This document shows positions 1 to 64,000 of a DNA stretch of 64,000 bases, piece by piece. Each line of letters starts with the position of its first letter. Positions within the stretch are counted from its first letter, which is position 1. A model generated the notes under the pieces. That model did not search any database, had not been told where the DNA came from, and saw only the letters and a list, made by a program, of their open reading frames with translations. The stretch covers positions 10,741 through 74,740 of the forward strand of contig JAPYUH010000001.1 in NCBI GenBank assembly GCA_029936195.1, read 5' to 3'. A program made the position numbers and the translations under genes. This DNA comes from Alphaproteobacteria bacterium (lineage in GTDB: Bacteria; Pseudomonadota; Alphaproteobacteria; GCA-2731375).

Positions 1-2221
1 CCAGGTGAAGTTTGCCATCATGCATGACTGCCAGGCGGCTGGCGATGGATAGCCCCAGGCCAACGCCCTCGTGTTCGCGAGTGATATTGGTCTCCAGTTG
101 GCTGAATGGCTGCAAGGCCCGTTCGATATCGCCCGCCGCCATGCCGACGCCGCTCTCTTTTACCGATAGCACGAACCAACCTTGCCGGTTCAACCTGCTT
201 TCAACCTTAATGGAGCCGCCGGCCGGCGTGAATTTCATGGAATTGCCGATTAGATTGACCAAGATCTGCTTGATCCGCCGGCCATCGACATTGATCGTCC
301 TTGCCCCGCCTTGCAGATCAACGGAAAGTTCAATAGCCGCTTCGCCGGCGCGGCTCTCAAAGAGCCGGGTGCAATCGGCAACCAATGCAGCGACATCCTC
401 TACCCCCTCCTTCAGAGTCATTTCCTCGGCATCGATCTGACTTAAATCCAAAATATCGCTGATCAGGCCCAACAGAAATTGGCCGCTACCTTGGATATCC
501 TTGCCGTACTGCACATAGGATGGGTTTTCGATGGAGCCGAACATTTCGGACCCGATGATCTCTGAAAAACTGATGATTGCATTCAACGGCGTTCGCAATT
601 CGTGGCTGACATTGGCCAAAAATCGCGACTTGGCGAGATTGGCGCTTTCGGCCCGGTCCTTGGCGTCGCGCAATTCGGCCTCGGTTTTCTTCCGCTCGGT
701 GATATCGACGCCAAGGATGATGGTGCCGCCATCGGACAGACGCCGATCCACAACCTGATACCAGCGGCCATTGGGATGGACCAGTTCGTAGGGCTGGCTG
801 GCCGCGCGATGCCGGCGCACGCGGTCTTCAATGTCATACAGTCGTTTGCCGTCACCGGTATCGGCAAAGATATTGGCGACTTCTTGGAATGAAATGCCCG
901 GATGTAGTTTATCGGCAAACCCAGGATGGAATCCGCGATAGGCGTCATTGCAAATGACCAGGAAATCGTCCGCATCATAAAGGGTCACGGGGTCGCCGGT
1001 GCCGCCGATCGCCCTGGCCAGATGCTCGCTGGCTGACCGCGCTTCCTGTCGGGCGGTGATTTCATCGGTGATGTCGGTGCTGACACCGAAATAGCCCTGA
1101 AAGACGCCGTTCTCGTCAAACACCGGCTTGCCGCTGCTTCTGATCCAAATAGTCCGGCCGCTTGGCAGAACGCGCCGGAATTGAAAGTTTTTGAAGGGCT
1201 TTTGTGCGTGCAGGCCGGCCATGTGCGGGTCCCAAAGTTCGGGGTCGGCACTACCCCTGCGTCGGTGCTTGCCGATAAAGTAGGAAGGCGGCAGCCCGGT
1301 GATTGTTTCAACTTTATCCGCCATCCAACTAAAACGCAGGTCCGCATCCATCTCCCATAGCCAATCCGACCCGATCTCGGCAAAATCACGAAATTCTTGC
1401 TCGCTCTGCCGTTGCGCCTCAAAGGCCCGCAATCTGTTCAATTCCGCCGCCGCGCGGGCGGCGAAAATCTCCATCACCGGCAGAACGGTGTAATCGTCCG
1501 GCAAGGGTGCCACGTCGAAGGCCGCCAGTACCCCCGAGGCAGCGCCATCGGCGTCAAACAAGGGTGCGCCCACGTAACTTTCGATCTTCAGCGCGGCCAG
1601 AATTTCGTTCTCCGGAAACAGCTTATAGGCCGCGGCGTGATGCACCACAACGGTTTGACCCATGATGCCGGTGCTGGGATCGGCTGGCATGGGGAAGCTC
1701 ATATCATCTATTTCAGCGCCGATTTCGCTCGCGGCCAGGGTTGTCAAATAGCCGCCATTCGCCATTTCCGGAGCCGCGATTATGACCCATTTCATCTCCA
1801 GCGACCGTGACAGGGCATTGGTCAGATTCTGCATGAATCCCTGGCCGACCAAATGGGAGACGGCCTCGGCGATGTTGGCGACGGCGGCTTCCAGGCGGCG
1901 CGATGCCGTGATGTCCGTGTAGGTGGAAATAAGTTCGCCGCGCGGTGTGATCTGCTGTCGAATATCCAGGATCAGCCCGCTGGGCGTTTCGCGCTGAAAT
2001 CGAAAGGCGCCGTCTCTGGCCAGAACCTTTTTTCGCTCCGCCGCGATCACCCGGTATTCGCCCGGACCCAGATCGCCCCGTTTGGCAATAAATTCAAATA
2101 CATCCGCTTGCCGCGCCCCGATAAAGGCGACATCTTCTGGTAATTCAGTGAAATCCAGAAACTGTTGGTTGAAATACTGGACAATCCCATCGGCCGAGCA
2201 GATGTAGATGGCCTGATCCAT
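1..2221 (-). CDS. Multi-PAS/GAF sensor histidine kinase; the ORF runs off the window start, so its 3' end is missing
   Basis: Hand translation of the minus strand from ATG at 2221 gives an uninterrupted frame to position 1. It contains several PAS-like segments, a HisKA motif (ANVSHELRTPLNAI) and HATPase_c G-boxes (HEGVGLGLSIA). The track omits it because no stop codon lies inside the window. Confidence 0.85.
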   Translation of the reverse strand, partial: MDQAIYICSADGIVQYFNQQFLDFTELPEDVAFIGARQADVFEFIAKRGDLGPGEYRVIAAERKKVLARDGAFRFQRETPSGLILDIRQQITPRGELISTYTDITASRRLEAAVANIAEAVSHLVGQGFMQNLTNALSRSLEMKWVIIAAPEMANGGYLTTLAASEIGAEIDDMSFPMPADPSTGIMGQTVVVHHAAAYKLFPENEILAALKIESYVGAPLFDADGAASGVLAAFDVAPLPDDYTVLPVMEIFAARAAAELNRLRAFEAQRQSEQEFRDFAEIGSDWLWEMDADLRFSWMADKVETITGLPPSYFIGKHRRRGSADPELWDPHMAGLHAQKPFKNFQFRRVLPSGRTIWIRSSGKPVFDENGVFQGYFGVSTDITDEITARQEARSASEHLARAIGGTGDPVTLYDADDFLVICNDAYRGFHPGFADKLHPGISFQEVANIFADTGDGKRLYDIEDRVRRHRAASQPYELVHPNGRWYQVVDRRLSDGGTIILGVDITERKKTEAELRDAKDRAESANLAKSRFLANVSHELRTPLNAIISFSEIIGSEMFGSIENPSYVQYGKDIQGSGQFLLGLISDILDLSQIDAEEMTLKEGVEDVAALVADCTRLFESRAGEAAIELSVDLQGGARTINVDGRRIKQILVNLIGNSMKFTPAGGSIKVESRLNRQGWFVLSVKESGVGMAAGDIERALQPFSQLETNITREHEGVGLGLSIASRLAVMHDGKLHL

Positions 2222-2406
2222 TTTTCCCGTCTCGGGATCAGTATCCAATTTCGACAATATGGTCCGGTACTCCGACAACGCCTACTCGCCTAATACCAAT
2301 TGATGCGCGGATCGCTAATTCCTAGTTATACCCTAATCGCAATAGATGAAGAGAATACTATAATTGCAAGACCTTTGAGTCGGAATCCGGCGCCGAAAAT
2401 AGCCAG

Positions 2407-2841
2407 CTATTTTTCGGATTTGACCAGTGCCGTGCGGCGGCTATCGAGCATTTTCAGGATGGCGCCCAAGGTGCGGTCCGATTTCAGGACTCCGCCGCGC
2501 CCCAACAATTGGTAGCCGGACGGCCGGCGGCCCTGTTTGCTCCGTTTAAGAATAGAATACATGGGCACCGCCGATACCTGCCCGTACACGGCAAATACCG
2601 CACCGCTTTCGTTCCAATCCATGGCGTAGTCCAGCCAATCTCCGGCGATGACGCCACGGCTGTATGATTGCAGGATTTCGCGCAATTCCTGGCGGTTGAA
2701 AAAATCAGGCTTTCCCCTGGGGTAGGAGCCGCCGGCCTTGGGGTGGTGCCGGCGACGGGCCTGGTCGAAAGTGACAACCTCGGTCATCAGTATTTTATTC
2801 TCCGCCCTGATGGCATCAACGTCCCCTATTGTGTCATGCAT
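2407..2841 (-). CDS. DUF2794-family conserved alphaproteobacterial protein
   Basis: The C-terminal 145 aa of track ORF 2407..3066 match the DUF2794 pattern (VVTFDQ...LREILQSYSRGVIAGDWLDYAMD...VFAVYGQVSAVPMYSI). The upstream extension overlaps the ABC ATPase gene in another frame, so I chose the internal ATG at 2841, which gives an ATGCATGA start/stop overlap. Confidence 0.6.
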   Translation of the reverse strand: MHDTIGDVDAIRAENKILMTEVVTFDQARRRHHPKAGGSYPRGKPDFFNRQELREILQSYSRGVIAGDWLDYAMDWNESGAVFAVYGQVSAVPMYSILKRSKQGRRPSGYQLLGRGGVLKSDRTLGAILKMLDSRRTALVKSEK

Positions 2842-3799
2842 AATGGCAAGACGCCATATGTCCGTTGTCGATTTTCCGTAAGCTGGGAATTTCCTCCCGG
2901 CAACGGGATTGCACATGGGTACAGCGGTCGGCGAAGGCGCAGCCCCCATGCCGTTGGGTCTGGCTGCCAATCTGGCCCCCCAGGGCCGGGCGTTTGCGGC
3001 GGCCGGCACCGATTTTGGGCACGGCATCGAACAGGGCCCGGGTGTAGGGATGGGCCGGCTTGGCAAATAACTGCGTTCGGCTGGCCTGTTCCACCACCCG
3101 GCCCAGGTACATCACCGCGACCTGATCGCAGACATAGTCCACGACACCGAGATCATGGCTGATCAACATATAGGTGACGCCATATTCCTGGGCCAGATCC
3201 TGCATCAGGTTTAGAACCTGAGCCTGAACCGAGACATCGAGGGCCGAGACCGGTTCGTCCGCGACGATCAGGCGGGGACGGGTGACCAGGGCGCGGGCGA
3301 TGGCAATGCGTTGGCGCTGACCGCCGGAAAATTCGTGGGGGTATTTGTCCAGATCGGCGGCGCGCAATCCGACAGCATCAATGGCCTTGGCGACGGCGTC
3401 GTCGCCGCCCGCCGCCCGCTCGCCGGCTGGCAGGGCATCCAAGGTTTCGCCCACGATGCGGCGCACCGTATGGCGTGGATCAAGTGAACCGTACGGATCC
3501 TGAAAGACCATTTGGAACCGGGCCCGGGCCCGGCGCAGTTCGCGGGCCGACAGTTTGTTCAGATCCTGGCCCAGGATCTCAATCCCGCCGGATGTGGGCC
3601 GGTCCAGGGCCATGCACAGCCGGGCCAAGGTGGATTTACCGCAACCCGATTCCCCGACCACGCCCAAACTGCGCCCCGCTTCAATCTCCAGATCGACGCC
3701 GTTCAGGGCGAAAACGGTTTCGGGCCGGCGAAACAGACTTTCCCGCGGCAGCACGAACTGGCGGTGAAGATCCCGGGTGCGCAGGACAATCTCGGCCAT
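2834..3799 (-). CDS. Oligopeptide/dipeptide ABC transporter ATP-binding protein (DppF/OppF-like)
   Basis: Walker A (GESGCGKST), ABC signature (LSGGQRQR), Walker B, and a C-terminal oligopeptide-ABC extension with Cys-rich tail. Confidence 0.85.
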   Translation of the reverse strand: MAEIVLRTRDLHRQFVLPRESLFRRPETVFALNGVDLEIEAGRSLGVVGESGCGKSTLARLCMALDRPTSGGIEILGQDLNKLSARELRRARARFQMVFQDPYGSLDPRHTVRRIVGETLDALPAGERAAGGDDAVAKAIDAVGLRAADLDKYPHEFSGGQRQRIAIARALVTRPRLIVADEPVSALDVSVQAQVLNLMQDLAQEYGVTYMLISHDLGVVDYVCDQVAVMYLGRVVEQASRTQLFAKPAHPYTRALFDAVPKIGAGRRKRPALGGQIGSQTQRHGGCAFADRCTHVQSRCREEIPSLRKIDNGHMASCHYA

Positions 3800-4776
3800 T
3801 AGCCCACCCCCTCCACATGGTGACAGGCCGTTTGGTGCACGGTCCCCCGGGGACCGATGGCGGCCATTTTAGGTACCTGGCGCCAGCAGATATCGGTGGC
3901 CATGGCACAGCGGTCGGCGAAGGTGCAGGCGGGCGGAAGGTCGGTCAGCTCTGGAACGGTTCCACGAATTGTTTGCAGACGGTCCGGCCGGGCCGCGCCG
4001 GGGCGGGGGACGGCGGCGAACAGGCCTTGGCTGTAGGGATGGGCGAGGTTGTTGAACAGGTTGTCGGTGTCGCCTTGTTCCACCACGGCGCCGCCATACA
4101 TCACCGCCACCTTGTCCACGGTTTCGCCAATTACCCCCAGATCATGACTGATCAGGATCAGGCCCATGCCGCTGTCTTCCACCAGTTCGTTGATCAGGCC
4201 CAGGATCTGACCTTGTATGGTGACATCCAGGGCGGTGGTTGGCTCGTCCGCCAGCAGGATATCCGGAGCGCAGCTTAAGGCGATGGCGATCATCACCCGC
4301 TGCCGCTGGCCGCCCGACAATTGGTGCGGATAGGCATTGATGCGCCGGGCCGGATCGGGCAGTCCGACCCTGTCCAACAGACGCAAAACCTCTTCCTGGG
4401 CGCCGGCGCCCCGCAGGCCGCGGTGGAGCCTCAGAGGTTCTACGATTTGCCGGCCGATCCGGTGCACCGGGTTCAGAGAGGTCATGGGCTCCTGAAATAT
4501 CATCGCGATGCGGTTGCCGCGAATGCGGCACAGGGCGGCTTCATCCAGGGACAGAAGATCGGTACCGTCCAGTTCGATCCGCCCCGTCGCGCGGGCGCCG
4601 TCGGGCAGCAGGCCCAACAGGGACAGGGCGGTGATGGATTTGCCGCAACCGGATTCGCCGACAATTCCCAGGGTGCCGCCCCGCTCCAACTCAAATGATA
4701 CGCCCCGCACGGCGGCAGCCATGCCCCGGCTGGTTTGCAGTTCGACCGTCAGATCCTCGACCGAGAGCAGCGCCAT
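3799..4776 (-). CDS. Oligopeptide/dipeptide ABC transporter ATP-binding protein (DppD/OppD-like)
   Basis: GESGCGKS Walker A and LSGGQRQRV signature. I chose the start at MALLSVEDL (ATG 4776) rather than the track's upstream extension, which would overlap the permease gene. Confidence 0.85.
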
Positions 4777-4781
4777 TGCCC

Positions 4782-5666
4782 CTACCTCCGCCGTGCCAGG
4801 CGCGGGTCGACCAGATCGCGCAGGCCGTCGCCGATCAGGTTCAGTCCCAGCACAGAGAGAACAATGGCCAAGCCCGGCCAGACCGCGATGACTGGTTTGA
4901 AAAAGATATACTTCTGGCTCTCGGCCAGCATACGGCCCCAACTTGGATCAGGTGGTTGCGAGCCGACGCCAAGATAGCTCAAGGCGGCCTCGGCCAGGAT
5001 GGCGATGGCAAAGGAAATCGTCGCCTGCACCACGATGACAGAGATGATGTTGGGCAGCACATGGCCAAATGTAATAGCCACGTCGCCCTTGCCGGCGGCG
5101 CGGGCGGCGAGGACGAATTCCCTCTCCCACATGCCGATGGCGGCACCGCGAACCTGCCGGGCAAAGACGGAAATATTGTAGATGCCCAGGGCCAGAATGG
5201 CGTTGGTGATGCCCGGCCCCCAGCCGGCGGTGAGCAGAATGGCGATCAGAATGACCGGAAAAGCCATGTTCAGATCGCTGACCCGCATGATTGCATCCTC
5301 GGTCCAACCGCGCCGGGCGGCGGCCCACAAACCGAGGCTGACGCCGATCACGGCGCCGAGACTAACGGCAATCAAACCCACGACGATGGACGTTTGCGCC
5401 CCGGCCATGATCATGGACAGGATATCCCGGCCAAATTGATCCGTGCCGAACCAATGGCTCATGCTAGGCGGCTTCAATTTCTGGGAAATGACGATTTCCG
5501 TCGGCGAATGGGGCGTCCAGAACAAAGACAACAGTGCCAGGAAGATCATCGTGCCGGTCAGGACAAGGCCGATCATGAAAGCCCGGTGGCGCAGGGCCCG
5601 ATGGATAAAATCTGGCTTCGTGGCGGCCACGGATGCTTCGGTTGTCACTGTTTCTGTTTGCGCCAT
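4782..5666 (-). CDS. ABC transporter permease (DppC/OppC-like)
   Basis: Multi-TM protein with the BPD_transp_1 EAA-like region. Start trimmed to MAQTETV (ATG 5666) so that it sits downstream of the preceding permease stop at 5675. Confidence 0.8.
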   Translation of the reverse strand: MAQTETVTTEASVAATKPDFIHRALRHRAFMIGLVLTGTMIFLALLSLFWTPHSPTEIVISQKLKPPSMSHWFGTDQFGRDILSMIMAGAQTSIVVGLIAVSLGAVIGVSLGLWAAARRGWTEDAIMRVSDLNMAFPVILIAILLTAGWGPGITNAILALGIYNISVFARQVRGAAIGMWEREFVLAARAAGKGDVAITFGHVLPNIISVIVVQATISFAIAILAEAALSYLGVGSQPPDPSWGRMLAESQKYIFFKPVIAVWPGLAIVLSVLGLNLIGDGLRDLVDPRLARRR

Positions 5667-5674
5667 CGCCCGCC

Positions 5675-6622
5675 TCAAGCCTGAATTCGAATGCGCGGGT
5701 CGACCAGGGCGTAAAGTATATCGACCACGAAATTGACCACCACGACGATGGCCGCGAACAACAACACGACGTTTTTCACCACCATCAGATCGCGGTTGGA
5801 GATCGCATCGAAAATCAATTTGCCCACGCCCGGCAGGGCGAACACATTCTCGATCACCAGGGTGCCGGTGACAACGGCGGAAACCAGGACCCCGCCGATG
5901 GTTAGAACCGGCACCAGGGCGTTGCGCAATACATGGCCCCACAGGGCGGCCCGGCGGCTCAACCCCTTGGCCCGCGCCGTACGCACAAAGTCTTCCCGCG
6001 CCACCTCCAAAATAGATGATCTTGTGACCCGGGTCATAATGGCCGTCAAACTCAAGGACAGGGTGAATACCGGCAGCATCAGGGACCGGACCCCGCGCCA
6101 GATGCCTTCCTCCCAGCCGGGAAAGCCCCCCGACGGCAGCCAGCGTAGGATTACCGCAAACAGAATGATCAGCAAAATTCCGAACCAGAAATCAGGGATC
6201 GCCAGGCCAAGTTGGGAAAATCCCATGACGCCGTAGTCGCCGACCCGGTTGTGATTGGTGGCGGCGAAAATGCCCAAAGACAAAGCGGCCAGGGTCGCCA
6301 CCACCATGGCCCCGATGGCGAGCGGCAGGGTGACGGCCAGGCGCTGGCCGATCAGCTCCGTCACCGGCACCTTGTAAACATAGGACAATCCCATCTCGCC
6401 CCGGAACAGGCCGGCGATCCAATCGGCGTATCGGATCGGGGCGGGGCGGTCCAGGCCCAATTCCAGGCGCAGCGCCTCAATGGCGCTGTCGGGGGCATCG
6501 ACCCCCAGCATGGTCAGGGCGGGATCGCCGGGCAGGACTTCCAACAGCAAAAAGATAATCACCGAGGCACCCGATACGGTGATCAGGAAGGTCAAAAAGC
6601 GCCGTGCCAGAAATACGGACAT
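5675..6622 (-). CDS. ABC transporter permease (DppB/OppB-like)
   Basis: Six-TM permease with a DppB-type N-terminus (MSVFLARRFL...) and conserved EAA loop. Confidence 0.85.
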   Translation of the reverse strand: MSVFLARRFLTFLITVSGASVIIFLLLEVLPGDPALTMLGVDAPDSAIEALRLELGLDRPAPIRYADWIAGLFRGEMGLSYVYKVPVTELIGQRLAVTLPLAIGAMVVATLAALSLGIFAATNHNRVGDYGVMGFSQLGLAIPDFWFGILLIILFAVILRWLPSGGFPGWEEGIWRGVRSLMLPVFTLSLSLTAIMTRVTRSSILEVAREDFVRTARAKGLSRRAALWGHVLRNALVPVLTIGGVLVSAVVTGTLVIENVFALPGVGKLIFDAISNRDLMVVKNVVLLFAAIVVVVNFVVDILYALVDPRIRIQA

Positions 6623-6753
6623 CCTTCCGCTTTAACCTTGAACCGCATCAAGGGCAAGTTGGATTGCCACAATATGGCCGCAATCCTGTCCTCAACCAGC
6701 CCCATTTTCCCATCAATCTGACAATGCGAAAGGGCGGGAAAGGGAGCTTCATC

Positions 6754-6912
6754 ATGATCCTTGGCGATCTTGATCTGGATTGGGCCGAACAGGACCCGGA
6801 CTATTTGGCCCGGGTCAAGGCGTTCCTCCAATCCACTGGCAAGTCGGATAATTCCATGCCGAACCACCTCCTTGCACCAGATAGCCACCTGGCCGAACTT
6901 GGTCTAAAATAG
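6754..6912 (+). CDS. Small hypothetical protein (52 aa)
   Basis: ATG preceded by a strong SD (AAAGGGAG, 7 nt upstream). GC3-rich codon usage typical of the host. Lies directly upstream of the TauD-like gene. No recognisable family. Confidence 0.25.
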   Translation: MILGDLDLDWAEQDPDYLARVKAFLQSTGKSDNSMPNHLLAPDSHLAELGLK

Positions 6913-6955
6913 CAGCTCTGGACGGCCGTTTTTGGTGAGGTTATGGAGGTGCGAC

Positions 6956-7891
6956 ATGGTCCTCGAAGTGACGCCATTGAATGAACCCCTGGGCGCGGTC
7001 GTGCATGGCTGGGAACCCCATGCGTCGCTATCGAACCGGGACGTGGACGTCATTCGCGGTGGCTTGCGGGCGCATGCGGTGCTGGTGTTTCGCGGCCACG
7101 CGCGGCCGACCGACGATCAGTTGGTGCGTTTCGCCGAAACCTTCGGTGATCTGGTCAAGGGCTCGGAATGGTTTGGCGATATCGCGCCGAAACCGGAAAT
7201 CCTCCGGGTCAATAATCTGATTGACGATGACGGCGTGGCCCAAGGGACGGGTGCCTCGGACAGTCTGGAATGGCATTCCGATTATTCCTATGTACATACC
7301 GTGGGCAAGGAGAGTTTTCTGGAAGCGGTAGAGGTCCCCAGCGTCAAACCGCCCAAGACCTATTTTTGCAGCCAATATGATGCCTTCGATCGTTTGCCCG
7401 CCGCCCTTGCCGATAAACTGCGCGGCCTGCGGGCACACCATTCCATTACCAATTATGCCGCGGGCGGAAAACGCAGGCCCCATGAGGGAACACGGAATGG
7501 CGAGGACTTCCGCGATGATTTCCAAGCCAAGCGGGCGCGAAACCGTGAACTGGGTATCGAGCGCCCCGATATTCCGGAAGCGGAACACCCGGTAATTTTG
7601 CAGCATCCCGATACGGGCCGGGACATCCTTTACGTCAGCCGGGGCATAACCCGCCGTATTGTCGGCATGACAAAGGACGAAAGCGATGATCTTCTGAAAG
7701 AGCTGGCGGCGCATTCGACGCCGCCTGAATGTGTGTACGGCCATGAATGGCGGGTCGGCGACATGATCATGTTCGATACCCTGGGCACTCTGCACCGCCG
7801 GGATGCCTGGGACCCATCGGAACGCCGTGTAATGCGGCAGATGAGCACCTTGTGGACGCCGCCCGCGGAAACCGGCGCCAGCCCGCAATGA
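6956..7891 (+). CDS. TauD/TfdA-family Fe(II)/2-oxoglutarate-dependent dioxygenase
   Basis: TauD-like motifs (HSDYSY..., ...TLHRRD). ATG at 6956 has a GGAGG SD. The track start at TTG 6932 is rejected. Confidence 0.8.
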   Translation: MVLEVTPLNEPLGAVVHGWEPHASLSNRDVDVIRGGLRAHAVLVFRGHARPTDDQLVRFAETFGDLVKGSEWFGDIAPKPEILRVNNLIDDDGVAQGTGASDSLEWHSDYSYVHTVGKESFLEAVEVPSVKPPKTYFCSQYDAFDRLPAALADKLRGLRAHHSITNYAAGGKRRPHEGTRNGEDFRDDFQAKRARNRELGIERPDIPEAEHPVILQHPDTGRDILYVSRGITRRIVGMTKDESDDLLKELAAHSTPPECVYGHEWRVGDMIMFDTLGTLHRRDAWDPSERRVMRQMSTLWTPPAETGASPQ

Positions 7892-7902
7892 GCCCGCAAT
7901 GA
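7881..7902. repeat. Exact 11-bp tandem duplication (GCCCGCAATGA x2) spanning the TauD stop and GST start
   Basis: Copy 1 carries the TauD stop codon (TGA). Copy 2 carries the GST ATG. Confidence 0.7.
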
Positions 7903-8588
7903 GTATTGTATTTTACGATCTGATGGGCCGAGACGGCCGTAATTTCAGCCCCTATTGCTGGCGCACGCGCCTGGCCCTGGCCCACAAAGGGTTGGCGATC
8001 GAGCATCGGGGCACGCCTTTCACGGCCATTCGTGATGTCGGCGACGGCGGTTTCAAAACCGTGCCGATCATCGAGGACGGCGGGAAAATTATGGCTGAAT
8101 CCTTCGCCATCGCGCAATATCTCGAGGGCGAGTATCCCGACGCACCGTCCCTGTTCGGCGGGGCGGCGGGCGAAGGGTTGTGCAAATTCCTCCACAGCTG
8201 GACCAATAGCGTCGTCCATCCCGGCATTGCCGACCTGGTCCTGCTGGATATCTACGATCATGTCTGTGACCAGGACCGCGACTACATCCGCGCCAGCCGG
8301 GAGAAGATTTTTGGCAAGCCGTTGGAGGACGTTCAAGCCGGCCGCGAGAACCGCGTGGCGGGCTTTCGCGCCGCGCTGCATCCTCTGCGCCTGACGGTGC
8401 GTGGCCAGACATTCCTAGGCGGCGGGCAGCCGAACTATGGCGACTACATCGTCTTCGGCGCCTTTCAATGGGCCCGCGCCATCAGCGATTTCCGCCTGCT
8501 GGAGGATGATGATCCAATTTTCGGCTGGTTTCAAAGGGTGGCCGGGCTGTACGATGGGCTCGGCCAAAATGCGCCGGGTTACTATTAA
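7899..8588 (+). CDS. Glutathione S-transferase family protein
   Basis: GST N-terminal thioredoxin-like fold motif (FYDLMG...SPYCWRTRLALAHKGL...TVPII). Confidence 0.8.
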   Translation: MSIVFYDLMGRDGRNFSPYCWRTRLALAHKGLAIEHRGTPFTAIRDVGDGGFKTVPIIEDGGKIMAESFAIAQYLEGEYPDAPSLFGGAAGEGLCKFLHSWTNSVVHPGIADLVLLDIYDHVCDQDRDYIRASREKIFGKPLEDVQAGRENRVAGFRAALHPLRLTVRGQTFLGGGQPNYGDYIVFGAFQWARAISDFRLLEDDDPIFGWFQRVAGLYDGLGQNAPGYY

Positions 8589-8612
8589 TTTTGCGAATAG
8601 GGAAAGACTGAA

Positions 8613-9845
8613 ATGACCGAACTATATACCGGCGGCCTGCTGTTTCGTGGTGCGGGCGACATTATCGAGGGCCAAGCGGTCTTGGTTGAAGGCGGCAAGG
8701 TGGCCAAGGTTGCCCCGGCCGGTGAATTCGACGGTTTTTCAGGTGCCGCCATCGACACATCCGGCGGCACCTTGATGCCGGGCCTGTTCGATTGCCATGT
8801 ACATTTGTGTCTCGGCGCGGAAGGCGATCCGGGCACGGCGGCCGACAAGCTGTTGCCGGGCCAGATCACCATGAAGGCATTGGAGCGGGCGCAACGGACC
8901 CTGGCGGGCGGCGTCACCGCAATCCGGGATTGCGGCGGCAAGGATTTTCTGGAATTCGCCGTGCGTGATGCGGTCAACGGTGGCCAGCAAATGGGCCCGA
9001 CCATCCGTGCCTCGGGCAAGGTGATCTGCATGACGGGGGGCCATGGCAGCCGAAATGGCCGCATCGCCGACGGCATCGACGAGGTGGTCCGCGCCGTGCG
9101 CGAGCAGATCCATGCGGGCAGCGACCTGATCAAAATCATGGCCACGGGCGGCGTCATGACGCCGGGCGTCAATCCGGAGGACGCCCATTACACGGCCGAG
9201 GAAATAGCCGCCGGCATTTCCGAGGGCCGGCGCTTCAACAAACGCTCCGCCTCCCATGCCCAGGGCCGGGACGGCATATTGAATGCCGTGCGCGGCGGCA
9301 TTTCTTCTATTGAACACGGCATTTTCATGGATGATACCTGTGTCCGGGAAATGCTGGCCCAGGGTACCTATCTGGTGCCCACCGTCGCGGCCCTGCGCAA
9401 TATTCTCGAAAACAAGGGCAACGGCATCCCCGATTACGTGATCGAAAAGACCGAGCGCATCTCCGAGAACCATCGCCGTTCGATCCAGATGTACTATGCA
9501 GCGGGCGGCAATATTGCCATGGGCACCGATGCGGGAACGCCGTTCAACAAACACGGAGCCAACGCCATGGAGCTCGAATTCATGGCCGACCTGGGCGTCA
9601 AGCCCATCGACGCGCTATGCTTTGGCACCTCCGCCAGCGCCGATCTTATGGGGCTGGATGATCAGGGCCAGGTGGCGGTGGGCATGGCCGCCGATTTCCT
9701 GATCGTGGAGGGCAATCCCGGCGCGGACATCAAAATGGCCTCGCGCCTGGAAAACCACCGCCTGGTGATCAAGGGCGGCGTGGTGGTTTCCGGTCAGAAC
9801 GCCAGTGCTGCCGGTCCGGCATTTGGACGCATGGCGGCGTTCTGA
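8613..9845 (+). CDS. Amidohydrolase-family metal-dependent hydrolase
   Basis: Metal-binding HxH (CHVHL) and a downstream H/D pattern typical of imidazolonepropionase-like amidohydrolases. Confidence 0.8.
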   Translation: MTELYTGGLLFRGAGDIIEGQAVLVEGGKVAKVAPAGEFDGFSGAAIDTSGGTLMPGLFDCHVHLCLGAEGDPGTAADKLLPGQITMKALERAQRTLAGGVTAIRDCGGKDFLEFAVRDAVNGGQQMGPTIRASGKVICMTGGHGSRNGRIADGIDEVVRAVREQIHAGSDLIKIMATGGVMTPGVNPEDAHYTAEEIAAGISEGRRFNKRSASHAQGRDGILNAVRGGISSIEHGIFMDDTCVREMLAQGTYLVPTVAALRNILENKGNGIPDYVIEKTERISENHRRSIQMYYAAGGNIAMGTDAGTPFNKHGANAMELEFMADLGVKPIDALCFGTSASADLMGLDDQGQVAVGMAADFLIVEGNPGADIKMASRLENHRLVIKGGVVVSGQNASAAGPAFGRMAAF

Positions 9846-9891
9846 GTATCCTTCAAGTTTGAAAGCAAGCGCCAAGCCGCCCGCTCCCCAA

Positions 9892-9930
9892 CCCGGCCAC
9901 CCAATAATTATTATTCCGCGGGTGGCCGGG
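9892..9930. repeat. 11-bp perfect inverted repeat (CCCGGCCACCC-N17-GGGTGGCCGGG) between convergent genes
   Basis: GC-rich stem with an AT-rich loop. No flanking U tract. Confidence 0.5.
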
Positions 9931-9955
9931 TGGCTCGGAACCATCTTGAACAGTG

Positions 9956-10324
9956 CTACTCGTCCCATTTTTCCAGGGGAAATGACGGCTCTTCGAAATT
10001 CGTCGGTTTGATGTAGATATCTTTCACGTGTTGAAAATCATAGGCGTGGCGACGGATTTTGTCGGCCCGGTCGTCGGCCCAGTCGTCATTGGCGGTCAGG
10101 CTGCGGACCAGGAGGAAATGCAGCGAAAAGACGATGTACCAAATCAGCAGCGGCCAAAACAGCGGCATCCAGTCCGCGAAGGTCGCCCGCGCCGTCACCA
10201 ACAGCGCCGCCACGCCGAAGAACAAAAGACCATGATGCCACACCGCCGTTACTGGTGGTTTGCGCCGGTAATAGGCAATGATGCGCCTGATGCGGTTCAT
10301 TTCGAGATCCTTAAAAATTCTCAA
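9956..10324 (-). CDS. Small two-TM membrane protein (2TM-domain-like)
   Basis: Two hydrophobic helices flanked by charged segments. No catalytic motif. Confidence 0.5.
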   Translation of the reverse strand: MRIFKDLEMNRIRRIIAYYRRKPPVTAVWHHGLLFFGVAALLVTARATFADWMPLFWPLLIWYIVFSLHFLLVRSLTANDDWADDRADKIRRHAYDFQHVKDIYIKPTNFEEPSFPLEKWDE

Positions 10325-11023
10325 TTAGAATTTCTCAACCCAGGGCCGTACTTCGATGGAATGGGACCAGGCGCTGGGGTGCTGCAGATGGGTTTGGAAG
10401 TAGGTTTCGGCAATGGCATCGGGACGCAGGCGTGACTCGCCCTCTCCGTCAACGCCGATGCCGCCATCAATATTGAAGTGGGCCACGTGCACGCCCTTGG
10501 GATGCATCTCCCGCGCCATGGATTCAGCCAACCCCCGCAAGGCGAATTTTCCCGCCGCGAAGGTCGATGAATGAGGGAACCCTTTCATGGAGGCGGTGGC
10601 GCCGGTAAATAGGATCGAGCCCGCACCTTTCGGCCCCAACCGCCGGGCTGCTTCCCGGCCCACCAAAAACCCGCCAAGGCAACACCGCTCCCACGCATCG
10701 GTGAATTCCGACACCGTTGTGTCCGCGATCGGTCCCCGGGCCCGGCCGGAAGCATTGTAGATGCCCACGTCCATGGCGCCGAGATCCCCCTCTGCCGCCG
10801 CGAACAGCGCCGCGACGTCTGTTTCCGATGTGCTGTCGCAGGCATAGGCCTTCGCCGTCCCGCCGCCGCCGGTAATCTGGTCCACAATATCGGCCAGCTT
10901 ATCCACGTTCCGCGCCGCCACCGCGACCGCATGGCCACCAGCGGCAAACCGCCGCGCCAACGACGCACCCAAACCGGGGCCGACGCCGACGATGATGCAA
11001 GTGCCTGGATTTTCGGTGCTCAT
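10325..11023 (-). CDS. SDR-family NAD(P)-dependent oxidoreductase
   Basis: N-terminal Rossmann motif (IIVGVGPGLGASLARRFA). Confidence 0.8.
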   Translation of the reverse strand: MSTENPGTCIIVGVGPGLGASLARRFAAGGHAVAVAARNVDKLADIVDQITGGGGTAKAYACDSTSETDVAALFAAAEGDLGAMDVGIYNASGRARGPIADTTVSEFTDAWERCCLGGFLVGREAARRLGPKGAGSILFTGATASMKGFPHSSTFAAGKFALRGLAESMAREMHPKGVHVAHFNIDGGIGVDGEGESRLRPDAIAETYFQTHLQHPSAWSHSIEVRPWVEKF

Positions 11024-11026
11024 GAT

Positions 11027-14000
11027 TTATTCCGCTGCTGTTGATCGGGTTTCGGGGTTGCGCCAGGTTGCCAGCAGGTGTGCCTGTTCCGCCGCCGCCG
11101 CTTTCTGGCTGCGTTCCTTGATGTGGCCGTAGCCGCGAATCTTGGCCGGCAGGGTGGCGATTTCCACCGCCAGGGCGTGGTTGTCGGGGTTCAGTCCGGC
11201 GAGGAGTTCCTCCACCACCGCGCGATAGCTGGGAATGGCGGCGCGTTCGGCGCGGCGTTCTTCCGTGCGGCCGAAGGGGTCCCAGCGGGTCCCGCGCAGG
11301 CCCTTGAATTTGGCCAGCAGCTTGAACGCCGGCATCATCCAGGGGCCGAATTCCCGTTTGATCAACTGGCCGGTTTCGGGGTCCTTGGCGGCGATCAGGG
11401 GCGGGGCCAGGTGGAAGGTCAGTTTCAAGTCGCCCTCGAACTGTTTCGCCAGATTGGCCTGAAAGCTGCCGTCGCTGTACAACCGCGCCACTTCGTACTC
11501 ATCCTTGTAAGCCATCAGCTTGAACAGGTTTCGCGCCACGGCCTCTCCCAAGCCGGTCAGGCCCTTGCCCCTATTCGTTTCGGTGTTTTCCACCTGGCGC
11601 ACGAAGGCTTGATATTGCCCGGCGTAATCGGCGTTCTGGTAGTCGGTCAGAATGCCGACACGGCGGGCGATAACCTCGTCCATTGTTTCTTCGCTGGCCG
11701 CGTCAAGGACTTGCGGCGGCGCCGCCGCCCGGGCGACCATGTCCAGGTCTTCCGCCGCCAAACGGCCCATGGCGAAGGCCTTGCGGTTCATGGCCACGGC
11801 GACGCCGTTCAATTCGATGGCCTTGTCGATGGCCTCGCCGCCGACCGGCAGGGCGCCGCGTTGATAGGCATGGCCCAGAAGGAACAGGTTGGCGGCGATG
11901 GCATCCCCCATCAGGGCCGTGGCCAGGCCCGTGGCGTCGATAAATTCGGTGCGGTTGTCGCCGGCGCCGTTCCGGATCAACTGGCGCAGTTCCTCGGCAT
12001 GAAAATCCGTGTCCGGGTTCAGGGTGAAATCCGCCGTGGGGGCGAGGTGGCTGTTGACAATGGCCTGGGTGCCGCCACGGGAAAATTTGCGCAGGGCATC
12101 GGGGGAGGCGGCCACCACCATGTCGGCGCCCAGCAGCAGGTCGGCGCCGCCGGCGGCGATGCGGACGGCGTGCAGATCCTCCGGCTTTGGCGCGATGCGG
12201 ATATGGCTCATCACGGCGCCGTTTTTCTGGGCGATGCCGGTGAAATCCAAGACCGTGACGCCCTTGCCCTCCATATGGGCGGCCATGCCCAACAGGGCGC
12301 CGACGGTAATCACGCCGGTGCCGCCGATGCCGGTGACCAGGATGTTGTAGCCGCCATCGGCGTCGGCTGTTTGGGGGCTGGGCAGGGCGGCGATGGCATC
12401 GTCCAGGCCTAGGGCGGCGGCGGCGGGCGCCCGACGCGGATTGGCGCCCGAGACGGTCACGAAACTGGGGCAGAAACCGTTGACGCAGGAGAAATCCTTG
12501 TTGCAGGCAGATTGATTGATCTTCCGCTTGCGCCCAAGGACCGTCTCCAACGGCTCTACGGAAACGCAGTTGGAGGCCACGGAGCAATCGCCGCAGCCCT
12601 CGCACACGGCCTCGTTGATGAAGGCCCGCTTGTCGGGGTCGGGATAAGTGCCGCGCTTTCGCCGGCGGCGTTTTTCGGCCGCGCAGGTCTGGTCATAGAT
12701 CAGAATCGATGTGCCCTTGGTCTCCCGCAATTCCTTTTGCACACGGTCCAGTTCGTCCCGGTGTCGGATGGTGACGCCCGGCGCCCAATCCGTTCCAACG
12801 GAATATTTGTCCGGCTCGTCACTGACCACGATAATCTTGGAGACGCCCTCGTGATGCACCTGCTGGCTGATTTGCCACGGCGAGAGCGGCCCGTCGTGGG
12901 GCTGGCCGCCGGTCATGGCGACGGCGTCGTTGAACAGGATCTTGTAGGTAATGTTGACGCCCGAGGCGACGGCCGCGCGGATGCCGGTGATGCCGGAATG
13001 ATAATATGTGCCGTCACCCAGGTTGGCGAAGATATGCTCTTCGCCCGTGAATGCCGCCTGTCCCAGCCATGGCACCCCTTCGCCGCCCATCTGGGTGAAA
13101 GTCTCGGTGGAGCGGTCCATGAACAGGGCCATGAAATGACAGCCGATGCCGCCCATGGCGCGGCTGCCCTCCGGCACCTTGGTGGATGTGTTGTGGGGGC
13201 AGCCGGAACAGAAATAGGCGGTCCGCTCAATCGGCGCCGAGGCTGCCTTGGCGGCCGCTTCCTTGCGGTCCAGCTGCGCCATGCGCTCCTCGATGGTGGG
13301 CGAGGTGACGTAGGAGCCGATGCGCGAGACGATGATGCGGGCAATTTGCCCCGGCGACAATTCGCCGTCGGAAGGACACAACAATTGTCCCGCCTCGTCG
13401 AATTTGCCCACGACCCGGGGGCGCACGTCGGCGCGCCAGTTGTAAAGCTGTTCCTTGAGCTGGTTTTCGATAACGGCGCGCTTTTCCTCGATCACCAAAA
13501 CTTCGTCCAAACCCTCGGCGAAGGCGCGGATGCCCTCCCGCTCAAGGGGCCAGGGCATGCCGACCTTGTACAAACGCAAGCCGATGTCGGCGGCCATTTT
13601 TTCGTCGATGCCCAGATCTTCCAGGGCCTGGCGGGTATCGAGGTAGGACTTGCCGGCGGCGACAATGCCGATGCGCGGTTGCGGGGCATCCCAGACCAGC
13701 CGGTCGATGCCGTTGGCCCGGGCGAAATCCAGGGCGGCATAGACTTTGTGGCGTTGCAGGCGTTCTTCCTGGCTCCACCGGTCATCGGGCCAGCGAATGT
13801 TCAGGCCGCCGGCGGGCATCTCGAAATCCGGATATTTGATTTCCAGGCGATGGGCATCCACATGAACCGAGGCGGAACTTTCCACCACCTCGGAGACGCA
13901 TTTAAAGCCAACCCAGACACCGGCAAAGCGCGACATGGCCCAGCCCAGCAAGCCGTAATCGAGATATTCCTGCACGCCGGCGGGATACAGCATGGGCACC

Positions 14001-14515
14001 ATCCAGGAGGCTAGGTTATGTTCGCTCTGTCCCGGCACGGTGGAGGAGACGGCGGCGTGATCGTCGCCGCACATCATCAGAACGCCGCCATTGGGGTCGG
14101 TGCCGGCGCTGTTGGCATGGCGGACCACATCGCCGCAACGGTCCACGCCCGGCGCCTTGCCGTACCAGATGCCGTAGACGCCGTCGTAGTTGGATTTCGG
14201 ACCCAGATTCAGTTGCTGGCTGCCCCACAGGGCGGTGGCGGCCATGTCCTCGTTGACGCCGGGCTGAAAGACAATGTGGTTTTTTTCCAGGAAGCGCTGG
14301 GCCTGCCACAGCTGTTGATCAAAACCGCCCAAGGGACTGCCGCGATAACCCGAGATATAACAACCCGTGTTCAGGCCCGCGGCCTGATCCCGCTGGCGCT
14401 GCAGCATGGGCAGGCGCACCAATGCCTGGGTGCCCGTGAGGAAGACCCGGCCCTGTTCCAAGGCATATTTATCGTCAAGAGACACATTAGCGAGCAGCGT
14501 CGTGGCAGTTGTCAT
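11027..14515 (-). CDS. Indolepyruvate:ferredoxin oxidoreductase family protein (fused IorA-IorB type)
   Basis: About 1160 aa. The N-terminal TPP/PFOR-like region (YISGYRGSPLGG) and the [4Fe-4S] Cys clusters (CSGCPHN, CEGCGDC) are characteristic. ATG at 14515 is preferred over the upstream TTG. Confidence 0.85.
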   Translation of the reverse strand: MTTATTLLANVSLDDKYALEQGRVFLTGTQALVRLPMLQRQRDQAAGLNTGCYISGYRGSPLGGFDQQLWQAQRFLEKNHIVFQPGVNEDMAATALWGSQQLNLGPKSNYDGVYGIWYGKAPGVDRCGDVVRHANSAGTDPNGGVLMMCGDDHAAVSSTVPGQSEHNLASWMVPMLYPAGVQEYLDYGLLGWAMSRFAGVWVGFKCVSEVVESSASVHVDAHRLEIKYPDFEMPAGGLNIRWPDDRWSQEERLQRHKVYAALDFARANGIDRLVWDAPQPRIGIVAAGKSYLDTRQALEDLGIDEKMAADIGLRLYKVGMPWPLEREGIRAFAEGLDEVLVIEEKRAVIENQLKEQLYNWRADVRPRVVGKFDEAGQLLCPSDGELSPGQIARIIVSRIGSYVTSPTIEERMAQLDRKEAAAKAASAPIERTAYFCSGCPHNTSTKVPEGSRAMGGIGCHFMALFMDRSTETFTQMGGEGVPWLGQAAFTGEEHIFANLGDGTYYHSGITGIRAAVASGVNITYKILFNDAVAMTGGQPHDGPLSPWQISQQVHHEGVSKIIVVSDEPDKYSVGTDWAPGVTIRHRDELDRVQKELRETKGTSILIYDQTCAAEKRRRRKRGTYPDPDKRAFINEAVCEGCGDCSVASNCVSVEPLETVLGRKRKINQSACNKDFSCVNGFCPSFVTVSGANPRRAPAAAALGLDDAIAALPSPQTADADGGYNILVTGIGGTGVITVGALLGMAAHMEGKGVTVLDFTGIAQKNGAVMSHIRIAPKPEDLHAVRIAAGGADLLLGADMVVAASPDALRKFSRGGTQAIVNSHLAPTADFTLNPDTDFHAEELRQLIRNGAGDNRTEFIDATGLATALMGDAIAANLFLLGHAYQRGALPVGGEAIDKAIELNGVAVAMNRKAFAMGRLAAEDLDMVARAAAPPQVLDAASEETMDEVIARRVGILTDYQNADYAGQYQAFVRQVENTETNRGKGLTGLGEAVARNLFKLMAYKDEYEVARLYSDGSFQANLAKQFEGDLKLTFHLAPPLIAAKDPETGQLIKREFGPWMMPAFKLLAKFKGLRGTRWDPFGRTEERRAERAAIPSYRAVVEELLAGLNPDNHALAVEIATLPAKIRGYGHIKERSQKAAAAEQAHLLATWRNPETRSTAAE

Positions 14516-14620
14516 GCCCAATCCTCAAAATTTAGATGGCCCCGATCTTTCGGCACCATATAGGTAAGTATGAATGACCTAATTTGCAACATTCTTACCG
14601 CCCCGCCTCACCAATTAGCC

Positions 14621-16027
14621 TCATCGGCCCGCATCAATGCCAAATTCGCTGACCTTGCGGTACAGGGTCGAGCGGCCAATGCCAAGACGGCGGGCAACTT
14701 CGGTCATTTGCCCTTCATACTTGTCGATGGCCAGTCTGATCATGTCCGCTTCCATGGCGTCGAGGGTGCGGATATCCCCCGCCGCGTTCAGCACCGGCAG
14801 GCCCCCGTTGGCCCCGCCGTTATGGGCCATGGGCGAAGCCATGCCCATGCTTTGGGCGATTTGAGGAAAATCCTCCAAGGTCAGTTCATCGCCGTCGCAC
14901 AATACCACGGCGCGGAAAATGGCATTCTCCAACTGGCGCACATTGCCGGGCCAATCGAAACCCATGAGCAGTTCCAGGGCGTCGCCCGACAGGCCGCGCA
15001 CCGCCTTGCCCTCGGTCGCCGCCAGTTTGGCGACGAAATGTGCCGACAGGGGCGGGATATCTTCCAGGCGGTCCCGCAAGGGCGGGATCTGAATGGGAAA
15101 AACGTTCAGGCGATAAAATAGATCCTCGCGAAATTTCCCTTCGCTGACCTGTTGCTGCAGTTCGCGGTTGGTGGCGGAGATCAGGCGGATGTCCACGTTC
15201 ACCGGCTTGGAAGAGCCGACCGGGTCAACCTCGCCTTCCTGCAGGGCGCGCAAGAGTTTGACCTGCATGTCCTGGCGCAGCTCGCCAATCTCGTCGAGGA
15301 AAAGCGTGCCGCCGTCGGCTTCCTGAAATTTGCCGGCATGGCGCTCGGTGGCACCGGTGAAGGCACCTTTTTCGTGGCCGAACAACATGCTTTCGACCAG
15401 ATTTTCCGGAATGGCGCCGCAGTTGACGGCGACAAAGGGTCTGCCGGCCCGCTCGGACGAGCCCTGTACCGCGCGCGCGACCATCTCCTTGCCGACGCCG
15501 CTTTCACCCTCGATCAAAATGGGGATGTTGGAGGATGCCGCCCGCCGCGCCAGATCCAGGGCCATGGTCATGGCGCCGCCGCCGGTGATCAGGTCGTCGA
15601 ACCGCATGCGCCCCTCGACCTGGCGGCTCAAGCGCGAGACCTGGCCGGTCAAGGCGTTCATCTTCAGGGCGTTTTCCATGGAGACCAACAGCCGTTCCGG
15701 GCTGGCCGGTTTGGGAATAAAATCGGCGGCGCCCGCCTGCATCACCTTGACGATGATCTCAATACCGCTTTGCGCCGTCAGTACGATGGCGGGCAGGTCC
15801 GGGCGCCGGGATTTGACTTGCTGGAGTACTTCGAACCCGTCCAGATCCGGCATCACCAGATCCAGCAGTATCAGGTCCACGGCGGCCGCCCTGTCCGACT
15901 GCATGAAGACTATCGCGTCCTCGCCGCCCTTGGCAATTTCCACATTATAACCGTGCCGGCTGACCACCGCTTCCAAAAGGCGTCGCTGGGTGGGATCATC
16001 ATCAACCACCAAGACGGTTTGCGCCAT
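14621..16027 (-). CDS. Sigma-54-dependent response regulator (NtrC family)
   Basis: REC domain (VLVVDDD), AAA+ sigma-54 activator motifs (GESGVGKE, GAFTGA) and a C-terminal Fis-type HTH. Confidence 0.9.
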   Translation of the reverse strand: MAQTVLVVDDDPTQRRLLEAVVSRHGYNVEIAKGGEDAIVFMQSDRAAAVDLILLDLVMPDLDGFEVLQQVKSRRPDLPAIVLTAQSGIEIIVKVMQAGAADFIPKPASPERLLVSMENALKMNALTGQVSRLSRQVEGRMRFDDLITGGGAMTMALDLARRAASSNIPILIEGESGVGKEMVARAVQGSSERAGRPFVAVNCGAIPENLVESMLFGHEKGAFTGATERHAGKFQEADGGTLFLDEIGELRQDMQVKLLRALQEGEVDPVGSSKPVNVDIRLISATNRELQQQVSEGKFREDLFYRLNVFPIQIPPLRDRLEDIPPLSAHFVAKLAATEGKAVRGLSGDALELLMGFDWPGNVRQLENAIFRAVVLCDGDELTLEDFPQIAQSMGMASPMAHNGGANGGLPVLNAAGDIRTLDAMEADMIRLAIDKYEGQMTEVARRLGIGRSTLYRKVSEFGIDAGR

Positions 16028-16118
16028 TGCTCTTGACCTAGTCCCTCATTATTTATCACCTGGATACTCTACAGCCTGTGCCATTTCGGGACAAGCGGTG
16101 TTTGAGGGAAAATATCAG

Positions 16119-17888
16119 ATGAATCTTGGAATCTTGCCGCAATGGGACTTGAGCGATTTCTATAGCGGTCCGGAGGCGCCCGAACTGGCCGCCGATCTGG
16201 ACCGGGCCGAGACGGCGGCGGATCGTTTCAACGGTGACTACGGCGGCAAGGTCGCGGGTCTGTCCGCCGCTGATCTGGCAGCCGCCATTCGCCGCTATGA
16301 GGCGGACGAGGATCTGTTGGGCCGCATCGCCAGCTATGCCCAACTTTACCATGCCGCGAAGGTGTCCGACCGGGACGTGGGCCGCTTCTATCAAACCACC
16401 GTGGAGCGGTTAAGCGCCATTACCACCAAGTTGATTTTTTTCACCTTGGAGCTGAACCGCATCGAAGACGCGGCGTTGGATGCGTTGTTGGCGGCGGACG
16501 ATGGCCTGGCCCATTATGCGCCCTGGCTACGCGATGTGCGCGCCAGCCGTCCGCACCAGTTGTCGGACGAGCAGGAGCAGTTGCTGCATGAAAAACAGGT
16601 GACGGGGCGGTCATCCTGGGTACGGTTGTTCGACGAAACCATGGCCGACATGCGGTTCTCGCTGGAAGGGAAGGAGCTATCCCTGGAGCAGACTTTGCAT
16701 CTGTTGTCCGAGCCAGACGGCGCCAAGCGCAAGGCGGCGGCAAAATCACTCGGCGCCGGGTTCGAAGAACAGAAGAGCCTGTTTGCCCTGATCACCAATA
16801 CCCTGGCCAAGGACAAGGAGATTGAGGACAAATGGCGCCGATTTGCCCGGCCCGACAGCGCCCGGCACCTCTCCAACCTGGTGGAGGACGAGGTGGTCGA
16901 TGCCCTGGCCGATGCGGTGAGGGGCGCCTATCCACGCCTCTCGCACCGCTATTATGCCCTGAAGGCGAAATGGTTCGGAACGGACATCCTGGATTATTGG
17001 GACCGCAACGCGCCCTTGCCCGATGACGACCAGCAGGGATTTACCTTTCAGGCGGCCCAGGCCCAGGTGCTGGATGCCTACCGCCGCTTCTCGCCGGCCA
17101 TGGCGGATGTGGGGCAGCGGTTTTTTGACAATGCCTGGATCGACGCGCCCGCCGCGCCCGGCAAGTCGTCCGGCGCTTTTTCCCACCCCACCGTACCCTC
17201 GGCCCATCCCTATTTGCTGTTGAACTATCAGGGCCGGACACGGGATGTGATGACCCTGGCTCACGAACTGGGCCATGGGGTGCATCAGGTCCTGGCCGCC
17301 GGTCAGGGCGCCTTGATGGCGGATACGCCGCTCACCTTGGCGGAAACCGCCAGCGTCTTTGGTGAACAATTGACCTTTCGGTCGCTGTTGGATCAGGAAA
17401 CCACGCCCAGCCGGCGCAAGGCCATGCTGGTGGGCAAGACCGAGGACATGCTGAACACCGTGGTGCGTCAGATCGCCTTCTATGAGTTCGAAAAGCGCCT
17501 GCATGACGAGCGGCGCCTTGGCGAGCTGTCGGTGGAGCGGATCGGCGAGATCTGGATGGCGGTGCAGGGGGAAAGCCTGGGCCCGGCCATTCGCCTGCAC
17601 GATGAATACGCCAATTTCTGGTGCTATATTCCCCACTTCATCCATTCGCCCTTCTATGTCTATGCCTACGCCTTCGGCGATTGCCTGGTGAACTCTCTCT
17701 ATGCGGTCTACCAGAACGCCAGGGAAGGCTTTGCCAAAAAGTATCTGGACATGCTGCGGGCGGGCGGTACCTTGCGTCACAAGGAATTGCTGGCGCCCTT
17801 CGGGCTGGATGCGACGGACCTGCGGTTCTGGCAACAGGGCCTGGGCGTGATCGAGGGTTTCGTGGACGAGTTGGAAGATCTCTCTTAA
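16119..17888 (+). CDS. pepF: Oligoendopeptidase F (M3B family)
   Basis: HELGHGVH zinc motif and M3B-family length and layout. ATG at 16119 with a GAGGGAA SD. Confidence 0.85.
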   Translation: MNLGILPQWDLSDFYSGPEAPELAADLDRAETAADRFNGDYGGKVAGLSAADLAAAIRRYEADEDLLGRIASYAQLYHAAKVSDRDVGRFYQTTVERLSAITTKLIFFTLELNRIEDAALDALLAADDGLAHYAPWLRDVRASRPHQLSDEQEQLLHEKQVTGRSSWVRLFDETMADMRFSLEGKELSLEQTLHLLSEPDGAKRKAAAKSLGAGFEEQKSLFALITNTLAKDKEIEDKWRRFARPDSARHLSNLVEDEVVDALADAVRGAYPRLSHRYYALKAKWFGTDILDYWDRNAPLPDDDQQGFTFQAAQAQVLDAYRRFSPAMADVGQRFFDNAWIDAPAAPGKSSGAFSHPTVPSAHPYLLLNYQGRTRDVMTLAHELGHGVHQVLAAGQGALMADTPLTLAETASVFGEQLTFRSLLDQETTPSRRKAMLVGKTEDMLNTVVRQIAFYEFEKRLHDERRLGELSVERIGEIWMAVQGESLGPAIRLHDEYANFWCYIPHFIHSPFYVYAYAFGDCLVNSLYAVYQNAREGFAKKYLDMLRAGGTLRHKELLAPFGLDATDLRFWQQGLGVIEGFVDELEDLS

Positions 17889-19240
17889 TGGCGGATGACA
17901 GCGAAGGCGACAGCCTCACCGGCCGGGTGAAGCGCTATGCCAAGGTGGGCACAGCAGTCGGCGGCCTGGCGGCCCGTCTGGCTGGCGACAAGGTTTTTGG
18001 CCTGAGCCTGGACAAGCCAGCCCATGCCAAGGATCTGAAGAATGCCCTGGGCGGTCTGAAGGGCCCATTGATGAAAGTGGCGCAGATCCTGGCCACCATC
18101 CCCGAGGCGCTGCCCCAGGAATATGTTCAGGAGTTGATCCAGCTGCAGGCCAACGCGCCGGCCATGGGCTGGCTATTCGTCAAGCGGCGCATGGCGGCGG
18201 AATTGGGCCCCGACTGGCAGGACCACTTTGATCAGTTCGAACACCGGGCCGCCGCGGCCGCCTCGTTGGGACAGGTGCACCGCGCCGAACTGGACGGCCG
18301 GGCACTGGCCTGCAAACTGCAATACCCCGACATGAACTCGGCCGTGGAAGCGGATCTGGCGCAACTGAAAATGATATTTTCCATTTACGGCCGCTATGAC
18401 CGCACCATCGACACCTCCAATGTCCATAAGGAGATCGGTGATCGCCTGCGCGAGGAACTGGACTATGACCGGGAAGCCCGGCACATGGCCCTGTTCGCCG
18501 AGGTCCACAAGGGCGAGAAGAATATCCACATTCCCGGCGTGCTGCCGGAATTGTCGACCCGCCGCCTGTTGACCATGAACTGGCTGGACGGCAGGCCCCT
18601 GCTGGATTTCCGCGACGCGGATCTGGAAACCCGCAACACCATCGCCTTGAATATGTTCCGCACCTGGTACGTGCCGTTTTATAATGCCGGGGTCATCCAC
18701 GGCGATCCGCACCTGGGCAATTATACCGTGCGGGACAATCTTGACATCAACCTGCTGGATTTCGGTTGTGTCCGGGTGTTCGACGCGAAATTCGTGCAAG
18801 GGGTGATCGATCTTTATTGCGCTATCCGTGATGACGACCAGGCCCTGGCGGTGCATGCCTACGAGACCTGGGGCTTCACGGAGCTGACGAAGGAAATGAT
18901 CGAAACCTTGAACTTGTGGGCTAATTTCGTTTACGGCCCGTTGCTGGAAGACCGCAGCCGGCGGATCAGGGAAGACAGCGAATCGGGTGTTTACGGCCGT
19001 GACGTGGCCGAAAAAGTGCACCGCGGCCTTCGCGAATTGGGCGGCGTGCGCCCGCCCCAGGAATTTGTCTTCATGGACCGTGCCGCCATCGGCCTTGGCG
19101 GCGTCTTCATGCACCTGAACGCGGAAGTGAATTGGTACCGCCATTTCCATGACCTAATTGATGGATTCGATGCCGCCAAGATGCGGGCCAAGCAAAAACG
19201 CTTGCTCAAAAAATTCGACCTGGACGTGCCCGCGCATTAG
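17888..19240 (+). CDS. ABC1/UbiB-family atypical protein kinase
   Basis: ABC1 kinase motifs (GPLMKVAQILAT, AAASLGQVH, HGDPHLGN). Its ATG overlaps the pepF stop (TAATG). Confidence 0.8.
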   Translation: MADDSEGDSLTGRVKRYAKVGTAVGGLAARLAGDKVFGLSLDKPAHAKDLKNALGGLKGPLMKVAQILATIPEALPQEYVQELIQLQANAPAMGWLFVKRRMAAELGPDWQDHFDQFEHRAAAAASLGQVHRAELDGRALACKLQYPDMNSAVEADLAQLKMIFSIYGRYDRTIDTSNVHKEIGDRLREELDYDREARHMALFAEVHKGEKNIHIPGVLPELSTRRLLTMNWLDGRPLLDFRDADLETRNTIALNMFRTWYVPFYNAGVIHGDPHLGNYTVRDNLDINLLDFGCVRVFDAKFVQGVIDLYCAIRDDDQALAVHAYETWGFTELTKEMIETLNLWANFVYGPLLEDRSRRIREDSESGVYGRDVAEKVHRGLRELGGVRPPQEFVFMDRAAIGLGGVFMHLNAEVNWYRHFHDLIDGFDAAKMRAKQKRLLKKFDLDVPAH

Positions 19241-19366
19241 CGCCCGCACAATTATTCGTCAGGTGAAAACGATGCGTTGATTGCCGTGGCGGAATGGTTA
19301 TATTCCGCCCATTCTCCCATGCGCGATAGCAGTTGACGATACCTATTCCCTATCAGGATTTCATTG

Positions 19367-20521
19367 ATGAAGATTGCCGTATTGAAAGAGCGGCGGGCCG
19401 ACGAACGGCGGGTCGCGGCAACGCCGGAGACCGTGAAGAAATTTGTCGGACTTGGCGTCGAGATCATGGTCGAGGCCGGGGCCGGCGCCGCCGTTCATTT
19501 TCCCGACGATGATTTTCAAGCCGCCGGTGCCGTCATCGCCGCCGATCCCGCCGCCGCCCTGTCGGGGGCCGGTGTTGTTCTCAAAGTCCGCCGGCCCATC
19601 ATGGATGACGAGGACGGCGAGAACGAGCTGGCCGCCATGTCCAAGGGGCAGGCCTTGATCGCCATGTTGAACCCGCTTATCCGCCGCGCCGACTGTGAGG
19701 CTTATGCCCAGGCCGGCGTCAATGCCTATGCCATGGAACTGATGCCGCGCATCACCCGGGCGCAAGGCATGGATGTGCTATCCAGCCAGGCCAATCTGGC
19801 GGGCTATAAATCGGTGCTTGATGCGACGGAGGAATACGGCCGGGCCATGCCCATGATGATGACCGCCGCCGGCACCATCGCGCCCGCCAAGGTATTTGTC
19901 ATGGGGGCCGGTGTCGCGGGTCTGCAGGCTATCGCCACGGCCCGGCGGCTGGGCGCCGTGGTCTCCGCCACCGATGTGCGCCCAGTGGCGAAGGAACAGG
20001 TGGAAAGCCTCGGCGCGAATTTCGTCATGGTGGAGGACGCCGAAAGCGCCCAGGCCGAAACCGAAGCCGGCTACGCCAAGGAAATGAGTGACGAATATAA
20101 AAAGAAGCAGGCCGCCTTGATCGCCGAAACCATTGCCAAACAGGACATTGTCATTTGCACCGCGCTTATCCCCGGACGCGCCGCGCCGATCCTGGTGGAC
20201 GAAGACATGGTCGCCTCCATGAAACCGGGTTCGGTCATTGTTGACCTGGCGGTGGAGAATGGCGGCAATTGCGCCCTATCGGAAATGGGTGCGGTCAGGG
20301 ACGTCAATGGCGTCAAGATCATCGGCCATTCCAATTTTCCGGCCCGACTGGCAGTGGACGCCTCCAATCTGTATGCGCGCAATCTGTTCAATTTTCTCTC
20401 ACCGCATATTGATGGCGAGAGCGGTAGTTTGTCTTTTGATATTGAGGACGAAACGGTTTCTGGTGTTTGCCTGACCAGGGACGGCGTCATCGTCCATCCC
20501 ATGCTGACCGTACAGGAGTGA
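19367..20521 (+). CDS. pntAA: NAD(P) transhydrogenase subunit alpha part 1
   Basis: AlaDh/PNT domain with an NAD-binding GxGxxG motif (VFVMGAGVAGLQA). Confidence 0.9.
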   Translation: MKIAVLKERRADERRVAATPETVKKFVGLGVEIMVEAGAGAAVHFPDDDFQAAGAVIAADPAAALSGAGVVLKVRRPIMDDEDGENELAAMSKGQALIAMLNPLIRRADCEAYAQAGVNAYAMELMPRITRAQGMDVLSSQANLAGYKSVLDATEEYGRAMPMMMTAAGTIAPAKVFVMGAGVAGLQAIATARRLGAVVSATDVRPVAKEQVESLGANFVMVEDAESAQAETEAGYAKEMSDEYKKKQAALIAETIAKQDIVICTALIPGRAAPILVDEDMVASMKPGSVIVDLAVENGGNCALSEMGAVRDVNGVKIIGHSNFPARLAVDASNLYARNLFNFLSPHIDGESGSLSFDIEDETVSGVCLTRDGVIVHPMLTVQE

Positions 20522-20527
20522 TCGCCA

Positions 20528-20827
20528 ATGGACGTGGCGAATAGCATTGACCCCTTCATTTATCGCCTGGCGATATTCGTGCTGGCGATTTTTGTCGGCT
20601 ACTACGTGGTCTGGTCCGTGACCGCCGCCTTGCATACGCCGCTGATGAGTGTGACCAACGCCATCTCATCGGTCATCATCGTCGGCGCCCTGATCGCCGC
20701 CGGACCGATGGAAATGTCGTTTTCCAAGATCCTTGGCATCGTTGCCATCGGTTTGGCGGCGGTGAATATTTTCGGCGGCTTTCTGGTCACCCAGCGCATG
20801 CTGTCCATGTACAAGAAAAAACAGTAG
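20528..20827 (+). CDS. pntAB: NAD(P) transhydrogenase subunit alpha part 2 (membrane)
   Basis: 99-aa, three-TM protein lying between pntAA and pntB. Confidence 0.85.
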   Translation: MDVANSIDPFIYRLAIFVLAIFVGYYVVWSVTAALHTPLMSVTNAISSVIIVGALIAAGPMEMSFSKILGIVAIGLAAVNIFGGFLVTQRMLSMYKKKQ

Positions 20828-20839
20828 GGGCTCCGAAGA

Positions 20840-22222
20840 ATGTCCGCGAATCTGACGGCCCTGGCCTATTTGATTGCTTCCGTGCTGTTCATCATGGCCC
20901 TGCGCGGTCTGTCGTCACCGGAATCGGCCCGCAGCGGCAACGTCTACGGCATGATCGGCATGGCCATCGCCGTCGTGACCACGGTGATCAACCCCAATGT
21001 GGTTTCTTACGAATGGATTCTCGGCGCCCTGGTAATCGGCGGTGGCATTGGCGCCTTTATTGCCCGGCGTATCGCCATGACCGACATGCCGGAACTGGTC
21101 GCCGCTTTTCACAGCCTGGTCGGTTTGGCGGCCGTGTTGGTTGCCGCCGCCGCTTATTATAATCCCGGCGCCTACGGTATCGCCGATGCGGACGGTTTGC
21201 TGAAACTGGCCAGCCGCATCGAAATGGGTATCGGCGTGGTGATCGGCGCCATAACTTTTTCGGGCTCCATCATCGCCTTTGGTAAATTGAAGGGTCTGGT
21301 GACCGGCAACCCCATCACCTTTCCCGGCCAACACGCCCTGAACGCCGCCATGGGCGCGGTGATCGTCGTGCTGGTGATTTTGTTCACCATTGGTCCCGAC
21401 CCGCAATGGTTCTGGGCCATGGCCGTGCTGGCCTTTGTCCTGGGTTTTCTGCTGATCATTCCCATTGGCGGCGCCGACATGCCGGTCATCGTTTCGATGC
21501 TGAACAGCTATTCCGGCTGGGCCGCCGCCGGCATCGGGTTCACCTTGGAAAATACCGCGCTAATCATCACCGGCGCCTTGGTGGGATCATCGGGGGCCAT
21601 TTTGTCCTACATCATGTGCAAGGCCATGAACCGCTCCTTCATCTCGGTTCTGCTGGGCGGCTTCGGCGGCGACACCGTTGTGGCGGGCACCCGCAGCGAC
21701 AAGCCGGTGAAGGCGGGCAGTGCCGACGATGCGGCCTTTATCATGAAGAACGCCTCCTCCGTGATTATCGTCCCCGGATACGGCATGGCCGTGGCCCAGG
21801 CCCAGCATTCGGTACGCGAAATGGGCGATATGCTGAAGCAACATGGGGTCAAGGTCACGTATGCCATTCATCCCGTGGCCGGCCGCATGCCGGGCCACAT
21901 GAACGTGCTGCTGGCCGAAGCGAACGTCTCCTATGATGAAGTGTTCGAGCTGGAGGGGATCAATTCCGATTTCTCCAACACCGATGTAGCTTTTGTCATT
22001 GGCGCCAACGATGTCACCAACCCCGCCGCCCACGAACCCGGCTCCCCCATCGCCGGCATGCCGATCCTGGACGTGGACCGGGCCCGGACCTGCCTGTTCG
22101 TCAAGCGCAGCCTTTCGCCCGGCTATGCGGGCATCGACAACGAATTGTTTTACGCCGACAGCACCATGATGTTGTTCGCGGATGCAAAAAAAATGGTCGA
22201 GGATATCGTCAAGGCCCTATAG
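20840..22222 (+). CDS. pntB: NAD(P) transhydrogenase subunit beta
   Basis: Multi-TM N-terminus followed by the C-terminal NADP(H)-binding domain (YGMAVAQAQH, AGRMPGHMNVLLAEA). Confidence 0.9.
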   Translation: MSANLTALAYLIASVLFIMALRGLSSPESARSGNVYGMIGMAIAVVTTVINPNVVSYEWILGALVIGGGIGAFIARRIAMTDMPELVAAFHSLVGLAAVLVAAAAYYNPGAYGIADADGLLKLASRIEMGIGVVIGAITFSGSIIAFGKLKGLVTGNPITFPGQHALNAAMGAVIVVLVILFTIGPDPQWFWAMAVLAFVLGFLLIIPIGGADMPVIVSMLNSYSGWAAAGIGFTLENTALIITGALVGSSGAILSYIMCKAMNRSFISVLLGGFGGDTVVAGTRSDKPVKAGSADDAAFIMKNASSVIIVPGYGMAVAQAQHSVREMGDMLKQHGVKVTYAIHPVAGRMPGHMNVLLAEANVSYDEVFELEGINSDFSNTDVAFVIGANDVTNPAAHEPGSPIAGMPILDVDRARTCLFVKRSLSPGYAGIDNELFYADSTMMLFADAKKMVEDIVKAL

Positions 22223-22233
22223 AGTTCAGCCGC

Positions 22234-22881
22234 ATGTATCGATTTTTCAAACTCATTTGTATCCTGCTCCTATTTCACTTGGGCGCTGCATCCGCCACCG
22301 GGTTAAAGGACTTCGAATTCGCCAAAGTGCTGATTGAGGAGGAGGAATGGGCCGCCGCCATGAATTTCTTCGGCCTGGCTCTGGGCGAAGGCGTGCTCAA
22401 CAAACAGCAGACGGCGGAGGCCTATCATCTGCGTGGTGTCAGCCGCGGCAGATTGAGCAAACACCGCCTGGCCCTGCGGGACCACCAACGGGCGGTCAAG
22501 CTGGTGCCCGACTACGTTTCCGCCTGGTCTTCCATTTGCTATCAGCATGCCGCCAACACCAAGCAGCTTGAGACCGCCATGGAGGCCTGCGATCTTGCCC
22601 TGACCCTGGACCCCAATCACGCCCCCAGCTATGCCCTGCGGGCCGAGGTCTGGCACGGCAAGGGCGACGACCAGCGGGCCGAAGTCGATTTCGCCCGGTC
22701 ATTGCAATTGGACCCGAAAAACTGGGGGGTCTATTTCAACCGGGGCATTTTCTATCACAATCTGAAACGCCCCGACGACGCCAGGACCAACCTGGCCCGC
22801 GCCTATCGCCTGGCCCCGGTCTGGGAGCAGATGAAAATGGTCAACATGGACATCATCCGACAGTACGGTGTCGTGAATTAG
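22234..22881 (+). CDS. Secreted TPR-repeat protein
   Basis: Signal-peptide-like N-terminus followed by tandem TPR motifs. Confidence 0.7.
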   Translation: MYRFFKLICILLLFHLGAASATGLKDFEFAKVLIEEEEWAAAMNFFGLALGEGVLNKQQTAEAYHLRGVSRGRLSKHRLALRDHQRAVKLVPDYVSAWSSICYQHAANTKQLETAMEACDLALTLDPNHAPSYALRAEVWHGKGDDQRAEVDFARSLQLDPKNWGVYFNRGIFYHNLKRPDDARTNLARAYRLAPVWEQMKMVNMDIIRQYGVVN

Positions 22882-22893
22882 GCTGTATTTCCT

Positions 22894-24900
22894 CTAACTT
22901 TCCGCCGCTTCCAGAACCACCAGCAATTCGCCGTTGTCGACCTGATCGCCGACCGAGACGCGCATTTGTTTGATCGTGCCCGCGACGGGTGCGGTGATGC
23001 GGTGTTCCATTTTCATGGCTTCCAGTATCAACAACAGTTGGCCCAGTTCCACCACCGCGCCTTCCTCCACGTGGGTTGCGGTGACGTTGCCGGGCATGGG
23101 TGCGACCAGGCCGCCCGTGAATTCCGCCTGGGCGCTAGCGGGGAATCGGGGCAATTCACGCAATTCCATCCCGCCGCCCGCGCCATGTAGAAGCCACAGA
23201 TCACCGTCCCGGGTGACCAACAGGTTGACCCTGCGGCCATTGATCTCCAGATCGACGCTGTCCGGGTTGATCGCCTGGACCGTGACCGAATAGTCATGCT
23301 CGTCCACCACCGCCGTGAAGCTGCCGTCTCGTTGTGCCCGGTAGCTGACGGCGAGTTCCCCGTCGCCATGGCGAAAACCAACCCGCTCCGGCGGCATGAT
23401 GGAATTCCGCCAACCGCTTGCAATGCTGCCCAGTACCCGCGCCCCGGCGCGCCGCCCCGCCTGGGCGTGGATCGCGGCGGCGATGGCGCCATGGTGCAAA
23501 GCCAATGGATCAACCCCTCGGGTCCGGTCCGGTTTGATCCGTTCGATGAAATCCGTTGTGGTGTCACCGGCCATGAAGGCGGGCGTGCGCAAGGTGGCGA
23601 CCAGGAAATCGCGGTTGTTGGTGATGCCCTGCAGGCGGGTGTTCTCCAACACCCGGGCCAGCCTCCGCGCCGCCTCCGCGCGGCTTTGGGCATGCACGAT
23701 GACCTTGGCGATCATGGGGTCGAAGGCCACGCCGATCTCGCTGCCCGCCTCGATACCGTCGTCAATACGGGCGTTGGTGGTGGTATCGGGCTGCCAGGCG
23801 ATGACGGTGCCGGGGCTGGGCAGAAAATCATTGGCGGGATCTTCGGCATAGATCCGCGCTTCGATGGCATGGCCATTGATCGACAGATCCTCCTGGCCGT
23901 AGCCAAGCGCCTCGCCCTCGGCAATCCGCAGCTGCTCGCGCACCAGATCCAGGCCGGTAATCTCTTCCGTGACGGGATGTTCCACTTGCAGGCGGGTGTT
24001 GACCTCCAGAAACCAGAAATCGTCGCCATCCAGCAGGAATTCAACGGTGCCGGCGGAGGCATAGGCCAGCTTCCGCGCCGCCGATAGCGCCGCCTCGCCC
24101 ATGCGGGCACGAATATCCGCGTTCACCGCCGGCGAGGGCGCCTCCTCGATAATTTTCTGATGCCGCCGCTGAATGGAACATTCCCGTTCAAACAAATGCA
24201 CCAGATTGCCGTGCAGATCGCCCAAGATCTGGATTTCCACATGGCGTGACGAGGTCAGCCAGCGTTCCAGAAACAAGGTGTCATCCCCGAACGCCGCGCC
24301 GGCCTCGCGCCGGGCACCCTCGACGGCGTCCGCCAGTTCGGCCTCCGTCTCGACCACGCGCATGCCGCGTCCGCCGCCTCCAGCGGAAGCCTTGACCAGG
24401 ACGGGATAGCCGATCTCGTCAGCGGCGGCGATGGCGGCGGCACTATCGTCGCCTTCGCTTAATTCGCGGGCCGGCAGGGTCGGCACGCCGGCTTCCTCCA
24501 TCAGACGCTTGGCGGACAGCTTGTCGCCCATGGCGCTGATCGCCTCGGCCGATGGTCCAACCCAGGCCATGCCGGCGGCGGTGACGGCCGCGGCGAAGGC
24601 GGCGTTCTCGGACAGAAAACCATAGCCAGGATGCACCCCGTCGGCGCCCGTGCGCCGGCAGGCATCCAGCACCTTGTCCATGTCCAGATATGTCTGGGCG
24701 GATGTCGTCCCGCCCAGGGCCATCGCCTCGTCCGCCTCGCGAACGAACGGTGCGCCGGCATCGCCGTCGGCATAGACGGCGACGGTAGCGATACCCATTT
24801 CATGGGCGGTCCGGATGATGCGCCGGGCAATCTCGCCCCGGTTGGCGATCAACAGCTTGGTGATCGGCCCCCGGTTCAATCCTGTTGCTACATCCGCCAT
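22894..24900 (-). CDS. Biotin-dependent acyl-CoA carboxylase alpha subunit (biotin carboxylase + BCCP); methylcrotonyl-/geranyl-CoA carboxylase-like
   Basis: ATP-grasp biotin carboxylase motifs and a C-terminal biotinyl AMKM motif. Start trimmed to MADVATG (ATG 24900). Confidence 0.85.
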   Translation of the reverse strand: MADVATGLNRGPITKLLIANRGEIARRIIRTAHEMGIATVAVYADGDAGAPFVREADEAMALGGTTSAQTYLDMDKVLDACRRTGADGVHPGYGFLSENAAFAAAVTAAGMAWVGPSAEAISAMGDKLSAKRLMEEAGVPTLPARELSEGDDSAAAIAAADEIGYPVLVKASAGGGGRGMRVVETEAELADAVEGARREAGAAFGDDTLFLERWLTSSRHVEIQILGDLHGNLVHLFERECSIQRRHQKIIEEAPSPAVNADIRARMGEAALSAARKLAYASAGTVEFLLDGDDFWFLEVNTRLQVEHPVTEEITGLDLVREQLRIAEGEALGYGQEDLSINGHAIEARIYAEDPANDFLPSPGTVIAWQPDTTTNARIDDGIEAGSEIGVAFDPMIAKVIVHAQSRAEAARRLARVLENTRLQGITNNRDFLVATLRTPAFMAGDTTTDFIERIKPDRTRGVDPLALHHGAIAAAIHAQAGRRAGARVLGSIASGWRNSIMPPERVGFRHGDGELAVSYRAQRDGSFTAVVDEHDYSVTVQAINPDSVDLEINGRRVNLLVTRDGDLWLLHGAGGGMELRELPRFPASAQAEFTGGLVAPMPGNVTATHVEEGAVVELGQLLLILEAMKMEHRITAPVAGTIKQMRVSVGDQVDNGELLVVLEAAES

Positions 24901-26519
24901 GTGCCGAACTCCTTGGTACCCTTGATATTCTGGTTGTGGCAGATGGACAGCGCGATGGCGATGGAGGTGCGGGTATCGCGCGGATCGATCATGCCGTCGT
25001 CGGATACGCGGGATGTGGCAAAGAGGCCTTTCGAGCGCTCCTCCGCCCAATGTTCCACCACGGCGGCGCGTTTCCCATCGGCCTCCTCGTCGAATTCGAT
25101 GCTGCGCCGTTCCGAGGCCCTGCGCTGTACGATGGACATCACGCCGGCCATCTGTTTCGGCCCCATGACGGCGATCTTGGCGGTGGGCCAGATGAAGGTG
25201 AAGCGCGTGCCATAGGCCCGCCCGCTCATGCCGTAATTGCCGGCGCCATAGGATGCCCCGACGATGATGGAGATGTGCGGCACGGTGGAGTTGGCCACCG
25301 CGTTGATCATTTTCGAGCCGTTCTTGGTAATGCCGCCCTGCTCGAAATCCGTGCCGACGATGTAGCCGGTGATGTTGTGCAGAAACAGCAGGGGCACGTC
25401 GATCTGATTACATAGCTGGATAAACTGCGCCGCCTTTTCCGAAGATTCCGACATCAGCGGCCCATTGTTGGCGACAATACCCATGGGATAGCCATGCACC
25501 GAGGCCCAGCCGGTGACCAGCGTGGGGCCGTACAGCGGCTTGAACTCCTCAAAGCGGGAGCCGTCCACGACCCGGGCGATGACGTCGCGGATATCAAAGG
25601 GCACGCGCAGGTCTTCGTTGACGATACCCAGCAGCTCTTCTTCGTCGAACAGCGGTGCATCGTTGGGCAGGCTGGGGCCGGGGCCCTGTTTGCGCCAGTT
25701 CAGGTGCGAAACCACTTCGCGGCAAATGCGGATGCCGTCGATCTCGTCCTCCGCCAGGTAATCCCCCAGGCCGGAGGTGCGGGTATGCATCTCGGCCCCG
25801 CCCAGGCTTTCCTCGTCCGCGTCTTCGCCCGTGGCCATTTTCACCAGGGGCGGGCCGCCCAAAAAGACCTTGGACTGTTTTTTGATGAAGATGTTGTAGT
25901 CGCTCATGCCCGGCTGATAGGCCCCGCCGGCGGTGGAGGCGCCGAACACCACGGAAATGGTCGGGATGCGCATTTTCGACAATTCGGTGATCTCGTAAAA
26001 CAACCGTCCGGATTCGGCGAAATGGCCGCCTTCCCGCCGGATCGCCGCCTCCGGATCGCCGCCGTCTTCGCCCCGAAGATCAGCGCCGGCGGATTCGACG
26101 AATTGCACATAGGGCAGGCGGTTCACCCGGGCGATTTCCAGGCCCCGCATCAGCTTCTTGGCGTTGAACTGGTTAAAGGCACCGGCCCGGACCGAGGGGT
26201 CATGGCCCAGGATCAGGCATTCCGTGCCCTCGATTACACCCAGGCCAACAACGAAGCCAGAGCCGACGTTGAAGTTGGAGCGCCAGGCCGCCAGCGGGCT
26301 GATTTCCATGAACGGGCTGTCGCGGTCCAGCACCAGGGCAATACGCTCCCGGATCGGCATCTTGTCACGGGCGGCCAGGCGGGCCATGGCCTCTTCGCCG
26401 CCGCCCTGGGCGACCTCTTCGTGCAGCTCGTCCAAAATGGTGAGCATTTCCAGCATCTTGTCGCGGTTGTCCCGGTATTCGTCCGAGCGCACGTCAAGGG
26501 TCGAGTCCAAAATGGGCAT
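24888..26519 (-). CDS. Acyl-CoA carboxylase carboxyltransferase (beta) subunit
   Basis: About 540-aa carboxyl-transferase typical of MCCase/GCCase beta subunits. Overlaps the alpha-subunit start. Confidence 0.85.
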   Translation of the reverse strand: MPILDSTLDVRSDEYRDNRDKMLEMLTILDELHEEVAQGGGEEAMARLAARDKMPIRERIALVLDRDSPFMEISPLAAWRSNFNVGSGFVVGLGVIEGTECLILGHDPSVRAGAFNQFNAKKLMRGLEIARVNRLPYVQFVESAGADLRGEDGGDPEAAIRREGGHFAESGRLFYEITELSKMRIPTISVVFGASTAGGAYQPGMSDYNIFIKKQSKVFLGGPPLVKMATGEDADEESLGGAEMHTRTSGLGDYLAEDEIDGIRICREVVSHLNWRKQGPGPSLPNDAPLFDEEELLGIVNEDLRVPFDIRDVIARVVDGSRFEEFKPLYGPTLVTGWASVHGYPMGIVANNGPLMSESSEKAAQFIQLCNQIDVPLLFLHNITGYIVGTDFEQGGITKNGSKMINAVANSTVPHISIIVGASYGAGNYGMSGRAYGTRFTFIWPTAKIAVMGPKQMAGVMSIVQRRASERRSIEFDEEADGKRAAVVEHWAEERSKGLFATSRVSDDGMIDPRDTRTSIAIALSICHNQNIKGTKEFGTWRM

Positions 26520-26550
26520 GAAGATACTCCAGAACTATGAACTGATTAAG

Positions 26551-27636
26551 TCAGCGGCTGAACGCGTCGCCGTCCCGCCAGGGAGACAGCTGGCCGGCGT
26601 AAACTTCCGGCCCCTTGCGGAAATGCGCGGCTTCCTCCAGGGTTTCGACGAACGGCATGTTGGCGGGGTAGAGCCTGTCGCCCCTGGGCCGGGCGCCGGA
26701 TTTCGAGACGTGACCCCACAGGGGATGGCCGACAACTTCCTCGGCGATGGCGGCGGCCTCGATCAATTTGTCCAGATCATAGCCGGTTTCGATGCCCATT
26801 TCGTGACACAGATTGACGAAATCCTCGGTCGGCACGTGACCCGCCGCCCGGCCATTGCCGCAATAGGGGCAACCGCCCATGCCGCCGATGGAGGTGTCAA
26901 ATTCACGCACGCCCAGTTGCAGGGCTTCATAATAGCTGGTCAGGGTGGAGCCGCGGCTGTCATGCAGGTGCATGTGAAAATCGGTGATCTCGGGATATTT
27001 GTCCTTGATCGCCGTCAAGGTCTCGCGCACCTCGTGGGGCATATTCCAGCCCATGGCGTCCAGGAATGACAATCTGTTCACTTTGATCCCGGCGCCGTGC
27101 CATTTCCCAATCATCAGGTCGAGCAATTCCATGCGCTGGGCCAGAGTGAATGGTCCTTCAAAGTTGGAGCCGAAGGGATTGCCCAGGCCCACGGCGCCGA
27201 ATTCGGCGTCCGCCTCCTTGGCGGCGGCGACGGCGGCATCCAGCCCGGCGATCTGTTCGGCCTGGGTGCGATTGTAGTTGCGCCGCGCGAAGGTGTCGCA
27301 CAGTTCCACGTTGGTGCCGAATTTCCGCCCCCGCACATCGATTTTTGGATAGTACTGATCGGCCCGCTCGAAACCGCGCTTGTTGAAGATTGCGGCGGTG
27401 TACTTGATGCCCGGCTTGGGTACGAAACGCTCGGCAATCTCGTCAATGCAGGCCATCGACGGCGTCCATTTGGGTGAGGCGAAGGAGCCGATGGAGATAA
27501 CCTTGGCGCCGGTCTCGCCCAAGGCGTCCAGCAGGCGCAGCTTTTCATCCACGGAAATATCGGCGCTTTCGATCTGCAGACCTTCGCGCATGGTGTCGTC
27601 GGTGATCATCACGGATTTCGGCAGCATGGACATCAT
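26551..27636 (-). CDS. HMGL-like (pyruvate carboxyltransferase-domain) lyase, hydroxymethylglutaryl-CoA lyase family; unusually long C-terminus
   Basis: N-terminal DDTMREGLQIE motif resembles the HMGL RDGLQ motif. A TIM-barrel metal-binding H..H pattern is present. At 361 aa it is longer than canonical HMG-CoA lyase. Confidence 0.65.
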   Translation of the reverse strand: MMSMLPKSVMITDDTMREGLQIESADISVDEKLRLLDALGETGAKVISIGSFASPKWTPSMACIDEIAERFVPKPGIKYTAAIFNKRGFERADQYYPKIDVRGRKFGTNVELCDTFARRNYNRTQAEQIAGLDAAVAAAKEADAEFGAVGLGNPFGSNFEGPFTLAQRMELLDLMIGKWHGAGIKVNRLSFLDAMGWNMPHEVRETLTAIKDKYPEITDFHMHLHDSRGSTLTSYYEALQLGVREFDTSIGGMGGCPYCGNGRAAGHVPTEDFVNLCHEMGIETGYDLDKLIEAAAIAEEVVGHPLWGHVSKSGARPRGDRLYPANMPFVETLEEAAHFRKGPEVYAGQLSPWRDGDAFSR

Positions 27637-27685
27637 GGTTCCTTCCAGAAATTGGGTTCCGTCTTTCTAGCAAGTGACGGCGTTG

Positions 27686-29188
27686 TTATTCAAGGTAGTC
27701 CGCCACGGCCTGGCATTGCGCGGGACCGAGGTGCAGGCCGCATTTGCTGCGCCGCCACAAAATGTCCTCCGCCGTCACCGCCCATTCGTTGGCCACCATA
27801 TAGTCGATTTCCCGCGCCGTCAGGCCGGCTCCGAAGTCATAACCCAGATCGGCGGCGGTTCGGGCCTTGCCAAGGATTTCCTTGGCCAAGGTGCCGTGCC
27901 GCGCTACCAATTGCCGGATCAGGTTGGCGGAGATATTCGGATAGTCCGCGGGTAGGTCGGACAAGTCGGACAGGCCGCCTTCGCCACCTGGCAAGGGTGA
28001 CGTGGCCGTCCAGTTCGGACTCAAATTGGGAAAATATGCGCTAAGGCGATCCATCGCGGCTTCCGCCAGACGACGATATGTGGTGATTTTGCCGCCGTAT
28101 ATGGAGAGTAAGGGCGCGCCGCCGCCATCCAATTCCAGAACATAATCTCGTGTGACCGCCGAAGGGTCTTCATCACCATCACCGAACAGGGGTCGGACGC
28201 CGGCGAAAGACCAGCAGACCTGTTCGGGCATGACGCGGCGGTCAAAATAGGCGTTCACCGCGTGACACAGATATTCGATTTCCGCCGTGGAAATTTGCAC
28301 CGTGCCCGGGTCGCCATCGAAGGGGACGTCGGTGGTTCCGATCAGGGAATAGGCGTCCTGGTAAGGCATGACGAATATCACCCTGCCGTCGGTGTGTTGC
28401 AGAATATAAGCATGCGCGCCGCCGAACAGCCGCGGGACGATAATGTGGCTGCCCTTGATCAGGACCGTCCGTCCCTTATGGCTTGATCGGGAGATGACCC
28501 CGAGGCGCGGCAGCACCTCTTCCACCCAGGGTCCGGCGGCATTGACCAGCACCTTGGCCTGAATTTCAATTCCCCGGCCATTGCCGTCAAGCAAGCTGGC
28601 ATGCCAGATGCCATTCTCCCATCGGGCGGAAACCAGCTCCGTGCGGGTCATGATGCGGGCGCCGCGATGGGCCGCATCCAGAGCATTCAGCACCACTAGG
28701 CGGGCATCGTCGACCCAGCAGTCGTAATAGGCAAACCCCTTGCGCATGTGGCCGCGCAGCGGTTCGCCAACGGCCTCCCGGCGCAGGTTCAGGGACGAGG
28801 AATTGGGCAGCGAGGGATGCGGGCCCAGATGGTCGTAAATGAACAGGCCCAGGCGCACCATCCAGGCCGGCCGGATGGTGTTGACCAGGGGCAGGACAAA
28901 GCGCAACGGCCTGACCAGATGCGGCGCGATGTGGAGCAGGACTTCACGTTCCGCCAAGGCTTCGCGCACCAGGCGGAATTCGAAATACTCCAGATAACGC
29001 AAGCCGCCGTGGATCAGCTTGCTGCTGGCCGAGGACGTGGCGCCCGCCAGATCGCCCCTTTCACACAAGGCGACGCGCAGACCCCGCCCGGCGGCGTCCC
29101 TGGCCATGCCGGCGCCGTTGATGCCGCCGCCGACGATCAGCAGGTCATGCAGCAGGTCCTTCGGCGGGTCGGGGATCTGGGTTGCCAT
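27686..29188 (-). CDS. FAD-dependent glycerol-3-phosphate dehydrogenase-like oxidoreductase (GlpD family)
   Basis: DLLIVGGGINGAGMARDAAGRGL followed by SSASSKLIHGGLRYLE. ATG at 29188 is preferred to the upstream TTG (29266). Confidence 0.8.
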   Translation of the reverse strand: MATQIPDPPKDLLHDLLIVGGGINGAGMARDAAGRGLRVALCERGDLAGATSSASSKLIHGGLRYLEYFEFRLVREALAEREVLLHIAPHLVRPLRFVLPLVNTIRPAWMVRLGLFIYDHLGPHPSLPNSSSLNLRREAVGEPLRGHMRKGFAYYDCWVDDARLVVLNALDAAHRGARIMTRTELVSARWENGIWHASLLDGNGRGIEIQAKVLVNAAGPWVEEVLPRLGVISRSSHKGRTVLIKGSHIIVPRLFGGAHAYILQHTDGRVIFVMPYQDAYSLIGTTDVPFDGDPGTVQISTAEIEYLCHAVNAYFDRRVMPEQVCWSFAGVRPLFGDGDEDPSAVTRDYVLELDGGGAPLLSIYGGKITTYRRLAEAAMDRLSAYFPNLSPNWTATSPLPGGEGGLSDLSDLPADYPNISANLIRQLVARHGTLAKEILGKARTAADLGYDFGAGLTAREIDYMVANEWAVTAEDILWRRSKCGLHLGPAQCQAVADYLE

Positions 29189-29314
29189 GGCCCCAGGGTG
29201 CCACCTATTGGCCGCGCCGTCGCCCCACTTGAGACTCTTTGACAAAGTGGTGGTAGGCTTGGCCAACCGCGTTCGCGGCGTAATTCAGCGAAACATTGTA
29301 GAGAGGAAATCCCC

Positions 29315-29737
29315 TTGGAACCCGAATTGCTACGGCCCCTGCCGAAACCCATGACCCCCGAAGCCAAACCATATTGGGATGGTCTGCGGGAAGGAAAATT
29401 GATGTTGCCTGAATGCAACGATTGCGGCAAAGCGTTCTTTTATCCGCGCATCGCCTGCCCAAATTGCCATTCCCGCAACGTCGGCTGGGTCCAGGCCAGC
29501 GGCAAGGGCAAGCTGTATTCCTTTCAGATCGCCTACCGTGCCCTGAACCCGGCCTTCAAGATCCCGCCGCCTTATGTGTTGGCCATGGTCGAGTTGGAGG
29601 AGGGCCCGCGCCTGATGTCAAACCTGATTAATGTCGAGGCCGACCCGGATGTGATCAAGTGCGACATGGCGGTCGAGGTCGTGTTCGAAAAACAGACCGA
29701 CGAGGTCACCATCCCCCTGTTTCAGCCCGCATCGTGA
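29315..29737 (+). CDS. Zn-ribbon/OB-fold protein (DUF35 family), partner of SCP-x-type thiolases
   Basis: CxxC...CxxC rubredoxin-like zinc ribbon (CNDCG...CPNCHS) followed by an OB fold. Confidence 0.75.
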   Translation: MEPELLRPLPKPMTPEAKPYWDGLREGKLMLPECNDCGKAFFYPRIACPNCHSRNVGWVQASGKGKLYSFQIAYRALNPAFKIPPPYVLAMVELEEGPRLMSNLINVEADPDVIKCDMAVEVVFEKQTDEVTIPLFQPAS

Positions 29738-29785
29738 AACGCGTGGCCCGAACCAACGTGACAATTGAATTTATGGAAGCGTAGA

Positions 29786-30931
29786 ATGAAAGACTTATCC
29801 AACTCCGTCGCCATTGTGGGCGTCGATGAATCCGATGAAATCGGCAAGTTGCCGGACGTCAGCCTGACCAGCCTGCATCTGCAGGCGGTCCACAATGCCG
29901 TGGCCGACGCCGGTCTGAAAATTTCCGATATTGATGGCGTCTTCACGGCCGGGCAGCATTCCCCGGCCATGTTGGGCGAGGCCCTGGGCATTACCCCGCG
30001 TTATGTGGACGGCACCTCCGTGGGCGGTTGCTCTTTTATCATGATGGTCGGCCACGCCGTGGCGGCGCTGCATCATGGGCTGTGTGACGTGGCGGTGATC
30101 TCGCACGGTGAAAGCGGTCGGTCGGGCACCGGCGTCACCCGTGCCCGCGACACCTCGTTGAGCGGGCAATATGAAATGCCCTATGGCTTTGGCGGCGCGC
30201 CGACATACTTCGGCATGATCACCAACCGGCATATGCATGAATACGGCACCACGTTGGAAGATTGGGCCCGGGTCGCCGTCTCCACCCGCGCATGGGCTGG
30301 CTTGAACCCCAAGGCCATGTTCCGCGATCCCATCACGGTCGAGGACGTGCTGAATTCACCGAAACTGTTCTATCCCTTCAATTTGCTGAACATCTGCCTG
30401 GTCACCGACGCGGGCGGCGCCGTTGTTTTGACCCGGGCCGAACGGGCCAAGGACTGCGCCAAAAAGCCCGTCTATGTGCGTGGCGCGGGCGAGGGCACGG
30501 AGCATACCCTGGTCACCAATATGACAGACATGCCCATGAGCAAGGCAACCGCCATTTCCGGCAACAAGGCGTTCGAGATGGCCGGTGTCACGCACGGCGA
30601 TTTCGATCACATCATGCTGTACGACGCATTTTCCTCCGGCCCGCCGATGATGCTGGAATCCCTTGGCTTTGCCGAGCCCGGTGAAGGTGTGCGGTTCTTC
30701 GACGAGGGCCGCTCGGACCCGGGCGGCTCCCTGCCCATCAACACCAACGGCGGCGGGCTGTCCTACACCCATTCGGGTATGTACGGCATCTTCCCCATTA
30801 TCGAGGCGGTGCGCCAACAGCGCGGCGAATGCGGTGACCGTCAGGTGCCAGGGGTCAAATGCTCGTTGGTCAACGGCATGGGCGGCATGCTCTCGGCGGC
30901 GGGCACCATTGTGCTCTCACACGAGACCTAG
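29786..30931 (+). CDS. Thiolase-like protein (SCP-x/non-specific lipid-transfer thiolase family)
   Basis: Thiolase-fold N-terminus (VAIVGVDESDEIG) and C-terminal active-site region (GGGLSYTHSGMYG...NGMGGM). Adjacent to the DUF35 gene. Confidence 0.8.
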   Translation: MKDLSNSVAIVGVDESDEIGKLPDVSLTSLHLQAVHNAVADAGLKISDIDGVFTAGQHSPAMLGEALGITPRYVDGTSVGGCSFIMMVGHAVAALHHGLCDVAVISHGESGRSGTGVTRARDTSLSGQYEMPYGFGGAPTYFGMITNRHMHEYGTTLEDWARVAVSTRAWAGLNPKAMFRDPITVEDVLNSPKLFYPFNLLNICLVTDAGGAVVLTRAERAKDCAKKPVYVRGAGEGTEHTLVTNMTDMPMSKATAISGNKAFEMAGVTHGDFDHIMLYDAFSSGPPMMLESLGFAEPGEGVRFFDEGRSDPGGSLPINTNGGGLSYTHSGMYGIFPIIEAVRQQRGECGDRQVPGVKCSLVNGMGGMLSAAGTIVLSHET

Positions 30932-30953
30932 GGGAGCGGAGGAGAATCATCTG

Positions 30954-32015
30954 ATGGATTTCGGGGTCAGTTGCGCCAAGATTGACGAAGTCGGCTTTGT
31001 CCGGCATGCGGAAAATCTGGGCTATGACTTTTGCTGGGTAACCGACAGCCAAATGATCCGCTCCAACCCCTGGGCCGTTCTGGCGCTCATTGCGCAGCAG
31101 ACCCAGACCATTCGCATCGGCACCGGCGTCGCCGTGCCGGGCCTGCGCCTGGCGCCGGTGGCGGCGAACGGCATCGCCACCACCGCCCGCCTGGCGCCGG
31201 GGCGCACCTTCATGGGGATCGGCACCGGCAACACGGCTATGCGGACCATGGGGCAGCGGCCGACCACCATCAAGGCCTTCGGCGAATATATTCGTGTCGT
31301 CCGCGCCTTGCTGGATGGCGAGGAGGTCGACTACACCCTGAACGGCGTCACCCAGCCCATTCGATTTCAAAATACCGAACTGCGCTATCTGGATCTGGAT
31401 CACCACATTCCCATCCACGTGGCGGGTTTCGGACCCAAGGCGCAGGCCCTGGCGGGGGAATTGGGCGACGGCCTGATCACCGGCATCCCGCGCGGCGGCG
31501 CCATTCCCTGGGCGCTCGGCAATGTGAAATCCGGCGCCGACCGGGCCGGGCGCGATCTGGATGGTTTTTTCACAACGGCCCTGGTCAACATGTTGCTGTT
31601 GATGCCCGGTGAAACCTTGGAATCTGAACGGGTGGTCGCTGAATGCGGTTCTTCCATCATGGCGAACGTGCATTTCATGGTGGATTGGGTGAAGGAAACG
31701 GGGGGCGATCCGCCGGACTTCATCAAGCCGATCTGGAATGACTACATGGCGTTCCACAACGCCCGCGACGCCGAGACCCAGCATCAAAAACTGCATGAAA
31801 GCCACTACAGCTATCTCGACCCGGAGGAGGCGCGCTTTATCACGCCGGAAGTGATCCGCAATTTCTGCATCGCCGGACAGCCGGAAGAAATCGTTGATCA
31901 GTTGCTGGACCTGGAACGCCAGGGCCTGAACGCCATCAACTTCATCGCGCCCCTGGAGCAGCAATACCGCATGGCCGAGGACTTCGCGGACAAGGTCATA
32001 TCCCGCATGAAATAA
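30954..32015 (+). CDS. LLM-class (luciferase-like) flavin-dependent oxidoreductase
   Basis: Bacterial luciferase-like TIM-barrel signature. ATG at 30954 has a GGAGGAGAA SD. The track's upstream extension is rejected. Confidence 0.8.
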   Translation: MDFGVSCAKIDEVGFVRHAENLGYDFCWVTDSQMIRSNPWAVLALIAQQTQTIRIGTGVAVPGLRLAPVAANGIATTARLAPGRTFMGIGTGNTAMRTMGQRPTTIKAFGEYIRVVRALLDGEEVDYTLNGVTQPIRFQNTELRYLDLDHHIPIHVAGFGPKAQALAGELGDGLITGIPRGGAIPWALGNVKSGADRAGRDLDGFFTTALVNMLLLMPGETLESERVVAECGSSIMANVHFMVDWVKETGGDPPDFIKPIWNDYMAFHNARDAETQHQKLHESHYSYLDPEEARFITPEVIRNFCIAGQPEEIVDQLLDLERQGLNAINFIAPLEQQYRMAEDFADKVISRMK

Positions 32016-32027
32016 GGAGACCGCGCA

Positions 32028-32423
32028 ATGGCATTGACATTGGAAGAGGCCAACCGCATCGCCCAAGGCGCCCTCGCCAAGGCGGCGGCATTGAATATCA
32101 AGATCAATGTCGCGGTCTGCGACGTGGGCGGACGACTGCTGGTTTTCCAGCGCATGGACGGGGCCATGTGGGCCGGGGTTTACGGCAGTCAGGGCAAGGC
32201 CGTCGCCTCCGCGTCTTTTGGACGGCCCAGTGGTGATATGACGGAACGGGCCGGACATCCGACCTTCCGGGCCATCGTGGCCCATTCCGGCGGCGCCATG
32301 ATCATGGGCCAGGGCGCCGTGCCGGTGATCCGCGACGGCGAGGTGCTGGGCGCCTGCGGCGTTGGCGGCGGCACGGGCCAGGAGGACGAGGATTGCGCCC
32401 AGGCGGGCGTTGATCTGCTATAG
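32028..32423 (+). CDS. GlcG/HbpS-like heme-binding protein (DUF336)
   Basis: 131 aa with the DUF336 pattern (AVCDVGGRLL...GGAMIMGQGAVPV...GACGVGGG). Confidence 0.7.
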   Translation: MALTLEEANRIAQGALAKAAALNIKINVAVCDVGGRLLVFQRMDGAMWAGVYGSQGKAVASASFGRPSGDMTERAGHPTFRAIVAHSGGAMIMGQGAVPVIRDGEVLGACGVGGGTGQEDEDCAQAGVDLL

Positions 32424-32435
32424 GGGCGACGGCAT

Positions 32436-33221
32436 ATGGCCATTGTCAAGAATGCCGTCATGGAGCGACTGGGCGCCGGCAAGATCGCGGCCAGTTTTAA
32501 TGTCAGCCGCCTGCGCACCGTGGAAATTCCCCAAATCGCCAAGGCCTGCGGTTTTCATTGGATCTTCATCGATCTAGAGCATTCCACCATGGACCTGGAC
32601 ATGGCCGGCCAAATCTGTGCCGCCGCCTTGCCCACGGCCGTTACGCCCATCGTTCGCGTGCCCGAGGGGGATGTGAACCGGGCCGCCCGCATCCTGGACG
32701 CCGGCGCCCAGGGCGTTATCTTCCCCCATGTGCAAAACGCGGTTGAGGCGCGCGCTTTCACCGCTGCCTGCCGCTTTCCCCCCATCGGTACGCGCTCGCT
32801 GATCTATGGCGGACCGCAGCTTGAATATGAAAACCTGCCCCCCGGCGAGGTCATGGCCGGGATCAACGGCGAAACTCTTGTGGTCATGATGATTGAAACG
32901 CCCGAGGCCGTGGCCAACGCCGCTGAAATTGCGGCCGTGGACGGCGTCGATCTGCTGTTGGTGGGCGGCTCGGACCTGTCGGCGACCATGGGTATTGCCG
33001 GGCAGTTCAGCCATCCCGATTTCCTTGCCGCCATCGACACGGTGATCGCGGCCGCCAAGGGCGCGGGCAAATGGCCTGGTCTGGGCGGGATCTATGACGA
33101 GGCGATCCTGCCGGACTTTGCCGATCGCGGCATGCGCTTTTTCCTGGGCGGGGCGGATATGTCGTTCATCCTGGCGGGCGGCAAATCCCGCGGCGCCTTT
33201 TTCAATGGGTTGTCGGTTTGA
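32436..33221 (+). CDS. HpcH/HpaI-family class II (2-keto-3-deoxy-acid/pyruvate) aldolase
   Basis: Family pattern G..W...IDLEH...R.E (CGFHWIFIDLEHS...VRVPEG), comparable to RhmA/HpaI. Confidence 0.8.
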   Translation: MAIVKNAVMERLGAGKIAASFNVSRLRTVEIPQIAKACGFHWIFIDLEHSTMDLDMAGQICAAALPTAVTPIVRVPEGDVNRAARILDAGAQGVIFPHVQNAVEARAFTAACRFPPIGTRSLIYGGPQLEYENLPPGEVMAGINGETLVVMMIETPEAVANAAEIAAVDGVDLLLVGGSDLSATMGIAGQFSHPDFLAAIDTVIAAAKGAGKWPGLGGIYDEAILPDFADRGMRFFLGGADMSFILAGGKSRGAFFNGLSV

Positions 33222-33328
33222 CGTCAAACCCATTCCCAAACAGCCTGGTTTTGGCTACCATTTAGATCCTACCTCAATCTGGCCGCTTGGATTATCGCGG
33301 CCCCCGCCACGCATCAACAGGACCGATC

Positions 33329-35608
33329 ATGCCCGCAATTCTGGATGGGATTACCATCCTCGACCTCAGTACAGGCCCCGCCGCCGCCCTTGCCACCATG
33401 TTGTTGGGCGATCAAGGCGCGCGCGTCATCCGCCTTGTCGAGCCCGACGCGCCTGTTTTTCGGGACGGCGGCTTTGTCATTTGGGATCGCGGCAAGGAAC
33501 GCATGGCACTGGATATTGAGCAAGACAATGGCCAATTCCATGCCTTGGTCGCGGGCGCCGATGTTTTGGTGGAGGATTTCGCGCCAAGCTCGGCCCGCCA
33601 GGAATTGGTCAAAGCTGAAACGTTGGCCCGGATCAATTCCCGCTTGACCGCCTGTTCCCTGACCGCCTATGGCAAGCGCGGCGCGCTGAAGGATGAACCG
33701 CCGATCGAGGATCTGGTGCTGGCCCGCATGGGTGTTTTGGGCGGCATGCCGGGCTTCCGCCCGCCGCCCGTGCATGTGGTCCATCCCCTGCCCACCGTGG
33801 GCGCCGCCATACTGGCCTGCCTGGGCATTGCCGCCGCCTTGCTGGCCCGCGAAGGGACCGGGCGCGGACGCACGGTGGAGACTTCGTTGATGGCCGGCGC
33901 CTTGTTGTATCACCCCAAGGTCATTGGCGAGAATTTGGACGCGCATGTCTTTCAGACCCACCCATCTGGCAGCGCGCCTTTTTACAGTGTCTATGAATGC
34001 GGCGACGGCAACTGGGTGCAATTGGGTTGCGTGCATGTGCGCTTCATCGCCATCGCCGCCAACCTCATGGGCATCGGCGATCTGGTGGCCGAGCCGCGCT
34101 TCAATGGCGGCGGCGGAGGCATGACGGCCGGGGACGAGGCGGAATTGCGCGCCGTTCTTACCCGCGTGGTTGCCACGAAGCCCCTGGCGGAATGGGCCGA
34201 GGCGTTCGAGGCGGCGGATGTGCCCTTCGCGCCCGTGCGCCCGACCGAGGACGGCATGACCGATCCTCAGGTCATCCATAACGACATGGTGGTCACCCTG
34301 GATGATCCCGAACGTGGGCCCGTGACGCAAATGGGCGTGCCGCTTGGGTTTAGCCAAACGCCCGGCGCCGTTCAGGGGCCGAGGGCGGGCGGGAATTCCG
34401 AGATTACCCTTGATGCCATTCAGGCGGGCACTGCCGTCGCGGGCGCGATGGATCCGCCGCCCCTGGCCGGCATCCGCATTCTGGAAATCACCAACCTGAT
34501 CGCCGGCCCCACGGGCGGGCGCCTGCTGGCCGATCTGGGCGCCGATGTGATCAAGCTGGAACCGCACACGGGCGATCTGTCCCGGCCCATCGGGCGGTCA
34601 TATTTCTATAATCTGAATTTCAACAAACGCTCGGTCTCCGTCGATACCAGCACGGACAAGGGGCGGGAAGTGGTGCAGCGCATCGCCGCCCGGTCGGACG
34701 CCCTGATGGCGAACCTGCGTCCCGGCGCCACGGCCCGCATGGGTATCGGGCCGGAGAACCATCCCCAACTGATCGAAACCCACCTGACCGGCTATGGCCC
34801 CACCGGGCCTTACGCCAAACGCCCCGGCATTGACCCCCTGGCCCAGGCCCTCATGGGCATGTCCCGGGCCCAGGGCGGCTTGGACAATCCACCCGTGTTC
34901 CCGGCCCAACTGGCGCCCACCGATTTCACCACGGGCGCCATGGGTGCCTTTGGCACCGTATTGGCAATCTATGCCCGGACCCGTCACGGCATTGTGCAAC
35001 GGGTTGACAGCAACCTGCTGAATGGCGCGGTGCTGCTGTCGTCGGCCTGGTTTTCGGCCTATGAAGGGCGGCCCGTCAGGCCCTTGGCGGACACGGACCA
35101 ATATGGCCTGAACCCCTACCATCGGCTCTATCGTCTGAATGACGGCTGGATCTATGTCACCGCCGGGAATGCGGAACACCGCAATGCCATCTGTCAGGTC
35201 TCGGGCGTTGCCGCCGGGGGCAGCGCGGAAGGCCGCCACCCCAACCTATCCCCGCTGGCCCAATCCCTCGCCGAGGGGTTCGCCGGCCGGGGATTGGCCG
35301 ATACCCTTGCCGCGTTGCGAAAGGCCGGCGTGCCGGTGGCCGAGGCGCAAAAGGGTGGCAGCGAGCTGTTCCTCGACCACCCGCATACCCAGGAGAACGA
35401 TATGGTGGCGACCCTGAGCCACCCCATTGCGGGCCGGTTGCGGGTGGCCCATCGCTACATTCAATTCGGCAATACCGAACCGGCCAATCACCTTCCCACG
35501 CCGCTGTTGGGCGAGCAGACCGACGAGGCCCTGCGCGAGGCCGGATATAACGAAGATGAGATCCGCGCCCTGCATGATGACGGCATTGTCCTGACCGAAA
35601 CGGCGTAA
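33329..35608 (+). CDS. Tandem-fused family III CoA-transferase (two CaiB/BaiF domains in one 759-aa polypeptide)
   Basis: The N-terminal half (ILDLSTGPAAALATMLLGDQGARVIRLVEP) and the C-terminal half (ILEITNLIAGPTGGRLLADLGADVIKLEPH) each carry the family III CoA-transferase N-terminal signature. ATG at 33329. Confidence 0.8.
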   Translation: MPAILDGITILDLSTGPAAALATMLLGDQGARVIRLVEPDAPVFRDGGFVIWDRGKERMALDIEQDNGQFHALVAGADVLVEDFAPSSARQELVKAETLARINSRLTACSLTAYGKRGALKDEPPIEDLVLARMGVLGGMPGFRPPPVHVVHPLPTVGAAILACLGIAAALLAREGTGRGRTVETSLMAGALLYHPKVIGENLDAHVFQTHPSGSAPFYSVYECGDGNWVQLGCVHVRFIAIAANLMGIGDLVAEPRFNGGGGGMTAGDEAELRAVLTRVVATKPLAEWAEAFEAADVPFAPVRPTEDGMTDPQVIHNDMVVTLDDPERGPVTQMGVPLGFSQTPGAVQGPRAGGNSEITLDAIQAGTAVAGAMDPPPLAGIRILEITNLIAGPTGGRLLADLGADVIKLEPHTGDLSRPIGRSYFYNLNFNKRSVSVDTSTDKGREVVQRIAARSDALMANLRPGATARMGIGPENHPQLIETHLTGYGPTGPYAKRPGIDPLAQALMGMSRAQGGLDNPPVFPAQLAPTDFTTGAMGAFGTVLAIYARTRHGIVQRVDSNLLNGAVLLSSAWFSAYEGRPVRPLADTDQYGLNPYHRLYRLNDGWIYVTAGNAEHRNAICQVSGVAAGGSAEGRHPNLSPLAQSLAEGFAGRGLADTLAALRKAGVPVAEAQKGGSELFLDHPHTQENDMVATLSHPIAGRLRVAHRYIQFGNTEPANHLPTPLLGEQTDEALREAGYNEDEIRALHDDGIVLTETA

Positions 35609-35767
35609 ACGAAATCTCCAGCGGCCGCCTTTGTTGCGGTCGCTTCCAGGGTCATAGCGGAAATGGCCTCCGCGCCGTTTGATGTTCGAGATGCGCGAGG
35701 AGCGAGCATGGAGCGCCCGCAACAATCACGCATGGATTAGCTGAACACCTGCCGGTACACTCTCGCC

Positions 35768-36541
35768 ATGTCCGAAAGAACAAAACGCAGGCTAACGACT
35801 ATCGTGGCCGCAGACATCGCCGGTTTTTCACGCTTGGTTGGGAACGACGAAGAAGCCACTCTTGCGGCCCAACGTGGCCATCGTACCAAACTAATTGAAC
35901 CACTGCTTGCCGAACACCAAGGCCGGATCGCCAATACAGCCGATGATAGCTTCCTGTTTGAATTTCAGAGCGCGGTAGAGGCGGTGCGTTGTTCGATTGC
36001 CGTGCAGGATGGTATGGCCGAGAGAAACCTTGGCGTCGCCTCTGATCGACGCATAGAGTACCGCATTGGCGTCAACGTTGGTGACGTGGTGCCCGATGGC
36101 GATGACCTATTGGGCGACGGCGTCAACATTGCGGCGCGTCTCGAAAGCCTTTGTTCGCCAGGCGGCATTATTCTGTCCGATGACGCCTATAGGCAGGTGC
36201 GTGACCGCCTTGAGATTACTTGGGAGGATGGCGGCGAGCACAAGGTCAAAAACATCTTACGGCCAGTGCAGGTTTGGCGGTGGTCAACAGTAAATTCACA
36301 AAAAACCGCCGTAGTAGAAATCACGGATCATGATGCGCGACCGCTACACGATAAGCCTTCTATTGCCGTCCTGCCATTCGACAACATGTCCGGCGACCCG
36401 GAGCAAGAATATTTCTCAGACGGTATTGCCGAAGATATTATCACTGACCTTTCCAGATTTTCCATGGCAAGTAAGCCTGCATCAATTTCGAGTTGCCGAA
36501 TGTCCCAAATGGGTCGAGAGCAGCTAGTAGGAAATCACTGA
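35768..36541 (+). CDS. Class III adenylate/guanylate cyclase catalytic-domain protein, C-terminally truncated relative to its family (possible gene remnant)
   Basis: CHD cyclase domain (TIVAADIAGFSRL...GDGVNIAARLES). The ORF stops 18 aa after the conserved linker motif (SIAVLPFDNMSGDPEQEYFSDGIAEDIITDLSRF) that in homologs precedes a long TPR region. GC3 is lower than in neighbouring genes. Confidence 0.6.
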   Translation: MSERTKRRLTTIVAADIAGFSRLVGNDEEATLAAQRGHRTKLIEPLLAEHQGRIANTADDSFLFEFQSAVEAVRCSIAVQDGMAERNLGVASDRRIEYRIGVNVGDVVPDGDDLLGDGVNIAARLESLCSPGGIILSDDAYRQVRDRLEITWEDGGEHKVKNILRPVQVWRWSTVNSQKTAVVEITDHDARPLHDKPSIAVLPFDNMSGDPEQEYFSDGIAEDIITDLSRFSMASKPASISSCRMSQMGREQLVGNH

Positions 36542-36600
36542 TATCATGCTCGAGGCTGGGGGCATGGCCGACATCGACCATCACTGCTCTGGCGGCTTGC

Positions 36601-38457
36601 TTAGTGAATATTGAACTGCAGCGCGGCCAATCGGGCGTAGAGGCCGTTTTGTTCCACCAGTTCGTCGTGGCGGCCCATTTCGATCACCGTGCCGTTTTCC
36701 ATCACCACGATCCGGTCGGCTTTCAACACCGTGGCCAGTCGATGGGCGATGACGATGGTCGTGCGGTCGGCCATCAGGCTTTCCAGGGCATCCTGCACGG
36801 CGCGTTCGGACTCCGCGTCCAGGGACGATGTTGCCTCGTCCAGCAACAGGACCGGCGGGTTGGCCAGGATCGCCCGGGCGATGGACAGACGCTGACGCTG
36901 GCCGCCCGACAGGCGCACGCCCTTCTGGCCCAGAAAGCTGTCGTATTTTTCCGGCAAGGCGTCGATAAAATCGGCGGCATGGGCAGCCTCGGCGGCGGCG
37001 CGCAAGTCCGCCTCGCTGGCGTCGGGCCGGCTGTAGAGAATGTTTTCCCGTGTATTGGCGGCAAAGATAACCGGGTCCTGGGGCACCAGGGAAATGCGGC
37101 CGCGGGCCTCGGCCGGGTCGGCCTGGCGCAGATCGACGCCGTCCAAGGAAACCGTGCCGGCCTGGGGGTCATAAAACCGCAGCAATAACTGAAAGACCGT
37201 GGTCTTGCCCGCCCCCGACGGCCCCACGAGGGCGACGGTTTCGCCGGGCGCGACCTCCAGATCAAAGTTTTTCAGGGCCGGCAGATCGGGCCGCGAGGGG
37301 TATTCAAAGGTCACGTCGCGGAAACTGATGGCGCAACTGCTCAAGCTGGGCAGCGGCGTCGTCGGGTCGGCCACCTCGATGCTGGGTTGCACCGCCAACA
37401 GCTCCATCAGGCGTTCGGCGGCACCGGCGGCGCGCTGCAGCTCGCCATACACTTCCGCCAAGGCGCCCACGGCGCCGGCTACGAGGATGGCGTAGAAGAC
37501 AAACGCGGCGAGCTGCCCGCCGCTCATCTCTCCCGCGATCACGTCCTTGGCGCCGATCCAGACCACCAGATCAATGGCGCCAAAGATCAATAGCATGACC
37601 AGGGCGGTCAGCCATGCCCGCGCCCTGGTCCGCCGCACGGCAACGGCAAAAGCCTCGTCGGTGACCTTGCCGAATTTCAGCCGGTCGATGGCCTCATGGC
37701 AAAAGGCCTGCACCACCTGGATGGCGCTCAGACTTTCCTCGGCATAGCTGGAAATATCGGCAATGCGATCCTGGCTGTCACGGGACAGCCGCCGCACCTT
37801 CCTGCCGAAAATCAAAATCGGCAGAATAACCACCGGCAACAGGGCGAAGACCAAACCAGTCAGCTTGGCGGAGGAAATGACCAGCAGCACGCTGCCGCCC
37901 ATGAACATCAAGATATTGCGCAGGGCAATGGAGGCGGTGGATCCCACCACGGTCTGGATCAACGTGGTGTCGGCGGTCAGGCGCGAGAGCACCTCGCCGG
38001 TGCGCATGGTTTCGAAGAACGCCGGGCTCAATCCGATGACGTGGCTATATACCGCGCCGCGAATGTCGGCGATGATCCGTTCCCCCAGCCAGGTCACCAG
38101 GTAATACCGGGCAAAGGTTGCGGCGGCCAATACGCAGACAATACCGAGCAGAGCCAGAAAATATTGATCGATCAGGATCTGATCCTGGCCAAAGCCATGA
38201 TCGATGACCCGGCGGATGGCCTGGCCAATGGCCAGCACGGATCCGGCCGATATGATCAAGGCGATGCCGGCGGCCACGGCGGACCATTTATAGGGGGCCA
38301 GATAGGGCAGGATACGGCGCAGGCCGGCGACGCTCTTGCGTTCCTCCCGTTCCCGATCAGGGACTTTATTTCGCAATCTGTATCGCCCTTTTCCTGCCCT
38401 GGCGGCCGCACCGACATTTCGCTGGGGTATAACAATTGTACCCCGACCACACAACAT
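36601..38457 (-). CDS. Fused ABC exporter permease/ATP-binding protein (MsbA/ABCB type)
   Basis: Six-TM domain followed by an NBD ([34 protein letters not shown]). Start uncertain: ATG 38457, or an internal TTG at 38373 with an AGGAAAAGGG SD. Confidence 0.8.
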
Positions 38458-38518
38458 AGCGCCTTGCGCATGGCCTCGGCTTTGGTTATACACCCATCGC
38501 AGTTTACGGAGCAGCCGA

Positions 38519-38740
38519 ATGAAAAAAGATATCCACCCCGATTACCATGAGATCACCGTGGTTCTGACCGATGGGCAGACCTTTACCACCCGCTCGACCT
38601 ATGGCGAGGCGGGCGGAGAATTGAAACTGGATATCGATCCTTCCACCCATCCGGCCTGGACCGGCGGGCCCACGCGGGTGCTGGATACTGGCCGGGTGGC
38701 CAAGTTCCGTAATAAGTTCAAGGGTTTCGGCCTGGACTAG
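38519..38740 (+). CDS. rpmE: 50S ribosomal protein L31 (Cys-free form)
   Basis: [29 protein letters not shown]...HPAWTGG is the L31 signature. GGAG SD. No CxxC motifs. Confidence 0.9.
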
Positions 38741-38781
38741 ACGGTCGGTCAGTTTGACTTGGTTTGAGCCCGCGAAATAAA

Positions 38782-39213
38782 TTAGACCGCTTCGTTGGCG
38801 ACCATGCTGTCCAGGCGGGCAATGCGCCGGTAGAGGCGTTCACTGCGCCGTAGTAGATCACAGAGATAGGGCGGCAAGAGTTCGGGATCCAGCTCGCTCT
38901 CGTCCAGGCAAACCGTCGCCCCGCCAAGACGCCAATTGTCTTCACGTACTTCTTCCCGGCTCAATTCGCCTTGATGCACGGCCCGTTGGACCAACAGCCA
39001 GGCCATCATATTTGTCAGGCGGGAAGTCAGGCGCATGGTCTCGACCGAAAAATGCGCGGCGATCTCAAGGGCTAAATCCTGCGAATCCTCTTCGCCATAG
39101 TCGCGCAAATAGTCACGCGCCTCACGCGTCAGCGCCAAGGCTTCGTCAAAGGTCCGGCCAAAAAAGGCAGCCGGGGCCACAACCGTCGCGGAACTCTTGT
39201 CCTTACTATCCAT
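38782..39213 (-). CDS. DUF1465-family protein (RcdA-like)
   Basis: Alphaproteobacteria-restricted DUF1465 pattern (FDEALALTREARDYL...MMAWLLVQRAV). Start ambiguous: ATG 39213 or the upstream TTG 39249. Confidence 0.55.
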   Translation of the reverse strand: MDSKDKSSATVVAPAAFFGRTFDEALALTREARDYLRDYGEEDSQDLALEIAAHFSVETMRLTSRLTNMMAWLLVQRAVHQGELSREEVREDNWRLGGATVCLDESELDPELLPPYLCDLLRRSERLYRRIARLDSMVANEAV

Positions 39214-39407
39214 CAGGTCAGTATGGCCCGAAAGGATTAACAAATACAAATACGCCGCACCGATCGACGGCCTTGATTTTGTTTTTGGACTTCCTACATC
39301 AGGGTAGTCCGGATGCCCAACGCGGGTCCGGATTTACACGCGGACCTGGCCAATACCGGCGGGTCTCAGGAACCGAAGATATTGCTTCGAAAGGAGGGTA
39401 TCGCGCC

Positions 39408-39836
39408 ATGCGTAGATACGATTTAGCACCATTGTTACGTTCATCCATCGGCTTCGACCGTTTTGACCAGCTGTTTGATGCAGCCAGGCAAAGCGATGGA
39501 GCCGCCAGCCCCTATCCCCCCTATAACATCGAAAAACGGGACGACAACTACCGTATTTCCCTTGCAGTGGCCGGCTTCAGCGAAGCCGATGTCGAGATCA
39601 CCGTGAAGGAAAATTTCCTGGTGGTCGAAGGCAAGACCAAGGCCGATCACGAAGGCCTCACCTACCTGCATCATGGCATCGCGGGACGGGGGTTTGAGCG
39701 GCGCTTTCAGTTGGCCGACAATGTTCAGGTCACCGGCGCCCAACTGGAAAACGGCCTTCTTCACATCGAATTGGAGCGCCACACGCCGGAGCATTTGAAA
39801 CCACGGCGGATCGAAATCCAAAAGATCGCCGCTTAG
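39408..39836 (+). CDS. Hsp20/alpha-crystallin family small heat-shock protein
   Basis: IbpA-like sequence (PYNIEKRDDNYRISLAVAGF...LHIEL). AGGAGGG SD upstream. Confidence 0.85.
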   Translation: MRRYDLAPLLRSSIGFDRFDQLFDAARQSDGAASPYPPYNIEKRDDNYRISLAVAGFSEADVEITVKENFLVVEGKTKADHEGLTYLHHGIAGRGFERRFQLADNVQVTGAQLENGLLHIELERHTPEHLKPRRIEIQKIAA

Positions 39837-39895
39837 ATCAAACAGCAAAAAATTGAAATCAATTTTCGGCTGAGAAATTGAACTAATTCAATGCG

Positions 39896-39939
39896 TTAGC
39901 GCAACCGATCTGCGTTCGAAAGAAAGCAGATTGCGCTAA
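39896..39939. repeat. Nested inverted repeat (TTAGCGCAA...ATCTGC-N12-GCAGAT-TGCGCTAA) downstream of hsp20
   Basis: Seen in sequence. Forms a long imperfect hairpin upstream of the canonical terminator. Confidence 0.45.
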
Positions 39940-39967
39940 GTCGCACACAGCCAACTACTGGCAGCTA

Positions 39968-40004
39968 CCGGGCCCGTCATCTCGCGATGGCGGGCCCTTT
40001 TTGC
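39968..40004 (+). terminator. Rho-independent terminator downstream of hsp20
   Basis: GGGCCCG-N12-CGGGCCC stem followed by TTTTT. Confidence 0.6.
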
Positions 40005-40025
40005 GCCCTTTACATTGTGTTAATA

Positions 40026-40069
40026 ATCTATATATATAAAAATATCTTTATGTAGAGAATTATATAGAT
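40026..40069. promoter_or_regulatory. AT-rich 9-bp perfect inverted repeat (ATCTATATA-N26-TATATAGAT) in the sahR-metF-metH promoter region; candidate operator
   Basis: A perfect palindrome in an ~80% AT stretch immediately upstream of the ArsR-type regulator gene. ArsR/SmtB regulators typically autoregulate through AT-rich palindromes. Confidence 0.4.
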
Positions 40070-40092
40070 CGCGGCGGGCTTGGAAATTGGGC

Positions 40093-41034
40093 ATGGAAAT
40101 TCTACTGCAAGGATTGCGCGCGGCGGCCGAACCGACCCGCCTTCGATTGCTGGCACTATGCGCCCATGGCGAACTGACGGTGACGGAACTGACCCAGATC
40201 CTGGGCCAAAGTCAGCCCCGCGTGTCACGGCATTTGAAGCTGCTGTGCGAGGCGGGGCTGTTGGAACGGCATAGGGAGGGGACCTGGGCCTACTACCGGC
40301 TGGCCGATAGCTCCGATGGCGCCCATTTGGCCCGCACATTGGTGGATCTGGTGCCCAATTGCGACAATAGCCTGGCCCGCGACCTGAACCGTCTGGCCGC
40401 CATCAAACAGACCAGGGCCGACGCGGCGGCGGCCTACTTTCGCGCCAATGCCGAACAATGGGATGAAATCCGCTCTCTCTATGTGCCCGAGAGAGAGGTT
40501 GAGGCGGCACTGCAAAGCGCTATTGGCGAGCGTCCCATTGATGATTTCCTCGATATCGGTACCGGCACGGGGCGTATTCTCGAGGTTTTCGCACCCCGCA
40601 TCAAACGCGGCACTGGGATCGATCTGTCCCACGAGATGCTGCAAGTGGCCCGGGCCAAATTGGAACAGGCCGGCCATCGCCATTGCCAGGTGCGTCACGG
40701 CGATATGTATAATTTGCAACTGCCGGCCGGTGAATTCGACGTGGTGGTGCTGCATCAGGTGCTGCATTACGCCGAGGTGCCCAGCGCGGTTATTGCCGAG
40801 GCGGCGCAGACACTGCGCCCCGGCGGGCGTCTTCTGCTGGTGGATTTCGCGACCCACGACCAGGCTTTCCTGCGCGAGGAACATAAACACCGCTGGCTTG
40901 GCTTCGCGCCGGACCAGATCAACGACTGGTGCGGGGCGGCGGATATGCGGGCCGCGGCGCCTATTGAATTGGCCGGCAGTCAGCTGACCGTGCTGATCTG
41001 GCAGGCCGTACGGGACGGGGAGGGGGTATCGTGA
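40093..41034 (+). CDS. sahR: ArsR-family HTH plus SAM-dependent methyltransferase-like domain regulator (SahR-type methionine-cycle regulator)
   Basis: N-terminal ArsR wHTH (LRLLALCAHGELTVTELTQILGQSQPRVSRHLKLLCEAGLL) fused to a class I MTase fold (DIGTGTGRILEVFAP). Located immediately upstream of metF-metH, as described for SahR. Confidence 0.7.
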   Translation: MEILLQGLRAAAEPTRLRLLALCAHGELTVTELTQILGQSQPRVSRHLKLLCEAGLLERHREGTWAYYRLADSSDGAHLARTLVDLVPNCDNSLARDLNRLAAIKQTRADAAAAYFRANAEQWDEIRSLYVPEREVEAALQSAIGERPIDDFLDIGTGTGRILEVFAPRIKRGTGIDLSHEMLQVARAKLEQAGHRHCQVRHGDMYNLQLPAGEFDVVVLHQVLHYAEVPSAVIAEAAQTLRPGGRLLLVDFATHDQAFLREEHKHRWLGFAPDQINDWCGAADMRAAAPIELAGSQLTVLIWQAVRDGEGVS

Positions 41035-41951
41035 CGACCAATTTGACGGATACACGGCTGATGTCGTCCAATGCCATGGGGCCGCTATCGGTTTCATTCG
41101 AGTTTTTTCCCCCAAAAACCCAGAAAATGGCGGAAAATTTGTGGGCCGCCATGGAGCGTTTGCGCCCCCTCCGGCCAAACTTCGTTTCCGTCACCTATGG
41201 GGCGGCCGGCAGCACCCGCCAACGCACCCATGACACGGTGACCCGTATCCAGAACGAGGGCGGGCTGCCCTGCGCCGCCCATTTGACCTGCGTCGGGGCT
41301 GCCCGGGAAGAGGTCAACGAAGTGGCGCGGAGTTATTGGCAGGCTGGCGTGCGCCACCTGGTGGCCCTGCGCGGCGATCCGCCCGAAGGCGAAGAGAACT
41401 TCCAGAACCATCCCGACGGCTACCACAATGCCGCCGAACTGGTGGCCGGGCTTCGCACGGTCGCGGATTTTGAAATATCCGTCGCCGCCTACCCCGAGAT
41501 GCACCCCAACAGCCCCTCCAGCCAGGCCGATCTGGATAATCTGAAGCGCAAGATCGACGCCGGCGCCAATCGCGCCATCACGCAATTCTTCTTTGATGCC
41601 GATACCTATATGCGTTTCCTCGAACGCGCCAGGGCAGCGGGCATCTGGGTGCCCATCGTGCCGGGCATCCTGCCGGTCAGCAACTTCGTGCGGGCCGCCC
41701 GCATCGCCAAGGCGTGTGGTGCCGCCATGCCGGCCTGGATGGCGCATGTGTTCGAGGGCCTGGAAGAGGATGCGGAAACCCGGCGCATGGTGGCGGTCAC
41801 CGTCGCGGCCGAGCAGTGCCGCAAGCTGCAGTCGGCCGGGGTAACTGATTTTCATTTTTATACTTTAAACCGGGCCGATCTGACCTACGCGATCTGCCAC
41901 ATCATGGGCCTGCGTCCGCAAACGGCGGCGGTGGAAGGAACGCCCGCATGA
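41031..41951 (+). CDS. metF: 5,10-methylenetetrahydrofolate reductase
   Basis: MetF signature (FEFFPPKT...VSVTYGAGGSTR). GTG start overlaps the sahR stop. An alternative ATG lies at 41061. Confidence 0.9.
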   Translation: MTTNLTDTRLMSSNAMGPLSVSFEFFPPKTQKMAENLWAAMERLRPLRPNFVSVTYGAAGSTRQRTHDTVTRIQNEGGLPCAAHLTCVGAAREEVNEVARSYWQAGVRHLVALRGDPPEGEENFQNHPDGYHNAAELVAGLRTVADFEISVAAYPEMHPNSPSSQADLDNLKRKIDAGANRAITQFFFDADTYMRFLERARAAGIWVPIVPGILPVSNFVRAARIAKACGAAMPAWMAHVFEGLEEDAETRRMVAVTVAAEQCRKLQSAGVTDFHFYTLNRADLTYAICHIMGLRPQTAAVEGTPA

Positions 41952-44900
41952 CCAATATTCTGGAGCATCTGCGCCAAGAGGTGCTGTTGTGTGATGGTGC
42001 CATGGGCAGCCGCCTGCAACAGGCTGATCTGGATATCGAGGTCGATTATTGGGGTCAGGAAAACTGCTCCGAAATCCTTAATCTCAGCCGTCCTGATATT
42101 ATCCGCGAGATCCAGCAGGGCTTTGTCGCCGCCGGTTCGGACATTCTGTTGACCAACACTTTTGGCGGTTCGTCCATCACCTTGGCGGAATTCGACCTCC
42201 AGGACCGGACCCACGAAATCAACAAACGGGCCGCCGAACTGGCTCGCGAGGCCTTGGGTGAATTCGGCCGTGACGGTATCCAGCGTTATGTCCTGGGCGA
42301 TATCGGGCCCGGCACCAAGCTGCCCAGCCTGGGCCAGGTCGACTATGACGAATTGGAGGCCGCCCTGGCGGCGCAATCCGCCGGTCTGCTGGCGGGTGGC
42401 GTTGACGGCATCATGATCGAGACGGTGCAGGATATCCTGCAGCTCAAGGCGGCGGTCAACGGCGCCCGCATGGCCATGGCCGAGGCCGGCCGCGAAGTGC
42501 CCATATTGACCCAAGTGACCGTGGAAACCACGGGTACCCTGTTGGTCGGCACCGATATCGCCGGCGCCGCCACGGTCATCCATGCCCTGGGCGTGGAGGC
42601 CATGGGCCTGAATTGCGCCACCGGCCCCCGGGAAATGGCCGAACATGTACGCTGGCTGTCGGAACAATGGCCCGGCATTATCTCGATCCAGCCCAACGCC
42701 GGGCTGCCCGAACTGGTGGACGGCCAGCCCAGCTATCCGCTTTCGCCGGAAGAACTCGCCGATTGGGCCAAACGCTTCGTGGTCGAAGACGGGGTAAATC
42801 TGGTGGGCGGTTGTTGCGGTACGGTAACGACCCACATCAAGGCCTTGAACGACATGCTTGAAGGTTTGAGTGAAGGCCGCCGTCCGAAGCCCAAGTCCCG
42901 GCAGTCCGAATGGGTGCCGGGCATTGCGTCACTTTATGGCCAGATCCCCTATCGCCAGGAAAACGCCTATCTCTCCATCGGCGAGCGCTGCAACGCCAAC
43001 GGCAGCAGAAAATTTCGCGAGTTGCAGGAGGCCGAGGACTGGGACGGCTGTATTGCCATGGGCCGGGAGCAGGCCAAGGAAGGCTCCCACGCCCTGGATA
43101 TTTGCACCGCTTTCGTGGGCCGGAACGAACTGGTGGATATGAGCGCCATGGTCACCCGCATGCGCGGCGCCGTGCATGCGCCCCTGGTCATCGATTCAAC
43201 CGAGTTTCCCGTCTTGGAAGGCGCCCTGAAGCTGTATGGCGGCAAGGCTCTGATTAACTCCATCAATTTCGAGGATGGCGAGGAACCGGCCGCCAAGCGC
43301 CTTGGGCTGGCGCGGAAGTTCGGCTGCGGCGTCATTGCCTTGACCATTGATGAAGAGGGCATGGCCAAAACCGCGGACGAAAAGGTCAAGCTGGCCCACC
43401 GCTTGCACGATTATGCGGTTAATCAGCATGGCATGGCGTCCTCTGATCTGTTGTTTGACCCCCTGACCTTCACAATTTGCACCGGCAATCCCGACGACCG
43501 CCTGCTGGGACTGGAAACCCTGAACGCGATTGAGCGGATCGCCAAGGAACTGCCCGATTGTCAGATTGTTCTGGGCCTTTCAAATATTTCCTTCGGTCTG
43601 AAACCCGCCGCCCGCCATGTTCTGAACTCTGTCTATCTGCAACATGCGCTGGACCGGGGCATGACCGGTGCCATCGTGCACCTGTCGAAAATCCTGCCCC
43701 TGCATTCCATTCCGGAAGAGGAGGTCAAGGCGGCCGAGGATCTGATCTATGACCGCCGGGCGGAAGGCTATGATCCCCTGCATGCATTCATCGCCCTGTT
43801 CGAGGACCGCACGACGGCAAAGGTAGAAAAGGAGCGCCCGGCCGAGGTCGGAGAGCGCCTGAAACTGCGCATCATCGATGGCGACCGTCCCGGTTTGGAG
43901 GAGGACCTGGACGAGGCCATGGAACAGCACGCGCCGTTGGAGATCGTCAACGACATACTGTTGGGCGGCATGAAGGTGGTGGGCGAATTGTTCGGATCGG
44001 GCCAGATGCAGCTGCCGTTCGTGTTGCAATCGGCCGAGACAATGAAGGCCTCCGTGGCTTATCTGGAACCCCATATGGAACGCAGCGCGGACAGCGAAAA
44101 GGGCACCATCGTGTTGGCCACGGTGCGCGGCGATGTTCATGATATCGGCAAGAATCTGGTTGACATTATCCTGACCAACAACGGCTACCGGGTGATTAAT
44201 CTCGGCATCAAGCAGCCCATCGGCGCCATCATGGATGCGGTCAAGGAACATGACGCCGATGCCGTGGGCATGTCGGGACTTTTGGTCAAGTCGACCACGA
44301 TCATGCGGGAAAATTTGGAGGAGATGTCCCGCCAGCAGATCAATCTGCCGGTCATGCTGGGCGGTGCCGCACTGACCCGCGGCTTTGTCGAGGAGGATTG
44401 CGCCAAGGCATACGCCACCGCGTCCGGCCGGGTGGCCTATGCCCGCGACGCCTTCGACGGCCTGGATATCATGGGCAAGGTGGTGGACGGCGTCTTTGAC
44501 GACTATATCGCCGAGCGTGACAAAAAACGCGAGGGCCGGCCCACCAACCAACGGCGTAAACTGGGCCAGCCAACCCTGCTGCCCCGGCCCCTGGATTTGG
44601 AGGAAGTCCGCACCCGGCGCGAGGAACTGCACAAGGGCGTCGCGGTGCCCGAGGCGCCGTTCCTGGGCCATCGCATCATCGAAGAGGTGGGGATCAAGGC
44701 GCTGCTGCCCTATTTGAATGAGCGCATGCTGTATCAATTCCATTGGGGCTATCGCAAGCGGGGCCGGGCCCTGGCGGACTACATGAAATGGGCCCGGGGC
44801 GAGATCAAGCCGATCCTGCTGGATCTGGTGGAACGCTGCGAGGCCGAGAATATTCTGCAACCGCAAGCCGTCTATGGCTATTTCCCCGCCGCCAGTGATG

Positions 44901-45436
44901 GCGACGATCTGGTCCTGTTCGGCCCCGGCGGTGGTGATGAAATTGCCCGCTTTTCGCTGCCCCGCCAGGATCGGGCGGGGGGGCTGTGCATCGCCGATTT
45001 TTTCCGCGAGGCAGACACGGGCGAGCGGGACATCATCGCCTTGCAGGCGGTTACCGTGGGCCAGCACGCCTCGGAAGTGGCGCGGCAGTGGTTCGACGAA
45101 GATCGCTATCAGGACTATCTGTATCTCCACGGCCTGGGCGTGGAAATGGCCGAGGCCATGGCCGAATACGTGCACAAACGGGTGCGCGGCGAACTTGGTT
45201 TCGGTGATCTCGATGCCCGCGACAATGATGCCCTTTTGAACCAGGGTTATCGCGGCTCCCGCTATTCCTTCGGCTATCCCGCCTGCCCGACCATGTCCGA
45301 TCAGCGCAAGATTCTCGATCTGTTGCAGGCCGGCCGCATCGGCCTGGTGATGGGCGACGAGGATCAATTGCACCCGGAACAATCAACCTCGGCCATCGTC
45401 GTGCATCATCCCCAGGCGAAGTATTTCAGCGTTTAA
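41948..45436 (+). CDS. metH: Cobalamin-dependent methionine synthase
   Basis: 1162 aa comprising the Hcy S-methyltransferase domain, pterin-binding domain, B12-binding domain (DVHDIGKN) and AdoMet activation domain. ATGA overlap with metF. Confidence 0.95.
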   Translation: MTNILEHLRQEVLLCDGAMGSRLQQADLDIEVDYWGQENCSEILNLSRPDIIREIQQGFVAAGSDILLTNTFGGSSITLAEFDLQDRTHEINKRAAELAREALGEFGRDGIQRYVLGDIGPGTKLPSLGQVDYDELEAALAAQSAGLLAGGVDGIMIETVQDILQLKAAVNGARMAMAEAGREVPILTQVTVETTGTLLVGTDIAGAATVIHALGVEAMGLNCATGPREMAEHVRWLSEQWPGIISIQPNAGLPELVDGQPSYPLSPEELADWAKRFVVEDGVNLVGGCCGTVTTHIKALNDMLEGLSEGRRPKPKSRQSEWVPGIASLYGQIPYRQENAYLSIGERCNANGSRKFRELQEAEDWDGCIAMGREQAKEGSHALDICTAFVGRNELVDMSAMVTRMRGAVHAPLVIDSTEFPVLEGALKLYGGKALINSINFEDGEEPAAKRLGLARKFGCGVIALTIDEEGMAKTADEKVKLAHRLHDYAVNQHGMASSDLLFDPLTFTICTGNPDDRLLGLETLNAIERIAKELPDCQIVLGLSNISFGLKPAARHVLNSVYLQHALDRGMTGAIVHLSKILPLHSIPEEEVKAAEDLIYDRRAEGYDPLHAFIALFEDRTTAKVEKERPAEVGERLKLRIIDGDRPGLEEDLDEAMEQHAPLEIVNDILLGGMKVVGELFGSGQMQLPFVLQSAETMKASVAYLEPHMERSADSEKGTIVLATVRGDVHDIGKNLVDIILTNNGYRVINLGIKQPIGAIMDAVKEHDADAVGMSGLLVKSTTIMRENLEEMSRQQINLPVMLGGAALTRGFVEEDCAKAYATASGRVAYARDAFDGLDIMGKVVDGVFDDYIAERDKKREGRPTNQRRKLGQPTLLPRPLDLEEVRTRREELHKGVAVPEAPFLGHRIIEEVGIKALLPYLNERMLYQFHWGYRKRGRALADYMKWARGEIKPILLDLVERCEAENILQPQAVYGYFPAASDGDDLVLFGPGGGDEIARFSLPRQDRAGGLCIADFFREADTGERDIIALQAVTVGQHASEVARQWFDEDRYQDYLYLHGLGVEMAEAMAEYVHKRVRGELGFGDLDARDNDALLNQGYRGSRYSFGYPACPTMSDQRKILDLLQAGRIGLVMGDEDQLHPEQSTSAIVVHHPQAKYFSV

Positions 45437-46629
45437 TTGGTTTGCCCGGCCATGCGGGCCACCGGTTGGTCGCTGATGGGCCAGTGCAGGGCGGCGGCCG
45501 CCAGCCCCAGGGCGACGGAGATACCCCACATCAGATCGTAGGATCCGGTCAGGTCATAGATATATCCACCCAGCCAGGCGCCGGTGAAACCGCCGATCTG
45601 GTGGCTCATGAAAACCACGCCATAGAGCATGGAAAAATGCCGCGGCCCAAATACCTGGGCGACAATGCCGGAGGTCAAGGGCACGGTGGCGAGCCAGATA
45701 ATACCCAATGCCGCGCCGAAAATGATCCCGGTCACGTCATTGATGGGTATTATCAAAATCAACACCATCACCACGGCGCGGAGGCCGTAGATCAGGGTCA
45801 GAACGTTCTTTTTCCGAAACCGGTCGCCCAGAACCCCGAATAGATAGGCGCCGATGACATTGAACAAGCCGATAACGCCAAGGGCATAAGCCGCCGCCGT
45901 CAGGGACACGCCATTGTCGGCTAAATAGGCCGGGAAATGGGTGGCGATGAAGGTGACGTGGAAGCCGCAAACAAAAAACCCCACCGTCAGCAGCAAATAT
46001 CCCGAATGCCCCCTGGCCTCCTCTATGGCCTGGCGCAGGGACTGCTTGGGGCCAGCGTCCACCACCATTGGGCCGGATCGCAATCCGATAGATAACAAGG
46101 GGATTACAACCATGATGGCGGCCATCATGGCCAGGGTCTCGCGCCAGCCGAAGACATCCAGCATGCCTTGCAAGCCGGGGACCAGAAAAAACATGCCCAG
46201 GGAGCCGGCGGCAATCACCGTGCCGAACACCATGCCCCGTCGTTCGTTGGGAACAATTTTTCCCACGGCGCCTAGAACGATCACTTGCGAGGCGCCGCTG
46301 AGCCCGAGGCCGATCAGCAGGCCGAGGGATATCTGCAGATCGAGGGCATTGGCACTGACGCTCAACAGCCATAGGCCCAGGGCGTAGAGCAGGGTGCCTC
46401 CGATGATCAACTTCACTGCCCCGTAGCGGTCGGCAAGCATGCCCGCGACGGGTTGCGTCAGGCCGGACAGAAGGGTCTGAAAGGCAATGACGAAACCGAA
46501 CATCTGCCGGCTGATATCCAGATCCAGGGCGATGGGGCGCAGGAAGATGCCGAAGGTTTGGCGCAAACCGTTGGTGGCCAATACGATCAGCACGCCGCAC
46601 AGCAGCATGATCCAAATTTGTCTTGTCAT
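45433..46629 (-). CDS. MFS transporter
   Basis: 12-TM MFS topology with the conserved G(x)3D(R/K)xGR-like loop (GMLADRYG). Confidence 0.8.
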   Translation of the reverse strand: MTRQIWIMLLCGVLIVLATNGLRQTFGIFLRPIALDLDISRQMFGFVIAFQTLLSGLTQPVAGMLADRYGAVKLIIGGTLLYALGLWLLSVSANALDLQISLGLLIGLGLSGASQVIVLGAVGKIVPNERRGMVFGTVIAAGSLGMFFLVPGLQGMLDVFGWRETLAMMAAIMVVIPLLSIGLRSGPMVVDAGPKQSLRQAIEEARGHSGYLLLTVGFFVCGFHVTFIATHFPAYLADNGVSLTAAAYALGVIGLFNVIGAYLFGVLGDRFRKKNVLTLIYGLRAVVMVLILIIPINDVTGIIFGAALGIIWLATVPLTSGIVAQVFGPRHFSMLYGVVFMSHQIGGFTGAWLGGYIYDLTGSYDLMWGISVALGLAAAALHWPISDQPVARMAGQTN

Positions 46630-46635
46630 ATGGCT

Positions 46636-47190
46636 TCAGATCGCGTCGGCGTCGATCAGGATGCCGGCCAGGACGGCGGGTTCATTGCCCCGGTTGACCC
46701 AAGCATGGTTGGTGCCCCGCTGGATCACAACGTCCAGGGGTTCCATGTCCACCTCGCCGTCGTCCAGGATCATGCTGACCCGGCCCGACAGCAAGATGAT
46801 ATAGTCGACGGTATCGGTCTTGTGCATGCCCGGTTGGCCCGAGGCGCTGTCATGGGCTCCGCCGGCGCCCATTTTGGCGAAATTCTCGGCATCCCGCCGG
46901 GCCCGCTCCTCGGCCGGAATATCCGCGTCCCAGGCGGCGGGGCGGACCTGGAAAAAGCGGAAAACGCTGCCATTGGCGGGCGGGGCCAGGGTGACCTGGG
47001 TATCGGCGGCGTCCGTGCCGCCGCCGCCGCCATTGTCCGCCGGTGCGCTAAAGGTACGCCACAAATCCGTCAGGCCGCGGCCCTCCTGGTCAGGGTTTTC
47101 CAATACATGGGGCGAGGGGCCATCTTCCAAAATGATGGATTTACCGTTCTCGTCATGGCCGGTGATGATCCGGCGTACCGCTCGCAACAT
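46636..47190 (-). CDS. Cupin-domain protein
   Basis: Cupin beta-barrel motifs with conserved His (IQRGTNHAWVN). Confidence 0.65.
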   Translation of the reverse strand: MLRAVRRIITGHDENGKSIILEDGPSPHVLENPDQEGRGLTDLWRTFSAPADNGGGGGTDAADTQVTLAPPANGSVFRFFQVRPAAWDADIPAEERARRDAENFAKMGAGGAHDSASGQPGMHKTDTVDYIILLSGRVSMILDDGEVDMEPLDVVIQRGTNHAWVNRGNEPAVLAGILIDADAI

Positions 47191-47249
47191 GGCTCAAGTC
47201 CTCCAATTTCGTTTGGAGCAAGTTCGCATGGATTTAGGATTCGGAGAAT

Positions 47250-47292
47250 GAAAAAAAGCCCCGGCTGCAATCTAGCGGCGCGGGGCTTTTTC
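47250..47292. terminator. Bidirectional rho-independent terminator (A-run / GC stem / T-run)
   Basis: AAAAAAA-GCCCCGGC...GCGCGGGGC-TTTTT. The minus-strand reading has a 7-U tract and would terminate the SDR gene transcript. Confidence 0.6.
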
Positions 47293-47352
47293 ATTTCTGT
47301 CTAGTGGGGCTCGGTCACAGCACGGTTTTAAAGTCTGTCGATCCATCCCCAC

Positions 47353-47380
47353 CTCTCGAACACGAGTTCGAGTTTTTGTT
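47353..47380 (+). terminator. Plus-strand hairpin plus T-tract with no upstream plus-strand gene (candidate sRNA 3' end)
   Basis: CTCGAAC-ACGA-GTTCGAG followed by TTTTTGTT. Confidence 0.4.
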
Positions 47381-47498
47381 CGTTCCAAATGGTTAGGTGG
47401 CGTTGCGTTCAATCGCCTCTCCCATAAGTTTTCGATAAAAAATGCTAGCGTATTATGTAAAATATGGCAAGCGACATTATGGAAAATCTATCCCAAAT

Positions 47499-48194
47499 TC
47501 ACCATTGAATGACGGTGCCGTCGTAATTTCGGAAGCCGCCGTTATCGGCGTCGCCTAATCCCGCGATAACCTGGCGAATGCCGCCGGCGCTCTGCTCGGC
47601 CGAGATATCGGCGGCCGAGCCGCCCATGTCGGTACGCACCCAGCCGGGATGGAACGAGGTGACGATGACGCCCTGGGCGCCCAGGTCATTGGCTAGGACT
47701 TTCATCACCATGTTCACGGCGGCCTTGGAGGATCGGTAGACAATGGAGTTGGTCGCCTGGGTCTCGCCGATCGAGCCCATTTTGGATGAAATCGTGATCA
47801 ATTTTTTCTGCTTTGAGGCGGCGACATTGTCGGCGAAAACTTCGGATACGCGCATGGGTCCGAACACATTGGTGACGATGCAGTCCTGCCAGGCCTCGTA
47901 GTCAACACCGCCCCGGCCCGAATCACGCTGACCGATGATGCCGGCGTTGTTCAACAGCACGTCCATGGGCTGGTCGCCCAGCTCGAACTTCAGGGCGGCG
48001 ACGGAGGCGCCGTCGTCCACGTCCAATTGATGTAGGGTGACACGGCCAGCCGATTGGCTGGCGATGTCGGCTAATTCGTCCGCTTGCCCAGGTGTGCGGC
48101 AGCAGGCGAAGACGCGCCAGCCGTCGGCATTGTATTGGGAGACGAACTCCAGTCCAATGCCGCGCGAGGCGCCCGTAATCATGACAGTTTGCAT
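47499..48194 (-). CDS. SDR-family oxidoreductase
   Basis: TGASRGIG cofactor-binding motif and a YxxxK-type catalytic region. Confidence 0.8.
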   Translation of the reverse strand: MQTVMITGASRGIGLEFVSQYNADGWRVFACCRTPGQADELADIASQSAGRVTLHQLDVDDGASVAALKFELGDQPMDVLLNNAGIIGQRDSGRGGVDYEAWQDCIVTNVFGPMRVSEVFADNVAASKQKKLITISSKMGSIGETQATNSIVYRSSKAAVNMVMKVLANDLGAQGVIVTSFHPGWVRTDMGGSAADISAEQSAGGIRQVIAGLGDADNGGFRNYDGTVIQW

Positions 48195-48234
48195 GCGCGG
48201 AACTTAGAACATTTCAAGATTGATTGAAATCGCC

Positions 48235-48289
48235 GAGCCACCCACGCCCCCACCCGGCCAACCATTCATGATGATTACGTGGGTGGCTC
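48235..48289. repeat. 12-bp perfect inverted repeat (GAGCCACCCACG-N31-CGTGGGTGGCTC)
   Basis: Seen directly in sequence, in the intergenic space between the membrane-transporter stop and the SDR start. Confidence 0.5.
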
Positions 48290-48316
48290 GGATCAAGCTT
48301 GAAAAGCCTTTGCGGA

Positions 48317-49261
48317 TCAAAGCAAGCGGCGATAGATACGAGTTGCCACGATGGGCAGCATGTACATGGGTAATTGCGCCAGGGCGAAAAAAATCACCAC
48401 TTCCGTCTGCGCCTTGTCCGCCAGCACGGCGAGGATCAAGGCCATGTTGCAATTGCCCGCCATGTGCCCGGCGGTGAAGGCCAGCTTCCGGCCGGCGGGC
48501 AGGAATATCAACGCGCCCGCCGCTTGCAGCCCGGCGTTGGCGATGAAGGCCGCGGCGACGGTGAGAAGGGCAAAGGTGGGCCGGGCCAGGAAAAATTCCG
48601 TCACGCCGGCCATGATGGAAATTGCGATAACCACCAGGCAGATCACCATCAGGCCGTCGACATGGGCGGAATGCCGGGCTAATTGTTGCGGCGTGATGAT
48701 CCATCGCTTGATGATGATGGCGAGGGCAAATCCGCCGCCGATCATGAACCCCAGGCGGCCCATGAATGCCCCTAAACTTATTTGAAGATCCAGGCCCAAG
48801 AGCCACAAGGCCATGACGGGCAGGGTGAAGGGCAACAGGATATGGTTCAACACCACCACGGCGATGGTGAAGGCGGCATCCAGTCCCAGCATCAGCGCAA
48901 AGGCCGGCGCCGACATGATGGGAGCCGAGGCAGCCATGAGCACAAGCCCGGCGCCAAGGCCCACGGGCAGGCCGAGGGCGGCGACCAGGACCGCCATGCC
49001 CACGGGACAAATGAACAGACCGAAGGTGGTAAATAGCGCCAACCGCAAGGGATGTCGCAACTGCCCGACAATATCACTGAAATTCATCCGCAACAGAGCC
49101 AGGACCAGGGATGCAAAGATCGCCGGCGCCAAGGCCGGACGCATGAAATCCGCCAGGGGCGGCAGCAATAATCCGGTCAGGACGCCAAAAGCGAGGAACT
49201 TCGGTGCGTGCCGGGCCAGGAATATTAGCAGTTGCGGCAAGGCGTTCACCAGCGCGCCCAT
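48317..49261 (-). CDS. Integral membrane transporter, about 10 TM (AEC/BASS-like fold); family uncertain
   Basis: Highly hydrophobic 314-aa protein. No soluble domain. Confidence 0.5.
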   Translation of the reverse strand: MGALVNALPQLLIFLARHAPKFLAFGVLTGLLLPPLADFMRPALAPAIFASLVLALLRMNFSDIVGQLRHPLRLALFTTFGLFICPVGMAVLVAALGLPVGLGAGLVLMAASAPIMSAPAFALMLGLDAAFTIAVVVLNHILLPFTLPVMALWLLGLDLQISLGAFMGRLGFMIGGGFALAIIIKRWIITPQQLARHSAHVDGLMVICLVVIAISIMAGVTEFFLARPTFALLTVAAAFIANAGLQAAGALIFLPAGRKLAFTAGHMAGNCNMALILAVLADKAQTEVVIFFALAQLPMYMLPIVATRIYRRLL

Positions 49262-50166
49262 TAGCGACCCAGCGCGATCATGACGACGCCGGGCACAACG
49301 AGGAATACCGCCATCAGGCTGCCGGGGGTAATGCTCTCGCGGCGGATCAGGAACACGCTTAACAATAGGGTGATGAAGGGCGAGGCGGAGACAATGGGGA
49401 TCACCACGATCAGATCACCCAATTGCAGGGCTAAATTCAGGCAATAGACGGAAACGGCGTTGATGGTTCCGGCCAGGGCGAACCAACCGGTGCCGTGGCG
49501 GCGCCCCAGCTTCGGCAGGCTGCGGCGGCGGGCGCCGAAGACAATGGAGGCGACGATCAGCGAGACCGAGAAACTGACCAGGCCGGCAAAATGCGGGCTG
49601 GGCAGATCGAGCATGGCGAATTTTGTCACCCCGTCCCCCGTTGCCCGGACAAACGCGGCCAGCAGCGGCAAGCCCAGGGCCCAAAGGGGCCAATTACCCC
49701 GGCGTGCGCCGCTGCCCCGTTGGGCCAGGGCAATGGAGCCGGCCATGATCGCCATGGTGCCCACGACAATGGGAACGGTCAGGCGCTCATCCAGAAACAG
49801 GACCGCGAAGGCGGCCGCGAACAGCGGCGAGGTCGCGGCAAGGGTGGATGTCGGCGTCGGCCCCAGATAATGCACCCCTAAAAGGGAGGCATTGGCCGAG
49901 ACCGCCGGCTTGAACAGGCCGACGATGACAAACAACAAGGCGGCGGGTGTCAGCCAATACCAGCTTTCCACCAGCCAGGGCGCGAACAGCCAATAACAAA
50001 TGGTCGTGGTGCCGATCTGCACCAGGGAGCCGGATTCCGAATCCGTGTGGCGCAATCCCTGATGCAGTATCTGAATGGAAATCGCGAACAGCGTGGCCGA
50101 TGCCAAGGACAGCAGAATAGGCGCCAGTTGGCTCAAATTGACAATGTCAGCCATGAATGCGGACAA
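49261..50166 (-). CDS. DMT-superfamily (EamA-like) transporter
   Basis: Ten-TM protein with two EamA-like halves. Confidence 0.7.
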   Translation of the reverse strand: MSAFMADIVNLSQLAPILLSLASATLFAISIQILHQGLRHTDSESGSLVQIGTTTICYWLFAPWLVESWYWLTPAALLFVIVGLFKPAVSANASLLGVHYLGPTPTSTLAATSPLFAAAFAVLFLDERLTVPIVVGTMAIMAGSIALAQRGSGARRGNWPLWALGLPLLAAFVRATGDGVTKFAMLDLPSPHFAGLVSFSVSLIVASIVFGARRRSLPKLGRRHGTGWFALAGTINAVSVYCLNLALQLGDLIVVIPIVSASPFITLLLSVFLIRRESITPGSLMAVFLVVPGVVMIALGR

Positions 50167-50169
50167 ACA

Positions 50170-50676
50170 CTAAAGCGACGCCGCGGCGCGTGCCGCCTGA
50201 TCGTAAAGCCCTGAAAGTACGCGCAGCATCCGCGCCGCCTCGCCGATTTCCGCGTTACCCTCGCCCAGGGCGCCGTGGCTGGAGATCAGACAGGATTCGC
50301 GAATTTCCCGGTAGCGCCCGCACAGCGCCTCGCCAGCCGCCGAGATGGCATAGAAGGTTTCCTTGCCTCGCCGGTCCGTCGCGACCAGATCCAGTTTGGA
50401 CAGCTTTTTCAGGGAATAATTCACCACATGGCTGTCTTCGATATTCAATAGGAAGCATAGATCCGACAGCCGCTTCTCCCGCTCCCGGTGATTGACCAGA
50501 TGCAGAACCAAAACGTCAAGGGCGCCCAGGCCGTCCTGCCCGGCGGCGGCGGTGCAGCGCACGATCCAACGGTGATAGGCATTTATGGCCATGTTCAAGC
50601 CAAATTCGAATTCACTCAATTCCGCCGCGTCTTCCGATACCAGATGGGCGGAGGAAACAATGGGCCGGCTGCTCAT
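50170..50676 (-). CDS. MarR-like winged-helix transcriptional regulator
   Basis: wHTH-like central region (LDVLVLHLVNHREREKRLSDLCFLLNIEDSHVVNYSLKKLSKLDLV). Confidence 0.6.
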   Translation of the reverse strand: MSSRPIVSSAHLVSEDAAELSEFEFGLNMAINAYHRWIVRCTAAAGQDGLGALDVLVLHLVNHREREKRLSDLCFLLNIEDSHVVNYSLKKLSKLDLVATDRRGKETFYAISAAGEALCGRYREIRESCLISSHGALGEGNAEIGEAARMLRVLSGLYDQAARAAASL

Positions 50677-53600
50677 GCCCCGTTCCCTTCACTGGTCCCG
50701 CCAACGATCTCTCCAACGACTTCTCCAAAGGCCCCGCTGGTGGGCGTCTGGATGACGAAGATATCCTCGGCCTCCATTTCGGTGCTGTCGCAGCCGCCTA
50801 GTTCCTCGTGGCCGCCGCCCACCCGTTCGACCCAGCAGCGGCCCGCCTCGCCGTCGCCACCGCCCGCCAGGCCATGGGGGGGGATCTTCCGCCGGGAAGA
50901 CAGGATGGAGGCGGTCATGGGGCGCAGGAAACGGATTCGCCGCAGGGTGCCCGCACCGCCATTGAACTGCCCCTTGCCGCCCGAACCGGGACGAATGGCA
51001 AAGCTGTCCAGCAGTACCGGGAACCGCCATTCCAGGATTTCCGGGTCGGTCAGGCGGGAATTGGTCATATGGGCGTGCACCGCGTCGGTGCCGTCAAAGC
51101 CCGGGCCGGCCGGCGTGCCGCTGCAAATGGTCTCGTAATATTGCAGCTCGTTGTCGCCGAAGGTGAAGTTATTCATGGTGCCTTGACAACCGGCCAATTG
51201 ACCCAGGGCGCCGAACAGACAATCGACGATGTTTTGCGAGGTTTCCACATTGCCGGCAACCACGGCGGCCGGAAACTTCGGGTTCAACATGCAATCGTCG
51301 GGAATATGCAGCTCGATCGGCTTCAGGCAACCTGAATTAAGCGGGATGTCATCCTCCACCAGGGAGCGGAAGACATACAATACGGCGGCCCGGCTGACGG
51401 CGGTCGGCGCATTGAAATTCGTGCCAAGCTGAACTGAAGTGCCGGAAAAATCGATCTTGGCGGTGCGGTCGCTGTGATTGATGGAGACCCGCACCTTGAT
51501 TTTGGAGCCGTCGTCCATGGGACATTCAAAGCTGCCTGTATTCAGGATATCGATGACCCGGCGCACGGATTCCTCAGCATTGTCCTGAACGTGCCCCATA
51601 TAGGCATGCACCACGTCCAGGCTAAAATGTTCCACCACCCGGCGCAATTCCTGCACGCCTTTTTCACAGGCCGCGATCTGCGCCTTCAGGTCGGCGATAT
51701 TGCTGTCCGGGTTACGGGAGGGGTACTTTCCCGAGGCCAAGACGGCGCGGATTTCGGCTTCCAGGAAATGCCCCCGATCGACCAGCTTGATATTGTCGAT
51801 CAGAACGCCTTCTTCCTCCACATTGCGGCTGTAGGGGGGCATGGAGCCGGGGCTGATGCCGCCGATTTCCGCGTGGTGGCCGCGGGAGGCGACATAGAAC
51901 AGCACCTTGGCCCGATCGCCCGCGTCGTCGTAGTCGAACACCGGCGTAATGACGGTGACATCGGGCAAATGGGTGCCGCCGTTATAGGGCGCGTTCAGGA
52001 CGAACACATCGCCGGGACGCATGGCGCCCGAATGCTCCCGGATCACCGCCCTGATGGATTCATCCATGCTGCCCAGATGCACCGGCATGTGCGGTGCATT
52101 GGCGATCAGCTCGCCGTTTTGGTCGAACACCGCGCAGGAGAAATCCAGCCGCTCCTTGATGTTGACCGAGTTCGTGGTTTTTTCCAGTACCAGGCCCATC
52201 TGTTCGGCGATGGACATGAACAGATTGTTGAAAATTTCCAACATCACCGGGTCCGCGTCCGTCCCCACCGCTACCCGTTTCGGCAACGGCTGGATGCGGG
52301 TGAGCACCAGATGACCCACATCGGTCAGGGCCGCCTGCCAGCCCGGTTCGATGACCGTGGTGGCGGTGTCTTCCCGCAGGATGGCGGGGCCGCTGACCTT
52401 GTCGCCAGGGCGTAGGTGATTGCGGTCGATCACTGGGGCGTCATGATAGCCCCCGCTCATATAGACCTGGACGTTGGCCAGGGGGGGAATGGTGTCGACG
52501 CGGCCGCCATTCGTGGCATCAAGGGGCAAGTCCACCGCCGGTTCGCCGGCGCCAATGGCCTCGATCGAGACGGCTTCGACCACGTGCGCCTTGGACATAT
52601 CAATAAATCCGAACTGCTGGCGGTGGGCCTCTTCAAAAGCGGCAATGATGCCCCCCTTATGGGTAAAATCCACCACCAGCGCCGTGTCCGTGCCTTGGTA
52701 GCGAAGATGCACTTTACGCAGGACCGAAATTCGGTCCCGGGATATGTCCTGTCCGTCCAGCTCCGCCAGGCCGTCGGCGGCCAATTCATCCAGCTCCGCC
52801 GAAAGCTGCGCCATCAAGGCATCGTCGAGAACCGCTTCCACCGCCCGTTCCCGCATGGCGCTGACATCGGCCAGGCCCATGCCGTAGGCCGACAGGACGC
52901 CCGCCAGGGGGTGGAGGAAAACTTGTTTCATGCCCAGTGCGTCGGCCACCAGACAGGCATGCTGTCCGCCGGCCCCGCCAAAACTGCTGAGCACGTATTC
53001 GGAAACGTCATAGCCGCGCTGGATGGAGATTTTTTTGATGGCGTTGGCCATGTTTTCCACGGCGATGGTCAGATAGCCCTCGGCAATGGCCTCCACCGGC
53101 ATGGGTTCGCGGCCCGAGCCGGCGATGTCGGCGGCCAGGGCGGTGAATTTCTCCACCACGGCGTCCCGGTTCAGGGGCTCGTCGCCATTGGGGCCGAACA
53201 CCTTGGGGAAGAAATCCGGGTTCAACTTGCCCAGCATGACATTGCAATCGGTCACCGCCAGAGGACCGCCGCGCCGGTAACAGGCGGGACCGGGATTGGC
53301 GCCGGCCGAATCGGGGCCCACGGAAAAGCGCGCGCCGTCGAAATGCAGGATCGAACCGCCGCCCGCCGCAACGGTATGGATGTGCATCATCGGCGCGCGC
53401 ACGCGCACGCCGGCGACTTCGCTCTCAAAGGCCCGTTCAAAATCGCCGGCATAATGGGAGACGTCCGTCGATGTGCCGCCCATATCAAACCCGATGATCT
53501 TTTCGAACCCGGCCATGGCGGTGGTGCGTACCGCGCCGACCACGCCGCCGGCGGGGCCGGAGAGGATGCAATCCTTGCCCTGGAACAGGCTGGCGTCGGT

Positions 53601-54332
53601 CAGGCCGCCGTTGGATTGCATGAACATCAGGCGGGCGTCGCCCAACTCTGCGGCCACCCGGTCCACATAACGGCGCAGAATGGGCGAGAGATAGGCGTCG
53701 ACCACGGTGGTGTCCCCGCGCCCGACCATTTTCATCAATGGACTGACCTGGTGGGACGTTGAAATCTGCGTGAAACCAATCTCCCCGGCAACCTCCGCCA
53801 CTGCCTTTTCGTGGGCGGTGTAGCGGTAGCCGTGAACGAAAACGATGGCGCAGGCGCGAATCCCGTCATCATAGGCCGCCTGCAGGCCAAGGCGGGCTTC
53901 TTCCAGGTCCACGGGTGCGCGCTCGTCTCCCTGGGCGGTATAGCGTCCCGTCACCTCCACCACCTGTTCGTACAGCATTTCGGGCAGTTTGACGTCGAGA
54001 TCGAACAGGCGGGGGCGGTTTTGGTAGCCGATGCGCAGGGCGTCACGGAAGCCTTTGTTGGTCACCAACAAGGTGCGGTCGCCCTTGCGTTCCAGCAAGG
54101 CATTGGTGCCCACCGTGGTGCCCATCTTGACGGAGGCGATGCGCTCCGTGGGGATCGGATCGGTCTTTGCCACGCCAAGCAGGTCCCTGATGCCCTGCAA
54201 GGCGGCGTCCGGGTATTGTTCGGGATTTTCCGACAGCAGTTTGTGGCTGAGGTAACCTGCCCCGGGCCGCCGCGCCACCACATCCGTGAAGGTGCCACCA
54301 CGGTCAATCCAGAAATCCCACTTTTCGGGCAT
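50673..54332 (-). CDS. Fused hydantoinase/oxoprolinase (HyuA-HyuB; ATP-dependent 5-oxoprolinase / N-methylhydantoinase family)
   Basis: About 1220 aa. Hydantoinase_A N-terminus (FWIDRGGTFTDVV) and a Hydantoinase_B C-terminal half. ATG at 54332 is chosen over the TTG at 54407, which lies in the AT-rich leader. Confidence 0.85.
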   Translation of the reverse strand: MPEKWDFWIDRGGTFTDVVARRPGAGYLSHKLLSENPEQYPDAALQGIRDLLGVAKTDPIPTERIASVKMGTTVGTNALLERKGDRTLLVTNKGFRDALRIGYQNRPRLFDLDVKLPEMLYEQVVEVTGRYTAQGDERAPVDLEEARLGLQAAYDDGIRACAIVFVHGYRYTAHEKAVAEVAGEIGFTQISTSHQVSPLMKMVGRGDTTVVDAYLSPILRRYVDRVAAELGDARLMFMQSNGGLTDASLFQGKDCILSGPAGGVVGAVRTTAMAGFEKIIGFDMGGTSTDVSHYAGDFERAFESEVAGVRVRAPMMHIHTVAAGGGSILHFDGARFSVGPDSAGANPGPACYRRGGPLAVTDCNVMLGKLNPDFFPKVFGPNGDEPLNRDAVVEKFTALAADIAGSGREPMPVEAIAEGYLTIAVENMANAIKKISIQRGYDVSEYVLSSFGGAGGQHACLVADALGMKQVFLHPLAGVLSAYGMGLADVSAMRERAVEAVLDDALMAQLSAELDELAADGLAELDGQDISRDRISVLRKVHLRYQGTDTALVVDFTHKGGIIAAFEEAHRQQFGFIDMSKAHVVEAVSIEAIGAGEPAVDLPLDATNGGRVDTIPPLANVQVYMSGGYHDAPVIDRNHLRPGDKVSGPAILREDTATTVIEPGWQAALTDVGHLVLTRIQPLPKRVAVGTDADPVMLEIFNNLFMSIAEQMGLVLEKTTNSVNIKERLDFSCAVFDQNGELIANAPHMPVHLGSMDESIRAVIREHSGAMRPGDVFVLNAPYNGGTHLPDVTVITPVFDYDDAGDRAKVLFYVASRGHHAEIGGISPGSMPPYSRNVEEEGVLIDNIKLVDRGHFLEAEIRAVLASGKYPSRNPDSNIADLKAQIAACEKGVQELRRVVEHFSLDVVHAYMGHVQDNAEESVRRVIDILNTGSFECPMDDGSKIKVRVSINHSDRTAKIDFSGTSVQLGTNFNAPTAVSRAAVLYVFRSLVEDDIPLNSGCLKPIELHIPDDCMLNPKFPAAVVAGNVETSQNIVDCLFGALGQLAGCQGTMNNFTFGDNELQYYETICSGTPAGPGFDGTDAVHAHMTNSRLTDPEILEWRFPVLLDSFAIRPGSGGKGQFNGGAGTLRRIRFLRPMTASILSSRRKIPPHGLAGGGDGEAGRCWVERVGGGHEELGGCDSTEMEAEDIFVIQTPTSGAFGEVVGEIVGGTSEGNGA

Positions 54333-54462
54333 GGTACCATTCCTTATGTAAATTATTTGTCGATAAAATATCAATAATTTATCTGTTAAGCAACAGTCGC
54401 TTGCCAATTGTCCGTGGGCGTCCTAAAGGGTAACGGACCGCGTTTGAGGGATAGATAGCGGC
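54333..54462. promoter_or_regulatory. AT-rich divergent promoter region between the hydantoinase operon and the djlA-like gene
   Basis: About 130 bp with local AT >65%, containing imperfect repeats (TCGATAAAATATC / AATAATTTATC). Confidence 0.4.
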
Positions 54463-55188
54463 ATGAGCATATGGAATAGAGTTGTTCGCGGCGTGGGCGG
54501 CGCCTTGGATGGACCGTTGGGCGCCCTGCTTGGCGGGCTGGCCGAGCAGGCGGCGGATACCTTGCGCCAGATCACCGGCGAGCCGGCGGAGGGCACCCAA
54601 CAGGTTGCTTTCACCATCGGCGTCATTGCCCTTGGCGCCAAGATGGCCAAGGCGGATGGCCAAGTGACCCGTGACGAGGTGGAAGCCTTCAAACAGGTCT
54701 TCAAGATTTCGCCCGAGGATATGAAGGATGTCTCCCGCGTCTTCAATCTGGCGCGCAAGGATGTCGCCGGGTTCGAGGCCTATGCTGGCCAGATTGCCGG
54801 CTTGTTCGAGCCTGGGTCGCAAACCCTGGAAGATCTGCTGCACGGCCTGTTTCACATCGCCAAGGCGGACCAGGTGGTGCTTCCCGCGGAACTGGATTAT
54901 CTCGGCAAGGTGGCGGAAATTTTTGGTTTTGATGCCGCCGATTTTTCCCGAATCCGGGCCTATCATCTGGGTCCCGACCTGGCCGACCCCTACACTATTC
55001 TGGGCATCGAGGCCGATCTCGATGAAGATGGGGTGAAGCAGGCCTGGCGCGCCTTGATCCGGGAGAACCATCCCGACCGGGCCATCGCCCGCGGCTTGCC
55101 CCAGGAATTTATCGATCTGGCGACCGAGAAGCTGGCCACCATCAATGACGCCTATGACCGGATCAGCCGGCAGCGTGGCTTTAAGTAA
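54463..55188 (+). CDS. DjlA-like co-chaperone (TerB-like domain + C-terminal J domain)
   Basis: C-terminal J domain with HPD (PYTILGIEADLDEDGVKQAWRALIRENHPDR). Central TerB-like region. No obvious N-terminal TM helix. Confidence 0.7.
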   Translation: MSIWNRVVRGVGGALDGPLGALLGGLAEQAADTLRQITGEPAEGTQQVAFTIGVIALGAKMAKADGQVTRDEVEAFKQVFKISPEDMKDVSRVFNLARKDVAGFEAYAGQIAGLFEPGSQTLEDLLHGLFHIAKADQVVLPAELDYLGKVAEIFGFDAADFSRIRAYHLGPDLADPYTILGIEADLDEDGVKQAWRALIRENHPDRAIARGLPQEFIDLATEKLATINDAYDRISRQRGFK

Positions 55189-55211
55189 GCCGTTTCAAAT
55201 AGGAGTGCGAC

Positions 55212-55424
55212 ATGAAAATCGATATCGAATATTGCATGCAATGAAACTACGAACCCAATGCCCTCCGTGCGAGGGACCGGATCATGGCAAGGCATGGCGC
55301 AGAGGTAAGTTTAACCGCATCTGGCGGCGGTAAGTTCGAAATCACCGTCGATGGCGTCCTGGCCTACTCCAAGAAAGCCGTTGGGCGCTTCCCAACCGAT
55401 GCAGAACTGGATGCGCTGGTCTAG
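55212..55424 (+). CDS. SelW/Rdx-family selenoprotein with in-frame UGA (Sec) in a CxxU motif
   Basis: AGGAG SD 6 nt upstream of the ATG. Translation is MKIDIEYCMQ-[TGA]-NYEPNALRARDRIMARHGAEVSLTASGGGKFEITVDGVLAYSKKAVGRFPTDAELDALV. The IEYCxxU and GG.FE(I/V)TVDG...SKK..GRFP blocks match the Rdx/SelW family. The TGA at 55242-55244 sits exactly at the redox-motif Sec position. Confidence 0.6.
55261..55275 (+). promoter_or_regulatory. Candidate SECIS-like hairpin downstream of the in-frame UGA
   Basis: CCCTC-CGTGC-GAGGG stem-loop beginning 17 nt after the TGA. The full structure is not verified. Confidence 0.3.
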
Positions 55425-55475
55425 ATTACGAGCACACGGCAGCTTGCAGCATGGGGCGGGGTCGCCACGCGGTCT

Positions 55476-57281
55476 TCACATTGGCGGGGCCGGGTCCAGA
55501 ATGCCTTCTTCGCAGGCCTTGATCTGCAAGGCCAGGAACTTTGAATATATGCGTATATGGGGCAGGCCGCCGGCGGTGAACCACAGGCCGGGCTGTGCCG
55601 TGCGGCGCCACATATTGCGCAATTCGCCTTCCCCATCAAAGCCCCAGACGGGCCCGATCTTCTCGGCCACCGCGTCACCCAAGGTGGCGCGGACGACCTC
55701 TTGCTGGTTCTCGTAGCCGGTCGCCGTCACCAAAAGATCGGCCGCCACGATGGTGCCGTCTTTCAAGCGGACACCTTCGGGCACGAATCTTTCGATCTGG
55801 TCATAGTGCATCAGGCCCACCTGACCATCTATGATCAGTTCCGAACAGCCCACGTTCAGACAATAGCCGCCGCCGCGGCGCAGATACTTCATCTGCAGGC
55901 CGGTATTGTCGGGCGGCCCGAGGTCGAGGCGGAAACCACGCGCCGTCAGGCCGTCGAGCAAGTCCTTGTCCGCCGCCTGCATGGCGCGGGCCATCATTTG
56001 GTAACCCTGAACCAGAACCGGGTAGGGCGACGCGGCGGCGAGGAGGTCGCAATCCTCGGTCGGCGGCCCTTCATCATACAGGGCATAGATCTTTTGCGCC
56101 TCGTCAATACTGGCGATCAGGGTGGTGCCCCGTTGGATGACGGTGACATCAACGCCGCTGGCGTGCAGATCCTGGGCCACGTCATGGCCGCTATTGCCGG
56201 TGCCCAAGACCAGGGCCTTGCGCCCCGCCCACTGATGGCCGGAAAGATAGGCGCCGGAATGCATGACGTCGCCCGCGAAGTCATCCAGGCCCGGCAGATC
56301 CGGGTGAATGGGAATGCCGCTGACCCCGGTGGCGAAGACCACGTGACGGGGATGGACAACGCGGTCACGACCATCCGCGCCGTCCAACGTGATGTCCCAC
56401 CGACCGGCGGCCTGGTCATAGGCGCCGCCGCCGAGCGAGGTGGCGGTCCATACGTTCAATTCCATGCTCTCGGCATAGGTCTCGAACCAGTTGGCCAGTT
56501 TATCCTTGGGGATATAGAGAGGCCAGTTAGGTGGAAACGGCATGTAGGGCAGATGGTTGACATGGGTCTGATTGTGCAGCGCCAGGGCGTGGTAACGCAG
56601 GCGCCAGGAATCGCCGATCCGCTCGGTCCGGTCGATGACCAGGGTATCGACGCCAAGCTGGCCCAGACAGGCGGCGATACCAAGGCCCGCTTGGGCGCCG
56701 CCAACCACCAGAACGTCCGGCTCATGCCCGGCGTAGGCTTGTGCCGTGTTCCGCAGGTCGAGCCAATTGTCGCCGCCGAATTCCCGGGAATAACCTTCCC
56801 CGTCCGGTCGGTGGGCGCCAATGCGTTCTTCATGGCCGGTGATTTGTTCCAGGGCCGTCGCCAGCACCCAGGCGCGCCAATCGTTTCCATCCCCTTCTTC
56901 ACCGTCCAAGACCAGGCGGAGGACACCATTGGCCGGTCCCGTCGCGGTCTCGAAGGCAAAAATAGCCTCGATGGTCTCGGTCCCGGCCCGGGATACCAGG
57001 CGCGGCGGCGTGCGGTGGGGGGCGATTTGAAACCCCTTGGCCTGGGTGCCGGGCTGGGTTTGCCGCAGCCTGGCCGCGATATCGTGCCGGCCGTTCATGG
57101 TCCGGATATGCCCGGTGAAGGCGACCAGGTCACGCCAGTGCCCATCGCCTAGGAATAGCCCCGCCGCGCCGTCCGCGTCTCCCGACCCCTGGGCCGTGTC
57201 GAAGGCGTCCAGCCAATCGCTGACGATTTCTGCTAATCGTTCCCCGGGCGTTGCCCCGGGTAATTCCTCGGCCAATGCCAT
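55476..57281 (-). CDS. Flavin-containing monooxygenase (FMO/Baeyer-Villiger type, FAD/NAD(P)-binding)
   Basis: Two Rossmann dinucleotide motifs (VLVVGGAQAGLG, ALVLGTGNSGHD) in a 601-aa protein with the FMO-like motif arrangement. Confidence 0.8.
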   Translation of the reverse strand: MALAEELPGATPGERLAEIVSDWLDAFDTAQGSGDADGAAGLFLGDGHWRDLVAFTGHIRTMNGRHDIAARLRQTQPGTQAKGFQIAPHRTPPRLVSRAGTETIEAIFAFETATGPANGVLRLVLDGEEGDGNDWRAWVLATALEQITGHEERIGAHRPDGEGYSREFGGDNWLDLRNTAQAYAGHEPDVLVVGGAQAGLGIAACLGQLGVDTLVIDRTERIGDSWRLRYHALALHNQTHVNHLPYMPFPPNWPLYIPKDKLANWFETYAESMELNVWTATSLGGGAYDQAAGRWDITLDGADGRDRVVHPRHVVFATGVSGIPIHPDLPGLDDFAGDVMHSGAYLSGHQWAGRKALVLGTGNSGHDVAQDLHASGVDVTVIQRGTTLIASIDEAQKIYALYDEGPPTEDCDLLAAASPYPVLVQGYQMMARAMQAADKDLLDGLTARGFRLDLGPPDNTGLQMKYLRRGGGYCLNVGCSELIIDGQVGLMHYDQIERFVPEGVRLKDGTIVAADLLVTATGYENQQEVVRATLGDAVAEKIGPVWGFDGEGELRNMWRRTAQPGLWFTAGGLPHIRIYSKFLALQIKACEEGILDPAPPM

Positions 57282-57358
57282 GATCGTCTCCTCGGCGCTA
57301 CATTTGCAAAATTATATCCAGGCCGGAAGGGATGTCCAACATCCGTCCTGGGAGGACA

Positions 57359-57811
57359 TCAATGATAGTCGCCGCCGGGATTGAAACTTTCGTCTTTCGC
57401 CAATACACCTTGGCCGGGGACGAAGTTCACCTCGACGCGAATGCCGTCGGGATCTTCACACAGAACATAATAATATCCGGGCGCCCAGGGGCCTTCCTTG
57501 GCCGGGCTGACAATATGGGCATCCATCTCCACCAGCAATGCCGCGACTGCGTCCACGTCCTCGCGGGACCGGGCGCGGAAACAGATGTGGTGCAGCCCAA
57601 CCCGGCCCTGCACGAACCGCTCGCCCGCATGTTCGGCTAGGCAGGGCTGAATGCCCAGGGCCGTGCGCGCACCCACGAAATAGCACATTTCAGACCCGTC
57701 AAAGACGCATTTCATCCCCAGGGCCGGCATCAGCGTTGCGTAAAAGGCCTTGGCCTTGTCGAACTGGCTGACGGTCAGTATGACGTGGGCCATGCCGTTG
57801 ACGGTGATCAT
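57359..57811 (-). CDS. VOC-family (glyoxalase/bleomycin-resistance/extradiol dioxygenase) protein
   Basis: 150 aa with a VOC beta-alpha-beta-beta-beta module (HVILTVSQFDKAKAFY...HICFRA). ATGA overlap with the upstream transporter gene. Confidence 0.7.
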   Translation of the reverse strand: MITVNGMAHVILTVSQFDKAKAFYATLMPALGMKCVFDGSEMCYFVGARTALGIQPCLAEHAGERFVQGRVGLHHICFRARSREDVDAVAALLVEMDAHIVSPAKEGPWAPGYYYVLCEDPDGIRVEVNFVPGQGVLAKDESFNPGGDYH

Positions 57812-58953
57812 CTTGTCCCCCCCTCGTGTTGTCGCAATAACAAGCTTACACCATAGCCGAACACCAGGCCCCAGAATGGGGCGCCCACGTTCAGGAAGGC
57901 GATGCCGGACAGGGTAACCAGAAAACTGACCAGGGCGCCCAGGGCGTGCGGCCCGCCGAACGCAGTGGTGAAGGCGCCCCGCAGCACCGCCAACATGGCC
58001 AGACCGCCGAGCAGATTAATGAAGACCGCCGGCAGGACCAGGCCCAAACCGGTGGTAAAGGGCGCAAACAAGCCGAACAAGATGGCCAGCAGGCCGAATA
58101 TGACACCCGCCATGTAGCGCTGCTCCTTCACGCCGGAGGTATTCAGAATGGCATTGGCGGGTCCCGTGACGCATGTGGGGACGGAGCCGAAGGCGCCGAA
58201 CAACAGGCTGCCCAGGCCGCAGGCCACGGTCAGATTATTTTCCGGCGGCGCAAACCCCGCCTGGCGCAGAATGACAAAACCCTGTGCATTCTGGGCCGCG
58301 ATCACCGTCACGGCCAAGGGCACCACCAGTTCGCCCAGCGCCCGCAGGGTGAACTCCGGCGTATAAATAATGGGTTGAACCAGCGTCAGCGCCGGTATCT
58401 CCACACCCGCCATCTGACCCGAGGCGACAATGACAATCGTGCCTGCGGCCAGGGCGCACAAAACGGGGGGCAACACGCGGCCCAGGCGGCGGATGGCCGT
58501 GGGAATGGCGAAGGCGGCCACCATTGCCCCGGCCATCACCGTCGCCTCGCCAAAGGCGGTGATGATGTTCAGGCCAAAGGGCAGGAAAACGGCGGCCACC
58601 ATGGCCATGACAATGGGCATGGGAATGGCCGCCATGATGCGGGTCACCAGACCACTGACGCCCAGAACGGTGAGCAGCAGGCCGCAGACCAGGCAGGCGC
58701 CCAGCACCTCGGCAAAGCTGAGATGCTGCAGGGCGCCGCCGACCAGTACGGCGCCGGGAATGGTCCACATCAAGGCGATGGGCTGGCGGAAAACATAGCT
58801 GAACACCATGGTCAGCAAGCCGCCGAAGGCAAAGGCGGCAAAGACCCAGGAGCTGATATCCTCGGGCCGCAATCCACCCTGGCGGCCCACGGCCAGGATG
58901 ATCACCACCGGGCCGGATATAGCGAACAGCCAGGCCACCAGGGCATTGACCAT
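57808..58953 (-). CDS. BenE-family (benzoate:H+ symporter-like) membrane transporter
   Basis: About 380-aa, 12-TM protein with Gly/Ala-rich helices typical of BenE. Confidence 0.55.
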   Translation of the reverse strand: MVNALVAWLFAISGPVVIILAVGRQGGLRPEDISSWVFAAFAFGGLLTMVFSYVFRQPIALMWTIPGAVLVGGALQHLSFAEVLGACLVCGLLLTVLGVSGLVTRIMAAIPMPIVMAMVAAVFLPFGLNIITAFGEATVMAGAMVAAFAIPTAIRRLGRVLPPVLCALAAGTIVIVASGQMAGVEIPALTLVQPIIYTPEFTLRALGELVVPLAVTVIAAQNAQGFVILRQAGFAPPENNLTVACGLGSLLFGAFGSVPTCVTGPANAILNTSGVKEQRYMAGVIFGLLAILFGLFAPFTTGLGLVLPAVFINLLGGLAMLAVLRGAFTTAFGGPHALGALVSFLVTLSGIAFLNVGAPFWGLVFGYGVSLLLRQHEGGTR

Positions 58954-59031
58954 TGTGTGGCGGTCAATGCCCCGGAGGCAGTCCCTTAGTCCTGGCAGGG
59001 GCCGGGGTGGTGGTTCCAGAATTGCCAGTGG

Positions 59032-59889
59032 TTACTCCGCGACGATCGGGTTGGAGAGGACACCGATGCCTTCGATCTCGATCTCGCAGACATCGCCGTC
59101 CTTCATCCAAACCTGTGGTGTTCGCGCCGCACCCACGCCGGGCGGCGTGCCCATGATGATGACGTCGCCCGGACAGAGCGTCATGGCCTCGGTCAAGGTT
59201 TCGATCACCGTTTCCACGTCAAAGATATGCTGGCCGGTATTGGAATCTTGCATGCTCTCGCCGTTCAGGCGGCATTGGATGCGCAGATCGTTGACCGGCT
59301 TGGGCAATTCGTCGGGCGTCACCAGCTCCGGTCCGAAACCGCCCGAGGCGTCGAAGTTCTTGCCCATGGTCCATTGCGGCGCCTTGAACTGATAGCTGCG
59401 GATGGAGCCGTCATTGAAGCAGGAATAGCCCGCGACGTGCGACAGGGCGTCGGCCTTGGCAATGTGCCGCCCAGCCTTGCCGATGATCACCGCCAATTCG
59501 GCTTCCCAGTCATAGTCCGAGGCCGCTTTCGGCAGGATCATGGGTGTGTTATGCGCCGCCATGGTCGTCGGCGTGCGCATGAAGATGATGGGATAGTCGG
59601 GGATATCGGCGCCGGTTTCGATGGCATGGTCGCGGTAATTCAGGCCGCAGCACAAAATTTTCGGCGGCTTGGTAACCACGGGCAGATAATTGGCGCCCGC
59701 CGCCGGGATCAACGCGTCATCATGGGCGGAAGCGGCGGCCTGACCGGCTTTATCAAGCGCGTTGGCCTCCAAAAGCGCCGTCATGTCGTTGGGCAGATCC
59801 GGCGCGGCCTTGGACAGATCCACATAGTTGTCGTCCCGGCGGACGCCGAGAATTTGCTGGCCGTTGTGTTGAAGGGTCGCGATACGCAT
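59032..59889 (-). CDS. Fumarylacetoacetate hydrolase (FAH) family protein
   Basis: FAH-fold motifs (ILCCGLNYRDHA, GTPPGVG). Confidence 0.85.
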   Translation of the reverse strand: MRIATLQHNGQQILGVRRDDNYVDLSKAAPDLPNDMTALLEANALDKAGQAAASAHDDALIPAAGANYLPVVTKPPKILCCGLNYRDHAIETGADIPDYPIIFMRTPTTMAAHNTPMILPKAASDYDWEAELAVIIGKAGRHIAKADALSHVAGYSCFNDGSIRSYQFKAPQWTMGKNFDASGGFGPELVTPDELPKPVNDLRIQCRLNGESMQDSNTGQHIFDVETVIETLTEAMTLCPGDVIIMGTPPGVGAARTPQVWMKDGDVCEIEIEGIGVLSNPIVAE

Positions 59890-59997
59890 GATGTCGGTCC
59901 GTCCTGTTTTTGCGAAGATGATTTGGCAACGTTGGGGCGCAATTTACGCCGTTGCCGGGGCAATGCATAGTGGCCAGGCAGGCGAGGAGTGGTGAAT

Positions 59998-61158
59998 ATG
60001 AATAAAGAGGACCAATTTTCCGGTGTCGGGCTGCCGGCCGAGACTAGTTTGGATACGGTTCTGACGGGGCGGCGGTTCGAGGCGTTGGAGAATTTTTTTC
60101 GCACCTTCGCTATCCGCCCAGGCGACCGCATGGTCTTTCTGGCCGACCGCAAACTGGACCCTCGGGTCATTCACGCTATTTGCGGGTTGGCCCGCGCGCG
60201 CGGCGTGGACCCTTGGGTGGTCATGAACGAGAGCTCCCAGCATACCGAAGTTCCGCCCGAAGTCCGGCCCATGCTGGAGCAGGCGACCTTTGTCGTTTCC
60301 ACCTGGTTTTGCTCCATCATTGATCCGTTCTGTATTGCGCAGCGCGCCAAGGGTCAGCGCTGGGTGAAAATTACCTACTTCCGCGATCTTGACCTGCTCG
60401 ACACCCCCCAGGCGCGCTTCCCCATCGATTTGGTGGGCGAGATTATCCGCCAGACGGCGGCGCAATATCCGTCTTCGGGAGATTTCGATCTGCATTTCAC
60501 CTGCCCCCGGGGCACCGACCTGACGATCAAGTTTACCGGCGCCATGGGCGCCAATTTGTTGGGCTCCAACCGCTGGCGCGGACAAATGACGGCCGATGAA
60601 CCCGGCGCTTATGTGCATTATCTGCCCACCCACGGCCCAAATCTTTACGACCGCACTTCGGTCAATAACAATGATGACATGGCGGTCTCCTTGAACGGCG
60701 TCGTGGTGCCCAACTGGGCGGTTGGCTTTGAGCGGCCATTCGAGGAAGCGATTCGCGTGCAGTTTCAGGATGACAGCGTCACCGGCGTCGAAGGCAACAG
60801 CGAGACCGCCGCGATCCTGCGCGAGATGCTGATGGGCGGTCAGATCATCGAACTGGGCTGCGGCTTCAACCCCAAGGCGCCCCGGCACACCATTTACCCG
60901 GCCGGCTCTAATTCGCCGGGCGCCTTGCACTACGGAATAGATCTTGCCCAACCATCCGACTACATCCGCCGCACCATGCCCGATTGGGAGGAACCGCCCG
61001 TACACATGGATCTGATCGCCTTCGACGCCACGGTAACCGCGGGCGACGGGACGTTGATCGACGGCGGCCTGCTGACCGCCCTGCGGTCGCCGTCCGTGGT
61101 CGAAAAGGCGCGGCAATATGGCGATCCGGTCGATCTGTTGGAGAACTGGCCGGAATAG
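59998..61158 (+). CDS. Conserved hypothetical protein, possibly aminopeptidase T (M29)/NicX-like fold
   Basis: 386 aa. ATG with a GAGGAG SD. Only weak architectural resemblance to M29/NicX proteins, so the function is not assigned. Confidence 0.4.
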   Translation: MNKEDQFSGVGLPAETSLDTVLTGRRFEALENFFRTFAIRPGDRMVFLADRKLDPRVIHAICGLARARGVDPWVVMNESSQHTEVPPEVRPMLEQATFVVSTWFCSIIDPFCIAQRAKGQRWVKITYFRDLDLLDTPQARFPIDLVGEIIRQTAAQYPSSGDFDLHFTCPRGTDLTIKFTGAMGANLLGSNRWRGQMTADEPGAYVHYLPTHGPNLYDRTSVNNNDDMAVSLNGVVVPNWAVGFERPFEEAIRVQFQDDSVTGVEGNSETAAILREMLMGGQIIELGCGFNPKAPRHTIYPAGSNSPGALHYGIDLAQPSDYIRRTMPDWEEPPVHMDLIAFDATVTAGDGTLIDGGLLTALRSPSVVEKARQYGDPVDLLENWPE

Positions 61159-61208
61159 TCGGGAAGTGTTCTAATGCCCGGCAAATCATGCATCCAGGAG
61201 GAACCACC

Positions 61209-62045
61209 ATGCACATCGGCGCCATGATCTTCGCCACGGACTATTCCATTCGCACGGACGAATTGGCAATCGCCATGGAGGAGCGGGGCTTTGAATCCCT
61301 GTTTCTGCCCGAACATACCCATATCCCCACGTCGCGGAAGTCGGCCTGGGCGGGTGGTCCCGATCTGCCCAAGGATTATTGGCATACCCATGATCCGTTC
61401 GTGGGCCTGGCTTACGCCGCCGCCGTGACCAAGAAATTGAAGCTCGGCACGGGCATCTGTTTGCTGGCCCAGCGGGAACCCATTGTCACCGCCAAATCCG
61501 TGGCCAGCCTGGACATGATGTCCGGCGGCCGCTTCATCTTCGGCATCGGCGGCGGCTGGAATGTGGAAGAGATGGAAGATCACGGCGTCCAATACAAAAC
61601 CCGTTTCGCCCGGATGCGGGAAAATGTCCTGGCCATGAAGGCCCTATGGACCCAGGAGGAAGCCGCCTTCCATGGCGACTTCGTCAATTTCGATGATTGC
61701 TGGGCCTACCCCAAACCGGCCCAGGACCCTCATCCCCCGATTATCCTGGGCGGCGAGACCGATTATACCCTGCGCCGCATCGTCGAATACGGCGACGGCT
61801 GGCTGCCCCGCGCCCGGCACGGTTTTGATGCGGCGGAGAACATGGCGCGCCTGGCCCGCATGGCCGAGGCGGGTGGGCGCGATGCCTCCGAGTTTTCCGT
61901 CAGCGTCTTTGGCGCGCCCGATGACAAGGCCATGCTGGACGGCTGGGCCGAGGCGGGCGTCACCCGGGCCCTGTTGACCCTGCCGTCCGAACCCCGCGAC
62001 GATGCCCTGCGCCGCCTGGACCGTTACGCGGCGGTCTTGAGCTAG
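61209..62045 (+). CDS. LLM-class flavin-dependent oxidoreductase (short ~280-aa subgroup)
   Basis: Luciferase-like monooxygenase TIM-barrel signature. GGAGGAA SD. Confidence 0.8.
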   Translation: MHIGAMIFATDYSIRTDELAIAMEERGFESLFLPEHTHIPTSRKSAWAGGPDLPKDYWHTHDPFVGLAYAAAVTKKLKLGTGICLLAQREPIVTAKSVASLDMMSGGRFIFGIGGGWNVEEMEDHGVQYKTRFARMRENVLAMKALWTQEEAAFHGDFVNFDDCWAYPKPAQDPHPPIILGGETDYTLRRIVEYGDGWLPRARHGFDAAENMARLARMAEAGGRDASEFSVSVFGAPDDKAMLDGWAEAGVTRALLTLPSEPRDDALRRLDRYAAVLS

Positions 62046-62058
62046 GCAGGGTTGCGGC

Positions 62059-62472
62059 ATGGCGCCTTCAGCCCCGATGGAGCTGTTGGATTGCGTCGCC
62101 TTCCTGCTGGTGGACGGTGAACGCTTTCTGGTGGAGCGGCGGCGGGAGGACAAGGTGGTGGACCCGGGCGCCGTCGCCATTCCCGGCGGTCACCTGGAGC
62201 CGGGGGAAAGTCCACTGGAGGCCTTGCATCGTGAATTGCACGAGGAATTAGGCGTCACTACGGCCAATCCGCAATTCATTTGTACCTTGCTGAACCCATC
62301 CGAGGAATTCCGGAAGCTCGAATATTACGCCATTCACGAATGGACGGGTGAAATTGAGAACAACGAAGCGGAAGCGCTGCTGTGGCTGTCCCTGGATAAT
62401 TTCGACGGTCTGGACCTGGCAGTGGACCGGGTGGCCCTGGCGGAATACATCCGGGTTATTGGGAACCGGTAG
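62059..62472 (+). CDS. NUDIX hydrolase
   Basis: Nudix box GGHLEPGESPLEALHRELHEELGV. Confidence 0.8.
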   Translation: MAPSAPMELLDCVAFLLVDGERFLVERRREDKVVDPGAVAIPGGHLEPGESPLEALHRELHEELGVTTANPQFICTLLNPSEEFRKLEYYAIHEWTGEIENNEAEALLWLSLDNFDGLDLAVDRVALAEYIRVIGNR

Positions 62473-62639
62473 CCGCCTCCCCCTGTTTGCCAACTTTGCA
62501 ACTGTAGAGCCATCAACGGCCTTTGCGATGCCCGCGCATTGAATCCAGAAAACCTGGATCATTCGCGTTGGAGAAGTTTTGGGTATTGCCGGTAGTATCC
62601 ACGCACGCGCGTCAAACACCGCGTTACTGGGTTCTCTAA

Positions 62640-62796
62640 ACACGAAATTCCATATTTAATGAATAGAATTATTTATTAATATTATACGATAGTAATATAA
62701 AAATTTATACTATCAATTTTAAGCTAGTGATTTATTATGTCCATTCGGCATACTCTATTTGGTTTAGTATACTGGCATCATTAGGAGTATTTTCCT
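62640..62796. promoter_or_regulatory. Strongly AT-rich (~25% GC) island upstream of the GAF-PAS sensor gene
   Basis: About 150 bp of AT-rich sequence in a ~64% GC background. AGGAG SD lies 7 nt before the TTG at 62797. Confidence 0.5.
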
Positions 62797-64000
62797 TGTC
62801 GTCGGATTGTTCACAGCGTGCGCCTGGCGCAAGTCAGACCCCCGTCGGGAAAATGTTTAACTCGACCGACGCTACGGGGACCGGTGCAAGCCTGCTGTCG
62901 CGGCAACTGGAACTGGTGGGCAAACTGGCGGCCAGCACGGTCCTCATAGATGAGGGTTTGCAACCGGCCCTGCGGGAAATCGCGGAAATTGCCGGGGAAG
63001 TGCTGGACGTGGACCGCGTGGCGATTTGGAGAATTGGGCGGGACGAGACGGAGATCACTTGCGGCGATGCCTTCCAACGAAGCGACGGCAGTCATGTTCA
63101 TGGCCAAACGACAAAAATTTCGGAGCATCGGGAACATATCGAATTTTTGCGGCAGCAGCATGTGGTCGCGGTGGCCGATCTGAACGAAGTGAACGCGTTA
63201 CCGCGGTCAGGTTCTGATTTATTGAAATCACTGGGTGATACCGCACTGCTTGAGGCGACTGTTTGGCGCGAAGGCCGATTTATCGGGACGATGGCCTTCG
63301 CGATGCTTGGTACGCCACGTATCTGGAGTGAGGAAGAACAGGCCTTGGCTGGCGTGTTTGTTGAATTCTTTTCCCGTATTTTTGCAACCCACGAGCGGCG
63401 GGAGCTGGAAGCCGTGCTCCGGGATTACGCCGAATCCGCATCGGATTGGTTTTGGGAGATGGATGCTGATGGCCGTTTTACCTATATCTCGGACCGGATT
63501 TTCGGAGCGACCGGTGATCGTCCGACATCGATTTATGGGAATACTTTTGAGCAGATGGGCCATGAAGTATCTTCCGAGGACCAGCGCAGTCTCAACAGCG
63601 CCCTTGCCAACCGGCAACCATTTCAAAATCTCGTTAGTTGGCGGCAACTGCGAGACGGCAGGGTCACATGGACACGATCAGGTGGCGTGCCGATATTTGA
63701 TGATGAAGGACAATTCGCCGGATATCGAGGCTCGAGTGCTGATATCACCGACACCAAGATGCTTGAACTGGAGAAAACTGAACAAGCAGAATTATTAGAG
63801 GCAATTTTGGAAAATATGCCAACAATTGTCTCGTTTTGTGACCGCGAGTTGCAGTTAGTATTTGTGAACAATGCACACGCAAAATATCATGGACTTGAAA
63901 AATCTGAAATAGTTGGCAAGACTTTGTTAGAAGTTTTGGGGCCGTCGACGGGGGCAAAATCTGAAGATTTTATCCATGAAGTCATCCGGACCGGCGAGCC
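62797..64000 (+). CDS. GAF-PAS signal-transduction protein; the ORF runs off the window end
   Basis: Hand translation gives an open frame to position 64000, with a GAF-like segment followed by PAS-like segments (WFWEMDADGRFTYISDRI...). Start is TTG 62797 with SD, or ATG 62854. The last ~400 nt have strikingly low GC3. Confidence 0.7.

Follow-up and report, generated by a model that had tools for sequence, protein, structure and literature searches.

The gene at positions 40093 to 41034 is very probably an orthologue of sahR (we put the probability at roughly 0.85), encoding a SAH-responsive repressor and leading an operon, sahR-metF-metH, that is autoregulated and translationally coupled. As Novichkov et al. 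reportedly described in 2014 (Environ Microbiol 16:1), SahR is a repressor of the ArsR family that controls the SAM cycle in response to S-adenosylhomocysteine (SAH), a by-product of methylation. The assignment of sahR-metF-metH is based on the domain architecture and homology of the regulator, the structure of the operon, a 20-bp palindromic box in front of it, and the genes that carry the same box in relatives. Positions refer to the window, which is the whole stretch of DNA analysed (64 kb, 61% GC). The transcription unit and its borders consist of the following features.

39970 to 39997, forward strand: intrinsic terminator of an hsp20/ibpA-like gene (39381 to 39836), with a 12-bp stem (9 G-C pairs), a 4-nt loop and a T-run
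40093 to 41034, forward strand: sahR, 313 amino acids, with an ATG start and an alternative TTG start at 40087
41031 to 41951, forward strand: metF, methylenetetrahydrofolate reductase (PF02219, MTHFR, 334 bits; TIGR00676, 352 bits)
41948 to 45436, forward strand: metH, cobalamin-dependent methionine synthase (TIGR02082, 1224 bits; all five Pfam domains)
45433 to 46629, convergent to metH: MFS gene, from profile matches and the list of open reading frames

The terminator hairpin at 39970 to 39997 is kept in close relatives and is the 5' limit of the sahR transcription unit. At the other end, metH is the final gene of the operon, the neighbour beyond it being convergent. The ATG at 40093 is the start used in relatives and in public gene calls, which also agree on a metF product of 306 amino acids. 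A preliminary description of this DNA had placed a SahR-type regulator ahead of metF and metH and had pointed to GTGA and ATGA overlaps along the three genes. Both overlaps are present: the GTG start of metF shares 4 nt with the sahR stop (GTGA, 41031 to 41034), and the ATG of metH shares 4 nt with the metF stop (ATGA, 41948 to 41951). Shine-Dalgarno-like GGAGG/GGAAGG sequences precede both junctions, with GGAGGGGG located 5 nt 5' of the metF GTG. Co-localisation with SAM-cycle genes, as seen here, is a feature of SahR, and metF follows sahR in 76 of 80 related genome loci, most of which also have metH. Diagnostic peptide patterns detected neither ahcY nor metK in the window or in any of the 80 genome loci, the flanks of the close-clade loci included. 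A further hairpin, at 39896 to 39939, occurs in a single copy in the window; relatives do not conserve it at this position, and it is no part of the operator described below.

The regulator joins an ArsR-type winged helix-turn-helix to a SAM-methyltransferase-like domain, which is the architecture of SahR. Pfam places HTH_5 (ArsR, PF01022) at amino acids 14 to 58 and Methyltransf_11 (PF08241) at 153 to 248, and the NCBIfam model HTH_metalloreg (NF033788) matches with 84 bits. In an AlphaFold model (pLDDT 93.8), a long helix links the winged helix-turn-helix to a methyltransferase domain of Rossmann fold, and the Foldseek neighbours of the model are class I methyltransferases and proteins that combine a winged helix-turn-helix with a methyltransferase domain. 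Neither a sequence search of the PDB nor Foldseek turned up a solved structure of a full-length SahR-type protein; the neighbours were separate-domain or generic two-domain proteins, and the sequence matches of the N-terminal winged helix-turn-helix are 3f6v, 6j0e and 1r22. Signatures of SAM/SAH binding are invariant in 47 to 79 homologues (D154-x-G156-T-G158-x-G160, G175-x-D177 and R201-H-G-D204), as is SQPRVSRHL. The protein may have catalytic activity besides sensing. Public records name it generically, as a "metalloregulator ArsR/SmtB".

Across its full length, the regulator is 51% identical to the Sinorhizobium meliloti protein encoded 5' of metF, and it is 62 to 66% identical to proteins of Azospirillaceae and Arenibaculum. 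Alphaproteobacterial homologues in a sahR-type gene context span 51 to 65% identity; homology was judged against these alphaproteobacterial proteins. The protein groups with metF/metH-linked homologues from Alphaproteobacteria, and not with the ordinary ArsR/methyltransferase fusions that the preliminary description had raised as the contrary case. The domain matches, the structural model, the synteny and the conserved box described below bear out the earlier reading of the gene.

The segment between the terminator and the start codon of sahR contains four elements that need to be distinguished.

40009 to 40014, forward strand: putative -35-like hexamer TTTACA, kept among close relatives
40020 to 40033, forward strand: conserved block TTAATAATCTATAT between hexamer and box, identical in 14 close-clade loci
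40034 to 40053, palindromic: predicted operator (SahR box) ATATAAAAATATCTTTATGT, 20 bp, matching the consensus ATATAAAGATATCTTTATAT at 18 of 20 positions
40061 to 40069, forward strand: TATATAGAT, right arm of a perfect inverted repeat, found in the window only and probably fortuitous

The consensus and a position weight matrix (PWM) were derived from 78 genome loci. Each of the 78 relatives has a match of 14/20 or better, 26 to 163 nt 5' of the regulator gene, and in 68 loci it reaches at least 16/20. The box at 40034 to 40053 scores 36.9 of a maximum of 40.2 and is the sole match in the window at up to three mismatches, where none is expected in 64 kb. A PWM match at 62663 (score 15.6) sits in another AT-rich spacer and was rejected as a SahR box. 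Elsewhere in the 870 kb of the relatives' loci there are only seven other strong sites, all of them before a corrinoid-protein gene.

A 20-bp palindrome is also the published form of the SahR motif (PMC4239095). Because the published logos exist as images only, we equate the two from their length, symmetry and regulon content and from sites in cultured bacteria, and the box is thus probably the SahR motif. Searching full texts for the box sequence gave unrelated papers only. Among the cultured sites, the sahR-metF locus of Sinorhizobium/Ensifer (S. meliloti Ak57, LZK74_28045-28040) carries ACATAAACATATCTTTATGT, which scores 35.3 and ends 17 nt 5' of the annotated start. The S. meliloti gene, which we match to the published sahR by its context and its box, encodes a protein of 340 amino acids with short extensions; metF follows it, and metH is not adjacent. 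The second cultured site, ACATAAAGATATCTTTATGC, scores 30.8 and lies before ahcY of Azospirillum brasilense.

The preliminary description had suggested looking for its motif before other methionine-cycle genes, and in relatives the box is found there, before ahcY, metK and metH, as is characteristic of SahR. Among contigs with 55% GC or more, a scan of metagenomes with the pattern alone yielded 61 sites, and 54 of these adjoin a gene for a SahR homologue, ahcY, metK or metH. Sorted by neighbour, 40 sites lie next to a SahR homologue, six next to MetK, five next to AhcY, three next to MetH only, and seven next to none of these. The published core regulon of SahR consists of sahR, ahcY, metH, metF and metK (PMC4239095, Table S2). 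In the Rhodospirillales regulog, whose orthologues include Rru_A1529, amb0432, AZL_009180 and RC1_2051 (Leyn et al. 2014; PMC4239095), the scores are 1.14 for sahR, 0.86 for ahcY, metF and metH, and 0 for metK. No box was found at the plasmid-borne metK of Azospirillum sp. TSH100, the one metK examined, and the Azospirillum pattern of a boxed ahcY and one unboxed metK agrees with this regulog. Autoregulation is supported by observations on Ensifer aridi, in which sahR expression is highest in a sahR deletion mutant (PMC8877191).

Of the other readings of the locus, the one that survives best, although we consider it unlikely, is that the regulator resembles SamR, which would act by the same DNA-binding logic with SAM as a corepressor instead of SAH as an inducer. 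What the ligand domain recognizes is the adenosyl group that SAM and SAH share, so sequence alone cannot separate the two, and SAM is itself a proposed effector of SamR (PMC4239095). SamR of Xanthomonadales also shares with the regulator the ArsR helix-turn-helix and methyltransferase-like build, the methionine synthase neighbours and an AT-rich palindromic operator. However, SamR is described only from Xanthomonadales, shares about 30% identity with SahR, recognizes a 24-bp motif and has a regulon of biosynthesis from homoserine, in which metK is the only SAM-cycle gene and ahcY is missing (Leyn et al. 2014; PMC4239095). None of these features is found here: the box is 20 bp long and precedes ahcY in relatives, and the regulator shares more than half of its residues with homologues in a sahR-type context.

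A second alternative concerns the operator and not the protein. The preliminary description had proposed as candidate operator and promoter an upstream segment of 80 bp, about 80% AT, with a perfect inverted repeat. The segment is AT-rich, at 72.5% for 40010 to 40089 and 84% for its core at 40016 to 40070, and it holds both the predicted operator and the predicted promoter. The repeat exists as well: ATCTATATA (40026 to 40034) and TATATAGAT (40061 to 40069) are perfectly complementary over 9 bp and lie 26 nt apart. They could be two distant half-sites, possibly bridged by looping or bound by two dimers, and each arm does resemble a half-site of the PWM consensus: ATCTATATAT at 40026 to 40035 matches the right half-site at 9 of 10 positions, and TTATATAGAT at 40060 to 40069 matches the left half-site at 8 of 10. 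This likeness probably explains why the two arms pair. The real box lies between them and shares one base (40034) with the left arm.

Close-clade loci keep the left arm, but the right arm is missing in each of the 19 close relatives; even L001, at 95% identity, has TATGTAAAT at this place. When the 77-bp AT-rich segment was shuffled 2000 times with its dinucleotides preserved, 3.7% of the shuffles held a perfect inverted repeat of at least 9 bp (P about 0.04), so the repeat is barely beyond chance for its composition; such repeats arise this often because TATATA is self-complementary. A centre-to-centre distance of 35 bp is also unsuited to a single ArsR-type dimer, and it departs from the published 20-bp form. 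The PWM finds no second full SahR box in the left arm or in the conserved block, only an echo shifted by 2 nt at 40032 (score 15.8). We therefore regard the repeat as very unlikely to be the operator. It is a decoy in AT-rich DNA, and only conservation revealed the real site.

That the gene encodes an ordinary ArsR/ArsM-type metalloid-responsive fusion, or an active methyltransferase that carries a helix-turn-helix and has nothing to do with methionine control, is hardly credible. It could be argued from NCBIfam, where "metalloregulator ArsR/SmtB" is the top name and models of arsenite methyltransferases match weakly and below threshold (46 bits, where the cut-offs are 263 to 575). ArsR itself has a metal site in alpha-3 that reads ELCVCDL, and an alternative metal site of Asp, His and Glu residues lies in alpha-5. 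In the regulator, the stretch that matches the alpha-3 site reads ELTVTEL, with T29-V30 invariant across its family, and the DxHx10HxxE motif is absent after the wing; the protein thus has neither ArsR/SmtB metal site. All methyltransferase equivalog models score far under their cut-offs, no ars genes lie near sahR in the window, and synteny and the box link the gene to metF, metH and ahcY. With ArsR, SmtB, CadC and BigR, the regulator has in common the N-terminal winged helix-turn-helix and, likely, by analogy, the behaviour of a dimeric repressor released by its ligand. Unlike them it lacks a metal site, and sensing would take place in the methyltransferase-fold domain of roughly 190 amino acids.

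Control by an RNA element in the leader (a SAM, SAH or cobalamin riboswitch) can be set aside with similar confidence: riboswitches for SAH or SAM control metH and metF in other Proteobacteria, the SAH riboswitch of beta- and gamma-proteobacteria serves the same genes (ahcY, metF and metH) with the same ligand, and the putative leader from transcription start to ATG is about 45 to 50 nt long, but neither the leader nor the rest of the window has an Rfam match at gathering thresholds, 39800 to 40150 gives two chance-level Rfam matches only (E about 0.4), and 3' of the box sequence conservation is lost even between close relatives.

If the regulator is SahR, as we conclude, the published family suggests how the operon would be controlled. 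The effector SAH and the sign of regulation come from biochemistry on Desulfovibrio, as it is cited in other papers, and repression, SAH as the ligand and binding as a dimer are transferred to this locus by analogy. A SahR dimer would bind the palindrome at 40034 to 40053, which appears to start at or overlap a -10-like element, downstream of the -35-like TTTACA, and to cover the probable transcription start, predicted at about 40044 to 40046. Because the box would overlap both the promoter and the probable start, bound SahR would block RNA polymerase. As methylation reactions proceed, SAH would build up and fill the methyltransferase-fold domain, and SahR would leave the DNA. More MetF, which supplies 5-methyl-THF, more MetH, which converts homocysteine to methionine, and more SahR would then be made. 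In genomes of the Rhodospirillales type, a distant ahcY would be freed likewise.

Nothing here differs in kind from SahR; the locus is a further member of a known switch. It resembles the published SahR loci in its domain architecture, in its link to metF-metH and in the 20-bp palindrome before its own gene, and the box in relatives precedes ahcY, metH and, outside Rhodospirillales, metK. These results leave the understanding of methionine-cycle regulation unchanged. They have value for annotation: a gene labelled as a generic metalloregulator in an uncultured deep-ocean alphaproteobacterial lineage can be named sahR, the box locates its predicted operator, and SAH-responsive control can be predicted for metF-metH. 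The consensus, obtained from the 78 loci and checked by the blind metagenome scan, also provides in text form a motif that the literature shows as images, and can serve in searches of metagenome-assembled genomes for SahR targets.

What distinguishes this locus from published SahR loci is its host, a marine Rhodospirillaceae-like lineage outside the published genome set, and the layout of its promoter. The promoter positions are putative, and the hexamers are weak. In 18 of the 19 close relatives, TTTAC(A/T) lies 17 to 19 nt 5' of the box (19 nt in 17 of them), and the sequence 5' of this hexamer diverges. Outside this clade the distance is about 3 nt, and in 28 of 59 distant loci a -35-like hexamer lies 1 to 8 nt 5' of the box. 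The close clade fills the added space with the 14-bp block TTAATAATCTATAT, which has no other copy in the window or in the roughly 1.5 Mb of loci retrieved, and which stays the same between species with SahR proteins of only 80 to 95% identity. The block runs into the -10-like ATATAT/TATATA at 40032 to 40038, an element without the final T, and most of the half-site-like sequence at 40026 to 40035 lies within it, the last two positions belonging to the box. It may be spacer and -10 sequence, or an extra half-site.

A more speculative reading, which we think improbable, is that the promoter has been rebuilt in the marine clade, where the block would be functional in itself, as the place at which a third subunit or another dimer of SahR, or else a second regulator of metF-metH, would bind. 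By this account the block may shift the box from the spacer between -35 and -10 to the region between -10 and +1, and extra SahR bound at the block would make SAH-dependent switching cooperative and sharper.

The preliminary description placed a SahR-type regulator at the head of a metF-metH operon. Judged from the sequence, this is the right interpretation: the gene order is sahR-metF-metH, the domains and an upstream box fit SahR, and such an arrangement is usual in this family. In the 2014 regulog, sahR, metF and metH are all SahR targets in Rhodospirillales (PMC4239095). The locus comprises the following features.

39381-39836: hsp20/ibpA-like gene, upstream of sahR
39970-39997: strong intrinsic terminator between the hsp20/ibpA-like gene and sahR
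40034-40053: SahR box (predicted operator), ATATAAAAATATCTTTATGT, 18/20 to the consensus
40087-41034, + strand: sahR ORF as listed, TTG start
41031-41951, + strand: metF (PF02219, 334 bits)
41948-45436, + strand: metH (TIGR02082, 1224 bits), complete, five-domain and cobalamin-dependent

Close relatives and public gene calls place the sahR start at ATG 40093 (M-E-I/L-L), two codons inside the TTG, which gives a product of 313 amino acids. Because the upstream hsp20/ibpA-like gene is followed by a strong terminator, sahR has its own promoter region of ~95 bp. The overlaps previously proposed to couple translation are both present, one between the sahR stop and the metF GTG (GTGA), with GGAGGGGG 5 nt upstream of that GTG, and the other between the metF stop and the metH ATG (ATGA). 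A convergent MFS transporter gene closes the unit downstream. The stretch from the hsp20 stop codon to the terminator contains a hairpin (39896-39939) with nested perfect stems TTAGCGCAA / TTGCGCTAA and ATCTGC / GCAGAT. The hairpin is unique within the window (0 expected), is not found at the corresponding position of close relatives and matches no Rfam family. Two genes upstream, at 38782-39249 on the - strand, is a homologue of DUF1465 / RcdA-like protease adaptors (NF051867, 94 bits, below the cut-off of 170), consistent with the window being of alphaproteobacterial origin.

Scanning the regulator protein against species-representative genomes yielded 80 loci. Nineteen of these form a close clade (78-95% identity) of marine metagenome-assembled genomes labelled Rhodospirillaceae, Alphaproteobacteria or Proteobacteria, and share a sharply bounded block, cTTTAC(A/T)-nnnnn-TTAATAATCTATAT-ATATAAAAATATCTTTATGT. 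The intergenic sequence flanking this block on either side is divergent, and directly after ...TTTATGT it differs in every genome. Upstream of the regulator gene in distant loci (53-66% identity), a 20-bp perfect palindrome, ATATAAAGATATCTTTATAT, recurs. Upstream sequence is intact in 78 loci; in every one of these the best box match reaches at least 14/20, in 68 it reaches at least 16/20, and it lies 26-163 nt before the start codon. With up to three mismatches allowed, the 64-kb window holds a single match, the box at 40034-40053, and 100 shuffles gave none. Against a symmetrised weight matrix derived from 39 distinct sites, this box scores 36.9, where the maximum is 40.2. Across the 870 kb of related loci, the matrix scores above 20 at only seven further sites, each of them in front of a corrinoid-protein gene. 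A second very AT-rich intergenic stretch of the window (62640-62800, TTATTTATTAATATTATACGATAGTAATATAAAAATTTATACTATCAATTTTAAG), with internal TATAC...GTATA-like repeats, was rejected as a SahR box on its weak score of 15.6; it may be an operator or promoter of another regulator.

The operator had earlier been sought in a perfect inverted repeat within an 80-bp, ~80% AT segment. That segment (40010-40089) is indeed AT-rich in a window of 61% GC, but at a measured 72.5%, and only its core (40016-40070) reaches 84%. The sequence also confirms both arms, ATCTATATA (40026-34) and TATATAGAT (40061-69), separated by 26 nt. As a description of the sequence the repeat is valid; as evidence it is weak on its own. 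It carries little information because TATATA is self-complementary, and perfect inverted repeats of at least 9 bp arose in 3.7% of 2000 dinucleotide-preserving shuffles of the 77-bp AT-rich segment. A long-spacer operator formed by these arms is contradicted by conservation: the left arm belongs to the clade-conserved block, whereas the right arm occurs in this genome only and is missing even from the 95%-identical relative, which has TATGTAAAT there. The arms are complementary because each resembles one half-site of the SahR box: the left arm region (40026-35, ATCTATATAT) agrees with the right half-site ATCTTTATAT at 9/10 positions, and the right arm region (40060-69, TTATATAGAT) with the left half-site ATATAAAGAT at 8/10. 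The right arm is most simply fortuitous. The box itself sits between the arms, with only 40034 in common with the left one. The earlier proposal was thus off by a few bases and wrong in form, and the 20-bp palindrome at 40034-40053 is the correct predicted operator.

Promoter geometry differs between the two groups of loci. Of 59 distant loci, 28 have a -35-like hexamer (TTGACA or TTTACA, up to two mismatches) that stops 1-8 nt short of the box (mode 3), from which we infer that the box fills the spacer and -10 region. In the close clade, TTTAC(A/T) ends 17-19 nt before the box in 18 of 19 loci (19 nt in 17). This shift, from ~3 nt in other alphaproteobacteria to 17-19 nt (usually 19), is produced by the 14-bp block TTAATAATCTATAT (40020-40033), which is identical in 14 close-clade loci and, within ~1.5 Mb of fetched sequence, occurs exclusively in front of sahR. 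In the window, a -10-like ATATAT/TATATA at 40032-38 would probably direct a start inside the box. A simple promoter scanner called no + strand promoter in the region upstream of sahR. Under either geometry, a bound dimer could occlude RNA polymerase.

The published SahR motif is palindromic, 20 bp long and slightly different in alpha- and deltaproteobacteria, and the core regulon is sahR, ahcY, metH, metF and metK (PMC4239095). The published logos are images, so the box is tied to this motif by length, symmetry and regulon tests and not by comparison of matrices. A blind scan used the degenerate box AYATAARNATATNYTTATRT as its sole pattern, without any protein information, and found matches in public metagenome contigs (at least 120). 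Among the matches listed, contigs below 55% GC hold 62 sites, 58 of them chance matches in AT-rich DNA that have no relevant neighbour. Contigs of at least 55% GC hold 61 listed sites, of which 40 directly precede a SahR homologue (in one case shared with a divergent metH), 6 precede metK, 5 ahcY and 3 metH-type genes only, and 7 adjoin none of these genes. The expectation that the motif would precede other methionine-cycle genes is therefore borne out in relatives, for ahcY, metK and metH.

Sinorhizobium meliloti has a full-length homologue (51% identical) followed by metF, and its box, ACATAAACATATCTTTATGT, scores 35.3 and ends 17 nt upstream of the annotated start. The record that encodes it is filed as a plasmid but is apparently a chromosome: CP090106.1 (PLSDB, 3.72 Mb, 'plasmid pSymB') carries chromosomal housekeeping genes (ettA, sahR-metF), has the size of the S. 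meliloti chromosome and is probably mislabelled in the source record. For the related Ensifer aridi, the predicted rhizobial SahR motif has been reported in the sahR promoter, with the highest sahR expression in the sahR deletion mutant, which supports autoregulation (PMC8877191). In Azospirillum brasilense, ACATAAAGATATCTTTATGC (score 30.8) precedes ahcY; the only Azospirillum metK examined, the plasmid-borne gene of Azospirillum sp. TSH100, has no box. Both agree with the published regulog, where Rhodospirillales conservation scores are 1.14 for sahR, 0.86 each for ahcY, metF and metH, and 0 for metK (PMC4239095 Table S2). Together, the metagenome scan and the S. meliloti and Azospirillum results identify, at the level of sequence, the box as the SahR operator of alphaproteobacteria and the window protein as a probable SahR orthologue.

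Pfam places an ArsR-type HTH (PF01022) at residues 14-58 of this protein and a class I methyltransferase domain (PF08241) at 153-248. The AlphaFold model is confident (pLDDT 93.8, pTM 0.88) and comprises a winged helix, a ~35-residue linker helix and a seven-stranded Rossmann domain. Among solved structures, its closest neighbours are generic class I methyltransferases (YcgJ, RebM, Hvo_0019) together with enzymes that combine a wHTH and a methyltransferase, for example Rv2258c and DnrK; sequence and fold searches of the PDB returned no full-length SahR-type structure. Family alignments of 47 and 79 sequences show as invariant S40-Q-P-R-x-S-R-H-L in the region of the recognition helix, D154-x-G-T-G-x-G (methyltransferase motif I), G175-x-D177 with the acidic residue that follows strand 2, R201-H-G-D204 and a conserved histidine cluster (H221, H225, H255, H264, H266). 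All NCBIfam methyltransferase equivalog models score far below cut-off. The modelled ligand pocket looks intact, and a preference for SAH or SAM is not readable from sequence. SAM could act as corepressor, as proposed for SamR of Xanthomonadales, but motif length, a regulon that includes ahcY and sequence grouping all point to SahR. A riboswitch in the leader is excluded as far as Rfam can tell, and the leader is not conserved. The protein falls in the NCBIfam 'metalloregulator ArsR/SmtB' subfamily (84 bits), but a metal-sensing ArsR or arsenic-methylation fusion fails the metal-site test, ELTVTEL standing in place of the ArsR alpha-3 metal site, and lacks supporting gene context.

Seven metagenome-assembled genomes labelled Chloroflexota or Dehalococcoidia carry sahR-metF ~60% identical to that of the window. 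Each also has a second box of the same type, ATATAACGATATGTTTATGT, just after TTGACA, at these positions in the related loci.

L035: 2909-2928
L025: 2694
L037: 2971
L038: 292
L039: 2980
L056: 2962
L070: 2973

This box precedes genes for a corrinoid (B12-binding) protein and a RACo-type reductive activator, which adjoin a URO-D-like methyltransferase gene and a stand-alone homocysteine-S-methyltransferase-like (S-methyl_trans-like) gene. The locus resembles a split corrinoid methyltransferase / methionine synthase system, putatively controlled by SahR, and this extension of the regulon is absent from published SahR regulon tables. The regulator appears to have moved horizontally between marine alphaproteobacteria and SAR202-type Chloroflexota, or the genomes are mis-binned. 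In Leptospira interrogans, ahcY is directly preceded by the gene for an ArsR+MTase homologue of 30% identity (NZ_CP043881.1, 134542-136780; NZ_CP020413.2, 38578-40816), a gene order that suggests SahR-like control of ahcY outside Proteobacteria.

Follow-up and report, generated by a model that had tools for sequence, protein, structure and literature searches.

A SelW/Rdx-family gene with an in-frame UGA and a predicted bacterial SECIS in a clade of marine Alphaproteobacteria

We describe a short gene in a 64,000-nt stretch of DNA (here called the window) from an alphaproteobacterium (GenBank assembly GCA_029936195.1) that is very probably decoded as a selenoprotein. We hold with high confidence that positions 55212-55424 (+ strand) are a real 70-codon gene for a member of the SelW/Rdx family, in which the UGA of a CxxU motif encodes selenocysteine (Sec), and we have little doubt about the proposal as a whole, in which a SECIS would direct Sec insertion at UGA 55242 of a SelW-like selenoprotein. 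The evidence that carries this conclusion consists of the family to which the product belongs, the conservation of the UGA together with coding sequence on both sides of it, the occurrence of Sec/Cys pairs, a hairpin that covaries and keeps SECIS spacing, and the fold modeled for a near relative.

An Rdx gene interrupted by a UGA

The frame begins ATG AAA ATC GAT ATC GAA TAT TGC ATG CAA TGA AAC TAC and ends with TAG; it translates as MKIDIEYCMQ-TGA(55242-55244)-NYEPNALRARDRIMARHGAEVSLTASGGGKFEITVDGVLAYSKKAVGRFPTDAELDALV-TAG(55422-55424), with the in-frame UGA (+ strand) as codon 11, read as Sec-11 on the grounds of TGA conservation and alignment with Cys homologs. By eye, a Shine-Dalgarno (SD) sequence, AGGAG (55201-55205, + strand), can be seen 6 nt 5' of ATG 55212, and a GGAG-type motif precedes the homologous ATG by 6 to 9 nt in nearly all clade relatives. 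The sequence agrees at these coordinates with an earlier, sequence-only reading of the locus, which had proposed a 70-codon frame behind an AGGAG SD with a UGA after MKIDIEYCMQ. The resolving, or partner, cysteine of the CxxU motif is Cys-8 (TGC, 55233-55235, + strand), which is invariant in the clade with a codon that varies between TGC and TGT, and which the family alignment (A3) keeps almost without exception.

For family profile searches, Cys was substituted for Sec. The 70-aa product matched Pfam Rdx (PF10262) with 60.3 bits (cutoff, 22.6; E = 2e-16) over residues 2 to 70 of 70 and profile positions 1 to 72 of 74. The 46-aa part that follows the TGA scored only 35.4 bits by itself, which places the 10 codons 5' of the TGA within the Rdx domain. 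NCBIfam TIGR02174 (CXXU_selWTH) was passed with a score of 48.8 against a cutoff of 34.2. The best-scoring NCBIfam model, NF041051 (SelTWH_Campy), gave 81.6 bits, which is under its equivalog cutoff of 88; the protein thus lies outside the NF041051 equivalog and within the broader TIGR02174 subfamily only.

In the PDB, a sequence search matched Atu0228 (2fa8; 1e-8), four further bacterial proteins related to SelW, MIEN1, and mouse SelW. The UGA position aligns with the second Cys of the CxxC motif in 2fa8, 2ljk, and 2obk, with CMQU opposite CTQC of 2fa8 and CEPC of 2ljk; it had been said to fall exactly where the redox Sec or Cys sits, and these alignments place it there. Structure was modeled with AF2 on the full-length relative P0001, which is 74 to 76% identical to the window protein, using a 37-sequence alignment. 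The P0001 model (pLDDT, 95.3) consists of b1 (residues 2-8), the CxxU motif, a1 (14-28), b2, b3, b4, and a2, with C8-M-Q-U11 located after b1 and before a1. When this model was used as a Foldseek query, the best 23 PDB matches were all Rdx/SelW proteins, with thioredoxins next; superposition on 2fa8 gave a TM score of 0.90 and an rmsd of 1.1 to 1.3 A. Judged from the model of this relative, the window product is most likely a minimal thioredoxin-like domain of the order b1-a1-b2-b3-b4-a2. Membership in the SelW/SelT/Rdx family, previously proposed from motifs, is thus borne out by both profiles and by the fold of P0001.

Conservation of the UGA among relatives

Among 5.8 billion proteins, a word-indexed search retrieved 16 relatives, 14 of which were fragments of 39 to 52 aa that begin just after the UGA position. 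A W stands at that position in the remaining two: P0001, which is complete at 70 aa, and P0002, a 62-aa call that begins two codons ahead of the UGA. At the DNA level, the codon was always TGA in P0001, in P0002, and in window-identical copies from the metagenome-assembled genome (MAG) GCA_028821955.1 and several metagenomes. Altogether, TGA was present in 15/15 metagenome/MAG loci, with the frame kept across it; in the DNA of the relatives, MKIDIEYC[MS][QM] is encoded 5' of the TGA and NY[EK]PNALRARDR is encoded 3', in the same frame.

A genome scan limited to one genome per GTDB species yielded 33 loci with 41 to 90% identity to the query, from Alphaproteobacteria, SAR324, Gemmatimonadota, Gammaproteobacteria, and Actinomycetota. 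TGA stood at codon 11 in 32 of the 33 (five phyla), with the peptide kept on both sides; these loci came from marine Alphaproteobacteria/"Rhodospirillaceae" MAGs, Hyphomicrobiaceae, Acetobacteraceae, SAR324, Gemmatimonadota, Gammaproteobacteria/Pseudomonadales, and Actinomycetota. The sole exception, from the isolate Demequina sediminicola, has TGC (Cys). The scan should not be biased toward TGA over TGC, since the search pattern that recovered most of the genome loci lies 5' of the codon. Within the close clade, all 18 distinct sequences have TGA.

With P0001 as query, an exhaustive HMMER search yielded 167 relatives. A rough tally of the 150 that were listed comprised ~60 CxxW, 12 CxxC, 9 CxxG, 3 CxxS, and 2 WxxW forms, together with 40 that were N-terminally truncated. 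The W calls compared with DNA include P0001, where a TGA had been translated under code 4, and both WxxW cases, where TGA occurs at both codons. Giant multi-repeat matches, such as P0017 (5647 aa), were rejected; they are Ig-like tandem repeats in which weak chance matches are summed. Cys-containing orthologs, which the sequence-only reading had named as a check, are therefore represented by D. sediminicola with TGC at the UGA codon and by ~12 further CxxC homologs among those listed. Of the two-part refutation foreseen in the same reading, the second part, a downstream segment not conserved in frame, does not apply, since orthologs keep that segment in frame.

Two distant marine relatives, L053 (ENA ERZ25083853) and L054 (a TARA Oceans scaffold), contain TAT TGA GGA ATG TGA AAC TAC, that is, a UxxU motif, followed by a hairpin with an AGUUU loop. 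Their nucleotide sequences differ and come from separate samples. In the table of a recent review (PMC13188914), the SelW-like family is listed only as CxxU with one Sec; UxxU is reported in other prokaryotic families.

A predicted bacterial SECIS downstream of the UGA

The inverted repeat CCCTC(55261-55265)-CGTGC-GAGGG(55271-55275), the first nucleotide of which is the 17th after the TGA, was found where it had been reported. It would form a SECIS-type hairpin (55261-55275, + strand) with a stem of 55261-55265 paired to 55271-55275 and a CGUGC loop at 55266-55270 that contains G55267-U55268. The published bacterial SECIS (bSECIS) model calls for an apical loop of 3 to 9 nt, an upper stem of 4 to 16 bp, a G at loop position 1 or 2 with G or U after it, a UGA-to-loop distance of 16 to 37 nt, and a minimum free energy of -7.5 kcal/mol or lower (PMC13188914, Fig. 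2). The window hairpin, with a 5-nt loop that has G at position 2 and then U, a 5-bp stem, a UGA-to-loop distance of 21 nt, and a dG of -7.8 kcal/mol that is barely past the -7.5 threshold, falls within all of these constraints. Folding of the RNA after the UGA had been named as a check; single-sequence folding of 55242-55300 (59 nt) revealed no excess stability over shuffled sequences (z = +0.9). A scan of the whole window at Rfam gathering thresholds produced no match. Since the single-sequence fold is no better than shuffles, the case for a SECIS has to be made from comparative data.

Several lineages share a 5-nt loop of the form NGUNY (CGUGC, AGUCU, AGUUU, GGUCU) at the same register, and the peptides encoded at this register differ by lineage (ALRARD, AVSLAA, ADSLSA, ATSLMD). 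The helix of hairpin 55261-55275 was the only consensus helix predicted by RNAalifold. In an alignment of 30 sequences, compensatory double changes were present in three of its five core pairs. The covariation score of the hairpin in this alignment was 0.322, compared with 0.124 in shuffles, none of which (0/500) reached the observed value; pairing was 79% at the true register and at most 54% when the register was slid. Because the hairpin lies inside coding sequence, part of its conservation must reflect constraint on the protein. The use of synonymous codons in the close clade addresses the RNA level: the hairpin codons GCC CTC CGT GCG AGG show no change at four- and sixfold degenerate sites, whereas elsewhere in the gene Ala, Arg, and Leu are written with 3 to 5 synonyms. 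Synonymous variation was observed at 0/4 hairpin codons versus 27/29 elsewhere (Fisher p = 3.7e-4).

Two further comparisons concern forms in which the hairpin is missing or displaced. A Cys form (L048) has no hairpin at the homologous site, where canonical pairing would cost +4.8 kcal/mol. In a Hyphomicrobiaceae/Acetobacteraceae group, the hairpin lies 3 nt nearer the UGA and the protein alignment contains no indel; a 3-nt shift of this kind again points to selection on RNA. The prediction that hairpin 55261-55275 is a bacterial SECIS, raised as a possibility in the sequence-only reading, is supported by its fit to the bSECIS model, its covariation, the synonymous freeze, and its loss in the Cys form.

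Sec machinery and other readings of the UGA

No selA, selB, selD, or tRNA-Sec gene was found in the 64 kb of the window or in the related loci, which total 716 kb. No tRNA-Sec was detected in the window or in 38 related loci, the only tRNA seen being tRNA-Gly(CCC); tblastn with SelA and SelD gave no match in the window or the 716 kb, the E. coli queries being approximate but good enough to detect homologs; and Pfam annotation of 30 window ORFs showed no Sec-related gene. Linkage of selA, selB, selD, or tRNA-Sec to a selenoprotein gene is not expected. In Alphaproteobacteria, selC may lie within selB (Mukai 2021, cited in PMC13188914). The Sec competence of this genome is assumed from the conserved UGA and the SECIS signature. 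A scan of the window for another gene bridging a TGA brought up nothing but antisense shadows and neighboring genes in the same frame; its filter was crude and missed the known gene too.

With the Sec machinery only assumed, it is conceivable that the UGA is read through in another way, by near-cognate insertion of Cys or Trp or by some other recoding in a lineage that has no Sec machinery; conservation of the frame by itself cannot separate Sec from other kinds of read-through. However, codon 11 falls opposite the catalytic Cys in CxxC homologs and solved structures, the classic Sec/Cys signature, and the G-U-loop hairpin of SECIS geometry is conserved, covarying, and synonymously frozen only in the TGA forms. 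Such a SECIS-like hairpin is hard to explain without SelB. Generalized read-through would also be costly, because TGA ends more genes in the window than either of the other stop codons. We therefore regard read-through by a route other than Sec as very unlikely.

The assumed status of the machinery likewise leaves room for taking the UGA as an ordinary stop, which would leave a 10-aa leader and a separate 46-aa C-terminal Rdx fragment translated from ATG 55284. This is how the locus appears to ORF finders, which, as had been anticipated, split or miss the gene: the ORF listing gives an out-of-frame 62-aa ORF (55145-55333, + strand) that overlaps the end of the upstream djlA-like gene and the start of the Rdx gene and, at a 40-aa threshold, an in-frame C-terminal ORF of 46 aa (55284-55424, + strand). 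The former, which is in another frame and has no Pfam match, is spurious. The latter, which we consider an artifact of stopping at the UGA, does have a GAGGGA motif 7 nt 5' of its ATG; this motif is the 3' arm of the hairpin and mimics an SD. Products of 46 to 47 aa have been called in NCBI, JGI, ENA, and Logan records. However, the internal start is not conserved, being M, V, or L (ATG, GTG, or TTG) at differing positions or missing altogether, and the 46-aa piece would have no b1 and no redox motif and would keep little of a1; it scores 35 bits where the full frame scores 60. Coding constraint also extends to both sides of the UGA. In the close clade, pairwise synonymous and nonsynonymous differences number 441:162 over codons 12 to 24, which lead from the UGA to the annotated internal start, and 285:203 over codons 2 to 10; codons 2 to 8 vary only synonymously among the 18 distinct sequences (AAA/AAG, ATC/ATT, TAT/TAC, TGC/TGT), which argues for purifying selection on these codons and on codons 12 to 24. 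Together with the retention of TGA in 32/33 loci alongside a covarying hairpin, these observations make an ordinary stop highly improbable.

Finally, a decaying pseudogene or a genetic code in which TGA specifies Trp or Gly deserves practically no credence, even though some metagenome pipelines place W or G at this codon in relatives: the DNA of P0001, P0026, and P0047 has TGA, not TGG; decay cannot be reconciled with a nonsense codon that recurs at one position in five phyla under purifying selection; and TGA is the commonest normal stop in the window, ending 26/55 crude gene calls, among them long, well-supported genes such as the neighboring 1244-aa hydantoinase and 601-aa flavin monooxygenase (FMO)-like genes, which excludes the alternative code.

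Proposed decoding and chemistry

We therefore favor decoding of UGA 55242 as Sec, which could proceed as follows. The djlA-like and Rdx genes would probably be carried on one transcript, and ribosomes would start at ATG 55212 behind AGGAG. With UGA 55242 in the A site, hairpin 55261-55275 may recruit SelB-GTP-Sec-tRNA(Sec), its CGUGC loop supplying the G-U that is typical of bacterial SECIS loops; Sec would then be inserted in place of termination, and translation would continue to TAG 55422. Cys8-x-x-Sec11 is predicted to sit at the b1/a1 junction of a thioredoxin-like domain, and the product most likely cycles between selenol/thiol and selenenylsulfide states as a thiol-dependent oxidoreductase. 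We infer the SelB-dependent insertion and the selenenylsulfide chemistry from the family and the RNA signature.

Gene context

The gene upstream (54463-55188, + strand) encodes a TerB+DnaJ (DjlA-like) protein (Pfam TerB, 97.9 bits; DnaJ, 32.5 bits); it provides context and is not itself a Sec element. Its stop codon is 23 nt from the Rdx ATG in the window, and the corresponding distance is 11 to 29 nt across the clade. We found no promoter-like site and no + strand terminator-like site between the two genes, and for this reason the Rdx gene is probably cotranscribed with the djlA-like gene. An FMO-like gene converges on the Rdx gene from downstream. The two neighbors are thus those that had been described from the sequence, a DjlA-like chaperone gene and a convergent flavin monooxygenase gene.

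The "redox-stress context" that had been read into this arrangement did not hold up. The FMO neighbor is confined to the lineage of the window itself, its relatives having a beta-eliminating lyase gene at that location. The order hydantoinase/oxoprolinase (-), djlA (+), Rdx (+) occurs only in L001-L031, which belong to one marine alphaproteobacterial clade, and distant Sec forms adjoin amidohydrolase, PFK, M19 dipeptidase, DAG kinase, ClC/Hsp70, or MscL genes. With an FMO gene that is lineage specific, a DjlA/hydantoinase synteny that is clade specific, and unrelated neighbors at a distance, the context offers no reliable clue to function, and assignment of a function from it was ruled out.

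One could still speculate that in the marine alphaproteobacterial clade the SelW-like protein is a dedicated operon partner of the TerB+DnaJ (DjlA-like) membrane cochaperone, acting within a DnaK/DnaJ-type system as a redox switch that depends on selenium or as a subunit that reduces clients. The idea draws on the conserved 11- to 29-nt gap in the clade and on SAR324, where an Hsp70 gene lies immediately 3' of the Rdx gene. We consider it very unlikely; if true, it would provide the first physiological role for bacterial SelW-like proteins.

Annotation and significance

The main value of these results is for annotation. All of the public records that we found (NCBI MAGs, JGI, ENA, and Logan) either cut the gene to 46 to 47 aa or give the UGA as Trp or Gly; in GCA_028821955.1 and others, for example, a 46-aa Rdx gene is called. 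The alphaproteobacterial clade concerned is widespread in the deep ocean and in oxygen-minimum zones, and misannotation of the gene means that selenoproteome counts and inferences about selenium dependence are understated for it. The clade also offers a clean example of RNA-level selection within a coding region, in which SECIS codons are synonymously frozen. Knowledge of selenoproteins as such is unchanged; the gene is a typical family member that would not surprise a specialist.

Comparison with known systems

Structures of bacterial Cys-containing Rdx proteins are available for Atu0228 (2fa8) and for proteins from P. fluorescens (2obk), P. aeruginosa (2oka), V. cholerae (2p0g), B. parapertussis (2ojl), and S. 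avermitilis (3dex). They share the fold of the P0001 model (TM, 0.8 to 0.9; rmsd, 1.1 to 2.0 A) and have the redox motif in the same place, IxYCxxC versus IEYCxxU in the window protein. They differ in having CxxC, a length of ~100 to 108 aa with extra C-terminal residues, only 22 to 35% identity, and no need for a SECIS. The minimal length of 70 residues is shared instead with NF041051 (SelTWH_Campy), a model of 70 positions for Campylobacter-type SelT/W/H (seleno)proteins.

Mammalian selenoprotein W (2npb, CxxU) and MIEN1/C17orf37 (2ljk, CxxC) likewise have the thioredoxin-like Rdx fold with the motif at the b1-a1 junction. Similarity between SelW and the window protein is low in sequence (E = 0.055), and the TM score, taken with the P0001 model, is 0.69. 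The eukaryotic SECIS is located in the 3' UTR and has another architecture, whereas the window hairpin lies inside coding sequence. We know of no bacterial counterpart of eukaryotic SelW partners such as 14-3-3. SelW has been reported to bind glutathione (PMC1088965).

The closest comparison is with the prokaryotic SelW-like selenoproteins, which have been recognized since 2005 as the commonest marine prokaryotic selenoproteins (PMC1088965); no prokaryotic selenoprotein family is more abundant in marine metagenomes than these CxxU proteins (PMC1088965; PMC2398784). Counts from Global Ocean Sampling were 427 Sec forms and 56 Cys forms (PMC2398784), and an excess of Sec over Cys is also seen among the relatives of the window gene. 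A 2026 review describes prokaryotic SELENOW-like proteins (PF10262, CxxU, one Sec) only as "predicted with high confidence" (PMC13188914). The window protein belongs to the same HMM family and has the same N-terminal CxxU as these proteins (PMC1088965, PMC2398784, PMC13188914); their genes likewise have, just 3' of the UGA, a bSECIS whose small apical loop contains a G. The marine habitat is also held in common, the relatives of the window gene coming from Saanich Inlet, the Black Sea, the Caspian, TARA samples, and deep-ocean MAGs. Within the SelW-like family, the window clade, made up of marine Alphaproteobacteria/"Rhodospirillaceae" MAGs, is distinguished by its minimal length of 70 aa, its clade-specific linkage to a djlA-like gene, and its 46-aa public records; nothing essential separates it from the prokaryotic SelW-like selenoproteins already described.

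Gene calls and search artifacts

In the window, the 3' arm of the SECIS-type hairpin includes the sequence GAGGGA, which lies 7 nt 5' of an internal ATG at 55284 (both within 55271-55286) and resembles a ribosome-binding site. This mimicry is probably why gene callers confidently report a 46-aa protein here. The internal start is not kept among relatives. In the public records surveyed (GCA_028821955.1 JAPKEU010000019.1, GCA_018668705.1, and GCA_016776605.1, along with ENA, JGI, and Logan contigs; loci L001-L015 and L049-L052), the Rdx gene is called in only two ways: as a 39- to 52-aa fragment or as a full-length protein in which the UGA is translated as W (code 4). In nine representatives, read from their protein translations, a G occupies this position, possibly the result of translation with code 25.

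The exhaustive HMMER search with P0001 as the query placed giant proteins at the top of its results, among them P0017 (5647 aa; E = 1.5e-80), P0018, P0027, and P0028. P0017, the sole giant protein inspected, consists in part of 58 tandem Ig-like repeats, 'VTFTASGGDEYEFYVGG', with a weak likeness to 'VTLTASGGGKFEITVDG'. Its homology to Rdx was rejected, since the high score is the sum of many weak chance matches to the repeats.

Genomic neighborhood

Synteny with the sister lineages is lost directly after the Rdx stop codon (window 55425-59900 versus 10150-13100 in L002/L008). The window lineage has a flavin monooxygenase-like gene (FMO), glyoxalase, BenE, and FAA-hydrolase 3' of Rdx, whereas in the sister lineages this place is taken by Beta_elim_lyase, MaoC, 2-hydroxyacid dehydrogenase, and tRNA-Gly(CCC); the 64-kb window itself contains no tRNA genes. 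In L014, a window-identical metagenome copy (GCA_029935975.1 JAPOGM010007368.1), gene calls are broken up across 6131-8100 and the FMO alignment spans just 398 of 601 residues, which could reflect either gene disruption or an assembly error.

Two gammaproteobacterial Sec forms carry an M19 membrane dipeptidase gene immediately after Rdx (L042, 1086-2351; L044, 10252-11529). L046 has an ORF of matching size (432 aa) 3' of Rdx. In the alphaproteobacterial clade, a fused hydantoinase A/B (oxoprolinase-like) gene lies two genes upstream of Rdx (window 50673-54407). Enzymes of both types are able to take part in glutathione breakdown, and these neighbors may point to a glutathione link or may be a coincidence.

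Elsewhere in the window, no Pfam family was found at E <= 1e-5 for three sizeable ORFs, of 325 aa (18176-19150, minus strand), 471 aa (30873-32285, minus strand), and 389 aa (59989-61155, plus strand). The second competes with a 450-aa plus-strand ORF at 30.9-32.0 kb.

Hairpin variants and UxxU relatives

In four Hyphomicrobiaceae/Acetobacteraceae relatives (L034, L035, L036, and L039), the CGUGC-loop hairpin lies 3 nt nearer the UGA, at nt 18-30 after its U, and the protein alignment has no indel at this site; the RNA structure is displaced relative to the codons. In the subclade comprising L016, L019, L020, and L028, the MFE fold includes an additional helix, CUACGA.CC/GG.UCGUAG, below the 5-bp hairpin (nt 6-14 paired with nt 38-46 after the U), giving a longer bipartite stem-loop of -15 to -19 kcal/mol. 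The window equivalent (55247-55287) has a C.A mismatch within this helix, which is not present in more distant relatives.

Two independent marine Rdx relatives, L053 268-492 (ENA ERZ25083853 NODE_105292) and L054 58-279 (TARA_SAMEA2621021 scaffold_244800), read TAT TGA GGA ATG TGA AAC TAC, with two in-frame TGA codons, so that UxxU replaces CxxU. A single AGUUU-loop hairpin follows; its spacing to the second UGA would be 21 nt, and to the first, 30 nt. It is possible that these two relatives represent a diselenide SelW-like subfamily in which two UGAs would share one SECIS; a 2026 review (PMC13188914) lists CxxU with one Sec as the sole form of the Rdx/SelW-like family.

Follow-up and report, generated by a model that had tools for sequence, protein, structure and literature searches.

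Near the end of a stretch of alphaproteobacterial DNA of 64,000 nucleotides (hereafter, the window), a short and very AT-rich island is followed by a gene for a GAF-PAS sensor protein whose codon usage changes along its length. The original prediction took the change in codon usage as a sign that the last PAS-encoding segment of the gene had been recently acquired or recombined. The locus raises two questions, namely where the island and the gene come from, and whether the gene is a mosaic of domains with different histories. For reasons explained below, we consider it likely that the AT-rich patch and the sensor gene together make up a 2.6-kb species-specific insertion, which carries the decayed relic of a histidine kinase. 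The host is an uncultured deep-sea marine alphaproteobacterium from a Rhodospirillaceae-like group of metagenome-assembled genomes (MAGs).

Composition of the island and the sensor gene

We scanned GC content in 157-nt windows over the full 64-kb stretch (standard deviation 5.6%). The mean is 60.9% GC, i.e. about 61% rather than the background of about 64% initially assumed, and the island lies far below it. Positions 62640-62796 have 24.2% GC, and the lowest 157-nt stretch of the whole window, at 62637-62793, has 22.9%, which is approximately 6.8 standard deviations under the mean. The presence of an AT-rich island upstream of the sensor gene is thus confirmed. The second-lowest 157-nt stretch (35% GC, 63781-63937) is within the sensor gene itself, and the remaining minima are at 39-47%. 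Scans of the island with Rfam and for terminators and repeats gave neither an Rfam match nor a terminator, the repeats that turned up are short and at chance level, and a self-similarity scan found no second copy of the island in the 64-kb window or in the loci that we fetched. A consensus scan picked out the pair TCGGCA-17-TATACT as a weak promoter-like site, and a putative Shine-Dalgarno sequence (AGGAG) that would be strong precedes the TTG at 62796 (Table 1).

The intergenic region that contains the island (62473-62795) is also the most polymorphic part of the locus, with up to 40 segregating sites per kb and two haplotypes. One contig from a metagenome strain (L005) matches the window up to 62626-62627, just to the left of the island, and then runs into the end of an insertion sequence. 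The same end is found in another contig (L094) that encodes a transposase (Pfam DDE_3, 6e-27), and the junction, ...GTTA/TACC..., is the same in both. We considered the breakpoint at 62627 as a presence/absence border of the inserted DNA, but rejected this interpretation in favour of an IS630-family insertion. The DDE_3 transposase and the insertion at TA, which identify this family, apply to the L005 variant allele only, and the insertion is a later, strain-level event that segregates in the population.

The reading frame of the sensor gene opens at TTG 62796 or at ATG 62853, and has no stop codon before the end of the window at 64000. In the alignment, the closest relatives begin at the alternative start, ATG 62853. 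Pfam recognizes a GAF domain (amino acids 55-192, E-value 1.4e-8) and two PAS domains (213-320, PAS_4, 9e-16; and from 333 to 401, where the window cuts the second PAS, 2e-12), all over the curated cut-offs, so the N-terminal part of the frame has the GAF-PAS-PAS architecture of a sensor protein, in agreement with the gene originally predicted downstream of the island. To follow the gene beyond position 64000, we read contigs L001-L004 (99.1-99.7% identity to the window) rather than the window's own genome. Of the eight contigs that we retrieved, seven (L001-L004 and L006-L008) gave a gap-free alignment with the window, at 99.1-99.7% identity. The eighth (L005) aligns at 99.6% with one gap, and L001-L004 continue beyond the window's end. 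Five independent assemblies have the same arrangement as the window, with no indels, and the NUDIX protein encoded just upstream (62059-62472) is identical on many metagenome and MAG contigs.

Table 1. Features of the locus, in window coordinates
Feature	Position	Strand	Evidence and remarks
NUDIX hydrolase gene, resident	62059-62472	+	Pfam NUDIX 7e-16; left flank of the insertion
FAD-monooxygenase 3′-end remnant, decayed	62468-62590	-	tblastn; at the position of the resident FAD gene's 3′ end in relatives
TA dinucleotide	62626-62627		IS630-family insertion site in one metagenome strain (L005)
AT-rich island	62637-62796		composition; single copy; forms the leader and promoter-like spacer before the kinase relic
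Promoter-like TCGGCA-17-TATACT	62745-62773	+	consensus scan; ahead of TTG 62796
Shine-Dalgarno-like AGGAG	62783-62787	+	direct reading; ahead of TTG 62796
Kinase relic, first 401 codons	62796-64000	+	Pfam; GAF 62958-63371, PAS-1 63432-63755, PAS-2 (first half) 63792-64000
Low-GC patch in the gene	63672-63940	+	GC about 0.40, GC3 0.35; end of PAS-1, linker, start of PAS-2; permutation p = 0.002

The gene was initially described as starting in typical high-GC codons and then switching to A/T-ending codons in its last part. Our measurements show a different pattern. The entire gene is atypical (GC 0.52 and GC3 0.55, versus a GC3 of 0.77 for host genes), and from a GC3 of about 0.7 at codons 1-100, already below the host value, it declines gradually to 0.30-0.40 at codons 300-390. 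This drop is not explained by amino-acid composition, since, with these amino acids and the codon usage of the host, a GC3 of 0.73-0.78 would be expected throughout; the codon reference consisted of 29 long ORFs of the window pre-filtered for GC3 above 0.68, which narrows this range. The leucine codon TTA is used in 6 of 37 cases in the part of the gene inside the window, as compared with 1.5% in the reference genes. The lowest GC3 over 80 codons, 0.35, is found at codons 293-372, versus 0.57 for the whole reconstructed gene, and a minimum of 0.35 was reached in only 0.24% of shuffles of the gene's codons. GC1, GC2 and GC3 each fall in this patch. Composition is therefore not uniform over the gene, and the heterogeneity is real but modest.

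The shift in codon usage thus exists, but it is not terminal. In L002, about 250 nt have a GC content of 0.41-0.43 (corresponding to 63730-63980 in the window), after which GC returns to 0.52-0.57, and a rebound past position 64000 is seen in the contigs that are 99.1-99.7% identical to the window. There is a second, shallower dip close to the frameshift site described below. The patch measures about 240-320 nt, instead of the roughly 400 nt originally proposed, and it does not correspond to one PAS unit. It begins some 30-40 codons upstream of the PAS-2 boundary and stops in the middle of that domain, and so runs from the last strands of PAS-1 through the linker into PAS-2, of which it covers the first half.

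The gene as the remainder of a hybrid histidine kinase

Among 5.8 billion proteins, the closest non-self proteins are P0002 (1184 amino acids) and P0003 (1185 amino acids; annotated as 'MEKHLA domain-containing protein'), with 39-41% identity, 41% being the value for the best non-self homologue of the kinase. Both are hybrid kinases from marine Rhodospirillaceae MAGs, and consist of a GAF domain, five PAS domains, HisKA, HATPase_c and a receiver (REC) domain. The sensor gene has the same domain order at both ends, the identity to these proteins being 38-41% over GAF and PAS-1 and 39% over PAS, HisKA and HATPase, and it shares with them the H-box (GGLAHDFNNILA) and the N-box. The genes encoding P0002 and P0003 also resemble the sensor gene in their composition: they have 0.55-0.56 GC, versus approximately 0.62 in their neighbours (a deficit of about 6 points in GC and of about 13 in GC3), and the 150 nt upstream of them are AT-leaning (0.43-0.45 GC). 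Because the intact genes of the family are also low in GC, the compositional anomaly is in part a family trait and not a sign of recent transfer. The simplest reading of the AT-rich island is that it represents, in an extreme form, the leader or promoter region that would have arrived with the kinase gene.

Unlike P0002 and P0003, the gene in the window's species is shortened and broken. In L002, the first ORF encodes 566 amino acids (GAF-PAS-PAS-HisKA, with the H-box LAHDFNNIL) and is terminated by TGA, while the N-box, IDPSLFEQAILNMAINALHAM, and the rest of HATPase_c lie behind this TGA in the +1 frame. When one A is removed from GGCAAAAATTTCC, the result is a continuous GAF-PAS-PAS-HisKA-HATPase protein of 708 amino acids, which aligns with P0002 and P0003 straight across the junction. 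We placed the lesion in the run of five A nucleotides, because SVGK ISNQFLGEKEGLF-CTIDPSLFEQAILN matches SLGETVSTSLISKPGLWPCTVDPAQLEQAILN in the alignment with the relatives. HATPase_c is absent from the frame that encodes the DHp domain, and is detected (1.7e-18) only after the frame is corrected. The frameshift between the HisKA and ATPase domains is common to all four contigs that cover the site, with no indels among them. It is probably recent, since the frame of 566 codons is still open, and for much of its time in this genome the kinase presumably worked.

The remaining losses are apparent from the alignment with P0002. Amino acids 21-374 of the reconstructed protein align to positions 1-355, PAS-2 aligns to the third PAS (436-555), and amino acids from about 330 to 708 align to approximately 690-1063. 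These blocks imply that three PAS domains and the receiver are missing. After the stop codon of the ATPase there is a remnant of the receiver (DVVMVVAGDAVCR, stop, LQVEMLDHLR, stop, QVLDAADG...AAALKARPETKLMYMS), which aligns with the receiver of P0002. It is the equivalent of 49 amino acids, with two in-frame stops and a deletion of about 32 amino acids that removes the region of the acceptor aspartate, so the gene has no intact C-terminal receiver of the kind found in hybrid kinases. A downstream response regulator of 171 amino acids was considered as the detached receiver of the kinase, and was rejected, as it has a 79% identical orthologue in the sister species that lacks the kinase. The sequence past the end of the window, which the original prediction had hoped would reveal an output domain, thus holds HisKA, an out-of-frame HATPase_c and a receiver stub, as read from L001-L004. 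The domain content suggests that the gene is the 708-codon remainder of a member of the GAF-5xPAS-HisKA-HATPase-REC family of hybrid kinases, whose members have about 1184 amino acids.

The polymorphism in the population is consistent with loss of function. We compared the window and six contigs (L001, L003, L004 and L006-L008), with L002 as reference. With all contigs, the kinase has 8 synonymous and 29 nonsynonymous or stop changes, versus 45 and 32 in the flanking genes (Fisher p = 2.7e-4). Since conserved genes are also broken in L001 and L003, we repeated the comparison without these two contigs, which gave 3 and 17 changes in the kinase, versus 35 and 22 in the flanking genes (Fisher p = 5e-4). 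L001 and L003 also have extra nonsense alleles at codons 94 and 500, but these may be assembly errors, and we give them little weight. The pN/pS ratio of the kinase is approximately 1.1, which is indistinguishable from neutrality, and is close to 1 in both parts, before and after the frameshift; there is no sign of the purifying selection (pN/pS well under 1) expected for a functional gene. The kinase is therefore under relaxed selection, and is neutral in the present population. It most likely no longer signals, and would at most yield a fragment of 566 amino acids (GAF-PAS-PAS-DHp) without a catalytic domain.

An open frame on each side of a frameshift could also mean that the split gene is functional, with the GAF-PAS-PAS-DHp protein and a separately translated ATPase cooperating, or with frameshifting at the A5 run, and the island might then be a regulated and possibly silenced promoter. 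Both frames are open, and several assemblies call a gene in each of them; the motifs of the H-box and the N-box are preserved, and the promoter-like site and the Shine-Dalgarno sequence precede the gene. If this were true, a split kinase with a silencer-bound promoter of 23% GC would represent a new sensor in the middle of its domestication, rather than one in decay. We regard both the split kinase and this consequence as highly improbable. The neutral pN/pS in both parts and the destroyed receiver argue against a working kinase, as does the Pfam score of HisKA (in the region past the window's end), which is 23.2 and thus under the cut-off of 26.9 despite the H-box. Moreover, the frame with the N-box has no start codon matched with a ribosome-binding site beyond the internal ATG that was called at position 10398 of L002, and a run of five A nucleotides is too short for efficient slippage.

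Origin of the block and of its low-GC patch

If the kinase is a relic, the question remains how it came to this position. Using the luciferase-like protein encoded nearby as a query, with one genome per species, we obtained 80 related loci. The nearest of these (L014) is in a sister species, represented by the deep-sea MAG OC3_3000m. Its amino-acid identity is 96% for the luciferase-like protein, 92% for the FAD-dependent monooxygenase (FAD397) and 82% for the NUDIX protein, and its nucleotide identity is around 88-89% in the alignable flanks and 78.7% over the NUDIX gene. In L014 and in L018-L023, L027 and L032 (nine relatives in total; 77-87% identity to the luciferase-like query protein for L018-L032), the orthologues of NUDIX and FAD397 converge, with only 0-15 nt between them. 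In the window's species, by contrast with this arrangement, 2622 bp separate the two genes (L002 8343-10964, equivalent to window positions 62473 to about 65094), and these have 0.51 GC versus 0.61 for the window. A tblastn search with the reconstructed kinase found no kinase in 26 related loci, and the AT-rich island is absent from all nine NUDIX-FAD junctions, in which no 157-nt stretch is below 46% GC. Since the relatives do not have the block of about 2.6 kb, parsimony favours its insertion in this lineage after the split from L014.

The block thus has two properties of a horizontally acquired islet: it is absent at the orthologous site in close relatives, and its composition and codon usage are atypical. 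We found neither an integrase or transposase gene nor a tRNA in the block or at its borders, which also have no clean direct repeat or target duplication, and the searches gave no donor. With no border marks and with a best homologue of only 41% identity, the foreign origin that we infer for the block rests on its absence in the relatives and on its composition. The downstream FAD-type gene of P0002 was considered as a conserved context that would indicate an orthologous position, and this was rejected because it is only 24.6% identical to FAD397.

At the left end of the block there is a decayed and highly diverged piece of a FAD-monooxygenase gene, which is the one repeat that the block has. 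It corresponds to amino acids 354-393 of FAD397 (NTQNFSNANDPGFLDSMRGHRKGR, stop, WLYSCKVGKQGEAAT; 40% identity over 40 amino acids by tblastn, with an in-frame stop), and in gapless alignment its nucleotide sequence is 59-67% identical to the 3′ ends of the FAD genes in its own species and in relatives. The scrap may be a target duplication of some age, or it may have come in together with the insert. With regard to a recent duplication of the target in place, the raw divergence of the remnant (33-40%) is over the pooled neutral value (the fourfold-site divergence to L014, about 23% raw), although local values range from 0.09 to 0.58.

The same remnant could be read in the opposite direction, i.e. 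the block would be ancestral and would have been deleted from all of the sampled relatives, for example by recombination between two copies of the FAD 3′ end. The position of the remnant is precisely that of the resident FAD gene's end in the relatives, direct repeats of this type could mediate a precise deletion, and a divergence in excess of that between the sister species fits an old block. However, the same precise loss would have had to occur in the sister species and on several deeper branches, and no examined relative retains any trace of the kinase or the island. We therefore think that an ancestral block is very unlikely, and favour an insertion in the lineage of this species.

An insertion of the whole block also has to be weighed against the import of a single domain. 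It could be supposed that the gene is native or older, and that a recent import or recombination from an organism of low GC affected only the segment that codes for its last PAS. In favour of such a mosaic of domains, the 80-codon GC3 minimum is significantly under the rest of the gene, and the low GC3 is specific to this lineage. (In P0002 and P0003, the corresponding PAS has a GC3 of 0.57-0.60.) In addition, the patch surrounds the joint between PAS-1 and the counterpart of the relatives' third PAS, which places a recombination junction there. Yet the patch straddles the domain boundary, and GC rebounds after it. At the protein level, moreover, a hand count on the alignment gives about 37% identity between the patch and the third PAS of P0002, which is like the 39-41% of the flanking domains to the same protein. 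A HMMER search with the patch alone against 1.84 billion representative proteins gave nothing over 36% identity among the best 150 matches listed; these are mostly multi-PAS proteins with 23-36% identity, from a library without names or genomic context. (A word-seeded search with PAS-2 alone against 5.8 billion proteins returned nothing, not even the species' own protein, and is thus uninformative on donors.) Finally, the relatives lack the whole gene, and not just this segment. Because the patch is as distant from its homologues as the rest of the gene, and the searches yielded no donor for it, the separate acquisition of one PAS module is unsupported, and we judge it to be unlikely. What stands of the proposal of recently acquired DNA is that the island and the whole gene are on a block that is absent in the sister species and eight other relatives; the last PAS segment is not a module of its own.

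Alternatively, the low GC might have been made in place, by AT-biased mutation that eroded the pseudogene and its upstream spacer once selection was lost. The bias from GC to AT is general in bacterial mutation, the gene is indeed under relaxed selection, and the fall in all three codon positions is as this process would predict. However, the clearly dead parts of the block show no enrichment in AT (the receiver remnant has 0.57 GC and the FAD remnant 0.53), and a fall in GC3 from about 0.6 to 0.35 would need more substitutions than an open frame of 566 codons could survive. By a hand count, the singleton polymorphisms also show no AT bias, with around 14 GC-to-AT versus around 12 AT-to-GC changes. 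Given the composition of the dead stretches, the open frame and the unbiased singletons, we consider erosion in place of this patch of 0.40 GC to be rather improbable.

In the reading that we prefer, a block of about 2.6 kb was inserted, in the lineage of this species only, between the convergent resident genes for the NUDIX hydrolase and the FAD-dependent monooxygenase. It contains, in this order, the scrap of the FAD-monooxygenase 3′ end, the 157-nt spacer of 23% GC and a shortened copy of a GAF-multi-PAS hybrid kinase gene, and the spacer may have served, or may still serve, as a leader or promoter region. The kinase copy has lost three PAS domains, and the insertion of one base in the A-run puts the ATPase out of frame. 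All that is left of the receiver is a stop-riddled stub, and the copy now drifts neutrally. The odd composition probably has three sources: a trait of the family, an origin outside the core of the genome, and the local low-GC patch.

The locus and known systems

The locus is thus a case of ordinary gene gain followed by decay. Annotations should give it as a pseudogene that lies on a species-specific insertion, and not as a GAF-PAS sensor kinase, and it has little significance beyond this. It is nonetheless a clean, small example of how an uncultured alphaproteobacterium of the deep sea gained a two-component sensor that then decayed. The steps of decay are visible: domains were deleted, the frame was shifted in a homopolymer, the receiver was lost, and an IS insertion is segregating. 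It also illustrates that compositional 'mosaics' within multi-PAS kinase genes are not necessarily domain imports.

The island was initially likened to the targets of MucR/Ros-type silencers. MucR has been reported to bind AT-rich, horizontally acquired DNA in alpha-proteobacteria (PMC9410896, PMC8857273), and the literature on MucR/Ros concerns rhizobia and Brucella (PMC9410896, PMC8857273, PMC11662661). Like the islets targeted by MucR, our block is lineage-specific and lower in GC than its host, and its upstream region is very AT-rich, the island having 23% GC versus 61% for the window. Unlike them, the block has no mobility genes or identified donor, its host belongs to an uncultured marine lineage, and the gene that it carries is dying, not adaptive. 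Furthermore, a tblastn search with a Ros query sequence found no Ros/MucR homologue within the 64-kb window.

Relative to the intact GAF-5xPAS hybrid kinases, the relic is distinguished by its length (708 versus about 1184 codons), the absence of three PAS domains, the frameshift before the ATPase and the broken receiver stub; it also evolves neutrally, and its genomic context is different from that of P0002. It also resembles other bacterial pseudogenes of two-component sensors that arose by homopolymer frameshift and domain deletion, with which it shares the single-base indel in an A-run, the distal in-frame stops, a pN/pS near 1 and IS polymorphism nearby. There is no difference of principle from such ordinary sensor pseudogenes, and what is unusual is only the sharp spacer of 23% GC and the patch within a gene of 52% GC.

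Possible recombination around the AT-rich island

Between window positions 59998 and 62472, adjacent genes differ strongly in their fourfold-site divergence from L014, the sister-species locus that lacks the kinase. After Jukes-Cantor (JC) correction, the NUDIX gene has a value of 0.58, the gene encoding a 386-aa unknown protein 0.48, the FAD-monooxygenase gene 0.21, the luciferase-like gene 0.17 and the glyoxalase gene 0.09. Such unevenness between neighbouring genes hints that the region is a mosaic of homologous recombination tracts.

Further downstream, two haplotypes are found at 62687-62850, one in the window and L004 and the other in L001, L002, L003 and L008 (all conspecific metagenome contigs). 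They differ at seven sites within 62687-62751 and also at 62824. As the diversity between them is about 10 times the background, the split suggests either that this stretch recombined with a divergent allele or that its mutation rate is locally elevated.

Insertion element and contig integrity

In one metagenome strain (L005), an IS630-family element is inserted directly to the left of the AT-rich island. An identical IS end adjoins a TA in L094, where the surrounding sequence is unrelated to the window locus.

Coordinates of features within and beside the window
Feature	Position	Strand	Description
Rdx/SelW-like ORF	window 55212-55424	+	70 codons; product begins 'MKIDIEYCMQ[TGA]NYEPNALRARDRIM...'
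IS630-family element in L005	at TA, window 62626-62627 (L005 10568-10669; L094 939-1493)		DDE_3 transposase
Stand-alone response regulator	L002 12854-13369, past window end		171 aa; 2 kb 3′ of the kinase relic

Three assemblies of the FUCH22-1 samples (L005, L006 and L007) break no more than ~160 nt past the NUDIX stop codon, at the AT-rich island or shortly before it, with L006 and L007 both ending at window position 62528. These breaks are compatible with strain heterogeneity or with low coverage of the AT-rich tract. Conserved flanking genes are also split into two pieces, namely an FMO-like gene in L001 (1257-3062) and an FAA_hydrolase gene in L003 (7793-8652), which represent either consensus errors or additional pseudogenes of those strains. 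The extra kinase nonsense alleles of both contigs therefore carry less weight.

Candidate selenoprotein and downstream response regulator

The Rdx/SelW-like ORF contains an in-frame TGA at 55242-55244, inside a CxxU motif, and probably encodes a selenoprotein. On related contigs, gene callers give just the 46 aa 3′ of this TGA (PF10262).

The response regulator downstream of the kinase relic is a resident gene, since the sister species has the response regulator without the kinase. Its receiver domain shares 49% identity with that of P0002, the closest intact relative of the kinase, which is higher than the kinase's own identity.
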